Position numbers and translations under genes: made by a program
The notes under the pieces: model-generated
What the model saw: the letters and a program-made list of their open reading frames with translations, nothing else
The model's database searches: none
Told to the model about the DNA's origin: nothing
Part shown: positions 1 to 64,000 of the stretch, one piece after another
Position numbering within the stretch: position 1 is the stretch's first letter
Layout of the letters: the number at the start of each line of letters is the position of its first letter
Source: Candidatus Curtissbacteria bacterium
GTDB lineage: Bacteria > Patescibacteriota > Microgenomatia > Curtissbacterales > GWA2-41-24
Direction of reading: 5' to 3'
Assembly (NCBI GenBank): GCA_016183325.1
Contig: JACPEV010000013.1
Span: forward strand, 4,837-68,836
Length of the DNA stretch: 64,000 nucleotides

Positions 1-433
<433 letters not shown>

Positions 434-502
434 CTAAAACTTTTTAAATTTTTAAATTATTTAGGTCAATTAGATCAATTAGAATAATTAGGTTAATTTT
501 CA

Positions 503-1354
503 TTATTCAAGTGCTGCTTGCGCTGTTACAATATCCAAAAGTTCTTTGGTGATAGCTTCCTGGCGTGCTTGATTATAGGTTAGCGTTAGGTCTTCAACTA
601 AATCGCTGGCGGCGTCGGTGGCATTTTTCATGGCGACCATTCTGGCGCTGTGTTCCGAGGCTTTGGCTTCAAGTAAGGCTTGATAGATGCGGGTTAAAAC
701 AAAATGAGGCAGGATACTTTCCAGGATTCTGTCAGGCGAAGGTTCAAAAAGAAGAATATCCTTTAAGGGCCCATTTTCTGGTGATTTCACTTCTTCCAGC
801 TCAATTGGGAGGAGTTTAATAGTGGTTGGGACTTGTTTGATAGTGGTGACAAATTGCGGATAGACTATAAAAACGCTATTGACTTCTTGGGTTACAAAAG
901 AGCCAATGGCAAGTCTAGTTAAGGTTCTGGCAAGGTCTAAAAATGGTTGTTCATCCGACAAAAAGCTTGCTAAGAGCGACTTGCCGGTTTTGACGGTGAA
1001 AGTGAGGCCTTTTTTGCCGACGACGACAAATTTGACTGGATTGCCATTCTTGGTAGCAGCTTCTCTAATAACATTCAGATTGAGACCACCGACCAATCCA
1101 CGATCGGATGTTATTAAAATAACTAACTGAGACGGAGCACCAGTGGGCGTGAGTAATTGATGACGCTGTTTGTGAGTTTTTGGGCGGACTTCTGAGATCA
1201 TTTGATTGAGGGCAATAGTATAAGGCCGGGAAGAGAGAGCTTTTTCTTGGCTTTTGCGCATTTTGGCGGCGGCCACAAGTTCCATGGCATGGGTGACTTT
1301 GGCTGTATTATTGATAGACTTGATTCTTCTTTTGATTTCCCTGATTTGAGCCAT
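503..1354 (-). CDS. atpG: ATP synthase F1 gamma subunit
   Basis: 283 aa. N-terminus MAQIREIKRRIKSINNTAKVTHAMELVAAAKMRK is the conserved gamma-subunit start. Lies between atpA and atpD. Confidence 0.9.
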   Translation of the reverse strand: MAQIREIKRRIKSINNTAKVTHAMELVAAAKMRKSQEKALSSRPYTIALNQMISEVRPKTHKQRHQLLTPTGAPSQLVILITSDRGLVGGLNLNVIREAATKNGNPVKFVVVGKKGLTFTVKTGKSLLASFLSDEQPFLDLARTLTRLAIGSFVTQEVNSVFIVYPQFVTTIKQVPTTIKLLPIELEEVKSPENGPLKDILLFEPSPDRILESILPHFVLTRIYQALLEAKASEHSARMVAMKNATDAASDLVEDLTLTYNQARQEAITKELLDIVTAQAALE

Positions 1355-1393
1355 AGCTGGGTTGTCAGGTCACTAGGTAATCTGGTTGTCAGG

Positions 1394-2995
1394 TTAGCGC
1401 CTCGACTTCCTCCTTTTTGGAACCGCTTTTTTGGGTTGCCTTTTTGTTTTACGTTCTTCCTGATTACCTGATGTCCCGGTCACCTGATTACCTAGCGACT
1501 GGATAAGTCGCTCTAATTCTTTGGTGGCATATTCATCGATTTCTTTTTTGGAATCAAGATAATCTTTAAGTTTTTTGTTGGTACTTATGGCAAGGATAAT
1601 TTGTTGTTCAACTTCGGTAACTTTAGAGACCGGAACTTGGTCAAAATAACCATGATTTGCCGCCCAGATGACAACAACCTGAAATGAGACATCCATGGGT
1701 TTTAACTGATCTTGCTTTAAAATTTCGACTAACCTCTTGCCGCGTTCGAGTCGGGCTTGAGTAGCCGCATCAAGGTCAGAACCAAACTGGGCAAATGTAG
1801 CAAGCTCTCTATACTGTGCTAGATCAAGACGAAGACTGCCGGCAACCTGCTTCATCATTTTAACTTGGGCGGCACCACCGACACGGGAGACAGAGAGTCC
1901 GGGATTAACAGCAGGCCTGATGCCGGCGTTAAAGAGGTCGGCTTCAAGGTATATTTGGCCATCGGTTATGGAGATGACATTGGTAGGAATGTAGGCAGAA
2001 ACATCGCCGGCTTGAGTTTCGATAATCGGTAGAGCTGTTAGGGAGCCGCCCCCGTGCTTGTCGCTCATTCTCGCTGCTCGCTCAAGTAATCTTGAGTGAA
2101 GATAAAAGATGTCGCCAGGATAGGCTTCACGGCCAGAGGGTCGTTTGAGAAGAAGCGAAATTTGTCGGAAGGCCCAAGCATGTTTGGTGAGATCGTCGTA
2201 GATTACCAGAGCATCACTACCCTGGTCCATGAAATACTCTCCCATTGCACAGCCAGCATAGGGAGCAACATATTGCATAGTTGCCGAATCAGAGGCTGAG
2301 GCGGCAACGACGATTGTGTGATCCATGGCCTTGTATTTTTTGAGAGTGGCGACAACATGGGCGATTTTGCTGGTTTTTTGGCCGATGGCAACGTAAATGC
2401 AGATAACATTCTTGCCCTTTTGATTGATGATGGTGTCGATACAGATAGCGGTTTTACCTAAAGTTCGGTCTCCGATAATAAGTTCTCGCTGACCACGGCC
2501 AATTGGAATCATTGAGTCGATAGCCTTAAGACCAGTTTGAAGCGGAGTGTTGACTCTCTGGCGAAAAATAACGCCGGGAGCTATTTTTTCGGTGGGGTAG
2601 AAGGTGCGAGTATTAATCGGGCCTTTGCCGTCAATGGGTTTACCAAGGGCATCCACAACCCGGCCAATAAGAGCGTCACCTACCGGGACTTCGAGGACTC
2701 TACCGGTTGTTTGACACTCATCACCTTCCTGCAGTTTTGCCCATTCACCAAAGATAATAACACCTACATTGTCTTGTTCTAAATTAAGAGCAAGACCGGT
2801 GATATTATGGCCACCGGCCCGGTGGGCCTCTGGCCCGGAGGGAGGGAAGGAAACAATTTCTGAGGCGGCTACGTCTGAAAGACCAGAGACTTGAGCTACG
2901 CCGTCGCCAATTTCGATGATTTTGCCCACGTTTTTGGGAGTTGTAGTCAGTTTTGCTCTGTCTATGTGCTTTTCGATTTCGTCGATAATGTCCAT
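1394..2995 (-). CDS. atpA: ATP synthase F1 alpha subunit with a Lys/Arg-rich C-terminal extension
   Basis: 533 aa. Walker A GDRTLGKT and conserved alpha-subunit blocks. The C-terminal tail [33 protein letters not shown] is encoded by 'ggtaatcagg'-type repeat sequence. Confidence 0.92.
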
Positions 2996-3164
2996 ATTTA
3001 GAAATTGGTTACTGGAAACTGGAAAGTGGTAATAGAAATTTGATAGTAGAAAATAGTTAACAGTTAATTTTCTATCTTTCTATTTTCCATTTTCCATTAC
3101 AATTTTCAACTTTCTAATAACCATTTTCTTCCTAATTCAGATTTCGTGTTTCGAATTTCGAATT

Positions 3165-3551
3165 TCATATCTCAGCTGTTAATTGTTTAAGTTTTGCCTC
3201 CAGTGTGGCGTCCCAAATCCAGTCGCCGTGAGTTATCTTGGTGCCTGAGATAAACACTGGGTTAGTTTTAAATAAAATTTTTCGGGCATGGGTTTTTTCA
3301 ATTAGAGTTTTTTCGAGTTGTTTCCAATTAGTCGGTTTTTGTGCGGCTTCCACAATGACTTCTTCTTTTGCGAGGGATGTTTCTACTTGTCTTTTGAAAG
3401 CTTTCAAGATATTAGAATAACCTGCCGGTTTTTGTCTTGATAGTGCTTTTAATACCAGGTGAATCTTACTGGGTTCAATGTGGCCTTCAGGAGTGCAGCA
3501 TTTTTTGCATAACGATTTAGCAATTTGGATAGTCTTTTTGCGGCTTATCAT
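3165..3551 (-). CDS. atpH: ATP synthase F1 delta subunit (OSCP)
   Basis: 128 aa ORF between atpF and atpA. Composition is delta-like, although it is short for this subunit. Confidence 0.65.
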   Translation of the reverse strand: MISRKKTIQIAKSLCKKCCTPEGHIEPSKIHLVLKALSRQKPAGYSNILKAFKRQVETSLAKEEVIVEAAQKPTNWKQLEKTLIEKTHARKILFKTNPVFISGTKITHGDWIWDATLEAKLKQLTAEI

Positions 3552-3552
3552 T

Positions 3553-4056
3553 TTACATTTGTTTAGTTATTTCTGTTATAGCTTTTGAGGTTAATTCTTG
3601 TTTTTCTTGAGTTTTTAGAGTTCGACCTAAAACTTTTTTGACTACTTCTGCAACGAGGACCAGTGTTTCTTTTTCAAGTTGTTTTTGCATCTGTCGCTTT
3701 TGGATTTGAGATTGGGCGATAGCTTCTTTTTTAGCTTCGTCAATCGTTTTTTTGGCTTCATCAAGCGCCTGTTGAGAGATACGCTCCGACTCTTTATTTG
3801 CTTGAGTGATTAATTCTTGGGCACTCTCTCTTGCTTCTTCAAGAATTTGGATGGATTTTTCTTCGGTCATTTTTAGGTTCTTTTCAATCAGATCGGCATT
3901 TTTTAAACTTTCCTCAATTCTTTTTTTGCGATCTTCCAGGGCTTTGGTGATGGGTTTATAAAAGAACTTTTTTAAAAGGAAAAGAATAATTAAAAAGTTG
4001 ACAATTTGGGCAAGAAGGTAAATTGGTTGAATGCCGAAATTATGTAAAATCTCCAT
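3553..4056 (-). CDS. atpF: ATP synthase Fo subunit b
   Basis: 167 aa with an N-terminal TM helix followed by a long charged coiled coil (EEARESAQELITQANKESERISQQALDEAKK). Operon position fits. Confidence 0.75.
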   Translation of the reverse strand: MEILHNFGIQPIYLLAQIVNFLIILFLLKKFFYKPITKALEDRKKRIEESLKNADLIEKNLKMTEEKSIQILEEARESAQELITQANKESERISQQALDEAKKTIDEAKKEAIAQSQIQKRQMQKQLEKETLVLVAEVVKKVLGRTLKTQEKQELTSKAITEITKQM

Positions 4057-4145
4057 AGAAATTTTGGGTTATCAGGTTTCCAGGTAGTCAGGTCGTCGGG
4101 AAACAAAACCTGATTACCCGATAGCCTGAATACCTGATTACCAGC

Positions 4146-4373
<228 letters not shown>

Positions 4374-4405
4374 CTAAGTCACTTAAGTCACTTAGGATAC
4401 TTAAG

Positions 4406-5212
4406 TCAATGCGTTTTCTGCGTTAAGATTACCATAAAAACTAAAGTAAGCATAGAGAAAATTAAGGCTTGGACAAATCCGATCAGAATTTCCAAGAAGT
4501 AAAAAGGGATCGGTACAATAAAGGCAAAAAGTTTTGTTGAGGCGGTTGCCAAAAGGACTTCGCCTGCAAAGATGTTTCCGAAAAGACGAAAAGATAGAGA
4601 TAGGATTTTGGTTATCTCACCGATGATTTCCAAAAAACCGACGAACAGGAAAATTGGATTAAGGCTCAGGAATTTTGCGATATAACCTGAGAGACCTAGA
4701 TATTTGATTGATAAATAATGTGTTGTTACCAGTGAGACTATTGCAAGAGCTACAGTTGTATTTAAATCGGAATTTATTGATCTAAAAAATGGTACGAAGA
4801 CTGGTAGCTGGCCTTCGGCTCTGAGGTCTTCGACTCCGAGGCTCAGACTCGAGGAGCTCAGACTCGAAGAGTTGCTGGTAGCTGGTTGCTGGTAGAATCC
4901 TATAGTGCCAACACCAGGAATTAACCCGAGATAATTGCCAAATAAAATAAAAAAGAAAAAACTGGCTATAATTGGCAAAAAAACTTTAGTTTTGTCACCG
5001 GCTATTGTAATGACTAAATCCTGGAATGACTCGAGCATGAATTCGGCAATATTTTGGAAACCTTGGGGAATGGCGGTAATTTTTTTGGTAGCGGTTAGGG
5101 CAAAAGTGATTAAGATAATCGTGACAAGCCAAGTTGTGAGAAGACTGTTGGTGACAGGCAATGGACCTATTGAAAATAATTTCTCTGCCGCTAGAGCAAC
5201 GTGCGCTTCCAT
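4406..5212 (-). CDS. atpB: ATP synthase Fo subunit a
   Basis: 268 aa polytopic membrane protein with the conserved LSLSFRLFGNIFAGE motif (subunit-a Arg). Confidence 0.85.
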   Translation of the reverse strand: MEAHVALAAEKLFSIGPLPVTNSLLTTWLVTIILITFALTATKKITAIPQGFQNIAEFMLESFQDLVITIAGDKTKVFLPIIASFFFFILFGNYLGLIPGVGTIGFYQQPATSNSSSLSSSSLSLGVEDLRAEGQLPVFVPFFRSINSDLNTTVALAIVSLVTTHYLSIKYLGLSGYIAKFLSLNPIFLFVGFLEIIGEITKILSLSFRLFGNIFAGEVLLATASTKLFAFIVPIPFYFLEILIGFVQALIFSMLTLVFMVILTQKTH

Positions 5213-5223
5213 GTCTAATTACA

Positions 5224-5586
5224 TTATAAAGGGCTGATTCCCTGAAATGTTGCAATAAGAGTATTAACAACGAGCGAAGGTTTAATTTCTCTTAGCGAGT
5301 TTGCAAACTTATTGGCGTTTTGGCGATGTGTTTCAATCGAATTGTCTTGTTGGTATGCTCCGCAATCTTCATGTTCGTAAATATAAACTTGGTCAGGGTC
5401 ATGAAGTCTTATAGAAAGCGCAGTAGCTTCGAGGACTTTATCGTGGTCTTTTGATGCTCCGGGCCAGGAGATGCGGTCGCAATTTCCTTCAAGATGTCGT
5501 TTTTCAAGATCTTTTTCGATCATTTGTTGAAAGCGGAAGTCGATACAGGTAATGGCAGCCGCTTGAGCTTTGTGTTTAACTGACAT
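5224..5586 (-). CDS. small beta-carbonic-anhydrase-like protein
   Basis: Carries CIDFR and HEDCG, matching the beta-CA zinc-ligand motifs CxDxR and HxxCG. Probable start is MSVKHK at 5586 rather than the upstream Met of the ORF track. Confidence 0.4.
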   Translation of the reverse strand: MSVKHKAQAAAITCIDFRFQQMIEKDLEKRHLEGNCDRISWPGASKDHDKVLEATALSIRLHDPDQVYIYEHEDCGAYQQDNSIETHRQNANKFANSLREIKPSLVVNTLIATFQGISPL

Positions 5587-5840
5587 AATTTTCCCTAAAA
5601 AAAGGCTGTTTGGACTATCCAAACGCCTCAAGGGGATTATATATCAGCCATGTTTTGATTGGCAAGCTGGTATACTAATAATCTAATCGAAATGATCTAC
5701 TTTCCTGAAGTCATTCTCGACCTGTCTGCTTCCAGCGACCCGCAGGGGTCGAGAATCCAGATCCTCGCTCTGAATTAATAATTCGAGTCGTAGACTTTCG
5801 CGAGGATGACAAATAAGGGCGCGGAATAACGAGAGATAAA

Positions 5841-5987
5841 GATGTTAATTAAATTTCTATTTTTTCTTCTTGCGATTGGACTTATCTTTTTAACGTTTTT
5901 TGTTTCGTGGTTTTGGAGGCTTCTTCTTGTGCCGATGATTGTGATTTTGTTGTGGGATGGAGTTAGAGGGTTGATAGGAAAGAATTG
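5841..5987 (+). CDS. possible small membrane protein (47 aa), not in the ORF track
   Basis: Manual translation: MLIKFLFFLLAIGLIFLTFFVSWFWRLLLVPMIVILLWDGVRGLIGKN. Hydrophobic with two TM segments. No homology claimed. Confidence 0.2.
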
Positions 5988-6080
5988 ACCTAATTCACCT
6001 AATTGATCTAATTTCTAACTTCGGTCAACTTAGGATTACAGCTCTTCGAGCTTAACCCTTCAACTGCGTTCAGGGTAAAG

Positions 6081-6953
6081 TTAGAGTTCCTCTAACTTTA
6101 CTTTCTCCTCGCCGTGGGGGAGTTGGATTAGGGAAAGATAGCGCTCGGTTGTGGAAAGACGTTTGTGGCCGGCGATTTTACTGATTAAGACGAGTGAGGC
6201 ACCGGATGAGAGGTGATGTGAAACCCAGGTGTGTCTGAGGTCATTGACTTTGGCGCCAGTAATTCCAGCTTTTCTGTAATTGCGGTCGATAGCAGTTCTT
6301 ATATTTCTGACTAGAAGAGGTTTGCCAGTTTTGGTAATGAAGAGAGCTTTGTTGGCGGTTTTTGGTCTGATTTCTATGTATCTTTTAAGAGCGATTTCGG
6401 CCGATTTGTTTAAGGGAACTGTTCTTTCGTTTCTGTTTTCCTGGGGTCTTACGTAAAGGTGGCCTTCTTTGCCATTACCAAAGAAGACGTCATCGGTTCG
6501 CAGGTTTGCCAGCTCGCCAATTCTGATGCCACATTGAAGTAGTACTTCGATAATGGCGGCGATTCTAATGTCATCTCGGGCTGCGTCGCGAAGAGCTCTA
6601 TATTCGGTTGGTGAGAGAATTCTTGGAGGTTTGGTTTCAAATTTTGGATGGTCAACGAGATTAGCCGGGTCATCGGTTATGTATTCCTGGATCTTTAGGA
6701 AGCGGAAGAAAGTTTTAGTGGAGTTTAACTTTCGAGAGATAGACTTTGGGGTATAACCATTTTTTTGAAGTTTGGCCAGAAAGCCGTTGATATCATCTGC
6801 CGTGACTTCGTGGACGTGAGCCTTGGATAGTTCCTGTAAAAATTCGACAAGCTGTTCGATATCTTTGCCGTAGGCTAAGATTGTGGCAGACGTACGTTTT
6901 TTATTTTTAAGATGCTCAATAAATTCCTTATGAGCTTCTGACAATTTCTTCAT
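6081..6953 (-). CDS. site-specific tyrosine recombinase, XerC/XerD family
   Basis: 290 aa. The C-terminal catalytic region LRHTWVSHHLSSGASLVLISKIAGHKRLSTTERYLSL supplies the R..H..R..Y residues, and the N-terminal domain is SAM-like. Confidence 0.85.
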   Translation of the reverse strand: MKKLSEAHKEFIEHLKNKKRTSATILAYGKDIEQLVEFLQELSKAHVHEVTADDINGFLAKLQKNGYTPKSISRKLNSTKTFFRFLKIQEYITDDPANLVDHPKFETKPPRILSPTEYRALRDAARDDIRIAAIIEVLLQCGIRIGELANLRTDDVFFGNGKEGHLYVRPQENRNERTVPLNKSAEIALKRYIEIRPKTANKALFITKTGKPLLVRNIRTAIDRNYRKAGITGAKVNDLRHTWVSHHLSSGASLVLISKIAGHKRLSTTERYLSLIQLPHGEEKVKLEEL

Positions 6954-7111
6954 AAGATCTAAGCAGACACATTTGGCAGTAGATAGGGTGGGGTATCACA
7001 AACAGTGGTCAGTATACTGCAGTCTATGGGTCTTGTCAAGAAGAAAACCTATGGGGTCTTATTTTAATTCAAACCGGGCGCGAGATATGATAGTTTAGGG
7101 GTTAACTTGGG

Positions 7112-7462
7112 ATGAAACGTAACCTGCTACTTTTAGGAGCCGTTTTGATTAGCATTATCTTGGTTGTAAATAGTACCAAGAAGATCATGATGTTTAGAAG
7201 TACATCGCAGAAGATAGATGATCTTGAGGCTAGGTTGGAGAGGTTAAGGGAAGAGAATCGCCAACTTAAAGAAGAGCTTGAATATAAAAAAACTGACCAG
7301 TTTGCGGAAGGTGAGATTAGGAATAAGTTGGGTTTGGTTAAGGAAGGCGAGGCAGTGGTGATTGTGCCCAAGGCCGACGAACGAGAAACGACTAACGAGG
7401 AAAGTCAAGGACCCAAGCAGTCAAACTGGCAGAAGTGGTGGGATATGTTTTTTGGAAGTTAG
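7112..7462 (+). CDS. septum formation initiator, FtsB/DivIC-like
   Basis: An N-terminal TM helix, then a coiled coil (IDDLEARLERLREENRQLKEELEYKK), then a conserved GEIRNKLGLVKEGE box. Confidence 0.55.
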   Translation: MKRNLLLLGAVLISIILVVNSTKKIMMFRSTSQKIDDLEARLERLREENRQLKEELEYKKTDQFAEGEIRNKLGLVKEGEAVVIVPKADERETTNEESQGPKQSNWQKWWDMFFGS

Positions 7463-7700
7463 TGACAGGGGTGGGAATCGAACCCACAACCTAGAGGTTA
7501 TATCTTCCTCTCGCCAAAGGCGAGAGCGATATATCACCTTGTGGCAACGGCAGGATTCGAACCTGCGACCTAGGCTTTATGAGGGCCCCGCTCTACCACT
7601 GAGCTACGCTGCCGAAGATATATCAGATTCCCGCTCTGCGGGAAGGCTGATATGATTCTCTCGCTCTACCATTGAGCTACCCTGCCGAATGTAAGAGGTA
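7462..7700 (-). tRNA. interrupted tRNA(CAU)-like gene; its 5' half (7617-7700) and 3' half (7462-7540) flank an intact tRNA
   Basis: Minus-strand reading of the 5' half: GGCAGGGTAGCTCAATGGTAGAGCGAGAGAATCATA. Minus-strand reading of the 3' half: CCTCTAGGTTGTGGGTTCGATTCCCACCCCTGTCA. The acceptor halves GGCAGGG and CCCTGTC pair with one G-U. Both D and T arms are canonical. About 155 nt, including a complete tRNA, sits in the anticodon region. Confidence 0.35.
7542..7613 (-). tRNA. tRNA-Met (anticodon CAU), elongator type; could alternatively be tRNA-Ile2
   Basis: Minus-strand sequence GGCAGCGTAGCTCAGTGGTAGAGCGGGGCCCTCATAAAGCCTAGGTCGCAGGTTCGAATCCTGCCGTTGCCA. G1-C72 is paired, the loop is CTCATAA and the T-loop is TTCGAAT. 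There is one 31-39 mismatch. Confidence 0.6.
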
Positions 7701-7862
7701 TTCTAACAAAAGTTTTTAGATAAAAAAAGACTCGGCCACTTGTGTCGAATCTTTTTTGATGTTCTATTTTGTTTTAACCAACTTCCGAAGGAAGTTGAAA
7801 CGAGAAATGACGTAGCGGTTAAGTTTCTTTAGAAGAAACTGTTAAGCGAAGTCCATTTCGAG

Positions 7863-7937
7863 TTGGTAGCGGGGGCGGGAGTCGAACCCACTTCTGGAGA
7901 TTATGAGCCTCCCGAGATACCGTTTCTCCACCCCGCG
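7863..7937 (-). tRNA. initiator tRNA-fMet (anticodon CAU)
   Basis: Minus-strand sequence CGCGGGGTGGAGAAACGGTATCTCGGGAGGCTCATAATCTCCAGAAGTGGGTTCGACTCCCGCCCCCGCTACCA. The first 11 nt and the 3' CCCCCGC(A/T)ACCA match E. coli tRNAfMet. Positions 1:72 are unpaired (C1:U72), a feature of initiator tRNAs. CCA is encoded. Confidence 0.8.
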
Positions 7938-8012
7938 TCGAATATTAATTCAGTTTGCCTATTTTAGCCTTAGACGAACGGCAAGTCAAGCCTGTAGTAT
8001 CAGCCCCATAGT

Positions 8013-8627
8013 TTGACGGGTTTGAAGTGGCTTGATATAATTCCGATTATTATGAGCAATGTGGAGAGGAATTTTATCCAGAGCAGAGGAGAGTTTTTTC
8101 CCGTAAAGGAGGTTTCAGCCGAGGGTGCTGAGCCGCAAAGTTTACTTGTAGCGCTTCTGAAAACACGGATAGCAGATTTGGAAAGGGCCGTACAGGTATT
8201 AGGGGAAGCTGCGAAGAGGGTGCAAGCTTCGGAGGCAAAAGCTCGGGAAGCTGAACAGAAAGCAACTTCATATGCAACGCGGCTTGGAGATACTTTAGTG
8301 ATTAACCAAAATTTGATTAGAGAGAATCAATCTTTAAGAAGAGAAAATGAAGCAATTAAACAAACAGCTCTTAATGCTGCTAAACCACGTGAACGAGCTG
8401 TGGATCCACGGGATCCACAAGGTTACTATAGAGCATTAGGAGTTGATCCTGACGATGTAGGGAGGATGCCTGTTGATGAAGCTGACGATTACATCACAAG
8501 ATTGTGGCGTACCCATTCAATGGTTCGACATCCAGATCATGGTGGAGATACAAGAAGGCAACAGGTTTTAAATGAAGCTTATGAGTTTTTAAAAAGTCCT
8601 CTTAATAGACGTCAATACGGTAGGTAG
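8013..8627 (+). CDS. J-domain (DnaJ-like) protein with an N-terminal coiled coil
   Basis: C-terminal J-domain YYRALGVDPDDVGRMPVDEADDYITRLWRTHSMVRHPDHGGDTRRQQVLNEAYEFLKSP, with HPD at the expected position. Confidence 0.7.
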   Translation: MTGLKWLDIIPIIMSNVERNFIQSRGEFFPVKEVSAEGAEPQSLLVALLKTRIADLERAVQVLGEAAKRVQASEAKAREAEQKATSYATRLGDTLVINQNLIRENQSLRRENEAIKQTALNAAKPRERAVDPRDPQGYYRALGVDPDDVGRMPVDEADDYITRLWRTHSMVRHPDHGGDTRRQQVLNEAYEFLKSPLNRRQYGR

Positions 8628-8737
8628 GTGATTTGCATCTTTTGACATTGGTTGATATAATTAGAATTGAAAAGTTGCAATGCTCTTTTGAGGTGGATTA
8701 GGGATCGAACTCGCCACCGAGTCAGACTCGGTTACAG

Positions 8738-9001
8738 GTGAGTTTTTTTGTGGGAAAAATTATGATTGAAATGATTTATGGTAACGGAGTACCCCAGGAA
8801 GTTAGGGTTAGGGGACAAAGGTCGGGTCATGTTTGTTCTTTCTGTGGGGATGTTGCTAAACATTCGATAATGGTAAGCGCTTTTTTTGATAATCAACGGA
8901 GCGAAGATTTGATGCGGTTTAGGACTTGTGGGGATTGCGAAGGGTTAAGAACGATAGGTGAACTTTCTGAAGACGACCTGATGTTACGTTATAATAAATG
9001 A
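8738..9001 (+). CDS. hypothetical small protein with two CxxC pairs (possible zinc ribbon)
   Basis: CSFCGD...CGDCEG. No further homology recognised. Confidence 0.3.
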
Positions 9002-9023
9002 CAAGTACCACAAAGAGGAGCAG

Positions 9024-9100
9024 ATGACTAAAAAGAGGATATTGACAGGAGATAGACCTACCGGCAGATTACATCTGGGGCATTATGTCGGCTCGCTTGA
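9024..9100 (+). pseudogene. duplicated N-terminal fragment of trpS (25 codons, ending in a stop)
   Basis: Encodes [26 protein letters not shown]. Nucleotides 9030-9098 match the start of the intact trpS (9694-9772) at all but about four positions. Confidence 0.6.
9030..9098 (+). repeat. direct repeat of about 70 bp (partner 9694-9772) flanking the inserted NYN-domain gene
   Basis: aaaaagaggatattgacaggaga(t/c)agacctaccggcagattacatct(g/t)gggcattatgtcggctc(g/a)ctt is present twice. Confidence 0.8.
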
Positions 9101-9622
9101 ATGAAAAGGAGTAAGAAAACCGTCAAGACTTATGCGTTTGTTGATGCCTCCAATATTATTTATGGAACGCGCGATGATGGATGGAAGGTTGATTTTAAGA
9201 AGTTGTTTAAGTATTTAAAAGAGCGTTATAACTGTAAGGCAATTTACTATTTTGGAGGGGTTGAGAAAAACAACGAAAAACAGCAATCTTTTTACAGGAA
9301 GCTCAGATTTTTTGGCTATGAACTTGTTCTAAAGCCAGTCAAGATCTATCGTCAGCCTGATGGTGGTTCTGTCAGGAAGGCGAATTGTGATGTGGACCTC
9401 ACGTTTTATGCGATGAGAGATAAGGACAAATTCGATCGTGGTATCTTTATGACAGGGGATGGGGATTTTGCAATTCTATTGGAATATCTTATTAAGAGCG
9501 GTAAACAAGTTCAGGTTATTGCAAGTGGCAAGCGTACAGCTAGAGAATTACGAAGGGTGGTAAGAGAATATTTTACTGAGATAGGATCATTGAGGCAATT
9601 ACTTAAGTATAAAAAAAGGTAG
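9101..9622 (+). CDS. NYN-domain (LabA-like PIN-fold) ribonuclease-family protein
   Basis: VDASNIIYG near the N-terminus and [14 protein letters not shown] later, matching the NYN/LabA acidic motifs. Sits between the two copies of the trpS 5' repeat. Confidence 0.6.
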
Positions 9623-9675
9623 ACTCTACGAACGAATCTACCTTATGTTTTATGAAATCAAGATAACAGATATTT

Positions 9676-10764
9676 ATGAATAAGTCAATTGTTAAAAAGA
9701 GGATATTGACAGGAGACAGACCTACCGGCAGATTACATCTTGGGCATTATGTCGGCTCACTTAGGAATCGGGTGAGATTGCAGGATGAGTATGAGTGCTT
9801 CTTTATTATTGCCGATTTGCACACGCTAACAACACGGCCGGGAAGAACCGAAGAATTAAAAGAAAACATCAAACAATTGGTTTTGGATTATCTGTCGGTT
9901 GGGATAGATCCAAAAAAGGCGACGATCTATGTGCAGTCGCAGATACCAGAAGCTGCAGAGCTGGCAGTGATTTTTGGAAATTTGACGACGGTGCCAAGAC
10001 TTGAGCGGGTACCGACTCTTAAGGATGTGATGAGGGATTCCCATATTCAAATTCCGTCGTTCGGACTTTTGGGATATCCGGTTTTGCAGGCTGCCGATAT
10101 TTTGATGGTAAGAGCTAATTTGGTACCGGTTGGCCGCGATCAGGCCTCGCATATTGAGGTAACGAGAGAAATAGCCAGAGAGTTCAACAAGCTCTATGGA
10201 GTTCACATCGGGAAATCCACTCCCGGTGTGAATGAACTACACACCGGGAGTGTAAGCGGGGGAGATGGGCAAGTTTTTCCGATTCCCGAAGCGTTGATTC
10301 CGGAGGATATAGGTACTTTGCCGGGAACGGATGGAAAAGCTAAGATGAGTAAATCTGTCGGCAATGTGATTAATCTTTCGGACGATTCCGAGACGGTCAA
10401 AAAACAGGTGATGGGGATGTACACGGATCCGAAGAGGGTGCACGGGGATGAACCGGGTAACGTAGAGAATAACCCGGTTTTTATATACTTGGATGCATTT
10501 AGTCAAAGTGAAAAGTCAAAGTCGAAAGTAAAAGAACTGAAAGATAGGTACAAAAACGGTACAGTCAAGGATGTCGAGGTAAAAGAGTTTTTGGTGCAAG
10601 TGTTGGAGGAGTTTTTGCAACCACTGAGGGGGAGACGTGAAGAATATGAGAAACAGCCGGAACTCGTAGAAAAAATCTTGAAAGAGGGAACAGAGAGCGC
10701 GCGGGAAGAGGCAAAAAAGACACTTTCGCTTGTTAGAGCTGCAATGAAAATTGAGTACTTCTAA
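9676..10764 (+). CDS. trpS: tryptophan--tRNA ligase
   Basis: 362 aa. Class I HIGH motif [17 protein letters not shown] and KMSKS motif both present. Carries an in-frame insertion of about 20 aa from a palindromic element at 10217-10252. Confidence 0.9.
   Translation: MNKSIVKKRILTGDRPTGRLHLGHYVGSLRNRVRLQDEYECFFIIADLHTLTTRPGRTEELKENIKQLVLDYLSVGIDPKKATIYVQSQIPEAAELAVIFGNLTTVPRLERVPTLKDVMRDSHIQIPSFGLLGYPVLQAADILMVRANLVPVGRDQASHIEVTREIAREFNKLYGVHIGKSTPGVNELHTGSVSGGDGQVFPIPEALIPEDIGTLPGTDGKAKMSKSVGNVINLSDDSETVKKQVMGMYTDPKRVHGDEPGNVENNPVFIYLDAFSQSEKSKSKVKELKDRYKNGTVKDVEVKEFLVQVLEEFLQPLRGRREEYEKQPELVEKILKEGTESAREEAKKTLSLVRAAMKIEYF
10217..10252 (+). repeat. palindromic element family B, diverged copy, in-frame within trpS
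   Basis: ccactcccggtgtgaatgaactacacaccgggagtg encodes KSTPGVNELHTGSV. The B family has arms cccccggggtg / caccccggggg; this copy has arms ctcccggtgtg / cacaccgggag. Confidence 0.5.
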
Positions 10765-10813
10765 ACATCTCGCTTTTTATTTTTTCAAGTGATAAAATTA
10801 TTCGGAGTTTAAA

Positions 10814-12751
10814 ATGGCAAAAGTAGAATCGCAAGAGAACGGAAAATTAGCGGGTAGGTCCCCGATACCGCGCGTGCCTTTGCCTAAAATGAACGGTAAA
10901 TCTTCCTGGAGGGGATTTTTGATTTATATTGTTTTGGGATTTATTCTTTTTATTTTCTTCGCGTTTTCTACCAATCCAGAGCAGCGATTTCAAACGGCTG
11001 AACCACTCTCAAAAGTGATTTCTGACATTCGTGACAATAAAGTCGAACAAGTCGAAGTCGATGGGGAGAGAATTTCAGTCAAATTAAAGGATGGTACGGT
11101 TTATGCTTCCAGAAAAGAGGAAAATCAGAGCATGACCGAAATATTGAAAGATGCTGATGTTGATCCAACTTTGGCCCAGATTAACGTTCGTGATCGGACT
11201 TTTTCGCAGGCGTGGATTACAATATTGACCACTTTTTTACCTTTGGTACTAATGGTTCTTTTCTTCTTTTTTATTTTCAGGCAGGCCAGAGAAGGCGCTT
11301 CTTCGGTTTTTGCTTTTGGCCAGTCAAAAGCTAGGCAATTCAGCCGCGATATGCCAAAGGTTACTTTTGCGGATGTGGCCGGAGTTGATGAAGCTAAGCA
11401 AGAGCTACAAGAGGTGGTTGACTTTTTAAGACATCCTGAAAAATATAGAGCAGTTGGTGCAAGAACTCCCAAAGGAGCACTTTTGATTGGGCCAGCTGGT
11501 ACCGGTAAAACACTTTTAGCAAAGGCTGTTGCCGGAGAAGCGGGAGTGCCTTTTTATTCGGTTGCCGGTAGTGAATTTATGGAAATGTTGGTCGGAGTCG
11601 GGGCTGCCAGGGTTCGCGATCTATTTTCCCAAGCAAAAAGAAGTGCCCCGGCAATTATTTTTATTGATGAGATTGAATCAATCGGCAGAATGAGAGGGAT
11701 GGGCTTTTCGGGAGGTCACGACGAGCGCGAGCAGACTCTAAATCAGATTTTGGTTGAAATGGATGGATTTAATCCAAATGATAACGTTCTGGTGATGGCA
11801 GCGACTAACAGACCTGATTTATTGGATCCCGCCCTGACCCGACCTGGCAGGTTTGATAGAAGAGTCACTTTGGATCTTCCTGATATTGAGGGAAGAAAAG
11901 CGATACTTAAAATTCACAAGAAGGGGAAACCGTTTGCGCCGGATGTTGATGACGAGCGGATTGCCAGAAGAACCGTAGGTTTTTCGGGAGCGGATCTTGC
12001 CAATATGTTAAATGAGGCAGCGATTTTGGCGGCAAGAACGGGTAAAAAAGCTATTGATAACTTGGATATTGAGGAGGCTGCCACAAAAGTTAAACTTGGG
12101 CCACAAAGGAGAAGGATGCAATCTGAGGAAGAAAGAAAGATGACGGCATATCATGAAGGAGGGCATGCGCTGGTTGCTCATTTCCTGCCGAATGTTGACC
12201 CGGTTCATAGAATTTCTATTGTTGCTCGAGGCGTGACAGGAGGGCATACATTAGTGCCGCCTACAGTTGACAGGTATACGGAAACTAAGACAAGGTTGAT
12301 GGAAAGAATTGCCACTTTGCTTGGGGGAAGATCTGCTGAGGAGCTGATTTTTAATGAGTTTACAACCGGTGCAGCTTCTGATCTGGAAATTGCATCAGGT
12401 CTGGCCCGGGATATGGTGACTGAGTTTGGCATGAGCGATCTAGGGCCTACCATATTTTCTCCGAGGCCTCAGTTTGGAATCTGGCCGGTGATGGAAGGGG
12501 GAAGTCAAGTGTCACCGGAGCTGGCTGCCAAAATTGATAAAGAGATTTCTAAGTTAATTGATGCGGGGCATAAAAAGGCAAGAGAGTTGTTGCAAAAACA
12601 TAAGGCGAAACTTGATCTTGTCGCAGAGACTCTTCTTGTGAAGGAGACTTTGGATCGAGATGAGTTTGAGAAGCTGGTCGGTAAGCCAGTTTCTACAAAT
12701 GGGGAGATTAAAATTAAGAGCTCTACTTCTGCCAAATCCGTCCAGGCATGA
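10814..12751 (+). CDS. ftsH: ATP-dependent zinc metalloprotease FtsH
   Basis: 645 aa. N-terminal TM helices, AAA Walker A GPAGTGKT, second region of homology (SRH), and zinc motif HEGGHALVAH. Confidence 0.95.
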   Translation: MAKVESQENGKLAGRSPIPRVPLPKMNGKSSWRGFLIYIVLGFILFIFFAFSTNPEQRFQTAEPLSKVISDIRDNKVEQVEVDGERISVKLKDGTVYASRKEENQSMTEILKDADVDPTLAQINVRDRTFSQAWITILTTFLPLVLMVLFFFFIFRQAREGASSVFAFGQSKARQFSRDMPKVTFADVAGVDEAKQELQEVVDFLRHPEKYRAVGARTPKGALLIGPAGTGKTLLAKAVAGEAGVPFYSVAGSEFMEMLVGVGAARVRDLFSQAKRSAPAIIFIDEIESIGRMRGMGFSGGHDEREQTLNQILVEMDGFNPNDNVLVMAATNRPDLLDPALTRPGRFDRRVTLDLPDIEGRKAILKIHKKGKPFAPDVDDERIARRTVGFSGADLANMLNEAAILAARTGKKAIDNLDIEEAATKVKLGPQRRRMQSEEERKMTAYHEGGHALVAHFLPNVDPVHRISIVARGVTGGHTLVPPTVDRYTETKTRLMERIATLLGGRSAEELIFNEFTTGAASDLEIASGLARDMVTEFGMSDLGPTIFSPRPQFGIWPVMEGGSQVSPELAAKIDKEISKLIDAGHKKARELLQKHKAKLDLVAETLLVKETLDRDEFEKLVGKPVSTNGEIKIKSSTSAKSVQA

Positions 12752-12917
12752 AATACCCCATTCTTGCGAATGGGGGCCCCAAGAAAGATAATATCTCCTG
12801 TATATATTGTTCGAGCTTGCTCGCCTCGCTGCGAAGCGGGTCGAGAACTTACTTTTAAATCTTGGATAAATCAGATCCTGAAACCCATTCGGGTCGATAA
12901 AATCAGACGAGTTCAGG

Positions 12918-14024
12918 ATGACGAAGAAGAAGGATGTATACTCGGAGATTAATAATATGGCTAAAAAGCTGCTTCTAATCGACGGGAATTCACTATTTCA
13001 TCGGGCATATCATGCACTGCCGCCGCTGACGGATAAAAACGGGGAGATGGCCAATGCGGTGTTTGGATTTTCTAATATGTTGCTTAAGGCAATTTCTGAA
13101 GTCAAACCGGATTATATTGCTTGTGCATTTGACACAAAAGCTCCGACTTTTCGCCACATTGAATTTGAGAAATATAAAGCTCAAAGAGTTGCGCCGCCGC
13201 CGGATCTTTATCCGCAACTGCCGAAAGTGAAAAAAGTTTTGGATGCGTTTGGAATTGCTTATTTTGAAAAAGAGGGCTATGAAGCAGATGATTTGTTGGC
13301 AACACTGGCAACTAGAGCCTTGGAATCTGTCATCCTGGAGGGAGTGAAACGACCGATAGGATCTAATGAAAAAAAGAGTAGAGATTCTATCGCTTCGCTC
13401 CAGAATGACAAAAGTGTAGATCAAGTAATTATTCTTTCTGGTGATAGAGACTGTCTGCAATTAGTTGACGGTAGAGTCAAAGTTCAGATGCCGGGATGGA
13501 ATTTGCAGGGGACTACATTATATGGATCGGAGGAGGTTCGGGAAAAATATGGACTCGAACCTCATCAGATGGTGGATTACAAGTCGCTCGTCGGAGATCC
13601 TTCGGATAATGTGCCGGGAGTCAGTGGAATAGGGCCAAAAACTGCAAGTCAACTTTTACAAAAATATCACACCCTGGAAAATCTTTTTAAAAACCTTAAC
13701 AAGATTCCTGAGGCTTTACGTCAAAAACTAGAAGTCGGCCACAAGACAGCCCTTGCTGCTAAGAAGTTGGTGGAACTGGACCGAAACATCGATTTACGAT
13801 TTACGATTAACGATTTACGATTTGAACCGGATTGGGAGAAGGTTCGGCGGGAATACGAACGATTAGGCTTTAAAAGCATAGTCGCGAAGATCCTTGGATC
13901 AGCTAACACCTCCGAGGTGGGTTTACCCCGAGCGGAGTCGAGGGGCTTTGACTCATCGGAGGTGGGTCAAGCCGCGAAGCGAAAACCCAAATCCAATAAC
14001 TCTGATCAGCTTGAGTTAATCTGA
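12918..14024 (+). CDS. 5'-3' exonuclease (Pol I N-terminal domain / FEN family), stand-alone, with a C-terminal extension
   Basis: KKLLLIDGNSLFHRAYHALPPL, then GYEADD, and H3TH GVSGIGPKTA. Probable true start is MAKKLL at 12957. Contains in-frame repeat insertions at 13329-13409, about 13790-13830 and 13906-13966. Confidence 0.8.
   Translation: MTKKKDVYSEINNMAKKLLLIDGNSLFHRAYHALPPLTDKNGEMANAVFGFSNMLLKAISEVKPDYIACAFDTKAPTFRHIEFEKYKAQRVAPPPDLYPQLPKVKKVLDAFGIAYFEKEGYEADDLLATLATRALESVILEGVKRPIGSNEKKSRDSIASLQNDKSVDQVIILSGDRDCLQLVDGRVKVQMPGWNLQGTTLYGSEEVREKYGLEPHQMVDYKSLVGDPSDNVPGVSGIGPKTASQLLQKYHTLENLFKNLNKIPEALRQKLEVGHKTALAAKKLVELDRNIDLRFTINDLRFEPDWEKVRREYERLGFKSIVAKILGSANTSEVGLPRAESRGFDSSEVGQAAKRKPKSNNSDQLELI
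13329..13409 (+). repeat. palindromic element family A, copy A1, in-frame within the exonuclease gene
   Basis: gtcatcctggagggagtgaaacgaccgataggatc...gattctatcgcttcgctccagaatgac, with inverted termini gtcatYctggag. Translated in-frame as SVILEGVKRPIGSNEKKSRDSIASLQNDK. Confidence 0.8.
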
Positions 14025-14061
14025 TGGCAATTAAAGCTGTCATTTTGATTTTGATGGGCTT

Positions 14062-14700
14062 TTGGTCAATACCCAGGAGTTAATAGATCTTTCTTATAAA
14101 GAGATTTTGGCAAGAAAGGGAGCCAGTATTACTCAGGAAGGTTTGGTAAATATGTTTGGAAGACCAGGTTTAGTAAACGCTCGCTATATTGTCGAAAAAT
14201 ATGGCCTAAATGATAAGCCTGAGGAGTTTTTGGAGGAAAGAAGAAAAATTGCTTTGGATTTATTCGATCAGAAGATGGAGCTTATGGAAGGAGTAGTTGA
14301 ACTTCTAGAAAATACCAGAAGGTGGGGAATCAAGTGTGCGATCGCAAGCAGCGGTTGGCGGGAGATTGTAATGGATACTCTTCAAAAATATGATATTACA
14401 CAATATTTTGATGAAGTGATTACTGCGGAAGATCTAAAGACCAGTGAAGGAAAGCCAGACCCAGAGGTATTTTTGATAACTGCAGAAAAGCTAGGAGTTA
14501 AACCGGAAGCCTGCTTGGTTCTCGAGGACGCACCTAATGGTATTGTAGCCGCAAAAGCAGCGGGAATGAGGTCGATTTTCGTGCCGAGTGTTGAATATAT
14601 AGCTCTTGATCAAGTGCCGGCTGATTTAGTTTTAAGGACATTGAGAGAGCTGAATAGTGAGGTGTTAAATGCGCTCGGTAAAGAAAGGTCACGCAATTGA
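14062..14700 (+). CDS. HAD-superfamily hydrolase (beta-phosphoglucomutase-like, HAD-IA); the N-terminus appears frameshifted
   Basis: C-terminal motifs LVLEDAPNGIVAAKAAGM. The nucleophile motif (A)VIFDFDGLLVNTQEL lies upstream from ATG 14024 but is out of frame by one base, at the T-run 14044-14047. Confidence 0.7.
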   Translation: MVNTQELIDLSYKEILARKGASITQEGLVNMFGRPGLVNARYIVEKYGLNDKPEEFLEERRKIALDLFDQKMELMEGVVELLENTRRWGIKCAIASSGWREIVMDTLQKYDITQYFDEVITAEDLKTSEGKPDPEVFLITAEKLGVKPEACLVLEDAPNGIVAAKAAGMRSIFVPSVEYIALDQVPADLVLRTLRELNSEVLNALGKERSRN

Positions 14701-14739
14701 AGCAAAAGTTTAAAAGAGCCTGCTATATGAGGAAATTTT

Positions 14740-15201
14740 TCAAGAAGACCTAGTTTTTAAGCTGCCAAGTAAGATGATATGTTTGTCTTTTTTAAACTGC
14801 CCAAAATATTTTTTGTCGGCAGTAATAAATAAAGAATCGGTAAAATAGGCAAGCAAGTGGTAAGAAGCATCGTAAAAACTAACATAATGAAGTTTGGCAA
14901 ATTTGCCAATGGTGACATTCTCGGTTTTGCTAAAAGAATATATCTCAAACGGTTGAGATAAAAGAAAAGCAAATTTTTCTTCAAAAAGCCCGGTGGAGAG
15001 TTTTCTAACTAGGGTATTGCCGACTTCGTAGTTCCAGAACGAGGGCAGAGTGATAGTTAGTTTTTGATTGGCGAATCGTTCGAACAGTAAAAGAGCTTCT
15101 CTAACATTCTCTTCATTTTTTTCGGGGAGGACAATTTTGACAAGGATTGAGGCGTCAAGAACTGCAGATTTTAATGGCTTTGCCGATCTTCCCTTATCCA
15201 T
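14740..15201 (-). CDS. PIN-domain toxin (VapC family)
   Basis: AVLDASILVKIVL near the N-terminus and later acidic residues, PIN-like. Overlaps the upstream antitoxin gene. Confidence 0.55.
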   Translation of the reverse strand: MDKGRSAKPLKSAVLDASILVKIVLPEKNEENVREALLLFERFANQKLTITLPSFWNYEVGNTLVRKLSTGLFEEKFAFLLSQPFEIYSFSKTENVTIGKFAKLHYVSFYDASYHLLAYFTDSLFITADKKYFGQFKKDKHIILLGSLKTRSS

Positions 15202-15413
15202 TGGACAACTTCTTCAAGACTAACCTTGGGGCCTTTTTTGCGAATTCGCAAGAGTTCTTTGTACATGTCTTTGTGACTCAATTGACTTAATCTTTCCTCG
15301 ATAGCTTCGGTAACGACCTTGCTTCTTTGCCCACGAGGGATAGCTCGGCGAAGCTTTTTGGCAGTTTCTTTTGGGATTAAGATGTTGATTCTTTCATACG
15401 TTTGTGTCTGCAT
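15171..15413 (-). CDS. ribbon-helix-helix antitoxin (VapB/CopG-like)
   Basis: MQTQTYERINILIPKETAKKLRRAIPRGQRSKVVTEAIEERL is an RHH N-terminus. Start chosen at the MQTQ Met (15413). Confidence 0.5.
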   Translation of the reverse strand: MQTQTYERINILIPKETAKKLRRAIPRGQRSKVVTEAIEERLSQLSHKDMYKELLRIRKKGPKVSLEEVVQWIREDRQSH

Positions 15414-15471
15414 GATATGATTTATCTTACACAATAGATTACACACTGTCAATCAGTCAGAATAAACTAGC

Positions 15472-16782
15472 ATGAAAATCGCCCTCGTCCATGACTACTT
15501 AAACGAATTTGGTGGGGCAGAACGGGTTCTTTTGGCGCTGTCGGAGATTTGGCCCAAGGCGCCGATTTATACGGCGTTTTATAAAAAGGGATCGACGGCA
15601 TACGAGCGATTTGCCGATAAAAAAATAATTGCTTCTTGGGCCCAAAATGTGCCCTTTTTTGCCGACTACTTGCACAGTCCCTTGAGATTTTTAGCTCCTT
15701 TGATTTGGGGCAGTTTTGATTTTTCGGGATTTGATGTGGTCATTACGTCGGCCAGTTGGTATGTGACGAAAGGCGTGATCAGGTCATCAGGTCATCAGGT
15801 AATCAGGACATCGGGAAAAAAGGGGAAAAATCCCGACAACCCGACAACCCGACAACCCGACAACCCGATTGAGGTTTGTTATTGTCACACGCCACCGAGA
15901 TATTTGTATGGCTATACAACCTCGGTTGATTGGCAGAAATATTGGCCGGTGAGGTTGTATGCACTGATAGTGAATCATTTCATGCGGGTTTATGATTTTG
16001 AAGCAGCGCAGAGGGTCGATCATTTTATTGCTAATTCGAAGGAAGTCGCAGGAAGGATTAAGAAGTTTTACAGACGTGATTCGACGGTAATTTATCCGCC
16101 GGTAGATTTACCATGTTCATCGTTAATTGTTAATAGTTCATCGGAAAAAAGAGCGATGAACGATAGGCAAAGCCTGCGGTCCTCGTCGAGTCAAGACTCG
16201 ACTCCGGGCCTAAAACGATCTACGATTAACGATTACTTCCTTGTTGTTTCCAGAATCGTCGGCGGTAAAGGTTTAAATTTAGCTGTTGAGGTGGCGATGA
16301 AAATGAACTTGAAGTTGAAAGTGGTGGGGAGTTCGGCGGGGTATGGAAGGGAATATCAAAAATTGAGAGAGATAGCCCGCCTCAGCTCGGCGAGGCAAAC
16401 TGGTCCAAATGTGGAGTTTTTGGGGTTTGTCGAAGATAGTGAGCTTGCCGAACTATACTGCGGAGCACGAGCTTTTTTGGCTTTGGCGCAGGATGAGGAT
16501 TTTGGAATAACGCCTGTTGAGGCGATGCTTTGCGGCACACCGGTGATTGCGTTTGATGGGGGGGGATATAGGGAAACGGTCATCCAGCGAAAAACCGGGC
16601 TGTTCTTTGATCCGGCGACAGCGGGTTCTTTAACTTTGGCAATTAATAATTTTTTAGATATGGAGAAAAAGGGGGAGTGGGACCGTGATTTTATCAAAGA
16701 ACACGCGCAGAAGTTTAATAAAGACAGGTTTAAGAAGGAAATAATCAAATTTGTACAGCATAAGATACGGATGGGAGAGTGA
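15472..16782 (+). CDS. glycosyltransferase family 4 (GT-B, RfaG-like)
   Basis: N-terminal MKIALVHDYLNEFGGAERV and C-terminal EDFGITPVEAMLCGTPVIAFDGGGYRETV (E-x7-E region). Two in-frame simple-repeat insertions at 15779-15870 and 16130-16240. Confidence 0.8.
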   Translation: MKIALVHDYLNEFGGAERVLLALSEIWPKAPIYTAFYKKGSTAYERFADKKIIASWAQNVPFFADYLHSPLRFLAPLIWGSFDFSGFDVVITSASWYVTKGVIRSSGHQVIRTSGKKGKNPDNPTTRQPDNPIEVCYCHTPPRYLYGYTTSVDWQKYWPVRLYALIVNHFMRVYDFEAAQRVDHFIANSKEVAGRIKKFYRRDSTVIYPPVDLPCSSLIVNSSSEKRAMNDRQSLRSSSSQDSTPGLKRSTINDYFLVVSRIVGGKGLNLAVEVAMKMNLKLKVVGSSAGYGREYQKLREIARLSSARQTGPNVEFLGFVEDSELAELYCGARAFLALAQDEDFGITPVEAMLCGTPVIAFDGGGYRETVIQRKTGLFFDPATAGSLTLAINNFLDMEKKGEWDRDFIKEHAQKFNKDRFKKEIIKFVQHKIRMGE

Positions 16783-16868
16783 TCACTGAAGGCACAGAAT
16801 ATGATCACAGAGGGCACAGAGGTCTCTGTGCTTTCTTATAGTTCAGTGACTTCTGTGATCAGGGAAGT

Positions 16869-17279
16869 ATGCGATCGCAGAGGGCACTGAATTTTATGAA
16901 GGCACAGAATTACAATTACAAACATAGTAATTTAACCGGTAAAATAATTGAGCTGGCAATTAAAGTTCATAAAAATTTGGGTTCAGCATACGAGGAGAAG
17001 CTTTATCAACGAGCGCTTTATTTGGAGCTTCAAAGATCAGGCCTAAGGTTTGAAAGGGAAAAGGAAATCAGTATTAATTATGGTAACGTTAGAATTGGCA
17101 AAAAGAAGTTAGATTTTGTTGTAGACGGCAAGATAGTTGTTGAATTGAAGAAGATAGATGCTATTGATAAAGTTCACGTCGCACAGGTAGTGTCATACTT
17201 GAAAACTTTAGGACTTAGCGTTGGTCTAATTTTGAATTTTGGCAATAGCAAACTTGAAATAAAAAGAGTAGTAGTTTGA
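16869..17279 (+). CDS. GxxExxY-family protein (PD-(D/E)xK nuclease-like)
   Basis: LGSAYEEKLYQRAL...VDGKIVVELKK. A paralog lies at 21871-22260. Confidence 0.6.
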   Translation: MRSQRALNFMKAQNYNYKHSNLTGKIIELAIKVHKNLGSAYEEKLYQRALYLELQRSGLRFEREKEISINYGNVRIGKKKLDFVVDGKIVVELKKIDAIDKVHVAQVVSYLKTLGLSVGLILNFGNSKLEIKRVVV

Positions 17280-17297
17280 TATAACTTATATGTTATA

Positions 17298-17579
17298 TTG
17301 TTGAATATGACTGACTGGAAAAACCTTCGAAAAGAATTGTTAAAAGATCCTGAATTTAAAGTTGAATATGAGAAGATGCAGCCTAAGTTCGAAGCAGTTG
17401 CTGCAATAATTGAGGCTAGGATTAAGAAGGGTTTGACTCAAGAGGCACTAGCGAGAAAAATTAGAACTAAGCAATCAGCTATTGCTCGGATCGAGAGTGG
17501 GAATGCGAATCCATCGGTTGAGTTTTTGCAAAAATTGGCGGAGGCACTAGGAAAGAAGTTGGTAATTCAATTTAAATGA
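17298..17579 (+). CDS. XRE-family HTH protein (HigA-like antitoxin)
   Basis: GLTQEALARKIRTKQSAIARIESGNANPSVEFLQKLAEALGKKL. Very similar to the HigA-like gene at 53868-54170. Confidence 0.65.
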   Translation: MLNMTDWKNLRKELLKDPEFKVEYEKMQPKFEAVAAIIEARIKKGLTQEALARKIRTKQSAIARIESGNANPSVEFLQKLAEALGKKLVIQFK

Positions 17580-17663
17580 TGAAAATCGAATTTTGGTTCA
17601 AAACCTTCCTGTCATGGCAGTGAGATTGTTGCATGTCCAGCGGTGTAGTGATTAAATGCATGT

Positions 17664-18545
17664 ATGGCAGATTCATCAGTGGAAAGTTCTGAAGGCGAAA
17701 AGTCTGGTAGATTACTAATAGAAGTAGCATCTCATGTAGCTGCAAGCCCTGATCACCCGGAATATACGGCTGATAGAGCCTACACAAGCGAAATTGCAGG
17801 GGGAAGAAGTGGGGTTATCGCTATTATGGATGGGGTCGGTTCGGGGGGGGCTCAATCTGCAAAAGCTGCAGAGTTTGTTCAGAGTCAAATCCGCAAAGAA
17901 TCGCCTTTTATAATTAAGATGCCTACTATTAATCAAGCAGCTGCAACACTGAAAAAAGCCATTTTTGCTGCAAGAGACGAAATACAAGCTCTTCAACAAG
18001 CTAGAGGTAATGAAAATATAGACACAACTGTTTCAGCTGCAATTCTTTGTGAAAGCCCAGATAGACAGAGACGATTTATGGTGATTGCAAATGTTGGCGA
18101 TAGCAGAATATATAAATATTCTCCCTCGACAGGCACGCTTGAGCAAATTACAAAAGATGACTCTTTGGTTCAAGGATTGGTTGATCAGGGACAAATTACT
18201 CCAGAAGAAGCTTTTAGTCATCCGAGACGTAACATTGTCACAAAAACAGTGGGTTCACTTTCAGATCCTAATGATGTAGGCATTGGTGTTTTTCAAGTAA
18301 AAGATGGAGATATATTCATAGCCGTTTCAGATGGCATTTCTGATAATATCACCCCCCACGGTTTACCTTTTGCCGTAAGAAATGAATTTGCAGCTTCTTA
18401 TGATTCGATTAAAAAACAAGCTGATTTGAAAAAATTCGCACAGCGTATTATCCAAAGAGCGGAGAATATCATGAGCAGTAGCTCGGCTTCTCAGGCCAAG
18501 CATGACGATGCTTCTGTCGCAGTATTAAGAACAAGAAGAGTATAA
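17664..18545 (+). CDS. PP2C-family Ser/Thr protein phosphatase
   Basis: IAIMDGVGSGG...ANVGDSRIY...VSDGISDNI are PP2C metal-binding motifs. Confidence 0.75.
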   Translation: MADSSVESSEGEKSGRLLIEVASHVAASPDHPEYTADRAYTSEIAGGRSGVIAIMDGVGSGGAQSAKAAEFVQSQIRKESPFIIKMPTINQAAATLKKAIFAARDEIQALQQARGNENIDTTVSAAILCESPDRQRRFMVIANVGDSRIYKYSPSTGTLEQITKDDSLVQGLVDQGQITPEEAFSHPRRNIVTKTVGSLSDPNDVGIGVFQVKDGDIFIAVSDGISDNITPHGLPFAVRNEFAASYDSIKKQADLKKFAQRIIQRAENIMSSSSASQAKHDDASVAVLRTRRV

Positions 18546-18579
18546 TTCATCACTTACTTATAAATCACTTCTGCGATAT

Positions 18580-19476
18580 ATGCCAGAACTTCCCGAGGTA
18601 ACCGTAATCACAAATAGTCTTAATAAGAAGATTAGAGGGTTAGTTATGAGAGGTATCGAATATGACTGGCCGAAGAAGTTTTACTGGGCCGCCGGCCCCA
18701 GAGGGCCTCTGGCCCGGAGGGGAATGGTTTATGTTCTTAATGATCTTTCGGGAATGAAAGTTGAAAGGGTTGATCGAGTCGGGAAAGTAATAATAATTGC
18801 TTTGGAGAAAGGAATTTCAATTCTCATCCATCTTAAACTTACCGGGCAGTTGATATATCAGGACAAAAAAACCAGAATTGCGGGTGGGCATCCGATTCCG
18901 CCTTTGAATTTGCCGGTTCCCAATAAGACCACGAGAGTCACTTTTGGATTCACTAACGGTGGACATTTGTATTTCAATGACATGCGAAAATTTGGTTGGG
19001 TAAAGATAATTGAAAATGGAAAATTGAAAATGGAAAATTTTCTTGGGAAATTAGGGCCGGACCCTTTAGTTATGAGTTATGAGCAGTTTAGAGATAGGCT
19101 TAGTAAGAAGAAAGGTCGTATAAAGAAAACCTTGATGGATCAGACTTTTATTTCCGGAGTAGGGAATATTTATTCGGATGAAGCTTTGTGGCTGGCAAAG
19201 ATTCATCCGGCCAGATCTGTTGAGAGTTTGGCAAAGACCGAGATAAAAGCTCTTTTTGATGGACTTCGAGAAAGTCTTAAGTTGGCGATAGAAAAGGGCG
19301 GATCGAGCGCAAATTCGTTTGTGGACAGCGGTGGGGAGCGGGGTTTATTTCTTTCTTTTGCCAAAGCCTATCATATGACGGGAAGACCTTGTGCACGCTG
19401 CAAAACACCAATCGTCAGAAAAAAAATGGACGGAAGAAGTGCGCATTTTTGTCCTTCTTGCCAAAAGCTTCTATGA
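18580..19476 (+). CDS. mutM: formamidopyrimidine-DNA glycosylase (Fpg/MutM)
   Basis: N-terminal MPELPEV, H2TH region, and C-terminal zinc finger CARCKTPIVRKKMDGRSAHFCPSCQK. Confidence 0.85.
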   Translation: MPELPEVTVITNSLNKKIRGLVMRGIEYDWPKKFYWAAGPRGPLARRGMVYVLNDLSGMKVERVDRVGKVIIIALEKGISILIHLKLTGQLIYQDKKTRIAGGHPIPPLNLPVPNKTTRVTFGFTNGGHLYFNDMRKFGWVKIIENGKLKMENFLGKLGPDPLVMSYEQFRDRLSKKKGRIKKTLMDQTFISGVGNIYSDEALWLAKIHPARSVESLAKTEIKALFDGLRESLKLAIEKGGSSANSFVDSGGERGLFLSFAKAYHMTGRPCARCKTPIVRKKMDGRSAHFCPSCQKLL

Positions 19477-20708
19477 GCTTGATCCCGAGTAAATATCTAA
19501 CGCTTCTCAAAAACAGAAATTTTTTTAATTTAACTTTAATCAATTTATTTTGCCAGTTTTCTTTTGCGGTTTTATCTTTGGTTCTGGTTAGTTCCAGTTT
19601 TGATTTGACTAGGAATAATTTTGGTGTTTCGGCGGTGATTTTGTCCTTTGCCGTGCCGGCAATTGTGACCGTGATTTTTGCTGGCTTAGCCGCGGATATT
19701 TTCGACAGGAAAAGGATCATTACTTACTCAGTAGCTCTGATGGTGTTGGTGACCATTGGTGTGGTGAATGCTCTTTCGAGTATTTTTTGGATGGTGGTTT
19801 TTTCTGCGATTTATCACCTTTTGATTCCGATTTTTTTACCGGCGATTTCCGCGTCATATGTCCAGGTGATACGCAAGAATCAGCTACTTGTCGCAAACTC
19901 AATTTTTACCTTGACTGTTATCGGAGGACAGGGGGGAGGTCTGATGTTGGGGTCAATCATGCAATATTATTGGGGATTTAAATTACCACTTCTAGTTAGT
20001 GCAGCATCCTTAATAATAACTTTATTCATCACAAGACTTTTACCAAGATTGCTTCCTAGAAAATCTTCAAATCTAATGATGGTTCCTGGCGCTGTTAAAG
20101 AAATAATTATTGCGATTTTGTTTGTTTTGCACCGCAAAAGGATTTGGTTTTATTTGTTATTTTTGGGATTCATTTATGGAATTTTCGTATTTGGAGCGAC
20201 GATTGGACCAGGATTTTTTGACGAAATTCTGGGACTTCCCGTAAGAGTTAGCCCGGTCTTTGTTCTTCCTTCAGTTACGTTAGGTCTTTTAACAGGGATG
20301 TATTTTTTGTATCAAAATCCAAGTATTAATGAGGGAACATTAATTGTTTTAGGGAGTTTAGCTGCAAGCCTGGCGACACTTGCAGTAGGGTTAATTATGG
20401 GCAGTGGAATTTTTGAGGAGTTTTGGTTAGTGCTGGCCGTGATTTTCGCTATGGTAGTCAGTTTTGGGGCTGTCATTGTAAGTATTGCCGCAAGAACTGG
20501 TCTGCAAAAACTTGTACCACACAAATATCAAGGAACGGTTTTTGCTATGATGATTATTTTTTCGGCGATTGCAGCAACCATAGCTTCGCCTTCAGCGGCT
20601 TTTTTGACTGTGATTTTAGGGTATATAAATATTTTGATTTTAGTGGGTTTTTTGCTTTTATTAGTTTCTTTAAGTATCGCGTTGCTTTCTTTTAAATGGA
20701 GATTTTAA
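19473..20708 (+). CDS. MFS-type transporter
   Basis: Twelve predicted TM helices with a DRKRI-like loop-2 motif (AGLAADIFDRKRII). Start set at MSLIPSKY, overlapping the mutM stop (ATGA). Confidence 0.6.
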   Translation: MSLIPSKYLTLLKNRNFFNLTLINLFCQFSFAVLSLVLVSSSFDLTRNNFGVSAVILSFAVPAIVTVIFAGLAADIFDRKRIITYSVALMVLVTIGVVNALSSIFWMVVFSAIYHLLIPIFLPAISASYVQVIRKNQLLVANSIFTLTVIGGQGGGLMLGSIMQYYWGFKLPLLVSAASLIITLFITRLLPRLLPRKSSNLMMVPGAVKEIIIAILFVLHRKRIWFYLLFLGFIYGIFVFGATIGPGFFDEILGLPVRVSPVFVLPSVTLGLLTGMYFLYQNPSINEGTLIVLGSLAASLATLAVGLIMGSGIFEEFWLVLAVIFAMVVSFGAVIVSIAARTGLQKLVPHKYQGTVFAMMIIFSAIAATIASPSAAFLTVILGYINILILVGFLLLLVSLSIALLSFKWRF

Positions 20709-21805
20709 GTTTAAATTTAATTAACTTCCGCAACTTTTCTTCTCAAAAGATAGCTTTTGATAAAAATTTAACGGTGGTGATTGGGCCCAATGGGGCTGGC
20801 AAGAGTAATATTTTGGAGGCGTGTGGGCTTTTGGCGACTGTCAGATCGAGCCGAGTCAAGACAGATTTGGACCTGGTCAAATTCGGCAAAAGCGAGGCCA
20901 AAGTAGAGGGCAAAGTTGAGAGTCAAAGTGGAAAGAATGTACTAACCATTAATTTTCAAGTTATCGATGAAACTTATGTGAAGAAATCGTATTTTATTGA
21001 TGAAATAAAAAAGCGATATATTGATTTTAGCGAGCATTTTTCGGTTGTTATTTTTGAACCCTTGGATCTGGATCTGGTTTCCGGTTCACCATCTTTGCGG
21101 CGGCATCATTTAGATATTTTGCTTTCCAGTGGTAATCGAGCGTATTGGCGGAGTTTAAGTTCTTACAATAAGGTAGTAGTCCGCCGCAATAAGGTTCTCT
21201 GGCGAATTGCGGAGGGGAAATCAAAGCCAAGTGAGCTTGATTTTTGGGACGAGCGGTTTTTGGAGCATGGCAAGATAGTTTCCCAAAAAAGGCATGATTT
21301 TTTTGAATTTTTAAATGCTTCGACAGGCTCAGCACAGGTTTTATCAGAATCCGCCAATTCCTCCACCCCCGGGGTGAAAAGAGCCTACACCCCGGGGGTG
21401 TCCCTTGGCGGATTCTCATGGGAACTGAAACAAAGCCTGCTTTCTGAGGAAAAACTTTTAAGAAATCGGGAAAGGGATATTGCGGCGGGGATAACTTTGT
21501 CCGGGCCGCACCGGGATGATTTTAGGTTTTTGTTCAAAAATAAAGACTTGGAGTTTTTCGGAGCACGGGGGGATCAAAGAATGGCGGTTTTGGCGCTGAA
21601 GCTGGCGGAGCTGGAGTATATGGCAACAAAGCGTTTTGCCAGACCGGTTTTGGCACTAGATGATATTTTTTCGGAGCTTGACCATGAGCATCGGGAAGCG
21701 GTTTTGGATGTGATTGGAAAACAGCAAGTGATTATTACGGCGGCCGAACCCGATTCTTTGCCAAAGAAGATTTTTACGAAAGCGAAGGTTGTGGAACTGC
21801 GGTAA
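20696..21805 (+). CDS. recF: DNA replication and repair protein RecF
   Basis: MEILSLNLINFRNF, Walker A GPNGAGKSNILEA, and C-terminal ABC signature and D-loop LDDIFSELD. Carries the family-B palindrome in-frame at 21361-21403. Confidence 0.85.
   Translation: MEILSLNLINFRNFSSQKIAFDKNLTVVIGPNGAGKSNILEACGLLATVRSSRVKTDLDLVKFGKSEAKVEGKVESQSGKNVLTINFQVIDETYVKKSYFIDEIKKRYIDFSEHFSVVIFEPLDLDLVSGSPSLRRHHLDILLSSGNRAYWRSLSSYNKVVVRRNKVLWRIAEGKSKPSELDFWDERFLEHGKIVSQKRHDFFEFLNASTGSAQVLSESANSSTPGVKRAYTPGVSLGGFSWELKQSLLSEEKLLRNRERDIAAGITLSGPHRDDFRFLFKNKDLEFFGARGDQRMAVLALKLAELEYMATKRFARPVLALDDIFSELDHEHREAVLDVIGKQQVIITAAEPDSLPKKIFTKAKVVELR
21361..21403 (+). repeat. palindromic element family B, copy B2, in-frame in recF
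   Basis: ctccacccccggggtgaaaagagcctacaccccgggggtgtcc encodes STPGVKRAYTPGVSL. Near-identical to 62775-62820. Confidence 0.8.
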
Positions 21806-21870
21806 TTGTGCGACAATTGGATACGAATGTATCCGAATGAAAATACTCCGAATAATTCCGAATAATTCAG

Positions 21871-22260
21871 ATGGCAAAATTGGTTTATCCTGATTTAAGC
21901 TATAAAATAATGGGTATACTTTTTGAAGTACACAATAGATTAGGTGGCAATTTCGAAGAGAAATATTACCAGAGAGCGGTAGAAAAGTTGTTAAAACTGA
22001 ATAATTTGAAATACGATAGAGAACTACTAGCAAATATTTCTTTCGAAGGTGATAGGATAGGTAACTATTATTTAGATTTCCTGGTGGAGGATAAAATTAT
22101 TGTGGAACTTAAAACAGTGCCAAAACTCTTACCTATTCATTTCAGGCAAGTTCGATCTTATTTGAAAGTGAAAAAATTACAACTTGGGATTTTAGCTAAT
22201 TTTAGAGGAAATGGCCTTATTTATAAAAGAGTATTAAATCCCGTTGCACTTAATTATTAG
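21871..22260 (+). CDS. GxxExxY-family protein (PD-(D/E)xK nuclease-like)
   Basis: LGGNFEEKYYQRAV...VEDKIIVELKT. Paralog of 16869-17279. Confidence 0.6.
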   Translation: MAKLVYPDLSYKIMGILFEVHNRLGGNFEEKYYQRAVEKLLKLNNLKYDRELLANISFEGDRIGNYYLDFLVEDKIIVELKTVPKLLPIHFRQVRSYLKVKKLQLGILANFRGNGLIYKRVLNPVALNY

Positions 22261-22296
22261 GATGTATTCGGACTATTATTATTAGGATAAATTAGA

Positions 22297-23361
22297 ATGT
22301 ACATCCCAAAATTTACCATTACCAACAAAATCCTAAAGGAGATTGGGAGAGTGGAAGCTTCTAAGGAAATAATTGAGAATGCGCCGCTTGTGCCGGCTTA
22401 TGAGGCCAAGTTTCGGGATGAGGCGATAATCAGAACCGTTCATCACGGAACACACATTGAGGGTAATCCGCTTAATACCGGCGAAGTAGCGGCTGTTTTG
22501 GAGGGTAGAGAAGTTGAAGCAAAGGATCGGGACGTGCAGGAAGTTTTGAATTATCGAAGGGTTTTGGCGTACATCGATAAACGACGAACGACTAACGACA
22601 AACGCCAAAACGTTTCAGAGAAAGATCTTCTCTCAATTCATCGTCTTACAGTAGAGAAGATTTTGGCTCCTAACAAGGCCGGAAAATATCGCAAAACCCA
22701 AGTGGTGGTCAAGAATTCGAAGACAGGCAAAGTCAGTTTTGTGCCGCCGAAAGCCAGTGAAGTGCCGACTTTAGTTCGCGATTTTATGGCATGGCTTTCT
22801 GAGAAGTCCGAAGAAATTCATCCGGTTTTGGCAGCAGGAATTACGCATTATGTTTTGGCGTTTATTCATCCCTTTGTGGACGGGAATGGGAGGTCTGCAA
22901 GGGCTTTGGCGACGATGGTTTTGTTTGCCAGAGGCTATGATATTAAAAAGTTTTTTTCGCTGGAGGAATATTTTGACAGAAGTGCCGGCAAATATTACGA
23001 AACGTTGCAAACTGTTTCCAATCAAAAAGCAGAAAGTTTGTCCGATCGCGATCTGACAGTCTGGCTGGAGTATTTTTGTCAGGGTTTAGCTGAGGAGCTT
23101 GCAAAAGTTAGGGGGAGGGTACAGAAATTGTCGCTTGATCTGAAGTTGAAAGGGAGGACAGGTCAGCTAGTGCTTTCGGAGCGGCAAATGAAGCTGGTTG
23201 AGTATCTTGAATCTTACGGATCGATTAGCAATCGGGCTTGGCGCAGCCTACTTTCGAAATTTTCAGACGATACCATTTTGCGTGATCTTAAAGATTTGCA
23301 GAAAAAAGGGCTGATAAAGAAAAAAGGTTCGACAAAAGGAGCCGTGTATGTTCTGAAATGA
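22297..23361 (+). CDS. Fic-family protein (Fic/DOC AMPylator-like) with a C-terminal winged helix
   Basis: Fic motif HPFVDGNGRSARAL. Confidence 0.8.
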   Translation: MYIPKFTITNKILKEIGRVEASKEIIENAPLVPAYEAKFRDEAIIRTVHHGTHIEGNPLNTGEVAAVLEGREVEAKDRDVQEVLNYRRVLAYIDKRRTTNDKRQNVSEKDLLSIHRLTVEKILAPNKAGKYRKTQVVVKNSKTGKVSFVPPKASEVPTLVRDFMAWLSEKSEEIHPVLAAGITHYVLAFIHPFVDGNGRSARALATMVLFARGYDIKKFFSLEEYFDRSAGKYYETLQTVSNQKAESLSDRDLTVWLEYFCQGLAEELAKVRGRVQKLSLDLKLKGRTGQLVLSERQMKLVEYLESYGSISNRAWRSLLSKFSDDTILRDLKDLQKKGLIKKKGSTKGAVYVLK

Positions 23362-23395
23362 ACTGCGAATTATGAAGTATGAATTATGAATTAAG

Positions 23396-25288
23396 ATGAA
23401 ATTTTCGACTTTGGCGCAATACTACGAAAAGCTTGAGGCGACTTCCAAAAGGTTAGAACTTGTGGACATTTTATCCAAGCTCTTTAAGGAAGCAAAAGCG
23501 GAGGAGATTGGGAAAATTTGTTATTTGATTCAGGGAAGAGTGGCGCCGTTTTTTGAAGCGACAGAGATTGGAATGGCAGAATCGATGGTGGCATCTGCGA
23601 TAGCCAAAGCTTTTGGTGAGGACAAAGATAAAGTTACCAAATCATATCGCAGTTTAGGAAACATGGGTTTGGCTGCACAAAAGCTATCGCAAGGTTCCCA
23701 CCAGAAGGGCGGGCAGGCGCCGTTCAAAGTTCACCCTTCGACTCCTTCGGCTTCGCTCAGGACAAGTTCGCTCAGGGCAAGCAGTTCAAAGTTGTCTGTT
23801 AGTGAGGTTTTTGATGAACTTTTAAAGATTGCAAAGTTTACAGGAAAGGGGACTGTTGAGCAAAAGGTTTCAACACTCTCTGAACTTTTGAAAAAGCTTG
23901 ATCCTGTTTCGGTTAAGCACGTTGCCAATATTCCGCTTGGGACTCTGAGGCTTGGGATTGGGGATCCGACTGTGCTTGATGCGTTGTCATTGGCGAAAAA
24001 AGGCGATAAGTCACTACGTCCAGTCTTGGAGGATGCTTATAACAAGACGAGTGATTTGGGATATGTGGCAGAGACATATTTTAAACTGCAAGAAGGCGGG
24101 CTTAAAAATATCAAACTTGTGGTCGGTAAACCAATACGACCGGCACTGGCAGAAAGATTGCCTTCAGCAGAAGAGGCGGTCAAAAGACTTGGCGGTGAAT
24201 TTGCGGCAGAGCCGAAATTTGACGGCTTTAGGGTGCAGGTGCATTTGTCCCCTTCCATCAAGTCTGAGGTAATTAGGGGTTCAACCCTTAAAGATCTAGC
24301 TCGGGCGACTTCGGGGGTTGAACCCCGATTGGAACACGTCAAATTATTTTCCAGGAATCTTGAAAATACGACGCATGCTTTCCCGGATATTGTAGAAGGA
24401 GTGAAGCGCGAAGTTGGTGCAAAGTCGGCAATACTTGAGGGTGAAGCGATTGCTTATAACCCCACTACCTCCGAATTCTTGCCGTTTCAGGAAACAACCA
24501 AAAGACGTCGTAAATATCAGGTTGAGGAAATGGTCAAAAAACTGCCTTTGGTTTTATTTGTCTTTGATCTTTTGTATTTAAACGGGAAGGATATAACAGA
24601 AAAACCTTATCGCGAGAGGAGAAAACTTTTAACAGGGATTGTGCCAAAGGAAGGTAAGGTTGTGAGACTGGCTGAGGAAAGAACACTAAAGGGAGCAGGT
24701 GAGATCACAAAGTTTTTCAACGAAGCTGTTTCCGAAGGACTTGAGGGTTTGATGCTCAAAAAATTGGACAGTCCATACGTTGCCGGGGGTAGGGGTTTTC
24801 ATTGGATCAAGTTTAAGAGAAGCCAGGCAGGAGAGCTGACGGATACGGTCGATTGTGTGATTTTGGGAGTATTTAGCGGTAAAGGGAAGCGGACTGAGTT
24901 TGGCGTCGGTGGGCTTTTAGTGGGGGTATATGAGAAGAAACGTGATGAATTTGTGACAATCTCCAGAATCGGGACAGGGCTGACGGATGAGGAGTTTCGG
25001 CAAGTTAATGAGCTTGCCAAAAAGTTGAAAGTTTCACACAAGCCCTCCAGAGTTAATTCTAAAATCGAACCGACTTTTTGGGTCGAACCAAAAGAAGTTT
25101 TGGAAATTTATGCGGATGAAATAACGCGTTCACCGATTCATACGGCCGGAGCCGATAAAGACGGCATAGGTTATGCGTTGCGATTCCCAAGACTGGTAAA
25201 GTTTAGAGGGAAGGACAAACGCGCTGAGGATGCGACAACTGTTGAGGAAGTTGAGAAGATGTATAAGCAACAGTATAAGAAGAAATAG
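23396..25288 (+). CDS. ATP-dependent DNA ligase
   Basis: Motif I AEPKFDGFRVQVH (KxDG). The N-terminal DNA-binding domain and OB-fold regions are typical of archaeal/eukaryote-type ATP ligases. A low-complexity Ser-rich insert (PSTPSASLRTSSLRASSSKLS) is present. Confidence 0.8.
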   Translation: MKFSTLAQYYEKLEATSKRLELVDILSKLFKEAKAEEIGKICYLIQGRVAPFFEATEIGMAESMVASAIAKAFGEDKDKVTKSYRSLGNMGLAAQKLSQGSHQKGGQAPFKVHPSTPSASLRTSSLRASSSKLSVSEVFDELLKIAKFTGKGTVEQKVSTLSELLKKLDPVSVKHVANIPLGTLRLGIGDPTVLDALSLAKKGDKSLRPVLEDAYNKTSDLGYVAETYFKLQEGGLKNIKLVVGKPIRPALAERLPSAEEAVKRLGGEFAAEPKFDGFRVQVHLSPSIKSEVIRGSTLKDLARATSGVEPRLEHVKLFSRNLENTTHAFPDIVEGVKREVGAKSAILEGEAIAYNPTTSEFLPFQETTKRRRKYQVEEMVKKLPLVLFVFDLLYLNGKDITEKPYRERRKLLTGIVPKEGKVVRLAEERTLKGAGEITKFFNEAVSEGLEGLMLKKLDSPYVAGGRGFHWIKFKRSQAGELTDTVDCVILGVFSGKGKRTEFGVGGLLVGVYEKKRDEFVTISRIGTGLTDEEFRQVNELAKKLKVSHKPSRVNSKIEPTFWVEPKEVLEIYADEITRSPIHTAGADKDGIGYALRFPRLVKFRGKDKRAEDATTVEEVEKMYKQQYKKK

Positions 25289-25293
25289 TTGAA

Positions 25294-25740
25294 TTAATAA
25301 AGGTCAACTTTTTCAGGTAGTTGAAGCCTTTGATTAGTTATTCTTCTTAAGCCTAAGCTCATTCCTCGATTGCCTAATTCTTGTAGAATTTCTTGTGTGA
25401 TACAAAAAGAAGTAGCTTCACTGGGTGCATTGGGATCAAGATAGAGTGCAACAGCAATGAAAATTCCATCTCCATTGTAGGAAACATTGACGTGGCTATC
25501 TACTTTGACTCCAAGGTTATTCAGTTCATTAGAAAACCACATAGGTAGGTCTGTTTCGTATTCCGTACCTCGTGAAGTTTTTCTTTCCCAAGCGGGAAGA
25601 ATATGGATGACTTGAGTTCCTGTTGGTTCTGTTCTCGATAGCTCAAATCGAGCAGTTTGAGATATCCGTTCCCCTAAACCAATACGCATGATGTTCCTCA
25701 CAGCCAAACCCAGTGCTTCATTAAAAATGCGTTCTCCCAT
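25294..25740 (-). CDS. hypothetical protein
   Basis: 148 aa ORF with no recognised motifs. Confidence 0.35.
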   Translation of the reverse strand: MGERIFNEALGLAVRNIMRIGLGERISQTARFELSRTEPTGTQVIHILPAWERKTSRGTEYETDLPMWFSNELNNLGVKVDSHVNVSYNGDGIFIAVALYLDPNAPSEATSFCITQEILQELGNRGMSLGLRRITNQRLQLPEKVDLY

Positions 25741-25931
25741 TCTTTATTTTAATATGATACAACTAAAAGCTAGTAACAAAATTCCAGTAAGTGTGCAAAG
25801 AGAAGCTTGGTTTTCGGAAGCTCAAGATGGGAGAGTAAGAGAGTTGGCTCGCGAAAAAGCTGCGGCGTAAATTTTTCCCTTAAAAAATATTAAAGCAATT
25901 ATTGCAATTTATTCAATGATCATTTAATATT

Positions 25932-26438
25932 TTGTTGATGGTTCGGGAAAAGTTGAGGGATGCGATTCTTTTGGCACTTGAGAAGGCGATTGATGGAGCA
26001 GTTGAGTTTGCAGATTTTTATGATAACCCTCGTCGTTATGTTTGGTATGGTCCTCGCTGGGAATATCCAAAGTCAACACTGTCAGCAGCTATCGCGCGGC
26101 TGCGCAAGGGAGGTTTAGTAGAAAAAATTATTGATGAGGACCGAGTCGTTTTGAAACTGACTGATGCTGGTCGTGACTGGTTACTGAGAAACAAATTAGA
26201 AGATCAGATGGAACATTGGGATGGGGTCTGGCGTTTAGTAATTTTTGATATTCCAGAGAGACATACACGAGTTAGGGATACTCTGCGAAGAAGGCTTAAA
26301 GAATGGGGATTTAATAAGTGGCAAAAATCGGTTTGGGCCAGCAAGAAACCTTTAACGGATCATTTAAGGAAATTAGTTAAGGAATTAGGAATAGAGAATT
26401 GGGTTCTTGTTGTTGAATCAACAAATACCGGCCTTTAA
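25932..26438 (+). CDS. PaaX-like regulator: a winged helix fused to a Cas2-like fold domain
   Basis: N-terminal winged-helix-like region, then WRLVIFDIPERHTRVRDTLRRRLKEWGFNKWQKSVW, which resembles the Cas2 / PaaX C-terminal pattern. Confidence 0.4.
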   Translation: MLMVREKLRDAILLALEKAIDGAVEFADFYDNPRRYVWYGPRWEYPKSTLSAAIARLRKGGLVEKIIDEDRVVLKLTDAGRDWLLRNKLEDQMEHWDGVWRLVIFDIPERHTRVRDTLRRRLKEWGFNKWQKSVWASKKPLTDHLRKLVKELGIENWVLVVESTNTGL

Positions 26439-26489
26439 CATTTTGTTCAATGATCATTGCATAAAGTGTCGATGGGTGAGTGTTGACAA

Positions 26490-28058
26490 TTGAGGATAAT
26501 TAGAACAAAATGGTTGCAAAATAATTTCTCCAAGGAGCATTTTATACGGGGCTTCGATGCTAAAATAAATTTGATGAAATTCGTTGCCGATTTGCATTTA
26601 CATAGCAAGTACTCCAGAGCAGTATCACAAGAAATGATTTTGCCAAAAATGGCCCAGTGGGCCAAACTTAAGGGGATAAATGTTTTGGCGACTGGAGATT
26701 TTACGCATCCTTTTTGGTTTGATCAGCTGAAAAAGGAGTTGATTGATGATGGCAACGGACTTTATCGGCTAAAGCCGACAATTGACAATTCACATTTAAC
26801 AATTGACAAAAGCAAGTCAAGTGTTAATGGCTCGCCTCGCTTCGCGCCTGCGTCGACGATAGTCGCGGGCGAAGCGGGTCAAATGTTAAATGTTAAACAA
26901 GAAGTTTACTTCATGCTCTCATGCGAGATTGCTTCCATATACTCTCAAGGTGGCAAAGTCAGAAGAATCCACAATTTATTCTTTTTCCCCTCTTTGGGCT
27001 CTGTTGAAAAATTTAACAGGGCGCTTCTTGCGCGAGGTGCTAGTCTGCGATCTGACGGTAGGCCAGTGGTGGGAATAAATTCGCGGGATCTGGCGGAAGT
27101 CGCGCTTAAAGTTGACAAGAAGGCTTTAGTGATTCCTGCACATGCATGGACTCCGTGGTTTTCTATTTTTGGCAGTTTTTCCGGTTTTGATTCTATTGCT
27201 GAGTGTTTTGGGGACATGAGCAAATATATTTATGGAATTGAAACCGGTTTATCTTCTGATCCGGCAATGAACTGGAGGATAGAAGACTTGGACAGCCGAG
27301 CCATTCTTTCGTTTTCCGATGCACATAGTTTGGAAAAAATGGGAAGGGAAGCGACAGTGTTTGAGGCGGAGGAGCTTAGTTATGAGAGCATTTATGATGC
27401 AATAAGGTTGTCAGGTAATCAGGCAATCGGGTTATCAGGGAAGCAAATGCCCGATTACCAGACATCCCGAGAACCTAGTAACCCGTCAAAGATTGCTTTT
27501 ACTATCGAATTTTATCCGGAGGAAGGGAAATATCATTTTACGGGCCATAGGGATTGTAATTTTCGTCAATCACCGGAAGAGACAGCCAAAAATGGGAATA
27601 TTTGTCCGGTTTGCAGGCGACCTTTGACTATTGGCGTAATGCACCGCGTGAAGCAATTGGCTTCACGCGAAATTTCCAATTTCAAATTTCCAATTTCAAA
27701 TGGGGTTAAATGGGTAAAATCAGAGGAGGGAAGGCCACCTTATGTTTCGATGGTGCCACTTGGAGAAATTCTTGCGGAGGCACTCGGAGCAGCTGTAAAA
27801 ACTCAAAAAGTGAGTGATACTTATTTTCAGTTGGTAAACAATCTAGGCAGCGAATTTAATGTTCTTTTGAAGGCTGACCTTTCCGATATCGCCAGATTTT
27901 CGAATCAAAAAGTAGCAGAAGGGATTGATCTTGTCAGACGTGGGGAGATTATCGTTGATCCTGGGTATGATGGCAATTTTGGCGTTGTTAAAATATGGCC
28001 GGATGTTCCTTCCAGCGAGCCAAAAGTTGAACCATCGCAACTGAATTTATTTGCATAA
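26490..28058 (+). CDS. PHP-domain nuclease, endonuclease Q-like
   Basis: ADLHLHSKYSRAVS is a PHP His motif, as at the EndoQ N-terminus. There is also a Cys cluster, CPVCRRPLTIGVMHRV. Probable start is MKFVADLHLH at about 26575. Two in-frame repeat insertions at 26775-26890 and 27405-27490. Confidence 0.45.
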   Translation: MRIIRTKWLQNNFSKEHFIRGFDAKINLMKFVADLHLHSKYSRAVSQEMILPKMAQWAKLKGINVLATGDFTHPFWFDQLKKELIDDGNGLYRLKPTIDNSHLTIDKSKSSVNGSPRFAPASTIVAGEAGQMLNVKQEVYFMLSCEIASIYSQGGKVRRIHNLFFFPSLGSVEKFNRALLARGASLRSDGRPVVGINSRDLAEVALKVDKKALVIPAHAWTPWFSIFGSFSGFDSIAECFGDMSKYIYGIETGLSSDPAMNWRIEDLDSRAILSFSDAHSLEKMGREATVFEAEELSYESIYDAIRLSGNQAIGLSGKQMPDYQTSREPSNPSKIAFTIEFYPEEGKYHFTGHRDCNFRQSPEETAKNGNICPVCRRPLTIGVMHRVKQLASREISNFKFPISNGVKWVKSEEGRPPYVSMVPLGEILAEALGAAVKTQKVSDTYFQLVNNLGSEFNVLLKADLSDIARFSNQKVAEGIDLVRRGEIIVDPGYDGNFGVVKIWPDVPSSEPKVEPSQLNLFA

Positions 28059-28392
28059 GATGAAAGATAGGAATAGAAATTTAGTAGCGACTATTTCTTA
28101 TTTTGCTTTTTTTATTACTGGCATTGTTGTTTTTTTGGCCGAGAAAGATGACAAATTTATTCGTTTCCACGCTCTGCAATCTATTATGGTTTTTGGAGGA
28201 TTGTTTGGTATAAGTGTGGTTTTAGGACTTTTGTTTGGACCATTTAGTTTTTTGGGAATAATCTCGAGTTTAATTAATAATGTGATTTGGATTGCCTGGC
28301 TGATTATTTGGTTGGTTTCTATGGTGAAGGCATATCGGGGCCAAATATTTAAGTGGCCGATAGCCGGTGAACTCGCCGAAAAATATGCTTAA
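28051..28392 (+). CDS. small integral membrane protein
   Basis: 113 aa with three predicted TM helices. Confidence 0.4.
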   Translation: MHKMKDRNRNLVATISYFAFFITGIVVFLAEKDDKFIRFHALQSIMVFGGLFGISVVLGLLFGPFSFLGIISSLINNVIWIAWLIIWLVSMVKAYRGQIFKWPIAGELAEKYA

Positions 28393-29021
28393 TGATTTTT
28401 GAAAATCGGTCTCAGGCTGGAGAATTATTAGCTCGCGAGCTCTCCAAAATTAAAATTGATGCCCACAATACGATAATTGCGGCCATTCCCCGCGGCGGGG
28501 TCGTAGTCGCTTCGGTCATTGCCAAAGCCTTGAATTTACCGTTGTCTTGCCTTGTTATCAAAAAATTGGGAGCGCCAGGCAACCCGGAGTTGGCCATCGG
28601 AGCGACGGCTTCTTTTGGCAAACCGGTTTTGGATCAGTGGTTTATTGCTGACTTGAAAGTTCCTAAGGAATATTTAAAAGCGGAGATTCTAAAAAAGAGA
28701 AAAGAAGCGCAAGGTCGGGGAAAATTTTTAAGAATAAACGTCAGTGATTTTATAAATCGGGATGTTATTGTGGTTGATGACGGACTAGCGACTGGACAAA
28801 CTGCCAAAGCCGCGGCGAAGATTCTTAAAAAGCTTGGAGCAAAAAAGTTAATTTTGGCGGTGCCGTGCGCTTCGCCTGCGACAATTGATTTGGTAAAGGG
28901 TGATTATGATGAGGTTATTTGTCTAGAGGTGAATCCAAGTTTAGTTGCCGTGGGGCAATTCTATCGTGATTTTCGAGAAGTTTCCGATGAGGAAGTGAAG
29001 AGGCTTCTTATTAACAATTGA
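28392..29021 (+). CDS. phosphoribosyltransferase-domain protein
   Basis: PRPP-binding motif VIVVDDGLATGQTAKAA. Confidence 0.7.
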   Translation: MIFENRSQAGELLARELSKIKIDAHNTIIAAIPRGGVVVASVIAKALNLPLSCLVIKKLGAPGNPELAIGATASFGKPVLDQWFIADLKVPKEYLKAEILKKRKEAQGRGKFLRINVSDFINRDVIVVDDGLATGQTAKAAAKILKKLGAKKLILAVPCASPATIDLVKGDYDEVICLEVNPSLVAVGQFYRDFREVSDEEVKRLLINN

Positions 29022-29054
29022 CAATTGACCATTAACAATTGACAATTTACAGCA

Positions 29055-29633
29055 ATGAAGTTAATTGCAGGGTTGGGTAATCCCGGAGAAAAATTCAAAA
29101 ACAATCGGCATAATGTTGGGTTTAAGGTGGTTGATGATTTTTCGCGAAGTAATGGTCTTTCATGGCGATATAGTCAGGATTTGATGTGCTATTGGATTAA
29201 GACTGTCCAATATGTTCTGATTAAACCGGTGACCTATATGAACAAGGCAGGCCAATCTATTAAATCCGTATGTGATTTTTACAAAATTGAGCCCAAGGAT
29301 GTTTTAGTGATTGCTGACGATTTGGATTTGCCGCTTGGGAAAATAAGAATGACTTTTAACGGTTCAGCAGGAGGGCATCATGGGATCGAATCGACGGTTG
29401 AAAGTCTCTCGACAATGGATTTTGCAAGACTTAGGATAGGCATAGGCCCGCTTGGACCAATCGGAGAGTCAGGTCCGCCAATGTCGAAAGAGCAAAAAGT
29501 GATCGAGCACGTGTTATCTGATTTTTCTGATAGCGAAAAAGAAAAGCTTGGAGACATTATAAGCCGAGCGATAGAAGCGGTACAGTCTTACGTGGATGAC
29601 GGCGTAGAAGCGACTATGAACAGATATAATTAA
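29055..29633 (+). CDS. pth: peptidyl-tRNA hydrolase
   Basis: MKLIAGLGNPGEKFKNNRHNVGF is the canonical Pth N-terminus, with the catalytic His in context. Confidence 0.9.
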   Translation: MKLIAGLGNPGEKFKNNRHNVGFKVVDDFSRSNGLSWRYSQDLMCYWIKTVQYVLIKPVTYMNKAGQSIKSVCDFYKIEPKDVLVIADDLDLPLGKIRMTFNGSAGGHHGIESTVESLSTMDFARLRIGIGPLGPIGESGPPMSKEQKVIEHVLSDFSDSEKEKLGDIISRAIEAVQSYVDDGVEATMNRYN

Positions 29634-29694
29634 CAGTTGACAGCTGACATTTGATAATTGACAAATTTAGAGCAAGTTAAATGTCAATGGTTAA

Positions 29695-30399
29695 TTGTCA
29701 ATTGTTATAACTATGCCTTCGGCTGCTGAACTGATAAATTTTGCGGAACAACTAATTATTCGCTGGGGAATTTGGTTAATACCGATCGGGGCATTTTTGG
29801 AAAATTCGATAATTTTGGGATTTATTTTTCCTGGAGTGACTGTGATTTTTTTGTCGGGATTTGTAGCCAGAACAAGCGGCGAAAATCTATTTTTAATAAT
29901 TTTACTGGCGACTTTAGGGTCATTTTTGGGTGACAATTTTGATTATTTAATCGGTAAGCGAGCAGGCAAGGTTCTAGAGGAAAAGCCACTTTTTGCCAAA
30001 CCAGTATCTTTAGTAGAGCCTTTTTTGCTAAAACACGGGATCTGGGCAGTTTTCGCCGGCCGTTTTTCTGCTTGGAGCCGAGCTTGGATAGCGCTGGCCT
30101 GCGGGATTATTCGGTTTAAGTACTGGAAATTTGCGCTAGTTTCGGCAGCGTCGGCGCTGATTTGGACTTCTGCCTGGATTATCGGTGGCTATTTAATGGC
30201 TGGTAATCGCAAGCTGATTGAGGAGTGGTTTGACCGAGCATCGGATTTAGTTATCCTGGGCCTTTTGGTCCTTATTATTTACTATTTCAGGACAAGATTG
30301 AAGCTGATTTTTGATTTGGTAGTTTATTTTATCCACAAAACAGGAAAGCGGGTAGTCGGAAAGGTGACAGGTAATGACCAGGACCGAGGGCAAGTTTAG
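29695..30399 (+). CDS. DedA-family membrane protein
   Basis: LIGKRAGKVLEEKP...GIWAVFAGRF is a DedA/SNARE-associated signature, with multiple TM helices. Confidence 0.65.
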   Translation: MSIVITMPSAAELINFAEQLIIRWGIWLIPIGAFLENSIILGFIFPGVTVIFLSGFVARTSGENLFLIILLATLGSFLGDNFDYLIGKRAGKVLEEKPLFAKPVSLVEPFLLKHGIWAVFAGRFSAWSRAWIALACGIIRFKYWKFALVSAASALIWTSAWIIGGYLMAGNRKLIEEWFDRASDLVILGLLVLIIYYFRTRLKLIFDLVVYFIHKTGKRVVGKVTGNDQDRGQV

Positions 30400-30850
30400 C
30401 GATCTGGTATATCAATTAGTCAGTCAGATCCCAAAAGGCAAAGTAGCAACGTATGGTGAGATAGTGGCAGAATTGCGCCAACAGGAACACCTCCGAGGTG
30501 TAGGCTCTTTCCACCTCGGAGGTGGAGGAGCTAGAGCGGTAGGCAATGCATTGCATCGCAATCGGGATCCGAAAGTTCCATGTCATAGAGTAGTGGATCG
30601 CAATGGACGGTTGGCGACGCATTTTGCGTTCGATGGGGCTGGTGAACAAAAAAGACGTTTAGTTGCGGAAGGCGTTAAATTCAAAGATAATATGCATGTA
30701 GATTTGGGGGAATGTTTATGGGACGAGAGAGAAACAGATATCTTCATCACAGACCTATTCATTCTCGAGAGAGGTCACATAATCGTAAATATACAATTGA
30801 ATTTTTGGCTGGGGCAATTTATTCCCTTAAAGAGTCTGACAATCCAATAA
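30374..30850 (+). CDS. methylated-DNA-protein-cysteine methyltransferase DNA-binding-domain protein (MGMT/ATL-like)
   Basis: Active-site context VPCHRVV (PCHR). An in-frame palindrome insert (family C) encodes GVGSFHLGGG. The C-terminal end is uncertain. Confidence 0.55.
   Translation: MTRTEGKFSDLVYQLVSQIPKGKVATYGEIVAELRQQEHLRGVGSFHLGGGGARAVGNALHRNRDPKVPCHRVVDRNGRLATHFAFDGAGEQKRRLVAEGVKFKDNMHVDLGECLWDERETDIFITDLFILERGHIIVNIQLNFWLGQFIPLKSLTIQ
30488..30525 (+). repeat. palindromic element family C (cacctccgaggtg...cacctcggaggtgg), in-frame in the MGMT-like gene
   Basis: Perfect 14-nt inverted arms. A related copy lies at 13906-13966. Confidence 0.7.
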
Positions 30851-30952
30851 ATCCTCAATATTTAATTACTAATCATCACAACTTGTATGAAAACATTCGT
30901 AATTATCCTGGAGGATGGCGTAAAGTCGTAACTGAGGCTGGATTCGACCCTG

Positions 30953-31264
30953 ATGAAGAAAATGCAGCTGGAATTAAAAAGAGACGGCAAGAAAATGGTT
31001 CAGGTTAAAGTTAGAATATATGGTTCAGTTCAAGGGGTTTTCTTTCGGCATTCGGCGAGAAAAGAAGCGGAGAGATTGGGATTGACCGGTTGGGTGAGGA
31101 ACAGTGACGACGGATCGGTGGAGGCAATAGCAGAGGGTTCCAAAGATAAGTTGGAGGAGTTTGTGGCTTGGTGTAAAAAAGGCCCGACGGCGGCAGAGGT
31201 GGAGAAGGTCCAAGTAGAGTGGAATGAAGCAGACGAAAATTTGGAAAGATTTGAAATTGTGTGA
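30953..31264 (+). CDS. acylphosphatase
   Basis: VKVRIYGSVQGVFFRHSARKEAERLGLTGWVRNSDDGSVE matches the acylphosphatase signatures. The start may be the internal Met at 30995. Confidence 0.75.
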   Translation: MKKMQLELKRDGKKMVQVKVRIYGSVQGVFFRHSARKEAERLGLTGWVRNSDDGSVEAIAEGSKDKLEEFVAWCKKGPTAAEVEKVQVEWNEADENLERFEIV

Positions 31265-31288
31265 TAGTGGTGACACAATGAATTTAGA

Positions 31289-33391
31289 GTGGAGCTCATT
31301 GCATTTCTTTTCTTCATAACAGCCCCAGTTTTTTACTTAGTTGGTCTTATCGAAACATTCAGAGCAATATTTAAGCCGAAGTCTAAACAAGAAGAAGAGA
31401 CACAACCGCTGAAATCATATAGTGAAAATTTACTTCTTGAGGAACTTTCGGAGGCGGTTGAGGCAAACGACCTGGAGAAGGCGAAGAGGATATTAAAAGT
31501 ATCAGAATATAAAGCCCAAAAAGTATCTTCAGTTGGAGCTTTGAAGTTTGAGGGTACGAAGACATGGTTTGAAAATTGGTATTCAGACAACAGCATCGAT
31601 TTATTATTATATCTCGGCGCCTTTTTAATCATTGCTTCAGCCGGGACTTTTGTCGGGTTTAATTGGCAGAGTTTTTCGTCAGAAATAAAAGCACTTTTAT
31701 TGGGAATTTTGACGGCAGCTTTCTTTTTGGCCGGTTTTTATCTTTATTTTGCAACCAAGAAGGTAAAAAGAGCCGGTTTAACTTTTATAGCAATTGGGAG
31801 TCTACTTATTCCTTTTAATGGATGGGCCTGGTATAACTTTGTTTTAAAACCGGAGATTGGTGCGGATGTAGTCTGGTTTTTTACTTCATTGGTGGGTGTA
31901 GTCATTTGGGCATTATTAGCAATTTTAATTAAAAGAAAATTTTTTCTTTATCTTGCGGGAGCCGGTGTTCTTTCAACTTCTGAGTCTTTGGTGTCAATAT
32001 CCAACCTGAGTTTTGAATATTACACGACAGCGGCGGTTTTTTCAGGTTTTGTGTTTATCTTGGCAAAAATGATGACTAGAGCGGAGAAAATGATAGAGGA
32101 TGCAGGCGAGACTTTTAGTTATTTAGCTTACGTTTCAATACCTGTAGCAATAATAGCTTCAACGTGGGCCTTTGCTTGGGTAGGGCGTGGGAGTTTTTTT
32201 ACGGGTATGATGACGATTAACTTATTTTTGATCGCTCTTTTTTTCAGAATTGCCCACTTTTTAGATTCTTCAGAAAATAAGCCAATTTTTATGATCGTAT
32301 CTCAAGTTTTTGGAACGCTAGGCGTTTATTCCTTTGTACAGGCCGCAAAAATTGAGCTTGTCTGGTCTCTTTATATTTTTGCGGGACTTTCTATTTTGTA
32401 CTGGGGCCTGGCAGTTTTGTTTAGAAAAGTTGGCTTTAAGACTGAGTCAGAAGGATCGGCTACTCTAAGTTTAATTATTGCTTTTGGCGTTTACTTAGTT
32501 GGATTGAGTTCATCTTCGGTTGAGAATTTACATTTAGTTTTTTTTGGCACATTGATAGTTCTTTTGTTCTGGAATGTATTTTATTGGTTTAAGCTAAATG
32601 GGGTTTTATATTTAAAAAATGCTTCTTGGTATTTTGTTTTGTGGCCACTGGTGAAGGAGATAAATGCATCAGTTGATGTATATCCTTACTATTTTGTAGG
32701 CTTGGCGGCAGTGATTTATTTAGTATCTTTTGCTTTTCCGAAAAGAGACGAAATTGCTACAGCTTATCGATATAGCGGACTCGTTGCTGCGCTATTATGG
32801 GTAATAATTTTTGGTATTTATAGTATTAGTTCTGTCAAATACAATATTTTGGAATTAAACGCTCTAATTACCAGTTATTTCACAGGTCTTTTATTTGCAC
32901 TGGAGGCCTCTCGCTCAAGAAGGTTTGACATAGGAATTGTAGCATCGGTTATTTTCTTGGGAACATTGCTTTGGAATTTTAAATACATTGAGCTTGAGAA
33001 TGTGCAGTTTTATTCTTTACCTCTCGCTATTTATCTTTTCGGTTTAGGATTTTTAGCGAGGCAAAAAGAAAAAGACTATAGCGATATTGTCGATTTGGCG
33101 GCAGGAGCGATTTTGATTTTACCAACATTTGTGCAGGCTGCCGGTGAAACCAACGGTTATTGGTATGCGCTTTTATTGGGGGCCGAAGGTGTATTAATTT
33201 TGGTGTTGGCTATCAGCTGGAATAAAGTGATTTATAAATATTTGGGAATAGCAGCTTTGGTTCTGGCAGTTATCAGTCAAACTTATGAATATCTGACGTC
33301 TTTGCCAAGATGGGTAATTATAGGAGGTGTAGGATTGGTTTTTTTAGCGGCAGCAATTTATCTTTTAGCTTCAAGGAAAGAAGACAAATGA
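31289..33391 (+). CDS. large polytopic membrane protein of unknown function
   Basis: 700 aa with more than 15 predicted TM helices. No catalytic motif recognised. Confidence 0.5.
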   Translation: MELIAFLFFITAPVFYLVGLIETFRAIFKPKSKQEEETQPLKSYSENLLLEELSEAVEANDLEKAKRILKVSEYKAQKVSSVGALKFEGTKTWFENWYSDNSIDLLLYLGAFLIIASAGTFVGFNWQSFSSEIKALLLGILTAAFFLAGFYLYFATKKVKRAGLTFIAIGSLLIPFNGWAWYNFVLKPEIGADVVWFFTSLVGVVIWALLAILIKRKFFLYLAGAGVLSTSESLVSISNLSFEYYTTAAVFSGFVFILAKMMTRAEKMIEDAGETFSYLAYVSIPVAIIASTWAFAWVGRGSFFTGMMTINLFLIALFFRIAHFLDSSENKPIFMIVSQVFGTLGVYSFVQAAKIELVWSLYIFAGLSILYWGLAVLFRKVGFKTESEGSATLSLIIAFGVYLVGLSSSSVENLHLVFFGTLIVLLFWNVFYWFKLNGVLYLKNASWYFVLWPLVKEINASVDVYPYYFVGLAAVIYLVSFAFPKRDEIATAYRYSGLVAALLWVIIFGIYSISSVKYNILELNALITSYFTGLLFALEASRSRRFDIGIVASVIFLGTLLWNFKYIELENVQFYSLPLAIYLFGLGFLARQKEKDYSDIVDLAAGAILILPTFVQAAGETNGYWYALLLGAEGVLILVLAISWNKVIYKYLGIAALVLAVISQTYEYLTSLPRWVIIGGVGLVFLAAAIYLLASRKEDK

Positions 33392-33559
33392 GCCACCGAT
33401 GGATTTACTTCTTTGAGATTCTTGATTAGATTTCGTATTTTCTACACCAAATTTGACCGATCGGACAAAAATGGTATAACTTCAGGAATTTAGCTTTGTT
33501 GTCGATAAGGTTCCTGATATAATTTATCCCGATGAAAAGGGAATTAGTAATCATCAAAC

Positions 33560-34849
33560 TTGGTGGAAGCGCTAATTTCGTCTCCTCTGATACGTGTGGT
33601 AGACTATCTCCGCTTAATGAAAACTTCTACAAGTATAGCCGTTTTGGGTTCTACGGGTTCGATTGGGACGCAAACTCTTGAGGTTGTTGATGAGTTGAAA
33701 GATCAACTTAAGGTTGTGGGACTTGCTGCAGGAGGAAACCTTGGGCTCCTGGCAAAACAGATTAAAAAGTATCGGCCAAAGATTGTCTCGATTAAAGAGG
33801 AAAATGAAAGTTTTAGAAGAATGTTCTCGACACATTCGATAAACTCAGTGTCGACCCTGAGTAAAATCGAAGGGTCGACAAGCTCGAACAGTAAAGGAAG
33901 GAGTACTGTTGTTGGATGGGGGGACGAGGGTAATTGCGAGGTGGCTACTATACCCGGTGTTGATAAAGTTGTTATTGCCACCCCCGGTCTTGCGGGCATA
34001 AAGCCAACACTTGCTGCAATTCGTGCCAGAAAGACGATTGCACTGGCCACGAAAGAAGTTTTGGTTGCGGCAGGAGAAATTGTGACGCGCGAGGCCGCGA
34101 AAAATAAAGTCAAAATTTTGCCTATTGATTCGGAACATTCGGCTATATTCCAGTGTCTTCAGGGAAGGGGCGTCGAAGAGGTTAAAAGAGTTATTTTGAC
34201 AGCATCAGGAGGGCCATTCAGGGGTAAAAAATCTAAAGATTTGAAGAACGTTCGGCCAGAGCAGGCCTTGAAGCATCCGAATTGGAAAATGGGTGCCAAG
34301 ATTACTATCGATAGTGCCACGTTGATGAATAAAGGGTTTGAAGTAATTGAGGCGATGTGGTTATTCGGGGTGCCTTTTGAAAAAATTAAAGTTATTGTTC
34401 ATCCCCAGAGTATTATTCATTCGGCAGTTGAGTTTGTTGACGGCTCGATAATTGCCCAAATTGGGCCTTCTGATATGCGACTTCCAATTCAATATGCACT
34501 TTTATATCCAGGAAAACGTCAGAAAAATAGATTCAGAAGATTCACATTCGGCGATTATTCAAATTTGTCATTTGAGGAACCAGATCTTATCACGTTTAGA
34601 TGTTTAGATTTAGCCTACAGGGCAATTAAAGCTGGAAAGACTGCACCTGCGGTTTTAACGGCTGCAAATGATGTGGCAGTTGAAGCGTTCTTAACTGAAA
34701 GATTGCCGTTTTGGCGTATTTGCGATGTCGTTGAGTCGATACTTTCAGCTCACGAACCGCGAAAATACTCATCTTTATCTGAACTTCTTGCGGTAGACCT
34801 GTGGGCGAGAGATAAAGCAGGGGAGTTTGTAGTAAAATTTGGCAGATGA
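33560..34849 (+). CDS. dxr: 1-deoxy-D-xylulose 5-phosphate reductoisomerase
   Basis: IAVLGSTGSIGTQTLEVV is the NADPH-binding motif, with conserved Dxr blocks such as LPIDSEHSAIFQCL. Probable start is MKTST at about 33620. An insertion of about 40 aa follows the first beta-alpha-beta. Confidence 0.9.
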   Translation: MVEALISSPLIRVVDYLRLMKTSTSIAVLGSTGSIGTQTLEVVDELKDQLKVVGLAAGGNLGLLAKQIKKYRPKIVSIKEENESFRRMFSTHSINSVSTLSKIEGSTSSNSKGRSTVVGWGDEGNCEVATIPGVDKVVIATPGLAGIKPTLAAIRARKTIALATKEVLVAAGEIVTREAAKNKVKILPIDSEHSAIFQCLQGRGVEEVKRVILTASGGPFRGKKSKDLKNVRPEQALKHPNWKMGAKITIDSATLMNKGFEVIEAMWLFGVPFEKIKVIVHPQSIIHSAVEFVDGSIIAQIGPSDMRLPIQYALLYPGKRQKNRFRRFTFGDYSNLSFEEPDLITFRCLDLAYRAIKAGKTAPAVLTAANDVAVEAFLTERLPFWRICDVVESILSAHEPRKYSSLSELLAVDLWARDKAGEFVVKFGR

Positions 34850-35550
34850 ATTGGTTGATTGTTGTCGCGGGAGGCCGCGGAGAGCGGATGGACTTGGGAT
34901 TTAATAAAGTTTTTGCAAAGCTTGGCAATTTGCCGCTTCTTTACTGGACACTTTTGGCATTTGAAAAAAGCAAAGTAATAGATAATATTATTGTTTCGGC
35001 AAGCGAGGATGATTTGAAAAAAATTAAGGAGATTGTCAAAAAGTACAAGTTTGGCAAGGTAAAAGAGGTTGTTAAGGCAAGCGATTCGAGACAAAATTCG
35101 ACCTTGGCTATTTTGAAAGCATTGAAGCCTAGAATGAGGCGAGGCGATTTAGTAGGTGTGCATAATGGGGTAAACCCTTTTGTACGGGAGGATGAAATTC
35201 GCAAAGTCTACGAAAACGCGAGTGTTTACGGAGCTGCACTTTTGGCACAAGCGGCAAAAGACACAATTAAAATTGTCGATAAGAGGGGACTGGTTGCAAA
35301 AACTCCTCCCAGACAATATTCGTGGTATGCTCAGACTCCACAAGTGGCAACTTTTGCCAACTTATGGAAAGCATATCTTGCGGCTGAGGCAGAGAATTTC
35401 ATTGGCACCGATGATGCACAACTTTTGGAAAGAATCGGTATCAAACCAAAGATTGTTCCTTGTTCAAACCAGAATTTTAAGATTACTTTTAAGGAAGATT
35501 TAGTGATGGCTCGTCATGTGCTGCAGAATTGGGGATATAATGGTGATTAG
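34846..35550 (+). CDS. ispD: 2-C-methyl-D-erythritol 4-phosphate cytidylyltransferase
   Basis: LIVVAGGRGERM is the IspD glycine-rich loop. Overlaps the dxr stop. Confidence 0.85.
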   Translation: MNWLIVVAGGRGERMDLGFNKVFAKLGNLPLLYWTLLAFEKSKVIDNIIVSASEDDLKKIKEIVKKYKFGKVKEVVKASDSRQNSTLAILKALKPRMRRGDLVGVHNGVNPFVREDEIRKVYENASVYGAALLAQAAKDTIKIVDKRGLVAKTPPRQYSWYAQTPQVATFANLWKAYLAAEAENFIGTDDAQLLERIGIKPKIVPCSNQNFKITFKEDLVMARHVLQNWGYNGD

Positions 35551-35568
35551 GGTGATAAGGGATATTTT

Positions 35569-36057
35569 ATGAGAATAGGAATTGGTCAGGATTCTCACAG
35601 GTTTGCAAATCAGCCAACTGACGGGAAAAACTTTTTGGTTCTTGGAGGGGTCAAGATAGACAACAACACTGGACTTGAGGGTAATTCTGATGGCGATGTA
35701 ATTTTACATAGCCTTTGTAATGCACTATCATCTGCGATTGGCGGGGATTCGCTCTCAACTTGGTTTGATGAGATGGTCGAGAAGGGAGTAACAGATAGCC
35801 AAAAAGCGGTTGAGCATATTTTCAAAAAGATCAGACAGGAGAAATATAGAGTTGAGAATGTGTCGATTTCGGTTGAGGCGAAAAAGCCTTATATTGAACT
35901 TAAAATTGCAAATAAGATGAAGGAAAATATTGCCAAACTTTTAGGAATCAAAAAAAACCAAGTAGGAATAACTTTTACTTCAGGCGAAGGACTGACTCCT
36001 TTTGGAAAAGGATTGGGGATTCAGTCGATTTCTCAAGTTCTGATTTCCAAAAAATGA
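35569..36057 (+). CDS. ispF: 2-C-methyl-D-erythritol 2,4-cyclodiphosphate synthase
   Basis: MRIGIGQDSHRF and SDGDVILHSLCNAL are IspF zinc and substrate motifs. Confidence 0.9.
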   Translation: MRIGIGQDSHRFANQPTDGKNFLVLGGVKIDNNTGLEGNSDGDVILHSLCNALSSAIGGDSLSTWFDEMVEKGVTDSQKAVEHIFKKIRQEKYRVENVSISVEAKKPYIELKIANKMKENIAKLLGIKKNQVGITFTSGEGLTPFGKGLGIQSISQVLISKK

Positions 36058-36923
36058 TTAAGGAAGATGCTTTTGCAAAATTTAATTTAAATTTGCATAT
36101 TATTCCAAAAGAATCCAAATCTGGCTTTTATCCTACAAAATTCTTAAATTGTCAGCTTGCTTTAAAAGACGAAATTTTTTTTGAGAGTCGAAAGCAAAGT
36201 ATTGAGGTCTTTTGTGAGAACAAAAATGTGCCTAAAGGAAAAAATAACCTTGTTGAGAGAGCAGCATTGTTACTTAAGAAAATATCGTCTGGTAAAAATT
36301 TGGGCGCAAAAATAATACTTGTGAAGAAGATTCCCATCAAAGCCGGTTTTGGTGGAGGATCAAGCGATGCGGCTGCGACAATAAGAGGGCTTCAGAAACT
36401 TTGGAAAATAGAGATTAGTGGAAGCCAGCTAGAAGAATTGACAAAAGAGCTGGGGCAGGATTTTTTCTATTCTTATTTTGGTGCGCTTTCTCAATTCGAA
36501 GGGGAAGATAATCGATATAGAACAATCCCTTTTGCCTATAAATTACCGGAAATCGAAATGCTGATTGTGGAACCAAAAGCTCAAAAACCCTCTAGTGCTT
36601 GGATGTATAATCACTTGATAACCAAAAATATTGGTAGAAACTTGCGAAAACTTGAGCTTTTAAAGGGGGCAATTGCCGAAAATAACTGTGAGGCAATTTT
36701 GGATAACCTTCATAACGACTTTGAGGGGTCAGTTATGTCATTTTATCCTGTTGTTAAAGAAATCAAAGACGATTTAAAAAATGTAGGTGCACGAAGAGCA
36801 ATTCTTGCTGGAGCAGGGCTTGCGGTGGTGGGGTTTTTTAACAGCAAAGAGGCTGTCAAAAGGGCAAGTGATAGCTTAAGAAAAAGATATAAACAGGTTA
36901 TAATTACAAAACCAAAAAACTGA
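36054..36923 (+). CDS. ispE: 4-diphosphocytidyl-2-C-methyl-D-erythritol kinase
   Basis: AKFNLNLHI and the GHMP kinase motif PIKAGFGGGSSDAAA. Confidence 0.8.
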   Translation: MIKEDAFAKFNLNLHIIPKESKSGFYPTKFLNCQLALKDEIFFESRKQSIEVFCENKNVPKGKNNLVERAALLLKKISSGKNLGAKIILVKKIPIKAGFGGGSSDAAATIRGLQKLWKIEISGSQLEELTKELGQDFFYSYFGALSQFEGEDNRYRTIPFAYKLPEIEMLIVEPKAQKPSSAWMYNHLITKNIGRNLRKLELLKGAIAENNCEAILDNLHNDFEGSVMSFYPVVKEIKDDLKNVGARRAILAGAGLAVVGFFNSKEAVKRASDSLRKRYKQVIITKPKN

Positions 36924-38026
36924 TGTATAAGCGCGAACAAACTCGTCCGGTAAAAATAGGCAAGGTTACCATTGGGGGAGGCAATCTTGTTCGAGTTCAG
37001 TCAATGACGCAAACCCGAACGCATGACGTAGATGCAACCGTCAAGCAGATTCATGAGCTTGAGGAGGCAGGTTGTGAAATTATTAGGGTAACAGTTCCGG
37101 ATATGGAATCGGCAAAGGCCATAAAATCCATTAAAAAACAAATCAGAATTCCCTTGGTTGCCGATATCCATTTTCAGTATTTGCTGGCGATTGAGGCTGC
37201 TAAACAGGGTGTAGATAAAGTGCGAATTAATCCGGGCAACATTGGAGGAGTTGATCGAGTCAAAGAAGTCGTAAAGGTTTGCCGAGCGAAAAATATTCCG
37301 ATGCGAATTGGTGTCAATATGGGTTCTTTGGAGCGGGATTTATATGCCAAGTATGGGGGTTTTGGTGTGCCCAGAGTAATGGTCGAGTCGGCAACGCGTC
37401 ACATTAAAATTCTGGAAAGCCTCAAATTCTACAATATTGTGGTTTCCCTTAAGGGTGATAATCCGGTTATAGCCCGAGAGGCCTATATACTTTTTGCCAA
37501 ACGCTATAATTATCCACTGCATGTCGGGATTACTGAAGCCGGGACATTGTGGGCAGGTTCAATTAAATCTGCGGTGGGTATTGGTTCAATCCTTGCTGAG
37601 GGTATCGGAGATACAATTAGGGTCTCGATTGCCGATGATCCGAGAGAGCAGGTAAAAGTCGGATGGGAGATTCTTAAGTCAGCGGGTTTGAGACAGAAAG
37701 GTGTTGAAGTCATTGCGTGCCCAACCTGCGGGCGTACAGAAATTAATCTTATTGAATTGGCGAAAAAGGTCGAGGCGGTTGTTTCGCCTCTTGATGCTCC
37801 TATCAAAGTAGCAGTTATGGGATGTGTTGTTAACGGGCCCGGGGAAGCAAGTTTTGCCGATATTGGTGTTTGCGGAGGAAAGGGCCAGGGGGCAATATTT
37901 AAAAAAGGAAAACTGGTTAAAACTCTTAAGGAAGAAGATTTGTTGCCAGAATTTATTGACGAGATCAAAAAAGTTCTTGTCGAGAAGGGGTATAGAGGAG
38001 AAATCAAAAAACTTCAGTATGGTTAA
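36923..38026 (+). CDS. ispG: 4-hydroxy-3-methylbut-2-en-1-yl diphosphate synthase (GcpE)
   Basis: TIM-barrel block VTVPDMESAKAIKSIKKQIRIPLVADIHF, and the cluster Cys CPTCGRTEI...GCVVNGPGE. Confidence 0.9.
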   Translation: MYKREQTRPVKIGKVTIGGGNLVRVQSMTQTRTHDVDATVKQIHELEEAGCEIIRVTVPDMESAKAIKSIKKQIRIPLVADIHFQYLLAIEAAKQGVDKVRINPGNIGGVDRVKEVVKVCRAKNIPMRIGVNMGSLERDLYAKYGGFGVPRVMVESATRHIKILESLKFYNIVVSLKGDNPVIAREAYILFAKRYNYPLHVGITEAGTLWAGSIKSAVGIGSILAEGIGDTIRVSIADDPREQVKVGWEILKSAGLRQKGVEVIACPTCGRTEINLIELAKKVEAVVSPLDAPIKVAVMGCVVNGPGEASFADIGVCGGKGQGAIFKKGKLVKTLKEEDLLPEFIDEIKKVLVEKGYRGEIKKLQYG

Positions 38027-39017
38027 AAAAATACTTCTGGCTGCTCCTCGCGGGTTTTGTGCGGGGGTTGATCGGGCGATTGATGTGGTCGAGGCTACCT
38101 TAGCGATTTTTGGTCCGCCAGTTTATGTTAAGCATGCGATTGTGCACAATCTGCATGTTGTTGAGGATTTGGAAGTTAAAGGAGCAGTTTTTGTTGAAGA
38201 TTTGGATGAAATTCCTCCTAAATCAGTAGTGGTTTTTAGCGCACATGGCACAGATCCAGCTATAAAGGAAGAGGCAAAGAGACGCGGCCATAAAGTTATT
38301 GACGCGACTTGTCCTTTGGTTACCAAAGTCCATTTAGAAGCGGCAAGATATGCAAGAGAAGGGTATTTCATAATTTATGTAGGTCACAGAGATCATCCTG
38401 AGCCAGTCGGAGTTTTCGGAGAGGTGCCAAAAGGCACGATGACTTTAATTGAGAATGCTGACGAAGTGTCTAAAGTCAAAATTCCACAAAATGATAAATT
38501 AGTCTATCTAACCCAAACAACTTTGTCTATTTCTGACACACGTGAGACCGTTGAAGCGCTTATGCGGCGATTTCCAAATATTATTGCGCCACCTTCCTCT
38601 GACATTTGTTATGCGACCACCAATAGGCAAGCGGCAGCAAGGGAGCTGGCCAAATTATGTGATCTAGTTTTGGTAATTGGCTCGAAAACGAGCTCGAATT
38701 CACAACGCTTGCGGGAAGTCTGCGAGGAGGAAGGAGTGAGGGCCCATCTAATTGATGACGAGACGATGATTAATTCCGACTGGTTCAAGAATGTTAAGAC
38801 TTTAGGAATCACTTCAGGAGCTTCGGTACCAGAGTATCTGGTGAGTCAGCTGGTGCAGTTTATAAAAAAGAAAAACCCGAAGGCTTCTGTTGAGAACTTG
38901 GAGATTTTGCGCGAAGAGATTAAATTCCCTTTGCCTGATGATCTAGTCGCTTTGGCAAAACAATCAGAAAAGGGTGTTGGCTGGGTTGAAAAACATAGAG
39001 TGGCTTCACAGAGATAG
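38019..39017 (+). CDS. ispH: 4-hydroxy-3-methylbut-2-enyl diphosphate reductase (LytB)
   Basis: [24 protein letters not shown], with conserved Cys residues and HNLHVV. Start set at ATG 38019. Confidence 0.9.
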   Translation: [332 protein letters not shown]

Positions 39018-39048
39018 AGGGATAGCGACAGCAAGCAACTTGATATTT

Positions 39049-39348
39049 ATGATAGAATATGGCCAAATGCAAACAAGGGTTTTAAACTATCGAATTATTA
39101 TAGAGCCGGAAAAACAAGGCAAAAAGACAGTTTATAATGCTTATTGTCCGACTTTGGGTCTTGCTGACTGGGGCGATTCCATCGATGATGCAATCAAAAA
39201 CATTAAAGCACTCATAAAATTTCATGTTGAAAGCTTGCTTGAAGAAGAGTTAGAGGTGCCCCAGGAAAATACCGCACAAGAGATTATTACTGCGACTACG
39301 GTTTCAATTCAAGGATCAGGCAGCACGCTTCATGTAGCAGTGGGATGA
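39049..39348 (+). CDS. hicB: HicB-family antitoxin
   Basis: YRIIIEPEKQGKKTVYNAYCPTLGLADWGDSIDDAIKNIKALIKFHVE is the HicB/UPF0150 pattern. The start is uncertain (39049 or 39067). Confidence 0.6.
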   Translation: MIEYGQMQTRVLNYRIIIEPEKQGKKTVYNAYCPTLGLADWGDSIDDAIKNIKALIKFHVESLLEEELEVPQENTAQEIITATTVSIQGSGSTLHVAVG

Positions 39349-39569
39349 GTGGGCTACCCCAAGTCAGACCTAAAGAGTTGGTTAGAGCACTCGAAAAAGC
39401 TGGATTTAACAAAGGACGCCAGACTGGCAGCCACGTATTTCTTAAGCACCAGGACGGAAGACTAACTTCTGTTTCTATTCATCCAAAGCCAATTCCAACA
39501 GGTACACTGCGGGCTATTTTAAGACAGACAAAAATAAAGACGGAAGACTTAAAAAAGTTGTTAAGATAA
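39345..39569 (+). CDS. hicA: HicA-family mRNA interferase toxin
   Basis: PKELVRALEKAGFNKGRQTGSHVFLKHQDGRLTSVSIHPK is the HicA/YcfA signature. Overlaps hicB by 4 nt. Confidence 0.7.
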   Translation: MSGLPQVRPKELVRALEKAGFNKGRQTGSHVFLKHQDGRLTSVSIHPKPIPTGTLRAILRQTKIKTEDLKKLLR

Positions 39570-39582
39570 AATTCTGGGGTCT

Positions 39583-39663
39583 GACGATTTGGTGTCCCTG
39601 GCCAAACAGTCGGATCAGGGAATTGCTTTGGTCGAAAAGCACAAAGTTGTCATTCAACGATAG
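39583..39663 (+). pseudogene. duplicated, diverged 3'-end fragment of ispH
   Basis: Encodes DDLVSLAKQSDQGIALVEKHKVVIQR*. The genuine IspH C-terminus (38937-39017) reads [26 protein letters not shown]. Confidence 0.6.
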
Positions 39664-39673
39664 TTTCTCAAAC

Positions 39674-40774
39674 ATGGATTTCCAGACACATCTAAAAGAT
39701 TTCTTGGCCAGTTTTGAGCCATATGCCCAAAAATATTTTCAGAACAAAATCAAAGAAGTTTCCAAATATCATCCTTTAATCGTCCAGTTTTACAAAGACC
39801 TTGCCGATTTTTCCTCCGGAGGGAAAAGAATGAGGGCGTTTTTAGTTTATCTTGGATATTTGATAGGAACTCATCTGCGGTTCAACCCCTCTGATGGGTT
39901 GAACCTCCAAAAGGATTTTCAAAAAATTTTGCCGATTGCCTTGGCGATTGAGATCATTCACAGTTTCCTTTTAATTCACGATGACATTATCGATAAATCA
40001 GACATGCGGCATGGAGCGCCGACTATCCATAGGCGCTATGAGAAGCTAGTTGGTAGCCCGCCTGCCGTCCGCCTGAGGGACGAGGCGGGTCATTACGGAT
40101 TAAGTCAAGCCATCCTGCTTGGTGATATTGCTTGTTTTGAGGCGTTTAGTTTAATTAATTCGTCGTCTTTTGATAATGATCTTAAGGTAATTTGCCAAGG
40201 ACAACTTATTAAAACTCTTTTGAATACCGGATACGGAGAAGCTCTGGACGTTGAGGCACCTTACAGAGGGGCGACGTTAGCGCAGATTAGACAGGTAATG
40301 GACCTCAAGACGGCAAGATATAGTTTTGTGGGACCGCTGAGCTTGGGAGCAATTTTGGGAGGGGCAGGGAAAGAACAGATTAGCAGTTTGACTAAGTTTG
40401 GACTCTCTTGTGGGATGGCGTTTCAACTCAAAGATGATATCCTCGGAGTTTTTGGTGATGAGAAGGTTACAGGGAAGCCAATGGATTTCTCGGAAGGGAA
40501 AAATACAATGCTTATTTATAAAACTTATGAGCTTGTAAATGCAAAAGAAAAAGCATATTTAAAGAAAATTTGGGGGAACAAAAACGCAAATTCTGGAGAT
40601 TTAAAGCGAGTTGGGCAAATAATTAGGGATTGTGGAGCTTTGGCATGGTGTGAGAAGGAACAAGTGAAACTGGCGAATGCGGCAAAAAAGGTTATTTTTG
40701 ATATAACAAATGATAAAGAATTACAAATTATCTTTGAGCAAATTGCAGATTTCGTAATAGGCAGAGAAAAGTAA
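39674..40774 (+). CDS. polyprenyl diphosphate synthase (trans-isoprenyl diphosphate synthase, FPP/GGPP-type)
   Basis: First Asp-rich motif LIHDDIIDKSDMRHG and second motif FQLKDDILGVFGDE. Confidence 0.85.
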   Translation: MDFQTHLKDFLASFEPYAQKYFQNKIKEVSKYHPLIVQFYKDLADFSSGGKRMRAFLVYLGYLIGTHLRFNPSDGLNLQKDFQKILPIALAIEIIHSFLLIHDDIIDKSDMRHGAPTIHRRYEKLVGSPPAVRLRDEAGHYGLSQAILLGDIACFEAFSLINSSSFDNDLKVICQGQLIKTLLNTGYGEALDVEAPYRGATLAQIRQVMDLKTARYSFVGPLSLGAILGGAGKEQISSLTKFGLSCGMAFQLKDDILGVFGDEKVTGKPMDFSEGKNTMLIYKTYELVNAKEKAYLKKIWGNKNANSGDLKRVGQIIRDCGALAWCEKEQVKLANAAKKVIFDITNDKELQIIFEQIADFVIGREK

Positions 40775-40881
40775 CACAACCCCCCGCCGAATTTAACAAA
40801 GGGTGGGTTGAAAAAGAAGTCTTTTTGCGATATCCTTTTGATTAACCCTCAAGTGGGCATTGTATTGTTTGGCAAAAATTA

Positions 40882-41571
40882 ATGAGTAAGACGATTCCCG
40901 AACATGTAGTTATAATTCCTGATGGAAATCGACGTTGGGCCAAAAAACACGGCCTGGCGCCAATAGAAGGGCATAAAAAGGGTCTGGAGACAGCACTTTC
41001 AGTGGTTCGCGGTTCAAGAGACCTGGGTGTGAAGATTTTAACCCTTTGGGGTTTTTCGACTGAAAATTGGCGCAGACCTTCAATGGAAGTTGGTTATTTA
41101 ATGAAACTTTACACTGTGTTTTTTAAGAAACATACGAAGGAATTAATGCGGGAAGGAGTAAAATTTAACTGGCTAGGACGAAGGGATCGAGTGCCAAAGA
41201 CACTAAGACGAATTCTTGAAAAGATCGAGGCAGAGACTGAAAAGAACACTCGCTATATCCTTAATATTTGTTTAGATTACGGCGGAAGAGAAGAGTTAAT
41301 TGGTGTTTTTAAAAAACTTTTAAATCGTAAGATAAAGCCTTCACAGATTAACGAGCAGTTGATTTCCACAAATTTGCAGACGACTGGACTACCAGACCCG
41401 GATCTTTTGATTAGAACTTCGGGAGAAATGAGAACTAGCGGGATCATGCCATGGCAGACAATTTATACAGAGCTTTTCTTTTCTAAAGCTTATTTCCCAG
41501 ATTTTTCATTGGCGGAGCTTAAGCGAGCAATTGGTGATTTTGCCAGGCGCCAGAGACGATTTGGAGAATAG
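40882..41571 (+). CDS. uppS: undecaprenyl (cis-prenyl) diphosphate synthase
   Basis: VIIPDGNRRWAKK...LTLWGFSTENWRRP...IRTSGEMRTSG are UppS signatures. Confidence 0.9.
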   Translation: MSKTIPEHVVIIPDGNRRWAKKHGLAPIEGHKKGLETALSVVRGSRDLGVKILTLWGFSTENWRRPSMEVGYLMKLYTVFFKKHTKELMREGVKFNWLGRRDRVPKTLRRILEKIEAETEKNTRYILNICLDYGGREELIGVFKKLLNRKIKPSQINEQLISTNLQTTGLPDPDLLIRTSGEMRTSGIMPWQTIYTELFFSKAYFPDFSLAELKRAIGDFARRQRRFGE

Positions 41572-41655
41572 AAGTCAAAAAAAAGTATCACAAGTATCAA
41601 AGGTATCACAAGTACCACAAGCTTAGAAATATAAGCACTTGATAAGCCAATTCCC

Positions 41656-42093
41656 ATGAAGAAAAAGTTTAATAACGAGCCTTATGCCCGTCGAATCGAA
41701 AAGCCTTGGGGGTGGGAGATCCACTTTGTGCCTGACGATAAACCGTATATGGGGAAAATTCTTCATTTGAACGCTGGTGCAAGGCTTTCTTTGCAATATC
41801 ACGACGAGAAACTAGAAAGTTGGTTTTTACTGCGCGGGCGAGCGAAGCTCATTTGGGATGATGAGAATGGGAATCTTGTTGAGTTGGAACTTGAAACTGG
41901 AAAGGGTTACAGTTGTGAGGTTGGGCAAAGACATAGATTTGCAGGGATAACTGATTGTGACGTGATTGAAGTATCGACGCCGGAGATTGGGAAAACTTAC
42001 CGGCTTGATGATGACTATAATCGAGCCGGTCAAACAGAAGACGAAGCAGAGAGAGAACGCAGGAATAAGGGAATTCTGATAACTGATAAATGA
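41656..42093 (+). CDS. cupin-domain protein (mannose-6-phosphate isomerase-like small cupin)
   Basis: EKPWGWE...LSLQYHDEK...GQRHRF. The His/Glu metal ligands sit in a cupin arrangement. Confidence 0.6.
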   Translation: MKKKFNNEPYARRIEKPWGWEIHFVPDDKPYMGKILHLNAGARLSLQYHDEKLESWFLLRGRAKLIWDDENGNLVELELETGKGYSCEVGQRHRFAGITDCDVIEVSTPEIGKTYRLDDDYNRAGQTEDEAERERRNKGILITDK

Positions 42094-42208
42094 TCATCGA
42101 ACTCGAACCCGTATCGAGCTAGGAAAAAAGCTTGAAACGATATGGGATCGTCAAGCGTTAGACATTTTATTCAATGATCATGGAACAAAATGTTGATGGA
42201 ATTAATAG

Positions 42209-42820
42209 ATGAAGGACTTTACGCTTAAACATTATGCATCAAGAACTCACGAAAAAATGCGGGAGGTTCTGATGGATCCTAATGCAGTAGGGCCGGAGAT
42301 TCATTATCACATGGTGCGGGGAGGGACTGACCAGCGAAATATTACGACTTGGGAGCCGGGAACTGTTGGTGGGGAGTATATAAAAACATATGGGCATTAT
42401 CATGTTGGCAAGTTGGATGAGACGTATTGGGTGATATTTGGAGAAGGGGTGGTTTTGGTACAAAAGAGAGCCGTAGGAGTTGATGGAAGCCCAATCGACG
42501 ATGAAATAGAGCAAGCTTATGCTGTTCATGTTCGTCCGGGTGATGCATTGTTTATCCCTGCCGAGTGGGGACATTTGGTGGCTAATATCTCCAAGACGTT
42601 CTTTGTGACAGCTGATGACTCTCCGGTAAATTTTGATGAATCTAATCCTGTCTCTTTGCCGGGGCATGCGGATTATGAAGCTGTGAAGCGAATGCAAGGG
42701 TTTTGTTATTACATTGTAGAGAAAGGCGGAAAGCCTGCCTTGGTTAAGAATCCCAAGTACAAAAAGGTGCCTGAACTTGAAATTATCGAAGCTAAGGATT
42801 ACCCTTTGTCAAAGGACTAG
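42209..42820 (+). CDS. cupin-type glucose-6-phosphate isomerase (archaeal-type cPGI)-like
   Basis: TVGGEYIKTYGHYH...GEGVVLVQ...HVRPGDALFIPAEWGH resembles the cPGI motifs TxGxEYxKTxGHYH and xPxxxxH. Confidence 0.45.
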   Translation: MKDFTLKHYASRTHEKMREVLMDPNAVGPEIHYHMVRGGTDQRNITTWEPGTVGGEYIKTYGHYHVGKLDETYWVIFGEGVVLVQKRAVGVDGSPIDDEIEQAYAVHVRPGDALFIPAEWGHLVANISKTFFVTADDSPVNFDESNPVSLPGHADYEAVKRMQGFCYYIVEKGGKPALVKNPKYKKVPELEIIEAKDYPLSKD

Positions 42821-43238
42821 ACCAATTTCCTATATTAGGCTTACGAGCTTCCAATAAATCATGAAACAAAGTTCTCCTAAATTCAGTCTCAGCTTTTGGC
42901 ATGGGCTTGGGCCAATGATGAATTCTATAGGCCAAAGCAAGAGCAATTTCAGCTTGCCTTTTTTTTGCAAGCAAATATTTGAGCAGAGGTTTAAGAACAG
43001 GTATGACGTGAGTTCCAGTTACGCGCCACTTAGTTACAGGCAAATTTCTACCTCTTATCAACTCTGGCCAATAACTACCTCCGAATGTTTTCTGGAGAAG
43101 TTGCATTGGCTCTATATCCGTCATTCCTACTTCTACCATCGGTTTAAATTGATCTTTGCCATATTGAAAAGTTTTTCTTATAGAAATACAACCTTCGCCG
43201 TCAATAAGACCTGCGAGATAAGCATAAACAGTTTTCAT
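42792..43238 (-). CDS. free-standing LAGLIDADG-family homing endonuclease-like protein
   Basis: N-terminal YLAGLIDGEGCISI, a single LAGLIDADG motif of the homodimer type. Confidence 0.7.
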   Translation of the reverse strand: MKTVYAYLAGLIDGEGCISIRKTFQYGKDQFKPMVEVGMTDIEPMQLLQKTFGGSYWPELIRGRNLPVTKWRVTGTHVIPVLKPLLKYLLAKKRQAEIALALAYRIHHWPKPMPKAETEFRRTLFHDLLEARKPNIGNWSSPLTKGNP

Positions 43239-43336
43239 TTTAACTTGTGAGTTATATTATAAAAAATAATACCCGAATGAAACACGAATGTCAAATATAA
43301 ACATAATCACCATATTTAACTATAAAGGAGGTTAAG

Positions 43337-45151
43337 ATTTGCGGGATTTTTGGTTACGTTGGTAAACAGCGTGACGCTGCAAAGATTGTTTTTGAGGGTC
43401 TTAAGCGGCTTGAATACCGCGGTTATGATTCGTGGGGAATAGTTGCGGTGAGTGGAAAGTTGAAAGTTGAGAGTGGAAAATTATTAGTAGAAAAGCATGT
43501 GGGGAAAATCGGCAATTCAACTCTCAATTCTCAACTCTCAATTCTCAAATCAAGTATAGCTCTTGGCCACACGCGCTGGGCGACGCACGGGGGAGTGACT
43601 AAGGAGAATGCCCATCCACATTTAGATTGCAGCGGAAATTTGGCTTTGGTTCATAACGGCATTGTCGAAAATTATCAAGAGCTTAAAAAAAGCCTCAAAA
43701 AAAAGCATAAATTTAAATCTCAGACGGATTCGGAAGTGATAGTACACATGATCGAGGAATTGAGAGGCTTAATCTCTTCTAAGGTTGAACCTTCAACAAA
43801 GGTTCAACCTTTAAAAGATACTGTCAGGAAAGTGTTTTTGAAACTCACAGGACTTAACGCTATTGTAGTGATGAATGATGGAGAACTGGTTGTTGCTAAG
43901 AACGGATCTCCTTTAGTTTTGGGGATAGGCAGTGGTGAGTATTTAGTAGCTTCTGATGCGGCGGCGCTTTTGCCTCACACAAATAAAGTTATTTTCCTGC
44001 GAGACAACCAGATGGCAGAAATAACGGATAGTGGAGTAAATATTTTTGATATAGCCTCAGATGAGGCAGTAACACCAAAAGTAGAAATACTAAATTGGAA
44101 AATTGAAGAAGCAAATCTTGGAGGCCATAAACACTTCATGATCAAAGAAATTTACGAGCAGCCAAAGGTTATCAGGAACATATCAGAAACTTATATAGAC
44201 CAAATAAGTGATCTTTGTAAGGTAATCGAGAAAGCTCATGGCACATTTTTTATTGGGGCTGGAACCGCATTTAATGCTTGTCTTGCCGGGGCGTATCTTT
44301 TTTCAAAGATTGCAAAAGCGCATGTAAATACGATTGTCGCTTCCGAATTTAATTATCTGGAGCATTTTTTACATAAAGAAACTTTGGTGATTGCTCTTTC
44401 ACAATCCGGGGAAACAATCGACGTTATTGAGCCCTTGAAAAGGGCAAAAGAAAAAGGTGCCAAGATTGTGGCGATTGTAAATAATTTGGGCTCGACGATT
44501 TGGCAAATGGCAGATTATAAATTGTTACTTGGTGCCGGAGTTGAGATGGCGGTTGCTTCAACAAAAGCTTATGTTTCTAAACTTTCTGTTTTAATCTTGA
44601 TTGCATATGGACTCGTGAATAGACTGGACGAGGGAAGAAAATTGCTTGCAGAGGCTGCTGATGAGGTTGAAAGACTATTGTTCGAGGAAGTGGAAAACAT
44701 AAAAAAAATCGCAAAAATTTTAGCAGTCCACGATCATATTTTTACCATTGGTCGAGGACTTTCGTATCAAACGGCCCTTGAGGCTGCTTTGAAGATGAAA
44801 GAGGTTAGTTATATTCATACGGAAGGATTGGCTGGAGGAGAGCTGAAGCACGGGCCGATTGCATTAATTTCAAAAGGGACGCCGTGCGTTGTTTTTGCAC
44901 CAAACGATGAGACACATGAGGCAATTATTTCTAACGCCACCGAGATTAAAGCAAGAGGCGGGTTGATTATCGGGGTTGGGTCAAAAAAGTCAGAAGTGTT
45001 TGACGAATGGGTCCAAGTGCGAGATTTAGGGGACGCTTCTATAATTTGCAATGTTATTCCAGCACAGCTATTTGGTTATTTTTTGGCGATTGAGAAAGGT
45101 TTGGACCCGGATAAGCCAAGAAATTTAGCAAAGTCAGTCACTGTGAAATAA
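43337..45151 (+). CDS. glmS: glutamine--fructose-6-phosphate aminotransferase, apparently initiating at ATT
   Basis: Frame reads (I)CGIFGYVGKQRDAAKIVFEGLKRLEYRGYDSWGIV, with the Ntn Cys directly after the initiator, plus two SIS domains and C-terminal ...KSVTVK. AAGGAGG sits 5 nt upstream of ATT 43337. The nearest in-frame ATG (43448) would delete the catalytic Cys. Two in-frame simple-repeat inserts at 43450-43550. Confidence 0.8.
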   Translation: MCGIFGYVGKQRDAAKIVFEGLKRLEYRGYDSWGIVAVSGKLKVESGKLLVEKHVGKIGNSTLNSQLSILKSSIALGHTRWATHGGVTKENAHPHLDCSGNLALVHNGIVENYQELKKSLKKKHKFKSQTDSEVIVHMIEELRGLISSKVEPSTKVQPLKDTVRKVFLKLTGLNAIVVMNDGELVVAKNGSPLVLGIGSGEYLVASDAAALLPHTNKVIFLRDNQMAEITDSGVNIFDIASDEAVTPKVEILNWKIEEANLGGHKHFMIKEIYEQPKVIRNISETYIDQISDLCKVIEKAHGTFFIGAGTAFNACLAGAYLFSKIAKAHVNTIVASEFNYLEHFLHKETLVIALSQSGETIDVIEPLKRAKEKGAKIVAIVNNLGSTIWQMADYKLLLGAGVEMAVASTKAYVSKLSVLILIAYGLVNRLDEGRKLLAEAADEVERLLFEEVENIKKIAKILAVHDHIFTIGRGLSYQTALEAALKMKEVSYIHTEGLAGGELKHGPIALISKGTPCVVFAPNDETHEAIISNATEIKARGGLIIGVGSKKSEVFDEWVQVRDLGDASIICNVIPAQLFGYFLAIEKGLDPDKPRNLAKSVTVK

Positions 45152-45172
45152 ATTTCTTGTCTTGCGGTCCTC

Positions 45173-45196
45173 CCCCGCCCTTCGCGAAAGGCGGGG
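45173..45196 (+). terminator. GC-rich hairpin downstream of glmS (possible terminator)
   Basis: ccccgcc cttcgcgaaag gcgggg. There is no clear U-tract. Confidence 0.25.
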
Positions 45197-45298
45197 TGCG
45201 GGCCTAAAACCACGGAACATTGCGAAGAGTGTGACGGTTAAGTGATTGCGTTTATCGTTTATGGTTTATTGTTTATCGCACGAGTTTCGCACATGATG

Positions 45299-45384
45299 TC
45301 ATCCTGGAGCGAAGTGAAACGAAGCGATAGGATCTACTTTAAGAATTAAGATTCTATCGTGGTCGTTGCCACTCCAGAATGACA
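45299..45384 (+). repeat. palindromic element family A, copy A2, intergenic and itself nested in a second inverted repeat
   Basis: gtcatcctggagcgaagtgaaacgaagcgataggatc...gattctatcgtggtcgttgccactccagaatgac. Flanked by cacgagtttcgc (45281-45298) and gcgaaactcgtg (about 45404-45415). Confidence 0.8.
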
Positions 45385-45464
45385 GATGAAAGTAGTTTAG
45401 TGCGAAACTCGTGTATCGTTTGGTTTGGCAATGAACGATTAACAATTTACGATTAACTGTACAA

Positions 45465-46058
45465 ATGAAACTTGGAGCTAAACAATTAAGAGTGAGTGAA
45501 CCAAGCGAAGCTGATCTTAAAAAGATCAAACGGCGGGAGGTTTATATTATTTGTGACAATGTTTTGGATACTTATAATATCGGATCGATATTTCGCTTGG
45601 CGGATGCTCTGGCAGTTAAGTGCGTTTATCTGTGTGGTGGATCGGAAACTCCTCCAAATGCTCGGATTGCTAAGGCCAGTGTGGGGACTGATAAGTGGGT
45701 ACCATGGCAATATAGAGCAACAGCGGTCGAGGCGATTTTGGATCTCCGGTCCCGTCATTCTGGAGGGAGTGAAACGACCGATAGAATCTCAAGAGATCCT
45801 ATCGCTTCGCTCCAGGATGACAGGATAGGAATCAAGGTAGTTGCAATAGAGCAGAGCAAAAATAGTCAAGACTTTAGGAAAGTGGAGTATACAGAGCCCG
45901 TGGCTTTTGTGGTTGGGCATGAAACAGGAGGGGTATCAAAAGAAGCTTTGAAGATGGCGGATCAAATCGTGGAGATACCGATGTTTGGTATAAACCGATC
46001 ACTTAACGTTATGGTTTCTCTGGCTATTGTTTTGTATCAAGCCGTAGTAATGGATTAA
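45465..46058 (+). CDS. SpoU/TrmH-family RNA 2'-O-methyltransferase (SPOUT)
   Basis: VVGHETGGVSKEALKMADQIVEIPMFGINRSLNVMVSLAIVLYQ are SPOUT motifs 2-3. An in-frame family-A palindrome lies at 45754-45821. Confidence 0.7.
   Translation: MKLGAKQLRVSEPSEADLKKIKRREVYIICDNVLDTYNIGSIFRLADALAVKCVYLCGGSETPPNARIAKASVGTDKWVPWQYRATAVEAILDLRSRHSGGSETTDRISRDPIASLQDDRIGIKVVAIEQSKNSQDFRKVEYTEPVAFVVGHETGGVSKEALKMADQIVEIPMFGINRSLNVMVSLAIVLYQAVVMD
45754..45821 (+). repeat. palindromic element family A, copy A3, in-frame within the SpoU methyltransferase gene
   Basis: gtcattctggagggagtgaaacgaccgatagaatc tcaagagatc ctatcgcttcgctccaggatgac, translated as RHSGGSETTDRISRDPIASLQDDR. The reading frame differs from copy A1. 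Confidence 0.8.
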
Positions 46059-46060
46059 TC

Positions 46061-46594
46061 TCAATTGGGACTGATGGTATAACTAACTGTATTTGTTGAA
46101 ATGGGGCAAACGGTAGTATTTTGGGTTGGGTCTTTTTGGGAATCGTTTTGATTTTCAAGACAGGCAACTATTGAATAACCAGTGCAGGCGTTTGGCCCGC
46201 AGCTTGCGGGAGTTGGAGTGTAAGTATAAGCTGATCCGGTTTTGGGATCCTTTGGAACAGCTTTTATATAAGGATTTGATGCTGGGGAAAGATCCGGATT
46301 GGTCGAGGTTCCGGTTATGCCACAACTGCCTGAAACGTAAGTATCACAACTTGGATAATAATAGGCACCGGCGGTGTCTTGTCTGGCAAGCTCCAGAGCT
46401 TTTTTGGCGGCATCAAGATCTGTTTTGCGCCGGGAATCACGGCTTCTGGCTTGTGCTCCGCTGAAAGAGGCAACTGAAATTGTAGCTAAAATGCCGATAA
46501 TCGCGATAATGACTAATAATTCAATAAGAGTGAAGCCAGTGCGCCTTTGGCGCAAGTGATGAGTGATGAGTGATGAGTGATGAGTCGTGGGCAT
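46061..46594 (-). CDS. type IV pilin / pseudopilin (prepilin-type N-terminal methylation domain)
   Basis: GFTLIELLVIIAIIGILATISVASFSGAQARSRD is the class III signal and hydrophobic helix. A His-rich leader is encoded by (catcactcat) repeats. Confidence 0.75.
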   Translation of the reverse strand: MPTTHHSSLITHHLRQRRTGFTLIELLVIIAIIGILATISVASFSGAQARSRDSRRKTDLDAAKKALELARQDTAGAYYYPSCDTYVSGSCGITGTSTNPDLSPASNPYIKAVPKDPKTGSAYTYTPTPASCGPNACTGYSIVACLENQNDSQKDPTQNTTVCPISTNTVSYTISPN

Positions 46595-46649
46595 TAATCT
46601 AAGGATAAAAGATTATATAGATGTTGTCAAAGAAGAAGAAAAAGAATGC

Positions 46650-47321
46650 CTAGTCGTTACAAACGTAATAGGGTGTTTCTCCTGCTACGGCCGCGGCACC
46701 GGCACTTAAGCATTGTGTTATGGATGGAGCTGATTGAGGATCATTTTTATTTTCGAGAAGCGCCCGAAGCAGAAATGTCGGTGCTCCTGTTACAGCAAAA
46801 GTTGGGGGAGTTGCAGTACTTAGACAAGCGTTGGCAGTTGTTGTTCCGGATGTTGTATAGTGATAATCGTTTGCACCTGTTTTACTAGGGTCAACAGGGA
46901 CTACTTTTATATAGGCTAGATCAGCGTCATCAAGATGTGCTTCCAAAGCGTCATATCTGACATCTGCACTGGCCCCGGCCATTACGGGGTAATAGGCACT
47001 ACCAAGACAGTCTTGCTTAGCCATGTCTAGGGCTTTTTTAACGGCATCAAGATCTGCTTTTCTTCTTGAATCACGGCCTCTGGCTTGTGCTCCAGCGAAA
47101 GAGGCTACGACAATGGTTGCTAAAATGCCGATGATGGCGATAACGACTAATAATTCAATGAGAGTGAAGCCATTGTTAGATTGCTCGCCTCGCTTCGCTT
47201 GCGAAGCGGGTTGAATTGTTAGATTGTTAAGTAGATTTTTCTTTTTGAACAATTTAGCAATGAAGCAATGTAGCAATTTATTGATGTGCATTAACTTTAG
47301 CATAAGTTGCATTGACAGCAT
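46650..47321 (-). CDS. type IV pilin / pseudopilin, paralog
   Basis: NGFTLIELLVVIAIIGILATIVVASFAGAQARGRDSRRKADLDAVKKALD. The leader is unusually long, so the start is uncertain. Confidence 0.7.
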   Translation of the reverse strand: MLSMQLMLKLMHINKLLHCFIAKLFKKKNLLNNLTIQPASQAKRGEQSNNGFTLIELLVVIAIIGILATIVVASFAGAQARGRDSRRKADLDAVKKALDMAKQDCLGSAYYPVMAGASADVRYDALEAHLDDADLAYIKVVPVDPSKTGANDYHYTTSGTTTANACLSTATPPTFAVTGAPTFLLRALLENKNDPQSAPSITQCLSAGAAAVAGETPYYVCND

Positions 47322-47721
47322 TTGTCAAGCGGTGTAGAATTAGTCGCGCGATATGCGAATACTGTTTGGTAATTTTTCTTCATTCTTACAAGTTCGCAAT
47401 TCATAGCTCTTTAACAACTGAAAAGTATGCCGCTTTTCAGTATTCTTTTGTTTGATCTTGATCCGCCTACGCTCTTCGAGCTTCGGCGGACTGCGAGTTC
47501 AAGCAAGCTTGAACTCTGAAAAGTGGCACCCAAAAAACCGGAAATCGGAATTCGGAAATCGGATTTCGGACTTTTTCTGAGATCTGATATCTGATATCTG
47601 AAATCCGGGAATAATCCTTAGAGTTATTTAAAATCGAGTTCAGATTAAATTCTTTTTTGAGAGTTTGATCCTAGCTCAGGATGAACGCTGGCGGCGTGCC
47701 TTAGGCATGCAAGTCGAACGG

Positions 47722-48155
47722 CCGGAGATCAGATTTCGGAAATCGGATTTCGGATATAATTAGAGAAGTGATGGATGTAACGGAATTGAGAGTGTATAGG
47801 CAATCATTAGATGCATTTCTATTAATTGAAGAGATTGCAAAACAATTGCCAAAAGAGTTAGCTGATACAAGAAGACAAATATTAAGATGCTCAAAAGCTG
47901 TTGCACCCATTATTGCAGAGGGTTTTGGACGTAGACATTCACAAAGAGAATTTGGACATTACGTAATTCAAGCTATGAGTTCTTCAGATGAGACAATAAC
48001 CCATTTGAGAACAATTGCTATTTCCAAATTTAATACTGTTTCAATCGATCAGTTGAAACATGCGGCGAGTGTCTATAAATCTCTTTCCAAACAACTCAAC
48101 AAACTTTTCACTTCTTTAATAGTCTGAAATCTGACTTCTGATATCCGATCTCCGG
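47722..48155 (+). other. intervening sequence in the 16S helix-6 region, bounded by inverted repeats and encoding a protein
   Basis: ccggagatcagatttcggaaatcggatttcgga (5' boundary) and tccgaaatc...atccgatctccgg (3' boundary) are inverted repeats around ORF 47768-48127. The mature 16S resumes with cagtggcggaagggtgagtaatg. Confidence 0.65.
47768..48127 (+). CDS. four-helix-bundle protein of the family known as rRNA intervening-sequence (S23-like) proteins
   Basis: LRVYRQSLDAFLLIEEIAKQLPKELADTRRQILRCSKAVAPIIAEGFGRRHSQREFGHYVIQAMSSSDETITHL matches the family pattern, including AEG[FY]GRR. Confidence 0.7.
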   Translation: MMDVTELRVYRQSLDAFLLIEEIAKQLPKELADTRRQILRCSKAVAPIIAEGFGRRHSQREFGHYVIQAMSSSDETITHLRTIAISKFNTVSIDQLKHAASVYKSLSKQLNKLFTSLIV

Positions 48156-48929
48156 CAGTGGCGGAAGGGTGAGTAATGCATAGGAACGTACCTTTTGGTG
48201 GGGAATAACCCGGCGAAAGCCGGGCTAATACCTCGTAATCCCGCAAGGGTATAGGGCTTAACCGCCCGCCGAAAGAGTGGCCTATGTCCTATCAGCTTGT
48301 TGGTGGGGTAATGGCCTACCAAGGCAACGACGGGTAGCTGGGCTGAGAGGTCGGCCAGCCACAAGGGAACTGAGACACGGTCCCTACACCTACGGGTGGC
48401 AGCAACCGGGAATTTTGGACAATGGGCGAAAGCCTGATCCAGCGACGCCGCGTGGAGGAAGAAGGCCTTAGGGTTGTAAACTCCTTTTGGCCCGCATAAT
48501 GCGGGCAGAATAAGCACCTGCTAACTACGTGCCAGCAGCCGCGGTGATACGTAGGGTGCAAGCGTTATCCGGATTTACTGGGCGTAAAGGGTTGCGTAGG
48601 CGGCTTGTTAAGTCAAAACTGAAATACTCTCGCTCAACGAGGGGGACGGTTTTGATACTAGCAGGCTTTGAGTCTTTCAGAGGTAGCTGGAACTTGCAGT
48701 GGAGCGGTGAAATGCGTTGATATTGCAAGGAACACCGAAGGCGTAGGCAAGCTACTGGGAAAGATCCCTGTACCATTCGGTACGGGACGGGCTGCATCGT
48801 AAGATGCGCCTAGTCTGACGCTGATGCACGAAAGCTAGGGGAGCGAAAGGGATTAGAGACCCCTGTAGTCCTAGCCGTAAATGATGGATACTAGATGTCC
48901 GGCTCGCAAAGTCGTATGACTTTGCGAGA

Positions 48930-49022
48930 ACATTTGACATTTAACAAATTAACATTTGACTATTGGAAAATTTTGTAAATTTTTTAAGTCAATTGTTAAA
49001 TGTTACTAGTTAATTGTTCGAG
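48930..49022 (+). repeat. insertion of about 90 nt in the 16S helix around E. coli position 840, built of 'acatttgaca/caattgtta' repeats
   Basis: gaacatttgacatttaacaaattaacatttgactattgg...gtcaattgttaaatgttactagttaattgttcg lies between conserved cgcaaagtc...gacttt and gctaacgcgttaagt. Confidence 0.55.
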
Positions 49023-49084
49023 CAAAATCGTAGATTTTGCGAGCTGGATGTCGCAAGCTAACGCGTTAAGTGTCCCGCCTGGGA

Positions 49085-49152
<68 letters not shown>

Positions 49153-49356
49153 CAATTCGACACAAAGCGAAAAACCTTACCAGGATTTGACATCCTAACT
49201 GCACCCTAGTGGAAACACCGGGCTTCTTCGAGAGTGTTAGGACAGGTGCTGCATGGCTGTCGTCAGCTTGTACCGTGAGGCGCACCCTTAAGTGGGTCAA
49301 CAAGCGCAACCCCCATCCTGTGTTATATTTCACAGGAAACTGCCCGCTAAAAGCGA

Positions 49357-49387
<31 letters not shown>

Positions 49388-49588
49388 CGGCCCTTATGTC
49401 CTGGGCTACACACATCCTACAATGGGTATTTGACAACAGGTTTGCAATCCGGTAACGGAAAGCTAATCCCCAAAAATACCCTCAGTTCAGATTGAGGGCT
49501 GCAATTTGCCCTCATGAAGTTGAAATCGCTAGTAATCGCGGATCAGCAGGCCGCGGTGAATACGTTCTCGGGTCTTGTACACACCGCC

Positions 49589-50545
49589 AATTTAAAAAAC
49601 GCGCGTGGCAGCATAAATGGCTAGTTGGTTCAAATCCAACTCACGTTCATGAAACTGAACGTGATAGTCAAAAAAATTAGACAGTTCCGACAGAGTAATT
49701 TGTCGGTACGGAGGGTCTGAGACAAATAGCAGTCCATTTAAAAAAGTTCTTTTCATGAATGATCTCAGCCGGGCGGTTTGAGAGAAATTCAACTAATAAA
49801 GTAGAAGAATTGATGGAATGCTAGGAATAGTTATTTATGTAACCCATGGAGATCCTATCAGGAAGAGGTTATTATCTGGTAGGAAGTCAGCTGTTTCATA
49901 GTAAGTAAATTAGAGGATTGATTTTGTTGCTTGATAGAAGTAAACTAAATTAACCCGAATATTTACCGAAGGGAACAACGAAGTGATAACGTCAGATTAT
50001 ATTGTTGGTTTTACCGACGGCGAAGGCTGTTTTTATGTACAAATAAGAACAGATTTTCGTATCGTGCTTCGATATTTTATAACCCAACGATTTGACAACA
50101 AAGAAATCTTAGAAAATATTTTAAGATTCTTTGGAGTTGGATATGTGCATTTAAAAGCACAAGAGTGGGGTAGGGAATATAGAAGATCTCGGTTACCAAC
50201 ATATGTCTTTGAGGTGACTAAACAGGAACATATTCAAAATGTGATTGTTCCTTTCTTTAGAAAAAATCCACTTCAAGGAGTGAAACAGTTCTCTTTTGAA
50301 AAATTCGCAAAGATTGCAGACCTTGTAAAAGGTCGGCAAGACACGCGACTACTTTCTGAAGAGGAACTTGAATTAATCTGGCAGTTGAAACGTTCTATGA
50401 ATGTTTTAAACACTTCGGCTCGCCTGGTGCCGGAAATCGGCTCGCCGGTCCACCTACGCTAAAGCTACGGTGGATCCTCCGAAGCTCCAAAGGAGCGGAG
50501 GAGGAGTGGGAACGGGAACATACCTCTAAGTATCCCAATCCGTCA
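49589..50545 (+). mobile_element. intron-like insertion of about 0.95 kb near the 16S 3' end (around E. coli 1400), carrying a LAGLIDADG endonuclease ORF
   Basis: The conserved gtacacaccgcc is interrupted at about 49588. A 16S-like sequence (..cgtcaagcc..aagtcggtagtgcctgaag..gtcgtaacaaggta) resumes at about 50545. The exact boundaries are uncertain. Confidence 0.55.
49983..50462 (+). CDS. LAGLIDADG homing endonuclease encoded within the 16S insertion
   Basis: IVGFTDGEGCFYVQI is the LAGLIDADG motif. 159 aa. Confidence 0.8.
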   Translation: MITSDYIVGFTDGEGCFYVQIRTDFRIVLRYFITQRFDNKEILENILRFFGVGYVHLKAQEWGREYRRSRLPTYVFEVTKQEHIQNVIVPFFRKNPLQGVKQFSFEKFAKIADLVKGRQDTRLLSEEELELIWQLKRSMNVLNTSARLVPEIGSPVHLR

Positions 50546-51189
50546 AGCCAACAAAGTCGGTAGTGCCTGAAGTTCCTGCGCAAGCCGGACCCAAGGCAAG
50601 ACCGGTGATGGGGACTAAGTCGTAACAAGGTATCCGTTCTGGAAGGAGCGGATGGATCACCTCCTTTCTAAGGAGCTAAAGCTCCTATTCGCTGATTAGC
50701 GCTGATTTATTTGCGGATTTCCGCTGATAAGTCATCTGATTTCGAACGGGAGTCAAACAGGTTTGGCTCACGGGCCAAACGTGACGAATGGTGATTCGTA
50801 AAATTACCGGGTTATTTGCATGCCCAACATGCAATCTCTAGGAATAACATTTGACATTTAACATGTGACATTTGACTTTTTGTCAATTGTTAATGGTCAT
50901 TTGTCAATTGTTTCCGCCCGAAAGGGCGGAATGGGTGCCACTTTTGAGGATTTAAATAGAATACGAATTTATCCGAATGCTCCAACTATTTAAATAATTC
51001 TCTCGTAATTTATTCTTTCAATATTGATTAACTCGAACAGTTTCATCATGCGAATTTATACGAATAGGTATCGTAATTGTCCACCTTCGTGATAATTTTA
51101 GCCCCGAAGGGCGCAAGCTTTGCTTATTCTTCGAACGAGCGTAGCGAAGTGAGAAGTTTAGATAATAGTTCTCGCTAATCGCTCGAACA

Positions 51190-51250
51190 ATAAGAGAGCT
51201 TGTTTCTCGCAAGCTCGAAATAAGAGAGCTTGTTTCTCGCAAGCTCGAAA
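51190..51250 (+). repeat. tandem duplication 2x30 bp (taagagagcttgtttctcgcaagctcgaaa)
   Basis: Exact tandem copies. Each contains the hairpin gagcttg tttctcg caagctc. Confidence 0.8.
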
Positions 51251-51844
51251 TAATGAAAATATCAGAAACGTGGACTGTTGCTAGATATCAATTTTGTGCG
51301 TGATTATGGTGGTTGTGTGGTAAAATAATCTGTCGATATGATTAAGGAAATAGCAACAGGAGTTTTAAAAGGTGTAGTTAGGTTAGGTGGTAAGGGAGCT
51401 CAACATTTTGCTAAAGGTGCGTTGGCGCACTCAGCTATAAAAGGTGAACCAGTGACAAGCGCAGCGGTTACGTGGGCAGCCGGTAAAGCTGTTGAGAGAG
51501 TCGTCAGCAGAAAGCGCAAATAATTCTTCTTTGATATAAATTCCCCATGAAACTTTTTGTAAACAAAAAGTGCGGGTCGTGCTTTCGTAGACAGCTCAGA
51601 CTTATTTTGTTAAAATTCTTTCTGCCATGGCCCAGGTGGAGGCAGCACCAACTAAAGAATCTTTTCTTGATTCAAGGTTAGTTAAAGCTGGCATAATTTT
51701 GGCGGCGGCTGGTCTTTTGATGGGAGCATTTGAGATCAAATTTGCAGCCAAGGTGGCGGCCTTGGGAGTTGTCCTCTTTGGTGCTGGTTTTGCTTGGCAC
51801 TGGGCAACAAAGAGAAATTGAGAATTCGAGAAATTTTTGACCGC

Positions 51845-51916
51845 GGCGCGGTAGCCAAGAGGTAAGGCAGCGGTCTGCAAAACTGCTATACGTGGGTTCG
51901 ATTCCCATCCGCGCCT
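51845..51916 (+). tRNA. tRNA-Cys (anticodon GCA)
   Basis: GGCGCGGTAGCCAAGAGGTAAGGCAGCGGTCTGCAAAACTGCTATACGTGGGTTCGATTCCCATCCGCGCCT. Acceptor ggcgcgg/ccgcgcc, anticodon loop CTGCAAA, T-loop TTCGATT. No CCA is encoded. Confidence 0.8.
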
Positions 51917-52170
51917 CTCTAGTCCCGGTCCTTCGGACCAGGGACCGAGTCGGTTTTGACGAAGTCAAAACCAGACTCCTTCGGACCAGGGACCGAGTCG
52001 GTTTTGACGAAGTCAAAAACCAGACTCCTTCGGACCAGGGACCGAGTCGGTTTTGACGAAGTCAAAACCAGACTCCTTCGGACCAGGGACCGAGTCGGTT
52101 TTGACGAAGTCAAAACCAGACTCCTTCGGACCAGGGACCGAGTCGGTTTTGACGAAGTCAAAACCAGACT
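51917..52170 (+). repeat. tandem array of five 48-bp hairpin-forming units with no spacers
   Basis: Unit tccttcggaccagggaccgagtcggttttgacgaagtcaaaaccagac x5; one copy has an extra a. Each unit contains the perfect hairpin ggttttgac gaa gtcaaaacc. Confidence 0.85.
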
Positions 52171-52227
52171 CCTTACGTTCAGGTCGATTTTAACTTTCAG
52201 TTAAAATTAGACTCCATTATCAGGACC

Positions 52228-52500
52228 GTGTCTGGAATGTTTTACTATGTTTATATTCTTTTCAGTCTAAAGGATAAGAACTTATATGTTGGAAGAACTA
52301 GCGATATATTCAAAAGGCTAGAAAGACATAATAACGGACGAGTAATTGCAACTAAGAGTAGAAGACCTTTAAAGTTAATACATCTGGAAGTTTTTAAAGA
52401 TGCTGGAAAAGCTTTTTTAAGAGAAAAAGAACTTAAGTATCCAAGCGCAGGGAAATTTAAAAAGGAATTAAGAGAAAAATTAGGAATAGATAGAGTCTGA
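52228..52500 (+). CDS. GIY-YIG nuclease-domain protein
   Basis: FYYVYILFSLKDKNLYVGRTSDIFKRLERHNNG contains the GIY...YIG...R..H/E-N core. Confidence 0.75.
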   Translation: MSGMFYYVYILFSLKDKNLYVGRTSDIFKRLERHNNGRVIATKSRRPLKLIHLEVFKDAGKAFLREKELKYPSAGKFKKELREKLGIDRV

Positions 52501-52657
52501 ATATTTTGCTTTGCAAAGTATCGACTTGGTCTCTTGTAAGCAGACACAATGGGCGGTTAGCTCTGTGGTCTAACATTGTTTTGTTTTGCAAAACGTGTCG
52601 ACTCGTTTTTGCTGTCGCAAAATTAGAGTAGAGCGTTACACTGCTTTTTGAAAATTT

Positions 52658-52732
52658 GGGTCCGTGGCTCAGTGGTAGAGCGTCACACTGATAATGTGAA
52701 GGTCGGAGGTTCAATTCCTCCCGGACCCACCA
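52658..52732 (+). tRNA. tRNA-Ile (anticodon GAU)
   Basis: GGGTCCGTGGCTCAGTGGTAGAGCGTCACACTGATAATGTGAAGGTCGGAGGTTCAATTCCTCCCGGACCCACCA. CCA is encoded. Flanked by the inverted repeat ttttgaaaattt / aaattttcaaaa. A partial tRNA-like duplicate (agagtagagcgttacactg) lies about 30 nt upstream. Confidence 0.85.
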
Positions 52733-52927
52733 AATTTTCAAAAATATCGCTCTCGCGATAGCGAGAGGAAGATTTAATATCGATGTCGAAGGAGAGGATG
52801 TGCCAAGCTAAGTCACATTGAAGGTGGATTAGTAATTGAAGGTGGATTAGTAAGCTAAGTCACATTGAAGGTGGATTAGTTGGTTGAAGGTGGATTAGTT
52901 GGTGGATTAGTTCAAATATAATTTTGA

Positions 52928-53797
52928 ATGCAAGAGAATTTGCGTGTACTTGAAAAAGAGTCTTTAAAAGACAAAATTGTTTTGATTACTGGAGGTTCTG
53001 GGGGAATAGGTGCTGTAATAGTAGCACAATTATTAGCTGAGGGTGCAAATGTTATTATCCTCGACAAGAATCCCAATCATCCAAAGTTTGAAGTTAACCC
53101 AGATCAATTCTTTGATTTCGTGGAGTTTGATCTCCAAAACGTCGACCAAATTACTCGAGTAGTAGCCAGTATATTAGAAAAACACGGAAGAGTTGACGTT
53201 CTAGTTAATAATGCAGCTCTCCCAGGAGCTGGAAACACCATTGAGGATGTCTTTACAGTTGATTTAGTTTCTCCTTTAAAACTAATTGATCAACTAGTAC
53301 CAATAATGACAAAGCAAGGTGGGGGCAGAATTATAAATGTCAGTTCTATAATTGGGGTGCTTCACCAGCTTTCCAATGAGGATTCTCAAAAATACTTCAA
53401 AGCACTCGAAGGCGATTCACCAGATGTTTCAACACTTAAATCTTTGTGTCCAAACACAGAATATGCTTATGCTGTCGCCAAAAGGGCTCTAATTGAGATC
53501 TCAAGGAAGATGGTTAGAGAAGTGGCCAAGGATGGCATTACAATTAATTGTGTAGCTCCAGGGTACATAGCCACCGAAGGGAACAGGGCAAATATAGAAA
53601 ATCCAGAAATTTTCGATGAAGCGATGAAACAAATCCCAATTCAAAGACCTGGAGAACCGGAAGAAGTAGCAGACTTAATTGTTTACCTATGCCAATCACC
53701 GCCATTTCTTACTGGAACAACTATCCTGATCGATGGAGGTCAATCAACTTATTATCAAAATCCTTTAGAGGGAAAACATTCTTTGCTCAACTTGTAA
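52928..53797 (+). CDS. short-chain dehydrogenase/reductase (SDR) family oxidoreductase
   Basis: TGGSGGIGAVIV is the glycine-rich NAD(P) motif; catalytic YAVAKRA (YxxxK); NNAA. Confidence 0.85.
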   Translation: MQENLRVLEKESLKDKIVLITGGSGGIGAVIVAQLLAEGANVIILDKNPNHPKFEVNPDQFFDFVEFDLQNVDQITRVVASILEKHGRVDVLVNNAALPGAGNTIEDVFTVDLVSPLKLIDQLVPIMTKQGGGRIINVSSIIGVLHQLSNEDSQKYFKALEGDSPDVSTLKSLCPNTEYAYAVAKRALIEISRKMVREVAKDGITINCVAPGYIATEGNRANIENPEIFDEAMKQIPIQRPGEPEEVADLIVYLCQSPPFLTGTTILIDGGQSTYYQNPLEGKHSLLNL

Positions 53798-53867
53798 ATA
53801 AAAACCTGAGGTTTCTACTTAACCAACACCGGGGGTTGGTAATTTGGTAAATGTTTTAAAAAAGTAT

Positions 53868-54170
53868 TTACCTAGAAATAAATTTAATTTCTAAATGAGA
53901 GTTTAATGCTTGAGCTAGTTTTTTGAGAAAACCTATTGAGGGATTTGCATTTCCTCTCTCAAGTCTTGAGATTACGGATTGTTTAGTCCCGATCTTTTGG
54001 GCAAGTTTGTCCTGAGTTAACCCTTTCTTTACCCTGGCATCGATCATGGCCCTGATAACAGCAAACTCTGGTTGCAGACGATCATATTCTGCCTTAATTT
54101 TAGGATTTTTGAGAGATTCTTTTAGAAAAACGTCAAAATCTAAATGTTTCCTATCTTTAGGTTGGATCAT
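53868..54170 (-). CDS. XRE-family HTH antitoxin (HigA-like)
   Basis: GLTQDKLAQKIGTKQSVISRLERGNANPSIGFLKKLAQAL. Downstream of the HigB-like gene on the minus strand. Confidence 0.65.
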   Translation of the reverse strand: MIQPKDRKHLDFDVFLKESLKNPKIKAEYDRLQPEFAVIRAMIDARVKKGLTQDKLAQKIGTKQSVISRLERGNANPSIGFLKKLAQALNSHLEIKFISR

Positions 54171-54180
54171 AGCATATATG

Positions 54181-54510
54181 CTATAAGATTTCTTTCATTC
54201 TGTCAAGTGCTATTTTTATTTCTTTGGCTGGTGTCTTTTGCATTTTCTTTTTAAATGCATGCAGCAGATAATATTCTCCATTTTTCATTGTATAGAAGAT
54301 TCTGACTGCGATTTTACCGGGGATACGAAGTTCATATAGATTAGATCTAAGCTTCTTTGCATAAGGAGGTTTTAGGAATGGACCACCATTTTTTAAGAGT
54401 AAAATTGAGTGAAGGATTTTAGCATAAGTGGTTTCGTCTTGATCCTTAATAAAATCTTCAACAGGAGACTCGCCTCGCGCATTCTGATAGGAATTTACCT
54501 TCCAAGCCAT
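54181..54510 (-). CDS. RelE/ParE-superfamily toxin (HigB / Gp49-like)
   Basis: 109 aa basic protein. Pattern AKILHSILLLKNGGPF...LYELRIPGKIAVRIFY...YYLLHAFKKK is typical of HigB/phage Gp49-like toxins. Upstream of the HTH partner (toxin-first order). Confidence 0.6.
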   Translation of the reverse strand: MAWKVNSYQNARGESPVEDFIKDQDETTYAKILHSILLLKNGGPFLKPPYAKKLRSNLYELRIPGKIAVRIFYTMKNGEYYLLHAFKKKMQKTPAKEIKIALDRMKEIL

Positions 54511-54714
54511 AAAGATTTGATTATTTTAGCAGAAACGGGTAGCTAATGGAGACAGGCACTTTTCAAAAATATATCGCGGATTGGAGAGGCATCTAACAGT
54601 ATTTAAGATAGTAAAAATTTGGGTGGTATGGGGGACATGTGGTTTGAGATAGAGGAACGGTAGTCCACATAACAGCAAAAATATCGCTCTTACTGAAAGT
54701 GAGAGGAAGATAAC

Positions 54715-55113
54715 TTACCAGACCACTTTTAAACCGTGATCTTTGTAGATGGCAAAGTTGGCATCTTTGGTCAGTAAAGAGTAATTTGTACAAATCGCTT
54801 GCCAGGCAAGCATCCTATCGAAGGGGTCTTTGTTTTTGAATCTTGGGAGCTTGTAAAATGTCGACGCAGTATATGAGTCTAGGTCCAGAAAATTAAAACC
54901 CATACTCAACACCGCATCGGGTATTTCACTAGGCACCCTTTTTTCTAGTTTTATCTTTCCCATGCTGTATTTTAGAGAGATTTCCCAAACCGAAATGGCG
55001 CTTACAAATTTCTCTGATGTGGGTTCAGAGAATATATCTTTTAATTTTACTGAAAGTTTATCAGGTGAAAATAAAACCCACAAAAGTATGTGAGTATCAA
55101 GAAGATAGTTCAT
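54715..55113 (-). CDS. PIN-domain toxin VapC
   Basis: MNYLLDTHILLWVL is the conserved PIN N-terminal Asp box, with later acidic residues. Confidence 0.7.
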   Translation of the reverse strand: MNYLLDTHILLWVLFSPDKLSVKLKDIFSEPTSEKFVSAISVWEISLKYSMGKIKLEKRVPSEIPDAVLSMGFNFLDLDSYTASTFYKLPRFKNKDPFDRMLAWQAICTNYSLLTKDANFAIYKDHGLKVVW

Positions 55114-55120
55114 TGAGTTG

Positions 55121-55360
55121 TTAGGATTTTAAAAACTCTTCTTCGGTCATCTTGAAATCTTTTGCCAGCTTAAAAGAACCCTTGTCTTTCCAAATTCCAA
55201 GTTTTATCTTTTTCTTCTTATTGTAGGTCTTAAAAGGAACGAAAACCCCTATCGTTTCTTTTTTCTTTCCGTAAGAAACTGCTATTTCCTTGCCTTGGAG
55301 GACTTGGGTGATTACTTCAGAAAATTTTGCTTTAAACTGTCCGACGGTTAGCTGAAACAT
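55121..55360 (-). CDS. antitoxin partner of VapC (Phd/YefM- or AbrB-like small protein)
   Basis: 79 aa gene immediately upstream of the PIN gene, with an 8-nt gap. N-terminus MFQLTVGQFKAKFSEVITQV. Confidence 0.45.
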   Translation of the reverse strand: MFQLTVGQFKAKFSEVITQVLQGKEIAVSYGKKKETIGVFVPFKTYNKKKKIKLGIWKDKGSFKLAKDFKMTEEEFLKS

Positions 55361-55513
55361 ATGACTGTAATATAATATTTTCTTGACAACTTGTCAAGTA
55401 TTTATGGACTTGCTCAGGGAGGTCTGTGGCCGTATGAGATAAGCTGCAACTTCGGGAGTTGTACTGTCGCTTCTTTTTTCTTTTAAGGGCCTTGTTGGTA
55501 TAATACCCTATCT

Positions 55514-56086
55514 ATGTTAGACGAAAGAGGTGGTTTGTCAGAAGAGAATCTGAGGGCCTTCGAAATTTATAGATTAGCATTTTGTCGTGCGTTTTCTTCG
55601 CGCATCCATTCTTCTGATACCGATCAGACACTTGCCGAAATAGAGGATTCGGGATGTTTAGTAAAGTTACAAGCAGAGGCAGAGGGCCGATATGACCAAA
55701 TAGATTTTCCTACAACTGTAGAAAATTTAGTACGGGGTGTTTATGTTGACTTGCCACCAGTCGTGGCAAGAAGAGTTATATTAAGTGAGACTGCAGCAAT
55801 AATTGATTTTAGAGCAAAAAATAGGGGTGAGATAGTTTTGGCTGGTGATTTCTTTAAAATCAGCGAGAAAAAACAAATTGCTCCTACAATATTTTTTTAC
55901 TTCGATCGCGGTGAGTATGCTGTTGGCAGAAGGGATTTCGATAGAGAATGGGTACATAACAAATACATAGAAAATGCTGAATGGGAATCACACGCTCTCA
56001 GTCCAGAACTGACGCGTGATTTTGCTCTTCTCGTTACGGCTGTAAATTCAAGAGCAGGTAGCGCACTTGTGGTATACAGACCGTAA
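55514..56086 (+). CDS. hypothetical protein
   Basis: 190 aa ORF with no motif recognised. Confidence 0.35.
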   Translation: MLDERGGLSEENLRAFEIYRLAFCRAFSSRIHSSDTDQTLAEIEDSGCLVKLQAEAEGRYDQIDFPTTVENLVRGVYVDLPPVVARRVILSETAAIIDFRAKNRGEIVLAGDFFKISEKKQIAPTIFFYFDRGEYAVGRRDFDREWVHNKYIENAEWESHALSPELTRDFALLVTAVNSRAGSALVVYRP

Positions 56087-56112
56087 ACTCCTTCAGGGAT
56101 TAATTAAATAAG

Positions 56113-57168
56113 TTAGTGATTTGGCGGAGGGGCGGTAGATTCTCTTACTACGAGTTCTGTTTGAACCATAATTTGATTTCCAGGTGGTGTTTTGTCTTCT
56201 TCGAGCAACTCGATGAGAGCTTGATAGGCTTTTACACCAAGTTCAGTTGTGGGGACTGAGATTGTTGTTAACTGTGGGTTAGTGTAAAGACATTCGGGTA
56301 TGTTGCCGAAACCGATCACAGAAATATCTTGCGGTACTTTTAGTCCTTTGTCGTATATAGCACGAATAGCTCCAATGGCGAGGTAGTCGTTATCAGCCAT
56401 AATTGCTGTCGGGCTATCGGTTGAATCAATTAGATGTCTGCATGCATGATAGCCTTGCGATAAGAAGTTGGTTTCTCCTGAGTACGCAACGATTCCCCTC
56501 CCGAAACTTTTATCTTTGATGCTTTTTTCATATGAGGCAAGTCGCTGCCGACTTTTAGGGTAAATATTTCCAATATAAGCAATTCTTCTATGGCCGAGAT
56601 CTGCAAGATGTTGAATAGCGGTTTCAATGCCTTGAGTTTCATCGACGTCTATGCGAATGAATTCTGGTCCAGGTTGTAGTATGGGGTTGGCGTTAATAGC
56701 AACTATTGGTTGAAAATAACGACCCGGCGCAGTAAAATTTGGAGAAGATGGATTTAAAAAAATTAAGCCTTCAATTTTTTTGCTTCTGAAGAGTTCAGCA
56801 GTCTCACGTTCTTGGTAGATATCATCGTTACCACTCAGAAAGTGAACGTTATAGCCCTCATTCCTGGCTAGTTCTGAGATTGTATCGGCAACTTGGTTGT
56901 ACAAAGGATCGTCAAATTTTGGGACTAAAACTCCAATAACAGCTGATAAGTGCTTTTCTCTGAGATACCCTATCTCCTTTGCCGCATTTTGCACTAATGC
57001 CACTGTCTGGGGCGAGATAACTGGGGAATGGTTGAGAGCAAGACTGACTGTTTTTCGGCTTAAACCTAAAGCTTCGGCGATATCTTGCTGAGTTACACTT
57101 TTAGGTTCTTCGTCGGTAGCAGGTGAATGCGAAGAGCGTTCGCCTTGTGGCATGGGCGTATTATACAT
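56113..57168 (-). CDS. LacI-family transcriptional regulator
   Basis: N-terminal HTH ITQQDIAEALGLSRKTVSLALNHSPVISPQTVALVQNAAKEIGY, followed by a periplasmic-binding-protein-like sugar domain. Confidence 0.85.
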   Translation of the reverse strand: MYNTPMPQGERSSHSPATDEEPKSVTQQDIAEALGLSRKTVSLALNHSPVISPQTVALVQNAAKEIGYLREKHLSAVIGVLVPKFDDPLYNQVADTISELARNEGYNVHFLSGNDDIYQERETAELFRSKKIEGLIFLNPSSPNFTAPGRYFQPIVAINANPILQPGPEFIRIDVDETQGIETAIQHLADLGHRRIAYIGNIYPKSRQRLASYEKSIKDKSFGRGIVAYSGETNFLSQGYHACRHLIDSTDSPTAIMADNDYLAIGAIRAIYDKGLKVPQDISVIGFGNIPECLYTNPQLTTISVPTTELGVKAYQALIELLEEDKTPPGNQIMVQTELVVRESTAPPPNH

Positions 57169-57299
57169 CTATGAGGCAAGGTTGACTTGCTCTGGGAGGG
57201 CCTTTGGCCGTATAATGCCTTCAGTCCGAGTTTACCAACACCCCTTTCTGCCTACCTGTAGATAAAGTTTGGATCTGATTTTCTTCTAGATAGCAAGAC

Positions 57300-57638
57300 A
57301 TGAAGAAATTAAAACGTCGAAAAAAATCTAAAAAGAAAGTAAAAAGGCCCTTTTCCAAAAAGGAGAAGACTTATTTTGGCCTGTATTTTAAAAAATCCCA
57401 AAAGAAATTGCGAAAGTCCGGTAGGTTGATTTACAGATTTTGGAGAAGAAGAACTCGGCGTTATCGAAAGAATTTATTTTACGGAGTAACTTTGGTCGTG
57501 GCATTTATGCTGATCTGGAGAGGATTTTGGTATTTGGCAGACGAAACCCCGGCTCTTGAAAACCCGATTATTTCCATTGCAATAGGCGTGGCACTTATTC
57601 TTTTCTTGGGCGCGAGGACGAAACTGGTGGAATTTTAG
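57300..57638 (+). CDS. hypothetical small basic membrane protein
   Basis: Lys/Arg-rich N-terminus followed by two TM helices. Confidence 0.3.
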   Translation: MKKLKRRKKSKKKVKRPFSKKEKTYFGLYFKKSQKKLRKSGRLIYRFWRRRTRRYRKNLFYGVTLVVAFMLIWRGFWYLADETPALENPIISIAIGVALILFLGARTKLVEF

Positions 57639-57663
57639 GATTTGCCGTGTTATATTATAAGTA

Positions 57664-58050
57664 TTGAAAAGGCCCAGGGGGTCTTTTTTTAAGATGACAA
57701 TTGAAATTAAAACTATGTTGTTTGGACTTTTCCCTGTTAGTCGGACGGAACTTATGCCGGGTGAAAAAGTTCCTTTTGTGAGAAGGGGGTCTTGCAGACT
57801 ACAAGATGATTTTGTGCCCAAAGCCGGTGAGTTAATGGTAGTTAATGGCAATACAGTGAGATTGCCCGGAGGCGAGCTGGTAAGTGGTGGAAGTGGTAAT
57901 GGTTTGAGAACAGGGGATCAGATTTTTAGACCTGTCGAGCTGAGAAGAGATGAGATTAATATGGCAGACCTCCAACGCATATCTGATTCAAATAGCCATA
58001 GGCAAGGTGTAAGTGTTTTAGTTGAAAAAATTGTTTGGAGAAAGGATTAG
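57664..58050 (+). CDS. hypothetical protein
   Basis: 128 aa ORF with no motif recognised. Confidence 0.3.
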   Translation: MKRPRGSFFKMTIEIKTMLFGLFPVSRTELMPGEKVPFVRRGSCRLQDDFVPKAGELMVVNGNTVRLPGGELVSGGSGNGLRTGDQIFRPVELRRDEINMADLQRISDSNSHRQGVSVLVEKIVWRKD

Positions 58051-60467
58051 GAAACGAAGCCGAGCAGGGTTGTGGCGGGGATCGTGTCGCCGTTTCTAAT
58101 CTGGGAAGCGATGATCATTCTGGCGATGCCATCCTGGAGCCTGTCGGCAATTAATCTTCTGATTGGTCTTGCACCAAATTGGGGATCGTAGCCGGCCGTG
58201 GCAATTTTTTGGGCAAGCTCCGGGCTAATTTCAAGCGTAATATTTTTGGTGTCTTTAAGCTCCTGGGCCAGTCTTTGCAGCATCAGAGTAGTTACCTGGA
58301 TGACTTCTGGCGGGGCCAGGGGTTTGTAAACAACGACTGCGTCGAAGCGATTGATAAGCTCCGGAGAAAAGAAGCCTTTTTGCAGGACATAATCAATTAG
58401 TTTTTGACTGAGGGTTGAACCCTTCTTAGGGTTCAACCCTTGGGATTCTTGACTGGCTATCCCTTCCCTGATAAACTCGGCGGCGGCATTGCTGGTGGCA
58501 ATAATGATGATATTGTCAAAGCTAACCCTTTTGCCAAAGGCGTCGGTCACAAAACCTTCCTCAAAAATTTGCAAAAATAAGTTGTGCACAGCAGGCGCAG
58601 CTTTTTCGAACTCGTCAATCAAAAGCAGGCTAAAGGGATACTGGCGCACCAAAGATGTCAGTTGGCCGGGCATTTTGGTTTGGGCATCGCCAATGAGCCT
58701 TTCAATAGCCTCCTTGCTGTTAAACTCCGACATATCCAGTCTGATCATCCGCTCCTCAGAACCAAAATAAGTTTCTGCTAAAGCCTTGGCCGTTTCGGTT
58801 TTGCCAACACCGGTAGGGCCCAAGAAAAGAAATGAACCGACCGGCCGCCTGCCAACTTCAATACCGGCACGGGCTCGCCTTAAGGCGCGGGCTATTTGGA
58901 TAATGGCTTCATCCTGGCCAATCACCCGTTTGTGCAAAATTGCCTCCAGGTTGGTCAGTTTTTCTGATTCCTTTTCGGTGATTTTGCCAACGGGAATTTT
59001 GGCTATTTGAGAAATGACTTCATCAACCAAGGTTGGGGCAATGATTGCAAAATTGCGCCTTTTGGCTTCGGCTATTGAGTCTTGAAGGATTATAATTGAT
59101 TTGTCGGGCTGATATCTGGCGGCAATTAACTTTTGCGACTTTTGGACCATTTCGCTGATGGCCGCTAGACTCGTGGCGATTTTCTCTTTTTGATAAATTG
59201 CCAGGACTCTGCCGATTAAAATAATTGTAGTTTCTTCTGCGCTGGTTTCAGTAACATCTATTTTTTCAAAAACTTTTAAAAGGCTGGCATTTGGCCTGAT
59301 AAATTCATTAAATTCGTCAAGGGTGGTGATACCGATAATCGGCAGGGAGTTGTCGGTTAAAATTTGGGTTAAAACTTCGGTTAGATCGATGCGTCCTGCC
59401 GCCGAGCTGGTGATCCTGTCAATATTGTCAATCGCCAGAATAATATTGCCGGCATGTTTAGCCTCGGCCAGGATCGCTTCAAAGTTACTTTTAACCTCAA
59501 GCATGTTTTTACCGGTACCGGCAAGAGCAGTTGAGTCAAGAAGCATGACGCGGCGGCCAATCAAAGATTTAATTTGGGATCTTTGAATTTGCGAGGCCAA
59601 GCTTTCCAAAACTGTATGTCTGCCGACTCCCGGCTCACCGACTAGAAGAATGTTATTATCAAAAGGACGATTGATGACCTTTTCGATTTGGTCAATCAGT
59701 GGTTTTCTGGGGTATGATGCCGGCAGACTTTGTTTGGTTAACTGGGTGCTGAAAGCATCCAGTGTATTGGTGTAACCAAAGTTGAGCATTTGGCCAAGTG
59801 GGATACCCGCGAATTTGACAGGATTTTCGATGTGGTCTTTGAGGTAGTCGACAAGAGTTAGAAACTGGGAGGTCTTGAGATTTTTTTGCTCCAGGAATCT
59901 TGTTAAAGTGGGCCAATTTTGGGCTAAGTTCGTAACTATTTCGTAGGGGTTTTGCCCTTCTTTGATTTTTAGGGAGGCTGGAGGAGGCATATTTTGGAAA
60001 ATCGTTTTTAGATCTTCTTCAAAGAAAATACTTAAAAATTTAAATAAGGCAGTTTTTTGCAGTTTTTGTAAAAATTTTTGGGCACTTTCCAAATCAGTCG
60101 CGAAAAAATTATTGTTTTTAAAGTTTTGATACTGGGGATATGAGAGAAAGGGGAAGACCAAGTAAGCCAAGATGGCAATCGGCTGGAAAATAATTACAAG
60201 CAAGGTAGCAAAAAGGCCGGTTAGTATCAAAAGGCTTCTGACTGCGGCGCCAACGATTCTGGAGATGATGTCAAAGGAAAGTCGATCAAGAAGTTTTTCC
60301 TTGGGTTTGGCGGTGAGTCTACGGTAGGGTGCGAAGAGATTTTTAAGAAGGCCGGCGATGTTGAAGTAGGTAAAGACGGCAGCAATTTGCTCTTGGCGTG
60401 AGTTGATAAAGTCTGGTAGAGCTTTTTCGAAATGCCAGGATAGGTAATCGGGTTTGTCCATCCTCAT
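58047..60467 (-). CDS. Clp/Hsp100-family AAA+ ATPase (ClpA/B/C-like) with an atypical N-terminal membrane-spanning region
   Basis: Two AAA modules: Walker A LLVGEPGVGRHT-like in D1, FLFLGPTGVGKTETAKALAE in D2, and the sensor-2 GARPIRR. The first ~120 aa contain hydrophobic TM-like helices instead of a Clp N domain. Confidence 0.7.
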   Translation of the reverse strand: MRMDKPDYLSWHFEKALPDFINSRQEQIAAVFTYFNIAGLLKNLFAPYRRLTAKPKEKLLDRLSFDIISRIVGAAVRSLLILTGLFATLLVIIFQPIAILAYLVFPFLSYPQYQNFKNNNFFATDLESAQKFLQKLQKTALFKFLSIFFEEDLKTIFQNMPPPASLKIKEGQNPYEIVTNLAQNWPTLTRFLEQKNLKTSQFLTLVDYLKDHIENPVKFAGIPLGQMLNFGYTNTLDAFSTQLTKQSLPASYPRKPLIDQIEKVINRPFDNNILLVGEPGVGRHTVLESLASQIQRSQIKSLIGRRVMLLDSTALAGTGKNMLEVKSNFEAILAEAKHAGNIILAIDNIDRITSSAAGRIDLTEVLTQILTDNSLPIIGITTLDEFNEFIRPNASLLKVFEKIDVTETSAEETTIILIGRVLAIYQKEKIATSLAAISEMVQKSQKLIAARYQPDKSIIILQDSIAEAKRRNFAIIAPTLVDEVISQIAKIPVGKITEKESEKLTNLEAILHKRVIGQDEAIIQIARALRRARAGIEVGRRPVGSFLFLGPTGVGKTETAKALAETYFGSEERMIRLDMSEFNSKEAIERLIGDAQTKMPGQLTSLVRQYPFSLLLIDEFEKAAPAVHNLFLQIFEEGFVTDAFGKRVSFDNIIIIATSNAAAEFIREGIASQESQGLNPKKGSTLSQKLIDYVLQKGFFSPELINRFDAVVVYKPLAPPEVIQVTTLMLQRLAQELKDTKNITLEISPELAQKIATAGYDPQFGARPIRRLIADRLQDGIARMIIASQIRNGDTIPATTLLGFVS

Positions 60468-60527
60468 TTAAATTTAACAGATGGGCATAGTTGACTTCAA
60501 AGACCAGTCTGTGTTAGATTTCGCCGA

Positions 60528-61262
60528 ATGAACCCGGAATTTGGGGCAATTCACCAGCTGGCGCAAGAAAGAGCAGGCCAGCTTTTTTCAGAGCGAGAAC
60601 GGCAAGTTTTGCAGGAGCGAGTGGACGGCAAAACGATGGTGCAGATTGGCTTGGCTTTGGCTATTACTACCGGTACCGTTGCTAAACATCTCCAGAACAT
60701 GTCTGAAAAGACTGGCGAATTCATGGGTGATGACCCCGAGGATTCCGTGGCTAAACATTCTTTGTTAGCCATGGTTGTGCTGGTGCGCTATAAGTTGGTT
60801 GACATAAGCGGCCTACCAAAAAGTTCCAAAGATGTTTTAACCCCAAGGGAGCAAGAGGTGGTCGGGTTGTTGGTCCAGGGTTTGGGCGCAGCGGCGATTG
60901 CCGACAGACTGACAGTTACCGAATCGACAGTTCATAAACATCAGCTGAACGCCCGGGCCAAACTTGGTATCCACAGTGTCTTTCAGCTGTTGGCTTGGGC
61001 TACCAGGGAAGAGCTTGACGTTCAAGACAATTCAAAGCCTGTTACCGAAAGACAAATCGAGGTTTTGCAGAGAATTGCATCGGGTTTAAATTTAGAGGAA
61101 ATTGCCCGTGATTTGGGAGTGGCCAGATCAACTGTTGAAGATCACCGGCTGAACATCATTAAGAGGTGCGGTAGTATTGCCGAGGCGCTGGAAATGGGCG
61201 CGCGCCAAGGATGGATTGAGCGTAGTACGAGTAATATACCTCATCTAATTCCGATTGCATAA
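60528..61262 (+). CDS. protein with three tandem LuxR/GerE-type HTH domains
   Basis: RERQVLQERVDGKTMVQIGLALAITTGTVAKHLQNM; TPREQEVVGLLVQGLGAAAIADRLTVTESTVHKHQLNARAKLG; TERQIEVLQRIASGLNLEEIARDLGVARSTVEDHRLNIIKRCG. Confidence 0.65.
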   Translation: MNPEFGAIHQLAQERAGQLFSERERQVLQERVDGKTMVQIGLALAITTGTVAKHLQNMSEKTGEFMGDDPEDSVAKHSLLAMVVLVRYKLVDISGLPKSSKDVLTPREQEVVGLLVQGLGAAAIADRLTVTESTVHKHQLNARAKLGIHSVFQLLAWATREELDVQDNSKPVTERQIEVLQRIASGLNLEEIARDLGVARSTVEDHRLNIIKRCGSIAEALEMGARQGWIERSTSNIPHLIPIA

Positions 61263-61726
61263 TTGTACTTCAAAGATTAGAATTTGCAAGCAATGTTTCG
61301 TGATTATTACGAGGTTCGGGATTGGTTGGAGAGTTTTATACCTTTAGTTTATGGGAAAGAAGAGTTGGGTTTGGCGCGGATTGAATACCTTTTAAAACTT
61401 CTTGGAAATCCTGAGCGAAAGTTTAAGTCTGTCCATATTGCGGGGACGAGTGGGAAGGGAAGTACGGCGTTTTATACGGCGAAGCTCCTTCAGTGGGTCA
61501 GTGAGTCAGTGAGTCAGAAAATCGGTGAATCAGTGAATCAGAATCACCGAAATACCGAAATACCGAATCACCGAATTGGTCTTCATGTTTCGCCGCATTT
61601 GGTGGATATTCGGGAGAGAATGCAGATATTTAGAAGTGGAAAGTGGAAAGTGGAAAGTGGAAAGTTTGAGGATTCATTAATGTCAATGGATCGATTCATT
61701 AGATTAATGAATGAAGTTAAGGCAGT

Positions 61727-61778
61727 GGTTGAGAAAATACAGAGAACAAAACCAGAATGAGAAAATACAGAGAACAAA
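61727..61778 (+). repeat. exact 26-bp tandem duplication inside the folC-like gene
   Basis: gagaaaatacagagaacaaaaccagaat is present twice in tandem. 26 is not a multiple of 3. Confidence 0.85.
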
Positions 61779-62774
61779 ACCAGAATTGACTCCTAGTTAT
61801 TTTGAGATTTTGGTGGCAGCGAGTTTTAAATATTTTGCAGAGGAGAAAGTGGACTGGGCGGTTGTGGAGGTAGGTCTTGGTGGGAGACTTGATGCGACAA
61901 ATGTCTTGCAACCAGAACTTACAGTGATTACTAATGTGGGGCTGGATCACACTGAGATTTTGGGAAAGACAGTTGAAAAGATTGCATGGGAAAAGGCGGG
62001 AATCATTAAGTCAAAAGTATCAAAAGTACCAAAGGGAGACAAACCCGGTTTGAATGAACTACAAACCGGGTTTGGGGTGAAAATGGGTATTCCAGTCATT
62101 ACAGCAGCGAGAGGAAAAGCGCTGAAAGTGATAGAGAAGGTGGCGAAAGAAAAGGGTGCAGAAGTGATTTTCCGATGGTCCATTTTTGGCATATGAGGCA
62201 GTAAAACAGCTAGGTTTATCTTTTTATTCTTCGAGCCTCTCGAGCAAGTCTCGAGGTAAACTGAGTCGAGAAGTTTCCTCTAAGAATATACTAGTTTCTA
62301 AGGTAGGTTCTCGACCCTTCGACAAGCTCAGGGCTCGAACAATAATTAAAAAGGTGTTTTCGGAAACTTTCCCGGGAAGATTTGAGGAGATTGACAGGGG
62401 TGTGATTTTGGATGGAGCGCATAATCCCGACAAAATTCGCTTTTTGATCAGGTTGATCAAAAAGACATTTGACATTAAACATTTGACATTTGACAAAGAA
62501 AAAAAGAAGTCAATGGTCAATGGTCAATGGTCAATTGTTCTTATACTTGCTTTCAAAAAGGGGAAAAATTGGAAAGAGATAATTGATATTTTGATGAAGA
62601 ATTTGCCTGTTAAAAAAGTGATAGCGACAAAGTTTTGGGCCAGTACGGATATGGGAAAATTTCAAGCGGTTGAACCGGAAGAAATAGCGGAATATATCAG
62701 AATTAAGAATTATGAAATAAGAATTAAGGATAAAGAAAATTCACAAGAGGCGGTTTTTGAGGCTGTAAGTCTTG

Positions 62775-62820
62775 CTCCCTCCACCCCCGGGGTGAAAGGA
62801 GCCTACACCCCGGGGGTGTC
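62775..62820 (+). repeat. palindromic element family B, copy B3, within the folC-like gene
   Basis: ctccctccacccccggggtgaaaggagcctacaccccgggggtgtc, translated as STPGVKGAYTPGVSL. Confidence 0.8.
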
Positions 62821-62984
62821 TTTATCTTTAATTTTAGTTACCGGCTCGCTTTACTTAGTCGGTGAAGTGCGGACGATGTGGGAATTGCCATCCTTCTCCG
62901 GCAAAGCCGGATTCGGTGGGCGAGCCGGAATTTTGAGCATTTTTGCTGCTTGATACATACACATCTTTGTGCTAAAATGTATGT

Positions 62985-63227
62985 ATGTTAAATAAAAGGA
63001 CAAATATCTTGTTTGATGAGAAGATGTGGCAGAGGCTAACTAACAAGGCAAAAGAAAGAAAAACTTCCGTAGGAAAGCTGGTCAGGCAAGCCGTGGAGAA
63101 AGCCTATGTTGCGGATGAGGAATTGGAAAAGAGGAAAAAAGCATTGGAGGAAATTTTAAAGATTAGAAAAGTTAGCAAAAAACGAATCGATTATAAGTTT
63201 CTTATTAACTATGGTCGTAAGTATTAA
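62985..63227 (+). CDS. ribbon-helix-helix-type antitoxin (VapB-like)
   Basis: 80 aa. ILFDEKMWQRLTNKAKERKTSVGKLVRQAVEKAY is an RHH-like N-terminus. Overlaps the downstream PIN gene. Confidence 0.5.
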   Translation: MLNKRTNILFDEKMWQRLTNKAKERKTSVGKLVRQAVEKAYVADEELEKRKKALEEILKIRKVSKKRIDYKFLINYGRKY

Positions 63228-63621
63228 AGCCTTTGTTATCGATGCCTCCTTTGTGCTTTCATCACTATTACCAGACGAGGAATCTCCCGAAGCCGACAAA
63301 TTATTAAAAAAATTTGTTATTGGAGAGATTGACCTGGTATCAACAAACGTATTTGAGCTGGAAGTATTTAACGGTTTTAGGTCTGCAATTTTGCAAAAGC
63401 GTGTTTCCAGTGAAAATGTTTTAGCAATTGCGGAAAGGTTCCTCAAACTTGGAATCTCTTGCGAGAATATCGATTCCTATGGGGCCTTTTTGATTTCGCA
63501 GAAAGAAAATCTAAGCGTTTACGATGCTTCGTATGTATGGCTTGCAAGATCAAAGAATTTCCCACTTTTGACACTCGATGCCAAGTTAAGACGAATTCTC
63601 AGCGAACATAGGCGAAATTAA
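63211..63621 (+). CDS. PIN-domain toxin VapC
   Basis: AFVIDASFVLSSLL...YDASYVWLA are the PIN Asp boxes. Confidence 0.7.
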   Translation: MVVSIKAFVIDASFVLSSLLPDEESPEADKLLKKFVIGEIDLVSTNVFELEVFNGFRSAILQKRVSSENVLAIAERFLKLGISCENIDSYGAFLISQKENLSVYDASYVWLARSKNFPLLTLDAKLRRILSEHRRN

Positions 63622-63787
63622 GCAAAGCCTTTCTACGAATAAAATACTGGGTCGGCGAGGTCTGACCTTGTGGCAGTTGCCCTCCTTCGCATGAAGTTTC
63701 GGAGGGTGAACCCTCCTTCACGTAAAGTTTCCGTTGACGCTAAAGCTGTATCGGACAAGTCGGTTGGACGAGCCGGAGCTTTGAGAG

Positions 63788-64000
63788 TCATCCAAGGCTT
63801 AGGCCAATGGTGCCTAAGACTACTAGTAAGATGCCGAGTTTTTGGAAAAATTTAAGTTTTTCTTTGAAAAGGAGTGCGGAAATGACGGCCGTTGCGGCGG
63901 GAATGGTGCTGAAAATTACGGTGACGAAAGAGACTTCGTAGATTTCTATAGCTTTATTGTAGGCAATGAAAGACAAAACATCACCGGCGGCGATGAAAAG
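63788..64000 (-). CDS. C-terminal part of a membrane protein, possibly DMT/EamA-type; gene runs off the window end
   Basis: Hydrophobic C-terminus ...VIFSTIPAATAVISALLFKEKLKFFQKLGILLVVLGTIGLSLG. Confidence 0.3.
   Translation of the reverse strand, partial: LFIAAGDVLSFIAYNKAIEIYEVSFVTVIFSTIPAATAVISALLFKEKLKFFQKLGILLVVLGTIGLSLG

Follow-up and report, generated by a model that had tools for sequence, protein, structure and literature searches.

Family B, a group of short hairpins that lie in frame within genes of a Candidatus Curtissbacteria genome, is probably a mobile element: a short, non-autonomous palindrome of CPR/Microgenomates bacteria that acts at the DNA level, belongs to the REP/REPIN class, is mobilised by RAYT transposases and tolerates in-frame insertion within genes. 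The window, the 64-kb stretch of DNA analysed here, holds five perfect hairpins with 13-bp stems and one degenerate copy. A covariance-model scan of the window with filters off recovered exactly these six and none further. A sequence-only reading had reported three of them, in recF, a folC-like gene and trpS; all three are real, and it had missed those in an MGMT/ATL-like gene, at a second folC-like site and in a PolI 5'-3' exonuclease gene.

Anatomy and host genes of the hairpins

The palindromic core measures 35-37 nt, and every window copy lies in frame in its local ORF without stop codons. Loops are identical or near-identical across unrelated genes, and stems, of which the window copies show four distinct variants, differ by compensated changes alone. 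A chance check found 13 matches to the motif against 0.37 expected and 3 to the gapped pattern against 0.00 expected. Folding z-scores of the hairpins run from -4.1 to -8.4. We rejected an RNase III or terminator function, as the stem is only 13 bp long and no T-run is present, and a cyanobacterial HIP1/SDR context, prompted by CGATCG motifs, given that the organism is a Curtissbacteria member.

Type 1 hairpins have an 11-nt loop and occupy recF, the C-terminal ORF of the folC-like gene and, reversed, the MGMT/ATL-like gene. The recF gene (20696-21805, plus strand; 369 aa, matching an NCBI RecF of Candidatus Curtissbacteria at 100% identity) carries its copy at 21364-21400 on the plus strand, with arms CACCCCCGGGGTG and CACCCCGGGGGTG, loop AAAAGAGCCTA and peptide TPGVKRAYTPGV (59 bits under the covariance model). 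At 62782-62818 (plus strand, 59.6 bits) the folC-like copy repeats these stems around the loop AAAGGAGCCTA, one base different, and encodes TPGVKGAYTPGV; this insert directly precedes the conserved LILVTGSLYLVGEVR strand. The two had been described as near-identical 45-bp palindromes. Near-identity stands and reaches about 45 nt (about 21358-21402 in recF), taking in YYCCTC on the left and TC on the right, but the strict palindrome is 37 nt. Their common translation, STPGVK(R/G)AYTPGVS, was confirmed from the ORFs. Predicted insert-spanning peptides include SSTPGVK, AYTPGVSLGGFSWELK and HLRGVGSFHLGGGGAR. The third type 1 copy lies at 30488-30524 on the minus strand (55.8 bits), within the MGMT/ATL-like gene at 30374-30850; its stem CACCTCCGAGGTG shows compensated C>T and G>A changes, its minus-strand loop is GAAAGAGCCTA and its peptide is HLRGVGSFHLGG.

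Type 2 hairpins share the 9-nt loop AATGAACTA and sit in trpS and at the second folC-like site. In trpS (9676-10764, plus strand; 362 aa) the copy spans 10218-10252 on the plus strand, with arms CACTCCCGGTGTG and CACACCGGGAGTG. It had been put forward as a diverged relative of the recF and folC copies, and rightly so: it shares the stem plan CA...CCSGG...TG with type 1, and its loop likewise ends in CTA. The copy in the middle folC-like ORF, at 62040-62074 (plus strand, 44.9 bits), has the identical loop between arms CAAACCCGGTTTG and CAAACCGGGTTTG, differs from the trpS stem at three compensated positions and is read as KPGLNELQTGF.

The remaining copy is degenerate or composite. It occupies 13907-13968 (plus strand) in the tail of the PolI 5'-3' exonuclease gene (12918-14024) and pairs the arm CACCTCCGAGGTG with the decayed arm CTCATCGGAGGTG, 36 nt apart around a spacer that holds another small palindrome. 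It folds weakly (z -1.4), scores 12.6 bits through one arm only, and is read as TSEV...SSEV.

The folC-like gene (61284-62953, plus strand) is itself broken into three frames, 61284-61760, 61711-62196 (Mur_ligase_M) and 62186-62953 (Mur_ligase_C), the first frameshift being due to a perfect 28-nt tandem duplication at 61730-61786. The earlier statement that the palindromes are inserted in frame therefore holds outright for recF and trpS and, in the folC-like gene, only within each ORF segment.

Insertion sites and their orthologues

The hairpins encode disordered additions to otherwise well-modelled proteins. In trpS the inserted block at 10201-10266 comprises 22 codons between ...KLYG and GQVFPIPEALIP, in line with the roughly 20 residues proposed before; the corresponding residues 176-197 are without counterpart in the solved TrpRS structures 6ncr and 1yi8. 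AlphaFold gave pLDDT below 50 for TrpS residues 179-196 and for RecF residues 213-235, the sole poorly modelled segment of RecF. Mapped onto the models, both inserts form low-confidence coil between confident secondary-structure elements. The MGMT/ATL insert, of about 13 aa, separates the TYGEI and RAVG helices. PDB alignments show the RecF, TrpS and MGMT positions empty in unrelated solved homologues. The segment is missing from its position in unrelated lineages, so the condition named beforehand as refuting the RPE-like reading did not arise.

Among Curtissbacteria orthologues, insertion is sporadic and recurrent. Inserts of at least 5 aa lie exactly at the hairpin site in 60 of 120 TrpS and about 66 of 120 RecF sequences; the remainder have none. 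On the 120-tip tree, insert class changes 43 times, against 54 for shuffled labels. Some orthologues bear unrelated palindrome families at these same sites, so that one site per protein is reused by several families, a recurrence unexplained by transposase specificity. The trpS site is empty in one genome (L113), and the 20-aa block of the PolI-exonuclease copy is missing from the syntenic orthologue in another (L112). In L013/L001 the site in the MGMT/ATL orthologue is likewise occupied by a member of the family, whose loop differs and runs in the opposite orientation. These observations uphold the earlier comparison with Rickettsia palindromic elements (RPEs): unrelated genes, in-frame and stop-free insertion, sites empty in homologues and in about half of the 120 orthologues, and disordered loops.

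Where the hairpin is shared, it is far better preserved than the gene around it. The closest trpS orthologue (L112) retains the same element at 33 of 35 nt identical in a gene 74% identical, and a recF orthologue (L110) retains it at 35 of 37 nt in a gene 69% identical; the two differences in each are fewer than the host genes predict (P=2e-4 for the 37-nt and 2e-3 for the 35-nt hairpin). The RecF orthologue P0002 keeps the insert peptide. A decaying selfish insert predicts otherwise, so conservation above the level of the host gene calls for an explanation by purifying selection, by conversion that still goes on or by a function for the host.

This conservation would suit hairpins that are host-selected signals, either a DNA site (uptake-like, or linked to repair or recombination) or an mRNA structure, which purifying selection keeps perfect and which favours genome-maintenance genes. 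Of the six copies in the window, three do lie in recF, MGMT/ATL and PolI-exo, although such repair enrichment is anecdotal, and REPs of other phyla are reportedly enriched in replication and repair genes (PMC3733652). We nevertheless consider a host signal unlikely. About half of the close orthologues do without the insert and others carry unrelated families in its place, and four stem variants in one window leave no single recognition word. Known DNA uptake sequences occur about once per kb, whereas family B occurs about once per 11 kb in the window. The low density and the four stems place family B outside the uptake sequences (USS/DUS), and a restriction-site or uptake-signal reading was rejected because stems differ within the genome.

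The local surroundings of some copies also invite an explanation without transposition, in which template switching or repair primed by hairpins would build and lengthen palindromes where a site is fragile and permissive, and gene conversion would make the copies alike. Around the recF hairpin, 21346-21357 and 21405-21416 pair as an outer stem of 12 bp, an inverted duplication of flanking sequence: the right arm belongs to conserved coding sequence of the host (LGGF), and the left arm falls within a 24-nt block missing from L110. The trpS insert has gained 12 nt that mimic an additional arm. Strictly perfect stems, the absence of target-site duplications and repeated hits at the same sites would fit as well. 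A purely local origin is nonetheless improbable, for it cannot explain identical 9-11-nt loops across recF, folC and MGMT or across trpS and folC, one stem family in many genera, or hairpins on either side of a transposase gene. Template switching more probably acts afterwards, altering elements once they are in place.

Covariation, spread and reading frame

Stem covariation marks family B as a palindrome of DNA. Across 19 copies, 99.6% of cells are paired, double changes occur in 6 of the 13 stem pairs, and one-sided changes of the G·U type are absent from all 13; none of 500 shuffles reached the observed covariation score. In the larger set of matches, 112 of 113 copies are fully complementary, with four Y/R positions unconstrained in the search pattern. 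Strict Watson-Crick double changes without G·U intermediates indicate a palindrome maintained at the DNA level, and the complete absence of G·U-type pairs counts against an RNA-structure constraint on a host signal. Arms are usually palindromes themselves, of the form X-C-X', and loops in the family are 9-13 nt long.

The stem family is found at more than 109 loci, mostly in Microgenomates. Genomes among the matches listed are mostly Curtiss-, Levy-, Beckwith-, Woese-, Davies-, Shapiro- and Gottesmanbacteria, WWE3 and unclassified Patescibacteria, and two MAGs (CAZWLF and JAHJSD) have at least 20 loci each. A scan of IMG/VR for the stem family returned 0 matches and thus no sign of phage carriage. 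The exact type 1 loop had 0 matches in genome contigs and JGI metagenomes, and the exact type 2 loop had 0 in JGI metagenomes.

About half of the family-B copies are intragenic, against six of six in the window; others lie in non-coding DNA, in some genomes (L024) as mosaic BIME-like arrays. Among the 113 copies, those with at least 150 nt of ORF on each side were scored for frame, and in-frame copies outnumber frame-shifted ones 46:15 (P=2e-11 against 1/3). The stem has no stop codon in any frame, and the frame that would place TGA at the arm-loop junction is depleted. Loop orientation relative to the gene is biased 35:13 in coding copies. A host signal could account for this bias, but A-rich loops encoding hydrophilic residues explain it too.

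The coding bias also bears on whether the hairpins are translated at all. They could be intervening sequences removed from the transcript, like the insertions in CPR rRNA: RNA-level insertions do exist here, the window 16S rRNA gene being 1988 nt long against a 1533-position model, and the hairpins would make very stable RNA stems. However, in-frame, stop-free copies are in strong excess and the stop-creating frame is depleted, neither of which splicing would lead one to expect. The hairpins carry no known splicing signal and have no Rfam match (at gathering thresholds Rfam found only the 16S rRNA and four tRNAs in the window), and removal from the transcript is very unlikely. Least probable of all is selection for a TPGV...TPGV protein module, as the peptide, though common to RecF and the FolC-like protein save for R/G and kept in P0002, is modelled as disordered, and the same DNA element also occurs in non-coding DNA and gives unrelated peptides (TSEV.., HLRG..HLGG, PPGC..) in other frames or orientation.

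Insertion leaves little trace in the flanks. A comparison of 55 copies whose loop is 11 nt long showed short direct repeats (2-4 nt, at offsets of up to 9 nt) to be no commoner than in shuffled flank pairs; no flank consensus or target motif rose above shuffled controls, and the stem did not extend past 13 bp. The absence of target-site duplications and of a flank consensus is as expected for the IS200/IS605-RAYT class and not for DDE-derived MITEs; classical MITEs were set aside for want of a target-site duplication.

RAYT-like genes and known palindromic repeats

In related CPR genomes, family-B hairpins lie on either side of RAYT-like transposase genes. We searched with bait probes and confirmed the matches with Pfam, NCBIfam and CPR-derived queries. 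Among the matches listed, ORFs with a Y1_Tnp domain (PF01797; E values 1e-6 to 1e-10) occur in 8 of 109 hairpin-selected loci, and the HUH-like motif NHxHFLLK is visible in the RAYT-like sequences. The best NCBIfam match is REP_Tyr_transpos (NF047646) at 45-49 bits, below its curated cut-off of 80, which makes these CPR genes putative RAYTs.

In two of the eight RAYT-containing loci, pattern-matching hairpins lie directly at the gene ends. A WWE3 gene (L060, 398-1036) is immediately adjoined by inverted hairpins at 347-382 and 1024-1059, and a Shapirobacteria gene (L085, 782-1447) lies between inverted hairpins at 704-741 and 1467-1505. The latter pair has the stem of the window's type 1, with loops that contain TAGGCT, the opposite-strand start of the type 1 loop. 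Four further Microgenomates homologues (L114-L117) have inverted repeats on both sides. Those of L115 and L117 follow the same 13-mer plan, for example CAAACCTGGTTTG or CACACC[A/G]GGTGTG, almost the type 2 arms of the window; those of L114 and L116 are related palindromes. The 64-kb window contains no RAYT/Y1 transposase gene, and Pfam found no Y1 transposase among 20 further window ORFs. These ORFs include a XerC/D-like integrase, a LAGLIDADG ORF, pilins and toxin-antitoxin genes. Presumably the source genome encodes such a RAYT elsewhere.

Mobilisation by a RAYT would proceed as follows. The element would fold as a hairpin in single-stranded DNA and be recognised in trans by an HUH/Y1 tyrosine transposase of RAYT type, which would move or copy it without target-site duplication. 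Enzymes of the IS200/IS605 type work on the template of the lagging strand. Copies might land anywhere, and those that survive would be intergenic or in genes where the frame is kept, no stop arises and the site is a permissive surface loop. Within a gene the element would be transcribed and translated as a disordered loop of 12-23 aa (TPGVK..YTPGV, TSEVK..HTSEV, HLRG..HLGG), and such inserts are probably neutral, or nearly so, for the host protein.

Family B resembles REP/REPIN-RAYT systems in several respects. It is a short G+C-rich palindrome in many copies; its inverted units pair into a hairpin, with 13-nt arms whose complementarity is kept; inverted copies stand to the left and right of a Y1/HUH tyrosine transposase gene (L060, L085); it leaves no target-site duplication and can form mosaic, BIME-like non-coding arrays (L024). 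Some copies lie within replication or repair genes and encode 20-30 aa. Nunvar reportedly described REP elements with RAYT transposases in 2010. REP-flanked RAYT genes, or REPtrons, are documented (PMC3733652; Bertels 2017, PMC5581495; Bertels & Rainey 2011, PMC3116915). REPs are typically extragenic, unlike the six window copies, all in ORFs: in P. fluorescens SBW25 only 14 of 1,067 16-mers overlap genes (PMC3116915). Intragenic REPs, often in replication or repair genes, are documented exceptions (Di Nocera 2013, PMC3733652).

Other features separate family B from described REPs and REPINs. The cited surveys are without CPR/Microgenomates hosts. A whole family-B doublet spans 35-39 nt and has perfect stems; REPINs are about 70-110 nt long and their stems imperfect. 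REPs carry a GTAG or CGTC tag outside the stem, and neither tag occurs beside the window copies. Read on the opposite strand, each of the five loops opens with TAG, directly preceded by the last G of the arm, and GTAG thus spans the arm-loop junction; many relatives in the family have other loops.

The likeness to RPEs, described by Ogata et al. 2000 and seen here through the summaries in PMC10969869 and PMC3733652, concerns behaviour. In both cases palindromic repeats lie in frame in unrelated housekeeping genes and are translated, at fold-compatible sites and sporadically among orthologues. As those summaries present them, RPEs are about 100-150 bp long (RPE-1) and belong to Alphaproteobacteria, against 35-37 nt and CPR for family B. 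The ends of family B also have no CGTC tag, and the family is associated with a RAYT-like gene; for the CGTC-tagged REPs, RPE-4 and RPE-6 among them, a dedicated transposase is not known (PMC3733652). Family B thus lies outside the RPE sequence families, set apart by size, tag and host, that is, by description. Because its hairpins flank RAYT-like genes in related CPR, REP/REPIN-like describes it better than RPE-like.

Coding palindromes of eukaryotic organelles offer a looser parallel. Perfect or near-perfect inverted repeats are translated within Nematomorpha mitochondrial genes (PMC6649704), and dispersed hairpin-forming repeats are known from sponges (PMC2800124) and, as palindromic repeats, from Volvox (PMC2670323). 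These are often longer (to 284 bp), have no associated transposase and show no sequence relationship to family B.

Family B extends a known type of mobile palindrome to a new lineage, and full-text searches on palindromes, MITEs or RAYT in CPR, Patescibacteria or Microgenomates returned no paper describing such elements. CPR/Patescibacteria have tiny, gene-dense genomes, yet several palindrome families repeatedly enter their essential genes, including trpS and recF. With about half of the TrpS and RecF orthologues carrying an insert, differences in length at these two sites are largely due to such elements. Protein annotation, alignment and phylogenomics of CPR are affected, for example where Pfam domains look split.

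Hairpins beside RAYT-like genes supply a concrete enzymatic hypothesis for in-frame palindromic insertions, including the question of RPEs in Rickettsia. A bolder extension, which we regard as a long shot, is that a vertically inherited CPR RAYT-REPIN partnership keeps the hairpins perfect and re-seeds permissive loops of essential genome-maintenance and translation proteins, the hairpins serving as a host-level DNA signal or a generator of surface-loop diversity in ultra-small genomes. If true, it would be the first transposase-linked model for the origin of RPE-type in-frame palindromes.

Family B hairpins and their host genes

The window holds five full family B hairpins and one decayed copy, and no more were found by a hairpin scan or an unfiltered covariance-model search. 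The sequence-only reading had named three palindromes, in recF, a folC-like gene and trpS; all are present as described and form perfect hairpins with 13-bp stems, but it missed three further copies. Type 1 hairpins, with 11-nt loops, lie in recF (21364–21400) and the folC-like Mur-ligase gene (62782–62818), share the stem CACCCCCGGGGTG / CACCCCGGGGGTG and differ by one loop base. Another, reversed in a gene for an MGMT/ATL-like DNA-binding protein (30488–30524), has a fully compensated variant stem, CACCTCCGAGGTG. Type 2 hairpins, with 9-nt loops, lie in trpS (10218–10252) and again in the folC-like gene (62040–62074), where the loop AATGAACTA is that of the trpS copy and the stem differs (CAAACCCGGTTTG). 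The degenerate copy occupies the tail of the PolI 5'-3' exonuclease gene (13907–13968). Motif matches far exceed chance (13 against 0.37 expected; gapped pattern, 3 against 0.00), and the five perfect hairpins fold as single-stranded DNA at −15 to −28 kcal/mol (z-scores −4.1 to −8.4).

The hairpins have inserted where the host proteins tolerate extra residues. RecF and TrpS of the window are 100% identical to NCBI proteins from Candidatus Curtissbacteria (CPR, Microgenomates). In a Curtissbacteria-level set, 60 of 120 TrpS orthologues have an insert of 5 or more residues precisely at the hairpin site and the other 60 do not; about 66 of 120 RecF orthologues have an insert at theirs. TrpS residues 176–197 have no match in solved TrpRS structures, and AlphaFold models (overall pLDDT 84 for TrpS, 89 for RecF) render TrpS 179–196 and RecF 213–235, the sole poor segment of RecF, as low-confidence coil between well-modelled elements. 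Alignment and structural mapping thus bear out the in-frame inserts that the sequence-only reading had described in these proteins. The MGMT-like protein is about 13 residues longer than Atl1, and the exonuclease tail block is missing from the syntenic orthologue in a close relative (locus L112). The folC-like gene is spread over three frames by two frameshifts (61730–61786, a perfect 28-nt tandem duplication, and 62186–62196), and its copies are in frame only with respect to each ORF segment; decay into a pseudogene, variation within the population or an assembly error could each account for the breaks.

The same sites are filled repeatedly by different elements. Family B inserts in TrpS and RecF orthologues represent several stems and frames (TPGV..TPGV, TSEVK..HTSEV, HLRG..HLGG), and other inserts there comprise a GGTTCAACC family (GSTP..GVEP), an LPAGRQ block and a long RGPVSS...ELRAVGNPS block. 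Insert class requires 43 changes on a 120-tip neighbour-joining tree against 54 with shuffled labels, which implies very rapid turnover of the inserts or poor resolution of the tree. An MGMT-like orthologue (60% identical, L013/L001) carries a family B hairpin at the same site with a different loop and the opposite orientation. Use of one site per protein by several unrelated palindrome families could mean that selection favours permissive loops or that hairpins already in place are targeted.

Inserted copies are better conserved than their hosts. The recF and trpS copies differ from their orthologues at 2 of 37 nt and 2 of 35 nt, at gene identities of 69% and 74%; to explain this, either purifying selection must act on them, active copies must keep converting them, or they must serve the host. 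Palindromes also appear to grow locally. The recF hairpin is enclosed by a 12-bp outer stem (21346–21357 / 21405–21416); the right arm of this stem consists of conserved coding sequence of the host, and the left arm falls in a 24-nt block absent from the recF orthologue L110, which looks like palindrome extension through inverted duplication of the flank. Together with a 12-nt addition mimicking an arm in the trpS insert, it suggests secondary growth by template switching.

Other repeats in the window

At least four palindrome families share the window. A second hairpin family, with stems GGTTCAACC/GGTTGAACC (24276–24326, 39879–39905, 43781–43811, 58411–58440), is probably the "family A" of the sequence-only reading, and orthologues read it as GSTP...GVEP at the TrpS and RecF hot spots. 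Further palindromic blocks (13341–13401, 45757–45818, 47462–47490, 50449–50505) follow the patterns GGAGTGAAACGACCGATAG.ATCT...TCGCTTCGCTCC and TCC[G/A]CCTACGCT...; the first lies inside the PolI exonuclease and the second inside a SpoU methylase whose Pfam match falls in two stretches.

Tandem repeats and larger insertions also occur. Just downstream of a tRNA gene (51845–51916) lie 5.1 copies of a 48-nt unit (51929–52174, 98% matches), each unit containing the palindrome GGTTTTGACGAAGTCAAAACC. Short arrays at 13790, 15832, 46555 and 61634, some within ORFs, have 4–5 copies of 7–8-nt units, lengths that are not multiples of three. The 16S rRNA gene (47653–49640) is 1988 nt long where the model has 1533 positions, so about 450 nt are inserted, as is common in CPR. 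The syntenic FtsH of L112 (6332–9529, 1065 aa) contains a LAGLIDADG-domain intein absent from the window's FtsH (10814–12751, 645 aa), and a free-standing 147-aa ORF at 42792–43235 (minus strand) has a weak LAGLIDADG_1 match (E 2.4e-5).

Distribution and a candidate transposase

Family B is widespread among CPR bacteria. Scanning species-representative genomes with CACCYCCGRGGTG-N7-13-CACCYCGGRGGTG, four Y/R positions left free, returned at least 109 loci; those among the matches listed are nearly all Microgenomates or Patescibacteria. An IMG/VR scan gave no matches. Many "binchicken" TPA MAGs (L004–L109, e.g. L013, L021, L024) labelled uncultured Gammaproteobacteria/Pseudomonadales are probably misassigned; their hairpins and genes are CPR-type, and the flank of L013 matches that of the Curtissbacteria locus L001. 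In two MAGs, numerous copies sit within non-coding mosaic repeats 130–220 nt long; in the arrays of one (L024, 1–520), units are built from several family B arms plus further palindromic modules and recall enterobacterial BIME clusters.

Stem pairing is maintained at the DNA level. Despite the free positions, 112 of the 113 copies among the matches listed, of three stem types, are fully complementary. A 19-copy alignment including all window copies has 99.6% of cells paired and double changes in 6 of 13 pairs, with one-sided changes in none of the 13; the lack of G·U-type intermediates indicates Watson-Crick DNA complementarity, not an RNA-structure constraint. Among copies in the window's own genome, loops resemble one another more closely than stems do, which would fit recognition of the loop by sequence and the stem by structure. 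Flanks share no consensus and show neither target-site duplication nor pairing past 13 bp.

Coding copies are read through. About half of the copies among the matches listed lie in long ORFs, and where the open frame extends 150 nt or more on each side, in-frame copies outnumber shifted ones by 46:15 (P=2e-11 against 1/3). Copies in the orientation/frame combination that gives TGA where arm meets loop are under-represented, and the A-rich loop is favoured on the coding strand by 35:13. The in-frame excess and TGA depletion argue against removal of the hairpins from the transcript by splicing.

Several transposase genes in related genomes are bounded by cognate palindromes. Y1_Tnp ORFs, picked up with baits and then identified through Pfam and NCBIfam, occur in 8 of 109 hairpin-selected loci among the matches listed, a count without a proper control; in NCBIfam they match "REP-associated tyrosine transposase" (RAYT) best, below its cut-off. 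In L060 (WWE3), family B hairpins at 347–382 and 1024–1059 flank the gene (398–1036). In L085 (Shapirobacteria), those at 704–741 and 1467–1505 flank the gene (782–1447), have the window's type 1 stem and include in their loops TAGGCT, the start of the type 1 loop on the opposite strand. At least 250 proteins of about 220–226 aa are homologous to that of L085, the named ones all from Microgenomates. Inverted repeats bound each of four homologues fetched with flanks (L114–L117): L115 and L117 have 13-mer palindromes of the same plan, e.g. CAAACCTGGTTTG and CACACC[A/G]GGTGTG, 1 base off the window's type 2 arms, and L114 and L116 have related palindromes. With 10-kb flanks, L117 (as L118) shows a further cognate palindrome within a gene 8.5 kb from the transposase. 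The 64-kb window contains no RAYT gene.

Family B as a probable REP-like element

Family B is best explained as a REP/REPIN-class palindromic element of CPR bacteria. REP/REPIN-RAYT systems are typified by REPs that lie, inverted, on either side of the RAYT gene (PMC5581495, PMC3116915, PMC3733652), and the gene-flank architecture in related genomes makes a RAYT-type Y1 transposase acting in trans the probable agent of family B mobility. Such an enzyme would act on single-stranded hairpins, and inside genes only in-frame, stop-free copies in surface loops would survive. The sequence-only reading had likened the palindromes to Rickettsia palindromic elements (RPEs): their behaviour inside genes matches RPEs, whereas their likely machinery matches REPs. 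The kind of element is already known, since intragenic REPs encoding 20–30 aa, often in replication and repair genes, have been described and RPE-4 and RPE-6 equated with CGTC-tagged REPs (Di Nocera et al., PMC3733652). Family B adds a new lineage, a perfect unit of very small size, a large share of copies inside genes and recurrent hot spots in essential genes.

Follow-up and report, generated by a model that had tools for sequence, protein, structure and literature searches.

A Dispersed Heptanucleotide Hairpin Repeat at Protein-Coding, rRNA, and Intergenic Sites in a Candidatus Curtissbacteria Genome

We present here fam1, a dispersed, hairpin-forming repeat of about 70 bases that is built from 7-base words in the genome of a Candidatus Curtissbacteria (CPR) bacterium. 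Six copies were found in the window, by which we mean the whole 64-kb stretch analyzed (GenBank assembly GCA_016183325.1, contig JACPEV010000013.1, positions 4,837 to 68,836). The repeat is probably a non-autonomous hairpin element, comparable to STRR and RPE sequences, that is kept where it does no harm. In other uncultured bacteria, matching copies are found at 23S rRNA and RNase P RNA helix tips, and fam1 thus has the look of a tolerated passenger, akin to known classes of small repeats, and not of a new kind of system.

The element is about 65 to 95 nt long and consists of a left arm, AACATTTGACATTTAACATTTGACATTTGAC, a variable loop, and a right arm, GTCAATTGTTAATGGTCAATTGTCAATTGTT. The arm units are degenerate heptanucleotides, of the ACATTTG type in one arm and the CAATTGT type in the other, and these words include the sigma-70 -35 hexamer TTGACA. 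The order of the units is asymmetric, with an ATTT-type arm followed by an AATT-type arm that contains a GTTAATG variant unit, and copies from unrelated loci and from different organisms keep this order whichever way they are oriented. In the window, copies B, D, E, and F are forward and copies A and C are reversed (Table 1).

An arm scan of both strands of the window for three tandem ACAWTTR units with at least 18 of 21 matches returned 13 hits, versus 0.15 in shuffled sequences; 11 are located inside the six blocks, and the remaining two, at 45435 and 16117, are weak and lie outside them. Alignment and profile search identified the blocks as homologous copies of one oriented element, with E values from 7.5e-16 (the best, for copy F) to 5.8e-07, and the profile search detected no further copies in the window. 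The 30-nt right arm has 20 invariant columns across the aligned copies, and the right arms of C and F are identical at 30 of 31 bases. Period 7 was detected by TRF in every block. Five of the six blocks fold as RNA hairpins (z = -4.2 to -10.7), and copy C is a single arm. A preliminary description of this DNA had listed the six blocks as one repeat family shared by intergenic DNA, two proteins, and the 16S rRNA gene; each block is present where it had been placed or a few bases away, and the shared ancestry of the copies bears out the single family. Its account of the repeat as palindromic words fails for the unit, which is a degenerate heptanucleotide and not a 12-nt palindromic word.

Table 1. 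Positions of the fam1 copies and of the 16S rRNA gene with its insertions (window coordinates)
Feature	Coordinates	Strand	Site	Description
Copy A	26777..26900	-	EndoQ-like gene (26574-28058)	In frame
Copy B	62465..62539	+	folC C-terminal ORF (62186-62953)	In frame; encodes TFDIKHLTFDKEKKKSMVNGQWS
Copy C	29009..29051	-	3' end of PRTase gene (28392-29021)	Lone right arm, reversed
Copy D	29634..29708	+	pth stop (29631-29633) to VTT-domain gene ATG (29716)	Complete hairpin
Copy E	48929..49018	+	Core of 134-nt 16S insertion (about 48907-49040)	Sense orientation
Copy F	50846..50911	+	~175 nt 3' of true 16S end	Complete hairpin
16S rRNA gene	47653..50672	+		Four insertions
16S insertion 1			Helix 6	415 nt, IVS type
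16S insertion 2			Near model position 720	54 nt
16S insertion 3			Helix 26	134 nt, holds copy E
16S insertion 4			Near E. coli position 1400	~950 nt, with LAGLIDADG ORF

Two copies are read in frame within protein-coding genes. The translations first given for them, TIDNSHLTIDKSKSSVNG...MLNVKQE in the EndoQ-like ORF and KKTFDIKHLTFDKEKKKSMVNGQWS in the folC C-terminal ORF, are correct. Copy A encodes about residues 68-110 of the EndoQ-like protein (PTIDNSHLTIDKSKSSVNGSPRFAPASTIVAGEAGQMLNVKQE). Orthologs have 0 to 50 amino acids at this site, which is a hypervariable insertion hotspot, and peptides with a 7-amino-acid period are seen among them. The insert encoded by copy A is predicted to be disordered, with pLDDT below 50 between two strands of the predicted structure. 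A GC-rich hairpin module is nested in the copy at about 26831-26880. The related genome L085, from another sample, carries a homologous element at the same site with different nested modules, and comparison of the two places the nested indels at hairpin tips. Since it is common to L085, copy A is at least partly inherited vertically. Copy B (RNA fold z = -4.25) encodes an insert of 21-25 amino acids that is missing from 11 folC orthologs. The folC gene is broken into three ORFs here and contains an exact 28-nt tandem duplication and a frameshift; "in frame in folC" therefore refers to its C-terminal ORF.

The consensus arms contain stop codons in every frame. A consensus element would thus truncate any host gene, and the coding copies are therefore not simple insertions of a master sequence. 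Copy A has TCA where the consensus has an in-frame TGA, and copy B has AAA where it has an in-frame TAA. Copies A and B and the L085 copy each lack exactly the in-frame stop, through different substitutions: stop codons have been purged from the coding copies under selection.

The remaining copies outside the 16S rRNA gene lie at gene ends and between genes. The PRTase gene takes its final codons and its TGA stop from copy C, which ends 3 nt short of the start codon of pth (29055). The same array arrangement is found at the PRTase 3' end in the Levybacteria locus L054. The site is filled in this distant lineage and not in closer ones, a pattern that fits local seeding as well as insertion, and native PRTase 3' ends resemble the fam1 word. 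Horizontal transfer of the PRTase gene was rejected as the source of the array shared with Levybacteria; the protein is 62% identical to those of other Curtissbacteria and 47% identical to that of L054. Copy D (RNA fold z = -5.25) ends 7 nt before the start codon of the VTT-domain gene. Against Curtissbacteria locus L087, where 4 nt separate the pth stop from the following ATG, it stands out as a clean 75-nt insertion, and no forms intermediate between copy D and this empty site were found. Copy F (z = -4.63) is followed directly on its 3' side by a GC-rich hairpin, TCCGCCCGAAAGGGCGGA. No terminator-like sites were predicted in C, D, or F, and the sigma-70-like matches that C and D contain do not exceed those in shuffled sequences, so that readings as intrinsic terminators or promoters were rejected. 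When compared with orthologs or relatives, copies B and D prove to be insertions, and copy E replaces a loop of helix 26; the preliminary wording that the repeat "invades" DNA, with the active mobility that it suggests, is an inference.

Copy E lies within the 16S rRNA gene. In the Rfam alignment, the apical loop of helix 26, which spans 4 nt at model positions of about 831-835, is replaced by the 134-nt insertion that holds this copy. The copy is flanked by two similar palindromes of 25-26 nt, X1 (48903-48928) and X2 (49019-49043), and the region folds as one long hairpin (-70.7 kcal/mol, z = -10.7). In E. coli, insertions at the helix 26 tip and at H45 of 23S rRNA are tolerated experimentally (PMC2441807). 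A classical IVS in the same 16S rRNA gene carries a 23S_rRNA_IVP ORF, and its terminal stems are heptamer arrays; stems with heptamer arms bound both this helix 6 IVS and the 16S leader. The true 3' end of the gene is at ~50672, about 175 nt before copy F, and not at 49640, where Rfam places it.

The fam1 architecture also occurs at helix tips of structural RNAs in metagenomic sequences. [quoted passage not shown] The family is patchily distributed: whereas six copies lie in the 64 kb analyzed here, two other Curtissbacteria loci have none and two Levybacteria loci have single arms. Of 104 metagenomic contexts, 91 are plain arrays or lone arms. Heptamer arrays that are the same or closely alike are present in very diverse metagenomic contigs with GC contents of 0.28-0.66, and word similarity alone is therefore not proof of common descent.

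Tandem arrays are abundant in the window beyond fam1. Arrays of period 7, 8, and 9 number 28, 10, and 7, versus 0.1, 0.2, and 0.1 expected, and an inverted partner accompanies 10 of 35 arrays, versus 8 of 300 controls. The 64-kb window contains at least four other heptamer word families, and arrays of period 7-9 built from many unrelated words are strongly enriched in other Microgenomates and Thermodesulfovibrionia loci as well. The mean pairing energy was -21.5 kcal/mol for arms of the same copy and -23.0 kcal/mol for arms swapped between copies in an underpowered test; as a nearly invariant right arm had served to select the metagenomic copies, it carries no information on arm coevolution. 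Strain polymorphism in copy number was considered for L210 and L211 and rejected; the differences seen in them are ordinary SNPs in the ClpB-like gene, outside the arrays.

As a passenger hairpin repeat, fam1 would gain new copies at fresh sites in either orientation. These would persist only where they cause little damage: at apical loops of solvent-exposed structural-RNA helices (16S helix 26 here; in other genomes, P12 of RNase P RNA and the 23S hairpins read as H45 and H79), at gene ends and in intergenic spacers, and, read in frame, in protein loops that are disordered and exposed at the surface. The element would be selfish or neutral rather than functional. Arm length may shift through replication slippage of 7-nt units, and an rRNA copy may either be retained as an expansion segment or be removed by RNase III like a classical IVS. 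Candidate routes of spread are trans-acting transposition and microhomology-primed template switching between copies. Neither a target-site duplication nor shared or duplicated bases were seen in the flanks of four copies from the window and eight from metagenomes. No terminal inverted repeats were found around the window or metagenomic copies, and no terminal repeats matching any insertion sequence were found in the 64-kb window. The window contains no transposase or RAYT gene, with no Y1_Tnp match among about 55 ORFs; what it has in their place is limited to a Xer-like tyrosine recombinase, two LAGLIDADG ORFs, and PD-(D/E)XK nucleases.

It is extremely improbable that the blocks stem from misjoins, or from the collapse or expansion of low-complexity sequence, in a metagenome-assembled genome. 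Independent Logan contigs do tend to stop within tandem arrays (27674/27701, 29011, and 61662/61663), and the tandem duplication and frameshift in folC also point to assembly or sequencing error. However, four independent Logan assemblies, made from separate runs, reproduce C and D with 100% identity, and an artifact is ruled out for these two copies. It is unlikely for A, since another sample has a homologous element at that site, and for E, since equivalent insertions are present in rRNA and RNase P genes that were assembled independently; E lies exactly at a helix tip with compensating flanks. Equivalent inserts are present in unrelated JGI assemblies, and every coding copy has kept its reading frame and lost its stops. 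Exact-protein look-ups of the EndoQ and folC ORFs returned no match among independent contigs, and the contigs retrieved by look-ups of the genes neighboring A, B, E, and F end before the blocks, none spanning them. A functional cis-element is a decidedly unlikely reading of fam1, whether as an RNase III processing site, an mRNA-end stabilizer, a translation-initiation modulator, or an array of TTGACA-like heptamers bound by a protein. The heptamer-armed stems around the helix 6 IVS and the 16S leader would suit such a role, as RNase III acts on IVS stems and excises IVSs (PMC4990558). So would the -35 hexamer within the words, the PRTase 3' array position conserved between two classes, and the short distances of C and D from start codons, which recall the TAACTGA heptamers just upstream of start codons in Beggiatoaceae, for which translational regulation was proposed (PMC4679880). 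It is opposed by the occurrence of copies in both orientations relative to transcription, inside coding regions, and once as a half-copy, and by close relatives without copies at the same sites. The terminator and promoter predictions given above also speak against it, as does the lack of cis-specific covariation of the arms in the underpowered pairing test.

Each block may instead have grown in place from a short, word-like seed without any mobility, through 7-nt slippage and a fold-back template switch that makes the inverted arm. On this view, the copies would resemble one another through a common mutational bias toward certain words and not through descent from a master copy. We consider this unlikely, although several observations favor it. 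Period 7-9 arrays of many unrelated words are enriched both in the window and at other loci, and heptanucleotides are the commonest class of 5-11-nt repeats in most prokaryote genomes, for which polymerase slippage was proposed as the cause (Mrazek 2007, as summarized in PMC4679880). Coding copies would arise more easily by stepwise growth under selection, because the consensus arms hold stops in all frames. The word-like native PRTase 3' ends, the filling of that site in two distant lineages, the predominance of plain arrays and lone arms among metagenomic contexts, and the lack of any target-site duplication or transposase seen so far point the same way. Against growth in place, copy D is a whole 75-nt hairpin facing a 4-nt empty site with no intermediates, the asymmetric unit order conserved across unrelated loci is not predicted by independent slippage, and the right arms of C and F are nearly identical. 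Also improbable is a dedicated, phylogenetically widespread process, acting on single-stranded DNA or via RNA, that would seed hairpins of 7-nt repeats with a preference for the loops of hairpins already present, so that fam1 would be its product and not passive debris. It would explain the recurrence of the asymmetric element at 16S, 23S, and RNase P helix tips in different uncultured bacteria, the nested indels at hairpin tips even within coding sequence, and the near-identical arrays in very different organisms.

CPR bacteria have unusually frequent rRNA insertions, which are mostly attributed to introns. If fam1 is the passenger hairpin repeat described here, dispersed heptamer hairpins would be a second, simpler source of short CPR rRNA insertions and would also yield new disordered loops in CPR proteins. 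One small family would then join STRR-type heptamers, RPE-like in-frame selfish DNA, and stem-loop insertions of rRNA and RNase P RNA. A seeding process, if real, would be a general generator of expansion and intervening segments in CPR rRNA and of disordered protein loops. Heptamer elements also break short-read assemblies and lengthen 16S variable regions that are relevant to taxonomy and primer design, and the misplacement of the 16S 3' end by Rfam in this genome is due to such elements.

fam1 resembles the STRR and TAACTGA heptamers in its dispersed, short tandem 7-nt arrays and in the presence of several word families per genome. [quoted passage not shown] The units ACATTTG and CAATTGT differ from what we take to be the canonical cyanobacterial STRR words. 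Unlike STRR, fam1 is hosted by a CPR bacterium, Candidatus Curtissbacteria, and not by heterocystous cyanobacteria, and it is a defined two-arm hairpin with a conserved asymmetric unit order rather than an open-ended array. Direct heptamer repeats of the TAACTGA type, known from Beggiatoaceae, Cyanobacteria, and Bacteroidetes, are often located just upstream of start codons (PMC4679880). A limited literature search found no report of in-frame protein copies or 16S or 23S copies of STRR or TAACTGA repeats. RPEs are interspersed palindromes that are abundant in intergenic and coding DNA and lie in frame in conserved genes; their proliferation is lineage specific, and some inserts are common by descent (PMC1779305). 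fam1 is similar in that copies A and B and the L085 copy are in frame in genes and other copies are intergenic. In contrast to fam1 (65-95 nt, in a CPR host), RPEs are 100-150 bp long, are not built from tandem heptamers, and are restricted to Rickettsiales; the sequences of RPE-1 to RPE-8 are, by their description, unrelated to fam1, whose consensus is closed in all reading frames.

Like an IVS, copy E is an extended stem-loop that takes the place of the small apical loop of a surface helix, and another fam1 copy fills the 23S rRNA hairpin read as H45, a classical IVS site (PMC4990558). IVSs are defined by RNase III excision from the precursor with no re-ligation, which leaves a fragmented mature rRNA. 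We know of no IVSs shared with protein-coding genes or intergenic DNA; to our knowledge, 16S IVSs are rare and helix 26 is not among the reported sites. REP sequences, REPINs, and MITEs such as Correia and ERIC are likewise short, non-autonomous, dispersed hairpin repeats, and the rRNA copies of fam1 loosely recall a REP doublet in their palindrome-core-palindrome layout. MITEs have terminal inverted repeats that match a parent insertion sequence, together with target-site duplications, and fam1 differs from them in having no target-site duplication. REPINs lie outside genes and have a RAYT transposase as their partner (PMC3116915), whereas two fam1 copies are intragenic and one lies in rRNA. 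In the mitochondrial and plastid DNA of Volvox carteri, hairpin repeats of ~50 nt have multiplied in noncoding DNA, where one may be inserted in another, and have also entered an rRNA-coding module (PMC2670323). Although these repeats are organelle borne, essentially absent from protein-coding sequence, and not based on heptamers, they share with copy A and its L085 counterpart the nesting of hairpins.

Alignment of the copies placed the six blocks in one repeat family, fam1, across intergenic DNA, two proteins, and the 16S rRNA gene, as the preliminary description had claimed; all six were found in the sequence where it had put them (see the table). The copies share an asymmetric consensus with a left arm, AACATTTGACATTTAACATTTGACATTTGAC, a loop of 5 to 35 nt, and a right arm, GTCAATTGTTAATGGTCAATTGTCAATTGTT (20 invariant columns), and they are copies of one oriented element. 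A scan of both strands for arms of three consecutive ACAWTTR units (at least 18/21 matches) gave 13 matches in the window versus 0.15 in shuffled sequence; 11 lie inside the six blocks, and the remaining two, at 45435 and 16117, are weak. A profile built from window and metagenomic copies found no fam1 copies in the window beyond the six sites. The repeat is built on a degenerate heptanucleotide, which accounts for peptides with a 7-aa period (e.g., TIDNSHL/TIDKSKS). Hairpin folding is far beyond shuffled controls in five blocks (z scores of −4.2 to −5.3 for A, B, D, and F; −70.7 kcal/mol and a z score of −10.7 for the 16S insert, E), whereas C is a single arm.

Positions of fam1 copies and other features (window coordinates unless a locus is named)
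Feature	Position	Description
A	26775-26890	In EndoQ-like gene; reversed copy, 47-nt GC-rich hairpin nested within one arm
B	62465-62545	In folC C-terminal ORF; forward copy
C	28990-29055	PRTase 3′ end, before pth; reversed lone right arm, 30/31 bases same as F
D	29630-29710	Between pth and VTT-domain gene; forward copy
E	48930-49022	In 16S helix 26; forward copy
F	50835-50900	Downstream of 16S; forward copy
16S helix 6 insert	~47729-48152	415 nt; encodes 23S_rRNA_IVP protein (PF05635, S23p-type)
Small 16S insert		54 nt, near model position 720
16S LAGLIDADG insert	49589-50541	~950 nt, after ...ACACCGCC; ORF 49983-50462
folC duplication	61729-61756, 61757-61784	Exact 28-nt tandem copies
Example arrays	3011-3170, 4108-4148, 13788-13824, 15773-15871, 19008-19039, 22579-22609, 27405-27470, 27670-27701, 46553-46589, 61488-61667
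(Q)SLRSS(S/A)S module	16160-16215	Glycosyltransferase
(Q)SLRSS(S/A)S module	L085 3750-3841	EndoQ
(Q)SLRSS(S/A)S module	P0124	folC
48-nt array	51929-52174	5.1 copies, 98% identity, palindrome GGTTTTGACGAAGTCAAAACC; between tRNA-Cys and tRNA-Ile
30-nt repeat	51189-51253	2.2 copies, terminator-like hairpins; near 48-nt array
47-nt repeat	52805-52912	2 copies; near 48-nt array
LAGLIDADG ORF	42792-43238 (−)	Free-standing endonuclease, immediately upstream of glmS
glmS hairpin	43449-43552	Other word family (GTGGAAAGTTGAAAGTTGAGAGT / ACTCTCAATTCTCAACTCTCAA), in frame near GlmS N-terminus
Xer-like tyrosine recombinase	6081-6953 (−)	Adjoins two tRNA-Met genes (7541-7937)

Copies C and D occur at 100% identity in four independent short-read (Logan) assemblies from different runs, and site A is occupied by the same element in L085, a relative from a different sample whose EndoQ is 75% identical. 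No contig that spans A, B, E, or F was retrieved from an independent assembly. An assembly artefact can be considered ruled out for C and D and seems unlikely for A and E. Ends of independent contigs tend to fall within tandem arrays, which is compatible with length polymorphism or k-mer ambiguity. Logan contigs start or end at 27674/27701, 29011, 52852, 61429, and 61662/61663, most of these points lying inside such arrays.

The EndoQ-like protein has an identical NCBI counterpart in a Candidatus Curtissbacteria bacterium (CPR, Microgenomates), encoded on a 75.5-kb contig. Copy A directly follows the conserved "YRLK" of the EndoQ-like protein, where orthologs carry 0 to 50 aa of heptamer-derived sequence. 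Residues 70 to 107 have a pLDDT of <50 and no secondary structure in the AlphaFold model and are flanked by two strands. Copy B is a 21- to 25-aa insertion between DGAHNPDK and the VLAFKKGK strand of folC and is missing in 11 orthologs. The peptides previously reported for both genes are correct and in frame. Stop codons occur in all three frames of the consensus left arm and of the reverse complement of the right arm, so a gene cannot accommodate the consensus hairpin in either direction. The consensus TFDI*HLTFD corresponds to TFDIKHLTFD in B, and the consensus TIDN*PLTID to TIDNSHLTID in A; in L085, which reads TIDNLHL, the stop lost in A is removed through a different base. The loss of these in-frame stops shows that the reading frame is being maintained and argues against the coding copies being simple insertions of a master sequence. 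Here folC is split into three ORFs (61284-62953) by the 28-nt duplication, which brings a TGA and a frameshift, and by a second frame change at ~62180-62196, beside a T5 run; it is annotated by NCBI as a 199-aa piece only. The split reflects either a pseudogene or an error in the assembly.

Copy D is a clean 75-nt insertion relative to Curtissbacteria locus L087, in which 4 nt separate the pth stop from the next ATG. The final codons and TGA stop of the PRTase gene come from C, exactly as a fam1-type lone arm at 12600-12635 of Levybacteria locus L054 gives the PRTase stop (…LLRNN*). Levybacteria locus L015 also has a fam1-type lone arm (6823-6869). The PRTase 3′ arm is absent from Curtissbacteria relatives closer than L054. 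The PRTase gene phylogeny is normal (62% identity to other Curtissbacteria versus 47% to L054), and native PRTase 3′ ends there look like repeat words.

The 16S gene (47653-50672, ~3.0 kb) contains four insertions. In helix 26, 134 nt replace the 4-nt apical loop by Rfam placement; at the core of this insert, a sense-oriented fam1 copy lies between two similar palindromes of 25 to 26 nt. The terminal stems of the helix 6 insert are complementary heptamer arrays. A hairpin in the 16S leader (47535-47607) belongs to the same word family as those arms. The true 3′ end of the gene is GGATCACCTCCTTTCT, at ~50672, while Rfam puts the end at 49640. No 23S gene follows within the window.

Metagenomes were searched with an exact right-arm query of 25 specified bases, which matched at least 120 metagenomic stretches and 2 IMG/VR contigs. 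Among the matches listed, 91 of 104 distinct contexts consist simply of (GTCAATT/GTTAATT)n arrays or lone arms, on contigs with GC contents of 0.28 to 0.66; 10 of the 104 reproduce the asymmetric hairpin, and the other 3 have a perfectly complementary left arm. The (GTCAATT)n word is cosmopolitan. Such arrays are present on two IMG/VR viral contigs (L088 and L089; GC, 0.53 to 0.55). A near-identical hairpin (AATTGACAATTGATAATTGACAATTGAC ... GTCAATTGTTAATTGTTAATTGTCAATTG) occurs in L100, L112, L140, L141, L154, and ~20 similar loci, several of these contigs being labelled human gut metagenome.

Some of the 10 asymmetric hairpins lie in structural RNA genes. L104 carries the hairpin at the P12 apical loop of RNase P RNA (567 nt versus a 367-position model). 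A 131-nt insert in L123 and L156 (counted once) lies in the 23S hairpin ...GAGUGCGUAA|GCUCAC..., read as H45, and a 110-nt insert in L101 lies at the 23S hairpin tip just past the L1 stalk, read as H79. Relative to the RNA, the RNase P copy is in sense orientation and those in 23S are antisense; the fam1-bearing 23S genes also have group I introns. The palindrome-fam1-palindrome layout of the 16S copy recurs in several of these copies. Experiments in Escherichia coli recovered functional insertions both in H45 and at the tip of helix 26, two sites that match eukaryotic expansion segments (PMC2441807). H45 is also a classical site of IVSs, which are excised by RNase III (PMC4990558).

Short tandem arrays with periods of 7, 8, and 9 number 28, 10, and 7 in the window versus 0.1, 0.2, and 0.1 expected in shuffles, respectively; there is no excess at periods 4 to 6 and one array at most at periods 10 to 12. 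The 35 merged arrays comprise 21 inside CDSs, 4 at CDS edges, and 10 that are intergenic, and for 10 an inverted partner lies no more than 150 nt away (versus 8 of 300 random segments). Apart from fam1, the arrays draw on at least four word families, including ATCAGGTA/CCCGACAA, GTGGAAA/GTTGAAA, CGATTTA, and CGGAAAT/TCTGATA. Genic arrays are typically read in frame (e.g., SGNQ...PDNP, from ATCAGGTA/CCCGACAA, and SGKWKVESGKF). Period-7 enrichment extends to other Microgenomates loci and two Thermodesulfovibrionia loci, and such arrays are almost absent from non-CPR loci at GC contents of at least 0.55. In L037 and L066 (Thermodesulfovibrionia, non-CPR Nitrospirota), period-7 arrays reach 4.7 per 10 kb, a density like that of the window, and some are inverted pairs, e.g., ACGATAC... 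/ ...GTATCTTG. Small GC-rich hairpin modules are nested at the tips of heptamer hairpins and recur at unrelated genes. One such module, encoding (Q)SLRSS(S/A)S, is nested in heptamer hairpins of three genes that are unrelated and come from three organisms, which suggests a second small dispersed element targeting hairpin tips. GlmS appears to start at a nonstandard ATT (43337), followed by CGIFGYVG.

On the best-supported reading, fam1 is a hairpin repeat that is non-autonomous and resembles STRRs or RPEs, and it would survive where a protruding RNA hairpin or disordered loop is harmless. The copies are homologous, are insertions, sit at helix tips and in loops, and have been purged of stop codons; their neutrality and the slippage of units are probable, and the rRNA copy may be excised by RNase III or retained as an expansion segment. 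No target-site duplication or IS-like termini were found in the flanks of the copies, and no transposase among the window ORFs. There is real room for local, microhomology-seeded growth of the copies, given the stop-codon problem that the consensus poses in coding copies and the PRTase site common to the window and Levybacteria. Four observations weaken functional readings: copies are found in either orientation, they are missing from close relatives, terminator prediction gives no sites, and promoter-like matches do not rise above background.

Tandem repeats of heptanucleotides have been recognised as a class (Mrazek 2007 and MacGregor 2015, through PMC4679880), and IVSs and CPR rRNA insertions are already known (PMC4990558; PMC9297842). 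In the literature covered, which is incomplete, no description was found of a single heptamer-built hairpin family spanning protein loops, 16S, 23S, RNase P RNA, and spacers in CPR. Vioque 1997 places STRR sequences within cyanobacterial RNase P RNA genes, and the fam1 hairpin likewise occurs in RNase P RNA. RPEs are the paradigm of in-frame palindromic repeats (PMC1779305), and copies A and B of fam1 are likewise in frame.

Follow-up and report, generated by a model that had tools for sequence, protein, structure and literature searches.

A translated palindrome in an MGMT-family gene as a probable member of a miniature hairpin-repeat family of Microgenomates-group CPR bacteria

Background

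REPINs (i.e. doublets of REP sequences) owe their mobility to RAYT transposases (Bertels & Rainey 2011, PMC3116915), and in the GI doublet of P. fluorescens the two invariant 16-mers start 71 bp apart (PMC3116915). The hairpins described here resemble them in that short palindromes are paired as inverted doublets, with a less conserved spacer between them and the doublet as the conserved entity, as well as in the compensatory changes that keep the hairpin and in families that evolve within genomes. The CPR units are 13 nt, however, in an element of 35-41 nt that is mostly intragenic and in frame rather than extragenic, no conserved tag adjoins the palindrome, and no RAYT was present in the sequence examined.

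REPs tagged with GTAG or CGTC have stems of 5-13 bp and loops of 2-20 bp, and their head-to-head dimers form larger hairpins (Di Nocera et al. 2013, PMC3733652). Some of these units or dimers lie inside ORFs, where they encode 20-30 amino acids, and the intragenic ones are often located in genes of DNA replication and repair (PMC3733652). Repair genes are hosts here as well (RecF, a 5'-3' exonuclease, MGMT and DNA ligase), but the CPR family is untagged, the intragenic location is the rule rather than the exception, and CPR/Microgenomates is absent from the phyla that the abstract of PMC3733652 lists. Set against the REP/REPIN characters as a whole, the CPR family has many copies and inverted, compensated doublets, and has neither the GTAG/CGTC tag nor the extragenic location.

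Rickettsia palindromic elements (RPEs) are palindromic repeats found in frame in genes of a reduced genome that probably still encode functional proteins (PMC3733652). The likeness lies in the in-frame insertion into conserved protein genes, read in that case as selfish DNA tolerated in permissive protein parts; judged by the descriptions of RPEs, the two are set apart by unrelated sequences, by the 35-41 nt of the CPR elements and by a different host lineage. The classic RPE-1 type (Ogata et al. 2000) is ~100-150 bp long, encodes tens of residues and has an alphaproteobacterial host, and to our knowledge neither within-genome homogenisation of loops nor multi-family hot spots have been described for RPEs. 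The very small dispersed repeats (SDR) of heterocystous cyanobacteria, which Elhai et al. are said to have described in 2008 (Genome Res 18:1484), reportedly are much shorter than 100 nt, can fold into hairpins, are found inserted in genes and occur together with heptamer tandem repeats; by description, they differ from the CPR family in sequence, architecture (13-spacer-13 here) and phylum.

Mobile GC-rich or double-hairpin palindromes are also known from organelle genes. Coding palindromes with inverted repeats of up to 284 bp occur in the mitochondria of Nematomorpha (PMC6649704). These share with the CPR family inverted repeats in coding sequence of which both arms are translated, but they are organellar and much longer, and there is no sequence relationship. 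MITEs are also a poor match, given an element of 35-41 nt versus 70-300 bp, the absence of a target-site duplication and no related IS seen. No account of such elements in CPR came up in literature searches.

Results and discussion

The palindrome and its host protein

The window, i.e. the whole 64-kb stretch of Candidatus Curtissbacteria DNA that was analysed, contains the palindrome within an ORF for an MGMT-family protein:

30374..30850, plus strand: host ORF, MGMT-family protein (PF01035) with the PCHR cysteine present and without the N-terminal domain
30488..30524, minus strand: the reported hairpin, with arm 30488-30500 (CACCTCCGAGGTG), loop 30501-30511 (TAGGCTCTTTC) and arm 30512-30524 (CACCTCGGAGGTG)

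As the first-pass annotation had stated, the palindrome lies in frame within this gene, where it is read as ...EHLRGVGSFHLGGGGA.... The perfect hairpin of that annotation stands as well, but not its arms of 14 nt: the two arms pair perfectly over 13 nt around an 11-nt loop (37 nt overall), and the stem is 13 bp because the would-be 14th pair, A30487/G30525, does not pair. Its fold energy is -25.9 kcal/mol (z = -3.2). The MGMT gene is identical across six independent Logan assemblies, and with this exact agreement an assembly artefact was ruled out.

The family orientation (with the A-rich end of the loop at the 5' side) is on the minus strand for this copy, which is therefore antisense to its host gene; a covariance model gives it 56.5 bits on the minus strand versus 45.6 bits on the plus strand. 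Compared with its own orthologues and the rest of the window copies it is inverted, the loop being the reverse complement. A simple flip of the loop was considered, and the flank evidence conflicts between the MGMT, RecF and FolC copies and the Fic copy of L130. In the RecF and FolC copies the 5' flank is CTCCTC, and its inverted form matches the 3' flank of the MGMT copy (GAGGAG), which would favour a putative replacement by a whole inverted unit over a loop flip. In the L130-Fic copy the relation between flank and loop is the opposite.

The host protein matches PF01035 over residues 8-101 (E = 2.9e-21) as well as Atl1 and MGMT chains in the PDB, and P69, C70, H71 and R72 (the PCHR motif) are invariant across 28 homologues. 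Since the PCHR acceptor cysteine is present, which ATL proteins do not have, the protein is by its sequence MGMT-like and not ATL, although it is without the N-terminal domain, and its activity is a predicted one. Relative to Atl1 (3gva), the element amounts to 13 extra residues in the helix-turn-helix turn, flanked by the YGEI and ARAVG (recognition) helices and upstream of the intact PCHR, where it would be translated as HLRGVGSFHLGG. An AlphaFold2 model has residues 42-51 as a low-confidence loop with helices 27-41 and 52-61 on either side, while the final ~40 residues are a low-confidence tail.

In the alignment with Ogt/ATL homologues that the first-pass annotation had proposed, the element is missing from the solved MGMT/ATL structures and from most homologues. 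The same annotation had held that conservation of the segment in homologues would speak against its reading; the closest orthologues do have a hairpin in the same loop of the protein, but the loops, stems and positions of these hairpins differ (the stem is CACCTTCGAGGTG/CACCTCGAAGGTG in L002, and L010 has a different stem two codons away), and more distant orthologues are empty. Such differences point to turnover and not to an ancestral protein feature.

Copies in the window and beyond

A census of the motif, also proposed at first pass, does yield further copies, both in the window (RecF, TrpRS, FolC) and, in a scan of species-representative genomes, at more than 114 loci elsewhere among the matches listed, a count that includes orthologous copies and is therefore not one of independent events. 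The covariance model recognises five copies in the window as strong (MGMT, RecF, TrpRS and two in FolC) and one in the exonuclease gene as degenerate; all six lie inside ORFs, and those in forward orientation share a single reading frame:

10215..10255, plus strand: family copy in TrpRS, variant stem CACTCCCGGTGTG/CACACCGGGAGTG, loop AATGAACTA
13904..13967, plus strand: degenerate copy in the 5'-3' exonuclease gene (covariance model E = 2.5e-4)
21343..21419, plus strand: composite 77-nt hairpin in RecF, outer 12-15-bp stem AGAATCCGCCAA / TTGGCGGATTCT around the family copy
21361..21403, plus strand: family copy in RecF, CACCCCCGGGGTG AAAAGAGCCTA CACCCCGGGGGTG, peptide SSTPGVKRAYTPGVS
62037..62077, plus strand: family copy in the middle FolC fragment, variant stem CAAACCCGGTTTG, loop AATGAACTA as in the TrpRS copy
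62779..62821, plus strand: family copy in the C-terminal FolC fragment, loop AAAGGAGCCTA, peptide PSTPGVKGAYTPGVS

The TrpRS copy lies within a 22-aa insertion (versus 6ncr) and that of the middle FolC fragment belongs to an insertion of ~19 aa versus 1o5z. In the composite RecF hairpin (fold energy -49.7 kcal/mol) the right arm is native RecF coding sequence (LGGFS). The sequence that had been reported at 13906-13966 in the exonuclease is indeed related to the palindrome, but it is degenerate, with a perfect left arm, 2 mismatches in the right arm (CTCATCGGAGGTG) and 32 nt separating the two, and makes up an internal insertion of ~20 aa near the C-terminus, versus the L125 orthologue, rather than a C-terminal extension.

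Allowing up to 2 mismatches, the 13-mer occurs 8 times in the window versus 0.46 times expected, and every occurrence is paired; perfect hairpins with stems of at least 10 bp number 23 versus 1.8 in shuffles, seven of them with arms of exactly 13 nt. Other window sequence complementary to the loop motifs was not found, these motifs being confined to the elements themselves. In-frame heptamer repeats are also found in the window, at the same kind of site. A second hairpin family is present too, of which the GlmS member accounts for an 11-aa insertion and has the architecture of the first family (no strand is assigned to these features):

24276..24326: second-family hairpin in the ATP-dependent DNA ligase gene, GGGGTTCAACCC ... 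GGGTTGAACCCC, 27-nt loop
39879..39905: second-family hairpin in the polyprenyl synthetase gene, GGTTCAACCC CTCTGAT GGGTTGAACC
43781..43811: second-family hairpin in GlmS, 13-nt arms AAGGTTGAACCTT/AAGGTTCAACCTT, 5-nt loop
58411..58440: second-family hairpin in a ClpB-like gene (gene on the minus strand), AGGGTTGAACCCT TCTT AGGGTTCAACCCT

The scan loci listed are nearly all from Microgenomates-group CPR bacteria; some of these belong to MAGs with the label Gammaproteobacteria, at 77-85% identity to Curtiss-/Daviesbacteria loci; one MAG has copies on at least 20 contigs. When metagenomes were scanned for the loop specific to the window, 21 of 22 matches arose by chance and had no hairpin; the only true copy was the RecF element of an L130-like organism. 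Viral contigs searched for the family gave no matches, and a phage origin was ruled out.

Architecture and turnover

The family unit consists of two inverted 13-nt units, each nearly palindromic in itself (X6-S-X6'), around a spacer of 9-15 nt that is A-rich at one end, which gives an element of ~35-41 nt. Exact arms mostly occur in doublets (265/303). Among non-redundant copies from the matches listed, 113 of 117 have perfectly complementary arms, under a search pattern that permitted 16 arm combinations. The stems covary: in the curated alignment (A4) 507/507 cells are paired, and 7 of the 13 pairs are altered on both sides versus none on one side only, complementarity being retained in variants such as CACCCC, CACCTC, CAAACC and CACTCC/CACACC. 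Flanks are variable and the spacer ends A-rich or YTA-like, while G almost never precedes arm 1 and C almost never follows arm 2. A GTAG/CGTC tag was not found at either end of the palindrome (A4 flanks; 118 copies).

In related genomes the corresponding protein loops of MGMT, TrpRS, RecF and Fic either lack an element or hold different family members, i.e. they are hot spots that are used repeatedly and of which empty alleles exist. Of 120 TrpRS orthologues, 58 have an empty site and the others have family C, a GGTTSAACC family or other repeats, which on a neighbour-joining tree requires at least 32 changes between empty and filled. The RecF site follows the same pattern, and at the Fic site the element is present in L130 and absent from the window. 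Loops of the hairpins group by genome and not by site, with a similarity of 0.74 within genomes versus 0.44 between genomes (0/2000 permutations as high); the RecF and MGMT copies, for example, have one common loop in MFBV01 and another in the window, and within a single genome the same loop was observed on different stems. Between the RecF element and its L130 orthologue 2/55 nt differ, compared to 5/18 nt in the flanking codons. Precise insertion boundaries were sought from filled and empty TrpRS alleles and given up, the flanks being too diverged and each insertion bringing extra non-hairpin codons.

Following these results, it seems probable that the palindrome is one copy of a miniature, non-autonomous hairpin-repeat family of Microgenomates-group CPR bacteria, REPIN/RPE-like and either selfish or neutral to its hosts. 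At the DNA level, copies would come and go or replace one another, each genome homogenising its own set, and in these gene-dense genomes they would persist mostly within genes. A genic copy would survive only where its ~12-15 added codons extend a surface loop and are read in a stop-free frame, preferably in the orientation that encodes hydrophilic residues, and the host presumably translates through the element. Mobility is suggested by comparisons at ~60-85% protein identity, among which no strictly isogenic filled/empty pair was found, and the reoccupation of the same loop could be due to targeting rather than selection. The perfect stem, which we think reflects neither RNA nor protein function, may be maintained by pairing at the DNA level, either through templated correction within the hairpin or because only hairpin-forming copies propagate. 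The self-palindromic arms, the boundary rule and the presence of one loop on different stems exceed a simple selfish-hairpin model.

Should this interpretation hold, translated selfish DNA rather than adaptation would account for a large share of the short, lineage-specific insertions in proteins of CPR/Microgenomates, including those in essential enzymes such as TrpRS, GlmS and RecF, with consequences for alignment, phylogeny, structure prediction and annotation of CPR genomes. The copies would in addition map which protein loops accept ~13 extra residues, as a natural experiment. With no mobilising enzyme in sight, the family is among the smallest repeat units with signs of propagation, and its genome-specific loops on a common stem make the mechanism tractable by comparative genomics.

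A possible spread without a transposase

No transposase (Y1/RAYT, DDE or TnpB) was found among the window ORFs, nor was there a recurrent one among the top 25 families listed for 150 ORFs near intergenic copies in the two highest-copy MAGs. The flanks of 118 copies contain no consistent target-site duplication: flanking direct repeats of 3-5 nt are absent, the excess of 2-nt repeats is weak (20 versus 10.2 expected) and a TA duplication is unsupported. It is conceivable, though unlikely, that the 35-41-nt hairpins represent an undescribed, minimal form of mobile DNA that spreads without a dedicated transposase and continually rewrites surface loops of essential CPR proteins. Such spread might proceed via hairpin-induced stalling of the replication fork followed by copy-choice between copies or, alternatively, via some factor that would read the genome-specific loop as an address, with the universal 13-bp symmetric stem as the structure. 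If so, these hairpins would be a major overlooked source of the insertions behind divergent-looking CPR proteins.

Orientation, frame and the remaining alternatives

Of the 117 scanned copies from the matches listed, 65 lie in ORFs of at least 600 nt, where they pass a filter of frame (stop-free) and orientation: frames 0, 2 and 1 are used 33, 27 and 5 times, respectively, and the A-rich loop end is on the sense strand in 48 cases versus 9 (p = 1.5e-7). Relative to GC skew the orientation is 27:17, which is not significant, and a replication-strand bias as in IS200/IS605-type single-stranded DNA transposition is thus unsupported.

The genic sense-strand bias, the very stable folds (-21 to -30 kcal/mol) and the stem nucleotides kept between orthologues, synonymous positions included, are what would be expected of a functional mRNA hairpin serving the host through translational pausing for folding, through mRNA stability or as a nuclease processing site. 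This is nevertheless quite improbable, as the bias disappears in intergenic copies (19:12), the reported MGMT copy itself has the minority orientation, and the stem changes of the curated alignment are Watson-Crick on both sides and never go via the G-U intermediates that RNA helices usually tolerate. The host genes are moreover functionally unrelated, and in close relatives the same position is empty or contains an unrelated filler. A known RNA family was ruled out: over the window, Rfam covariance models gave matches at the gathering threshold to 16S rRNA and four tRNAs only, none to the hairpins.

A low probability is likewise given to palindromes generated locally, by slippage or template switching in hypervariable surface-loop codons and without transfer between sites. 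That no transposase was found agrees with such an origin, as do the heptamer tandem repeats and other low-complexity fillers that gather in the same loops and the RecF palindrome, which was lengthened into native codons by an inverted copy of downstream sequence. However, near-identical units of 37-43 nt with the same stem and loop recur in unrelated genes of one genome, and the same 13-mer stems are found in several candidate phyla, which de novo origin cannot yield. Template switching between copies is possible as a mode of spread and, as such, belongs to the explanation of a hairpin-repeat family.

The 13-bp palindromic arm could also be a recognition site, bound by a dimeric recombinase, a component of a restriction-modification system or a DNA-uptake receptor, with paired sites building up through molecular drive. 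The two-fold symmetry of the arms goes far beyond what hairpin pairing needs (95 self-palindromic arms versus ~56 expected, and 18 hybrid ones), the boundary rule is symmetric, different lineages have the 13-mer conserved, the window includes a XerC/D-like recombinase gene at 6081-6953, and the 13-spacer-13 layout resembles recombinase core sites. However, spacers of 9-15 nt exceed tyrosine-recombinase cores in length and variability, and it also makes this alternative very unlikely that the stems vary while complementarity persists, that copies are insertions of ~13 codons instead of point-mutated host sequence, and that single arms are a minority (38/303).

Finally, although the insertions are in frame, stop-free and in surface loops, and the forward window copies agree in frame, a selected functional peptide (e.g. 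TPGV...TPGV) is close to refuted and extremely improbable, since across genomes two frames and both orientations give unrelated peptides, the stem nucleotides are conserved while loop-encoded residues vary, and many orthologues miss the insertion. The two frames encode HLRGE...HLGG versus TSEV...TSEV, and it is therefore the DNA that is conserved and not the peptide. The predicted junction peptides of read-through elements are HLRGVGSFHLGGGGAR, STPGVKRAYTPGVSLGGF and STPGVNELHTGSVSGGDGQ.

A hairpin repeat in the MGMT-like gene

The best-supported reading of the palindrome in the MGMT-like gene is that it is one copy of a miniature, REPIN/RPE-like dispersed hairpin repeat (family C) of selfish or neutral DNA. 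The proposal of the first-pass annotation, namely that a palindrome family is tolerated in frame within genes, is supported, with corrections to the arm length and to the exonuclease copy. The palindrome at 30488-30524 reads CACCTCCGAGGTG-TAGGCTCTTTC-CACCTCGGAGGTG (arm-loop-arm) and does indeed sit in frame in ORF 30374-30850(+), where it is translated in silico as EHLRGVGSFHLGGGGA. Its 13-mers are exact reverse complements of each other, but the arms, claimed to be 14 nt long, measure 13 bp, with A30487 and G30525 outside them unpaired. A single arm is a palindrome too (centre C or G), and the predicted fold amounts to -25.9 kcal/mol. The gene has an identical sequence in six independent assemblies, and the MGMT, TrpRS and RecF proteins of the window are 100% identical to NCBI Curtissbacteria entries, the host genome being Candidatus Curtissbacteria (CPR, Microgenomates group).

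The host is a single-domain MGMT-family protein (PF01035, E = 2.9e-21), in which P69-C70-H71-R72 is invariant across 28 homologues. Thirteen residues between its YGEI helix and its ARAVG recognition helix have no counterpart in Atl1 (3gva), and the AlphaFold2 model shows residues 42-51 as a loop of lower confidence that connects helices 27-41 and 52-61. The same model gives the C-terminus a low-confidence tail of ~40 aa (30720-31008 region). ORF 30712-31008 (...YPGGWRKVVTEAGFDP...) overlaps the MGMT ORF and is similar to a C-terminal extension of the homologue P0008, where it is fused to the MGMT domain; this suggests a frameshift or a split two-domain gene.

Within the window, the palindrome stands well above chance expectation. 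With at most 2 mismatches allowed, the 13-mer occurs 8 times (0.46 expected) and is paired every time, while perfect hairpins with stems of at least 10 bp number 23, compared to 1.8 in shuffles; the arms are exactly 13 nt in 7 of these 23. Four further sites show the 13-loop-13 architecture.

Family-C copies in other genes of the window
21364-21400, RecF: stem CACCCCCGGGGTG, loop AAAAGAGCCTA
62782-62818, FolC, C-terminal fragment: stem CACCCCCGGGGTG, loop AAAGGAGCCTA
10218-10252, TrpRS: stem CACTCCCGGTGTG / CACACCGGGAGTG, loop AATGAACTA
62040-62074, FolC, middle fragment: stem CAAACCCGGTTTG, loop AATGAACTA

The MGMT copy represents this element in inverted orientation, since its reverse complement (loop GAAAGAGCCTA) aligns to the RecF and FolC copies, from which it differs by compensated stem changes (CC/GG to TC/GA). 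Trained on 39 copies, a covariance model recovered the five window copies (MGMT, RecF, TrpRS and two in FolC) with E-values of 1e-10 to 1e-15, as well as the exonuclease site at 13904-13967 (E = 2.5e-4), and nothing else convincing in the window. The exonuclease sequence is related, as had been proposed, but it is degenerate (one arm perfect, the other with two mismatches, interior 32 nt), and instead of lying in a C-terminal extension it forms an internal insertion of ~20 aa relative to a 59%-identical orthologue. The TrpRS copy likewise falls within an insertion (22 aa relative to 6ncr), as does the copy in the middle FolC fragment (~19 aa relative to 1o5z). The FolC gene itself is split into three ORFs (61284-61760, 61711-62196 and 62186-62953), each overlapping the next and each in the next frame along. 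They align to consecutive parts of FolC, and the split may reflect either a sequencing error or a pseudogene with frameshifts; at the first junction lies an AT-rich hairpin with a 10-bp stem (61672-61712, 41 nt).

A second hairpin family, built like family C and with 13-nt arms RGGTTSAACCY (central S), is present in GlmS, ClpB, DNA ligase and polyprenyl synthetase. In GlmS it explains 11 inserted residues that the E. coli enzyme lacks, and in other genomes it also fills the TrpRS and RecF hot spots (e.g. locus L129, 4505-4615).

Second-family sites in the window
43781-43811
58411-58440
24276-24326
39879-39905

Distribution and turnover

Besides the additional RecF, TrpRS and two FolC copies of the window, the motif census covered one genome per species with the pattern CACCYCCGRGGTG-N5-15-CACCYCGGRGGTG, which gave at least 114 loci. 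Nearly all listed matches belong to Curtiss-, Levy-, Davies-, Woese-, Beckwith-, Shapiro-, Gottesmanbacteria or other Patescibacteria. Many 'binchicken' MAGs (CAZ*/CAY*) bearing the element were deposited as uncultured Gammaproteobacteria or Pseudomonadales; because their loci share 77-85% identity with those of Curtiss-/Daviesbacteria and their gene content is CPR-like, these labels are probably wrong. A few high-GC matches (Streptomyces and others), whose loops are unrelated, look like chance, and a scan of viral contigs gave no match. Two MAGs hold many copies in short-ORF regions, within mosaics of other palindromic modules.

Alignment of MGMT homologues gave a mixed picture: the insertion is absent from Atl1 and the site is empty in more distant orthologues, whereas syntenic orthologues do hold a hairpin in the same protein loop, with other hairpin loops (AAAGCGCACTA, AAAGATCTCTA, AAAAATTCTCA). 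The orthologue with AAAGATCTCTA has a compensated stem change, and another has a CAAACC stem two codons further on. In TrpRS the EFNRLY|VFPIPEA junction is empty in 58 of 120 orthologues, and where it is filled the insert is family C with various stem types, the GGTTSAACC family, an LPAGRQ module, a long RGPVS-type filler or some other sequence. On a neighbour-joining tree at least 32 empty/filled changes are required, and at least 8 for family C, although these are rough counts on a poorly resolved tree.

The RecF site shows the same turnover pattern. The RecF orthologue on L130, a locus of another genome, is 74% identical and has the same element with 2 of 55 nt different, compared to 5 of 18 nt in the flanking codons. 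RecF of the window has an additional 33-nt insertion upstream, the end of which repeats the native downstream codons in inverted form, so that a composite hairpin of 77 nt (-49.7 kcal/mol) results. Purely local palindrome genesis is less well supported as an explanation. In Fic, the loop with in-frame heptamer repeats in the window is exactly the one that a family-C copy occupies in L130. Such TAACGAY-like tandem repeats are found in frame in the exonuclease, a glycosyltransferase and Fic (13800-13824, 16119-16233, 22579-22606). Other short coding modules, i.e. ASTGSAQVLSES (GCTTCGACAGGCTCAGCACAGG...), LPAGRQV and long RGPVSS...ATPR fillers, recur at the TrpRS and RecF hot spots of several genomes (window 21314-21346; TrpRS and RecF orthologues). 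In the MAG CAZWLF01, modules similar to these make up intergenic mosaics.

Loops have one A-rich end and vary elsewhere, with a similarity of 0.74 within genomes versus 0.44 between genomes, a difference reached by 0 of 2000 permutations. The RecF and MGMT sites are both filled in the window and in MFBV01, another Curtissbacteria genome; since the two copies share a loop within each genome (AAAAATTCTCA in MFBV01, (A/G)AAAGAGCCTA in the window), they group by genome, not by site. On the favoured reading, copies are gained, replaced and lost, become homogenised within genomes, and persist where the proteins of gene-dense CPR genomes have permissive loops.

Pairing and translation

Arm complementarity is perfect in 113 of 117 non-redundant copies, even though 16 arm combinations would have matched the scan pattern. 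Every one of the 507 pair cells in a curated alignment is Watson-Crick, with double-sided changes at 7 of 13 pairs and one-sided (G-U type) changes at none, but part of that alignment was chosen for perfect pairing, so that the unbiased test is the 113/117 count. Exact arms occur in doublets in 265 of 303 cases, and self-palindromic arms are commoner than hairpin pairing demands (95 versus 18 hybrid). Among 118 copies (loci L011-L124) a G precedes arm 1 only once and a C follows arm 2 only twice, while the 3' flank prefers GA, TA and GT; the copy flanks show no consistent target-site duplication.

Because the stem is perfect without wobble pairs and the RecF palindrome was extended into host sequence, we infer pairing at the DNA level rather than an RNA function; a functional mRNA structure is the less well supported explanation. 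Hairpin or cruciform formation combined with quasipalindrome-type templated correction could maintain such pairing. A duplex protein-binding or uptake site is likewise a less well supported explanation.

Of the 65 copies in long ORFs, 33 use frame 0, 27 frame 2 and 5 frame 1. The sense strand carries the A-rich end of the loop 48 times versus 9 (p = 1.5e-7, with a sample size inflated by orthologous copies), the MGMT copy having the minority orientation. Orientation shows no relation to GC skew (27:17), and intergenic copies show no bias relative to neighbouring genes (19:12). Peptides from the two frames are unrelated (HLRGE..HLGG versus TSEV..TSEV/TPGV..TPGV), and loop-encoded residues are E/K-rich in sense orientation and V/F-rich in reverse. 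These observations are jointly consistent with a DNA-level element on which selection acts through its translated product; a peptide module proper is less well supported.

Relation to known repeats

REPINs consist of an inverted-doublet unit with a less conserved spacer and compensatory changes (PMC3116915), and family C resembles them in all three. Among tagged REPs there are also intragenic dimers, frequently located in replication/repair genes, and the RPEs of Rickettsia are, in the summary given there, in frame (PMC3733652). Unlike REPs, family C lacks the GTAG/CGTC tag and is mainly intragenic instead of extragenic. Y1/RAYT, DDE and TnpB genes are absent from the window, where the sole recombinase gene is XerC/D-like (6081-6953), and none recurs among 150 ORFs of the two high-copy MAGs. 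Since tag and extragenic location (two defining REP features) fail and no RAYT was found in these sequences, we do not class family C as REP or REPIN; by analogy, family C would work like them at a smaller scale and mainly within genes. No description of such elements in CPR turned up in the literature searched.

Other features of the region

A 21-nt palindrome, GGTTTTGACGAAGTCAAAACC, is repeated ~5 times with a period of ~48 nt (51952-52165) between tRNA-Cys (51845-51917) and tRNA-Ile (52658-52732). Two PDDEXK_3 nuclease genes (16869-17279 and 21871-22260, one directly after RecF) lie near repeats containing GCGATCGC; in L130 the slot after RecF (10212-10595) holds a 23S_rRNA_IVP-family gene instead, and both kinds may be small mobile genes. 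The 16S rRNA gene (47653-49640) is 1988 nt long compared to a 1533-nt model, i.e. with an insertion of ~450 nt, and is closely followed by a LAGLIDADG endonuclease ORF (49983-50462). FtsH of the window (10814-12751) has 645 aa and no intein, while its orthologue in locus L125 (6332-9529) has 1065 aa, including an intein with a LAGLIDADG domain.
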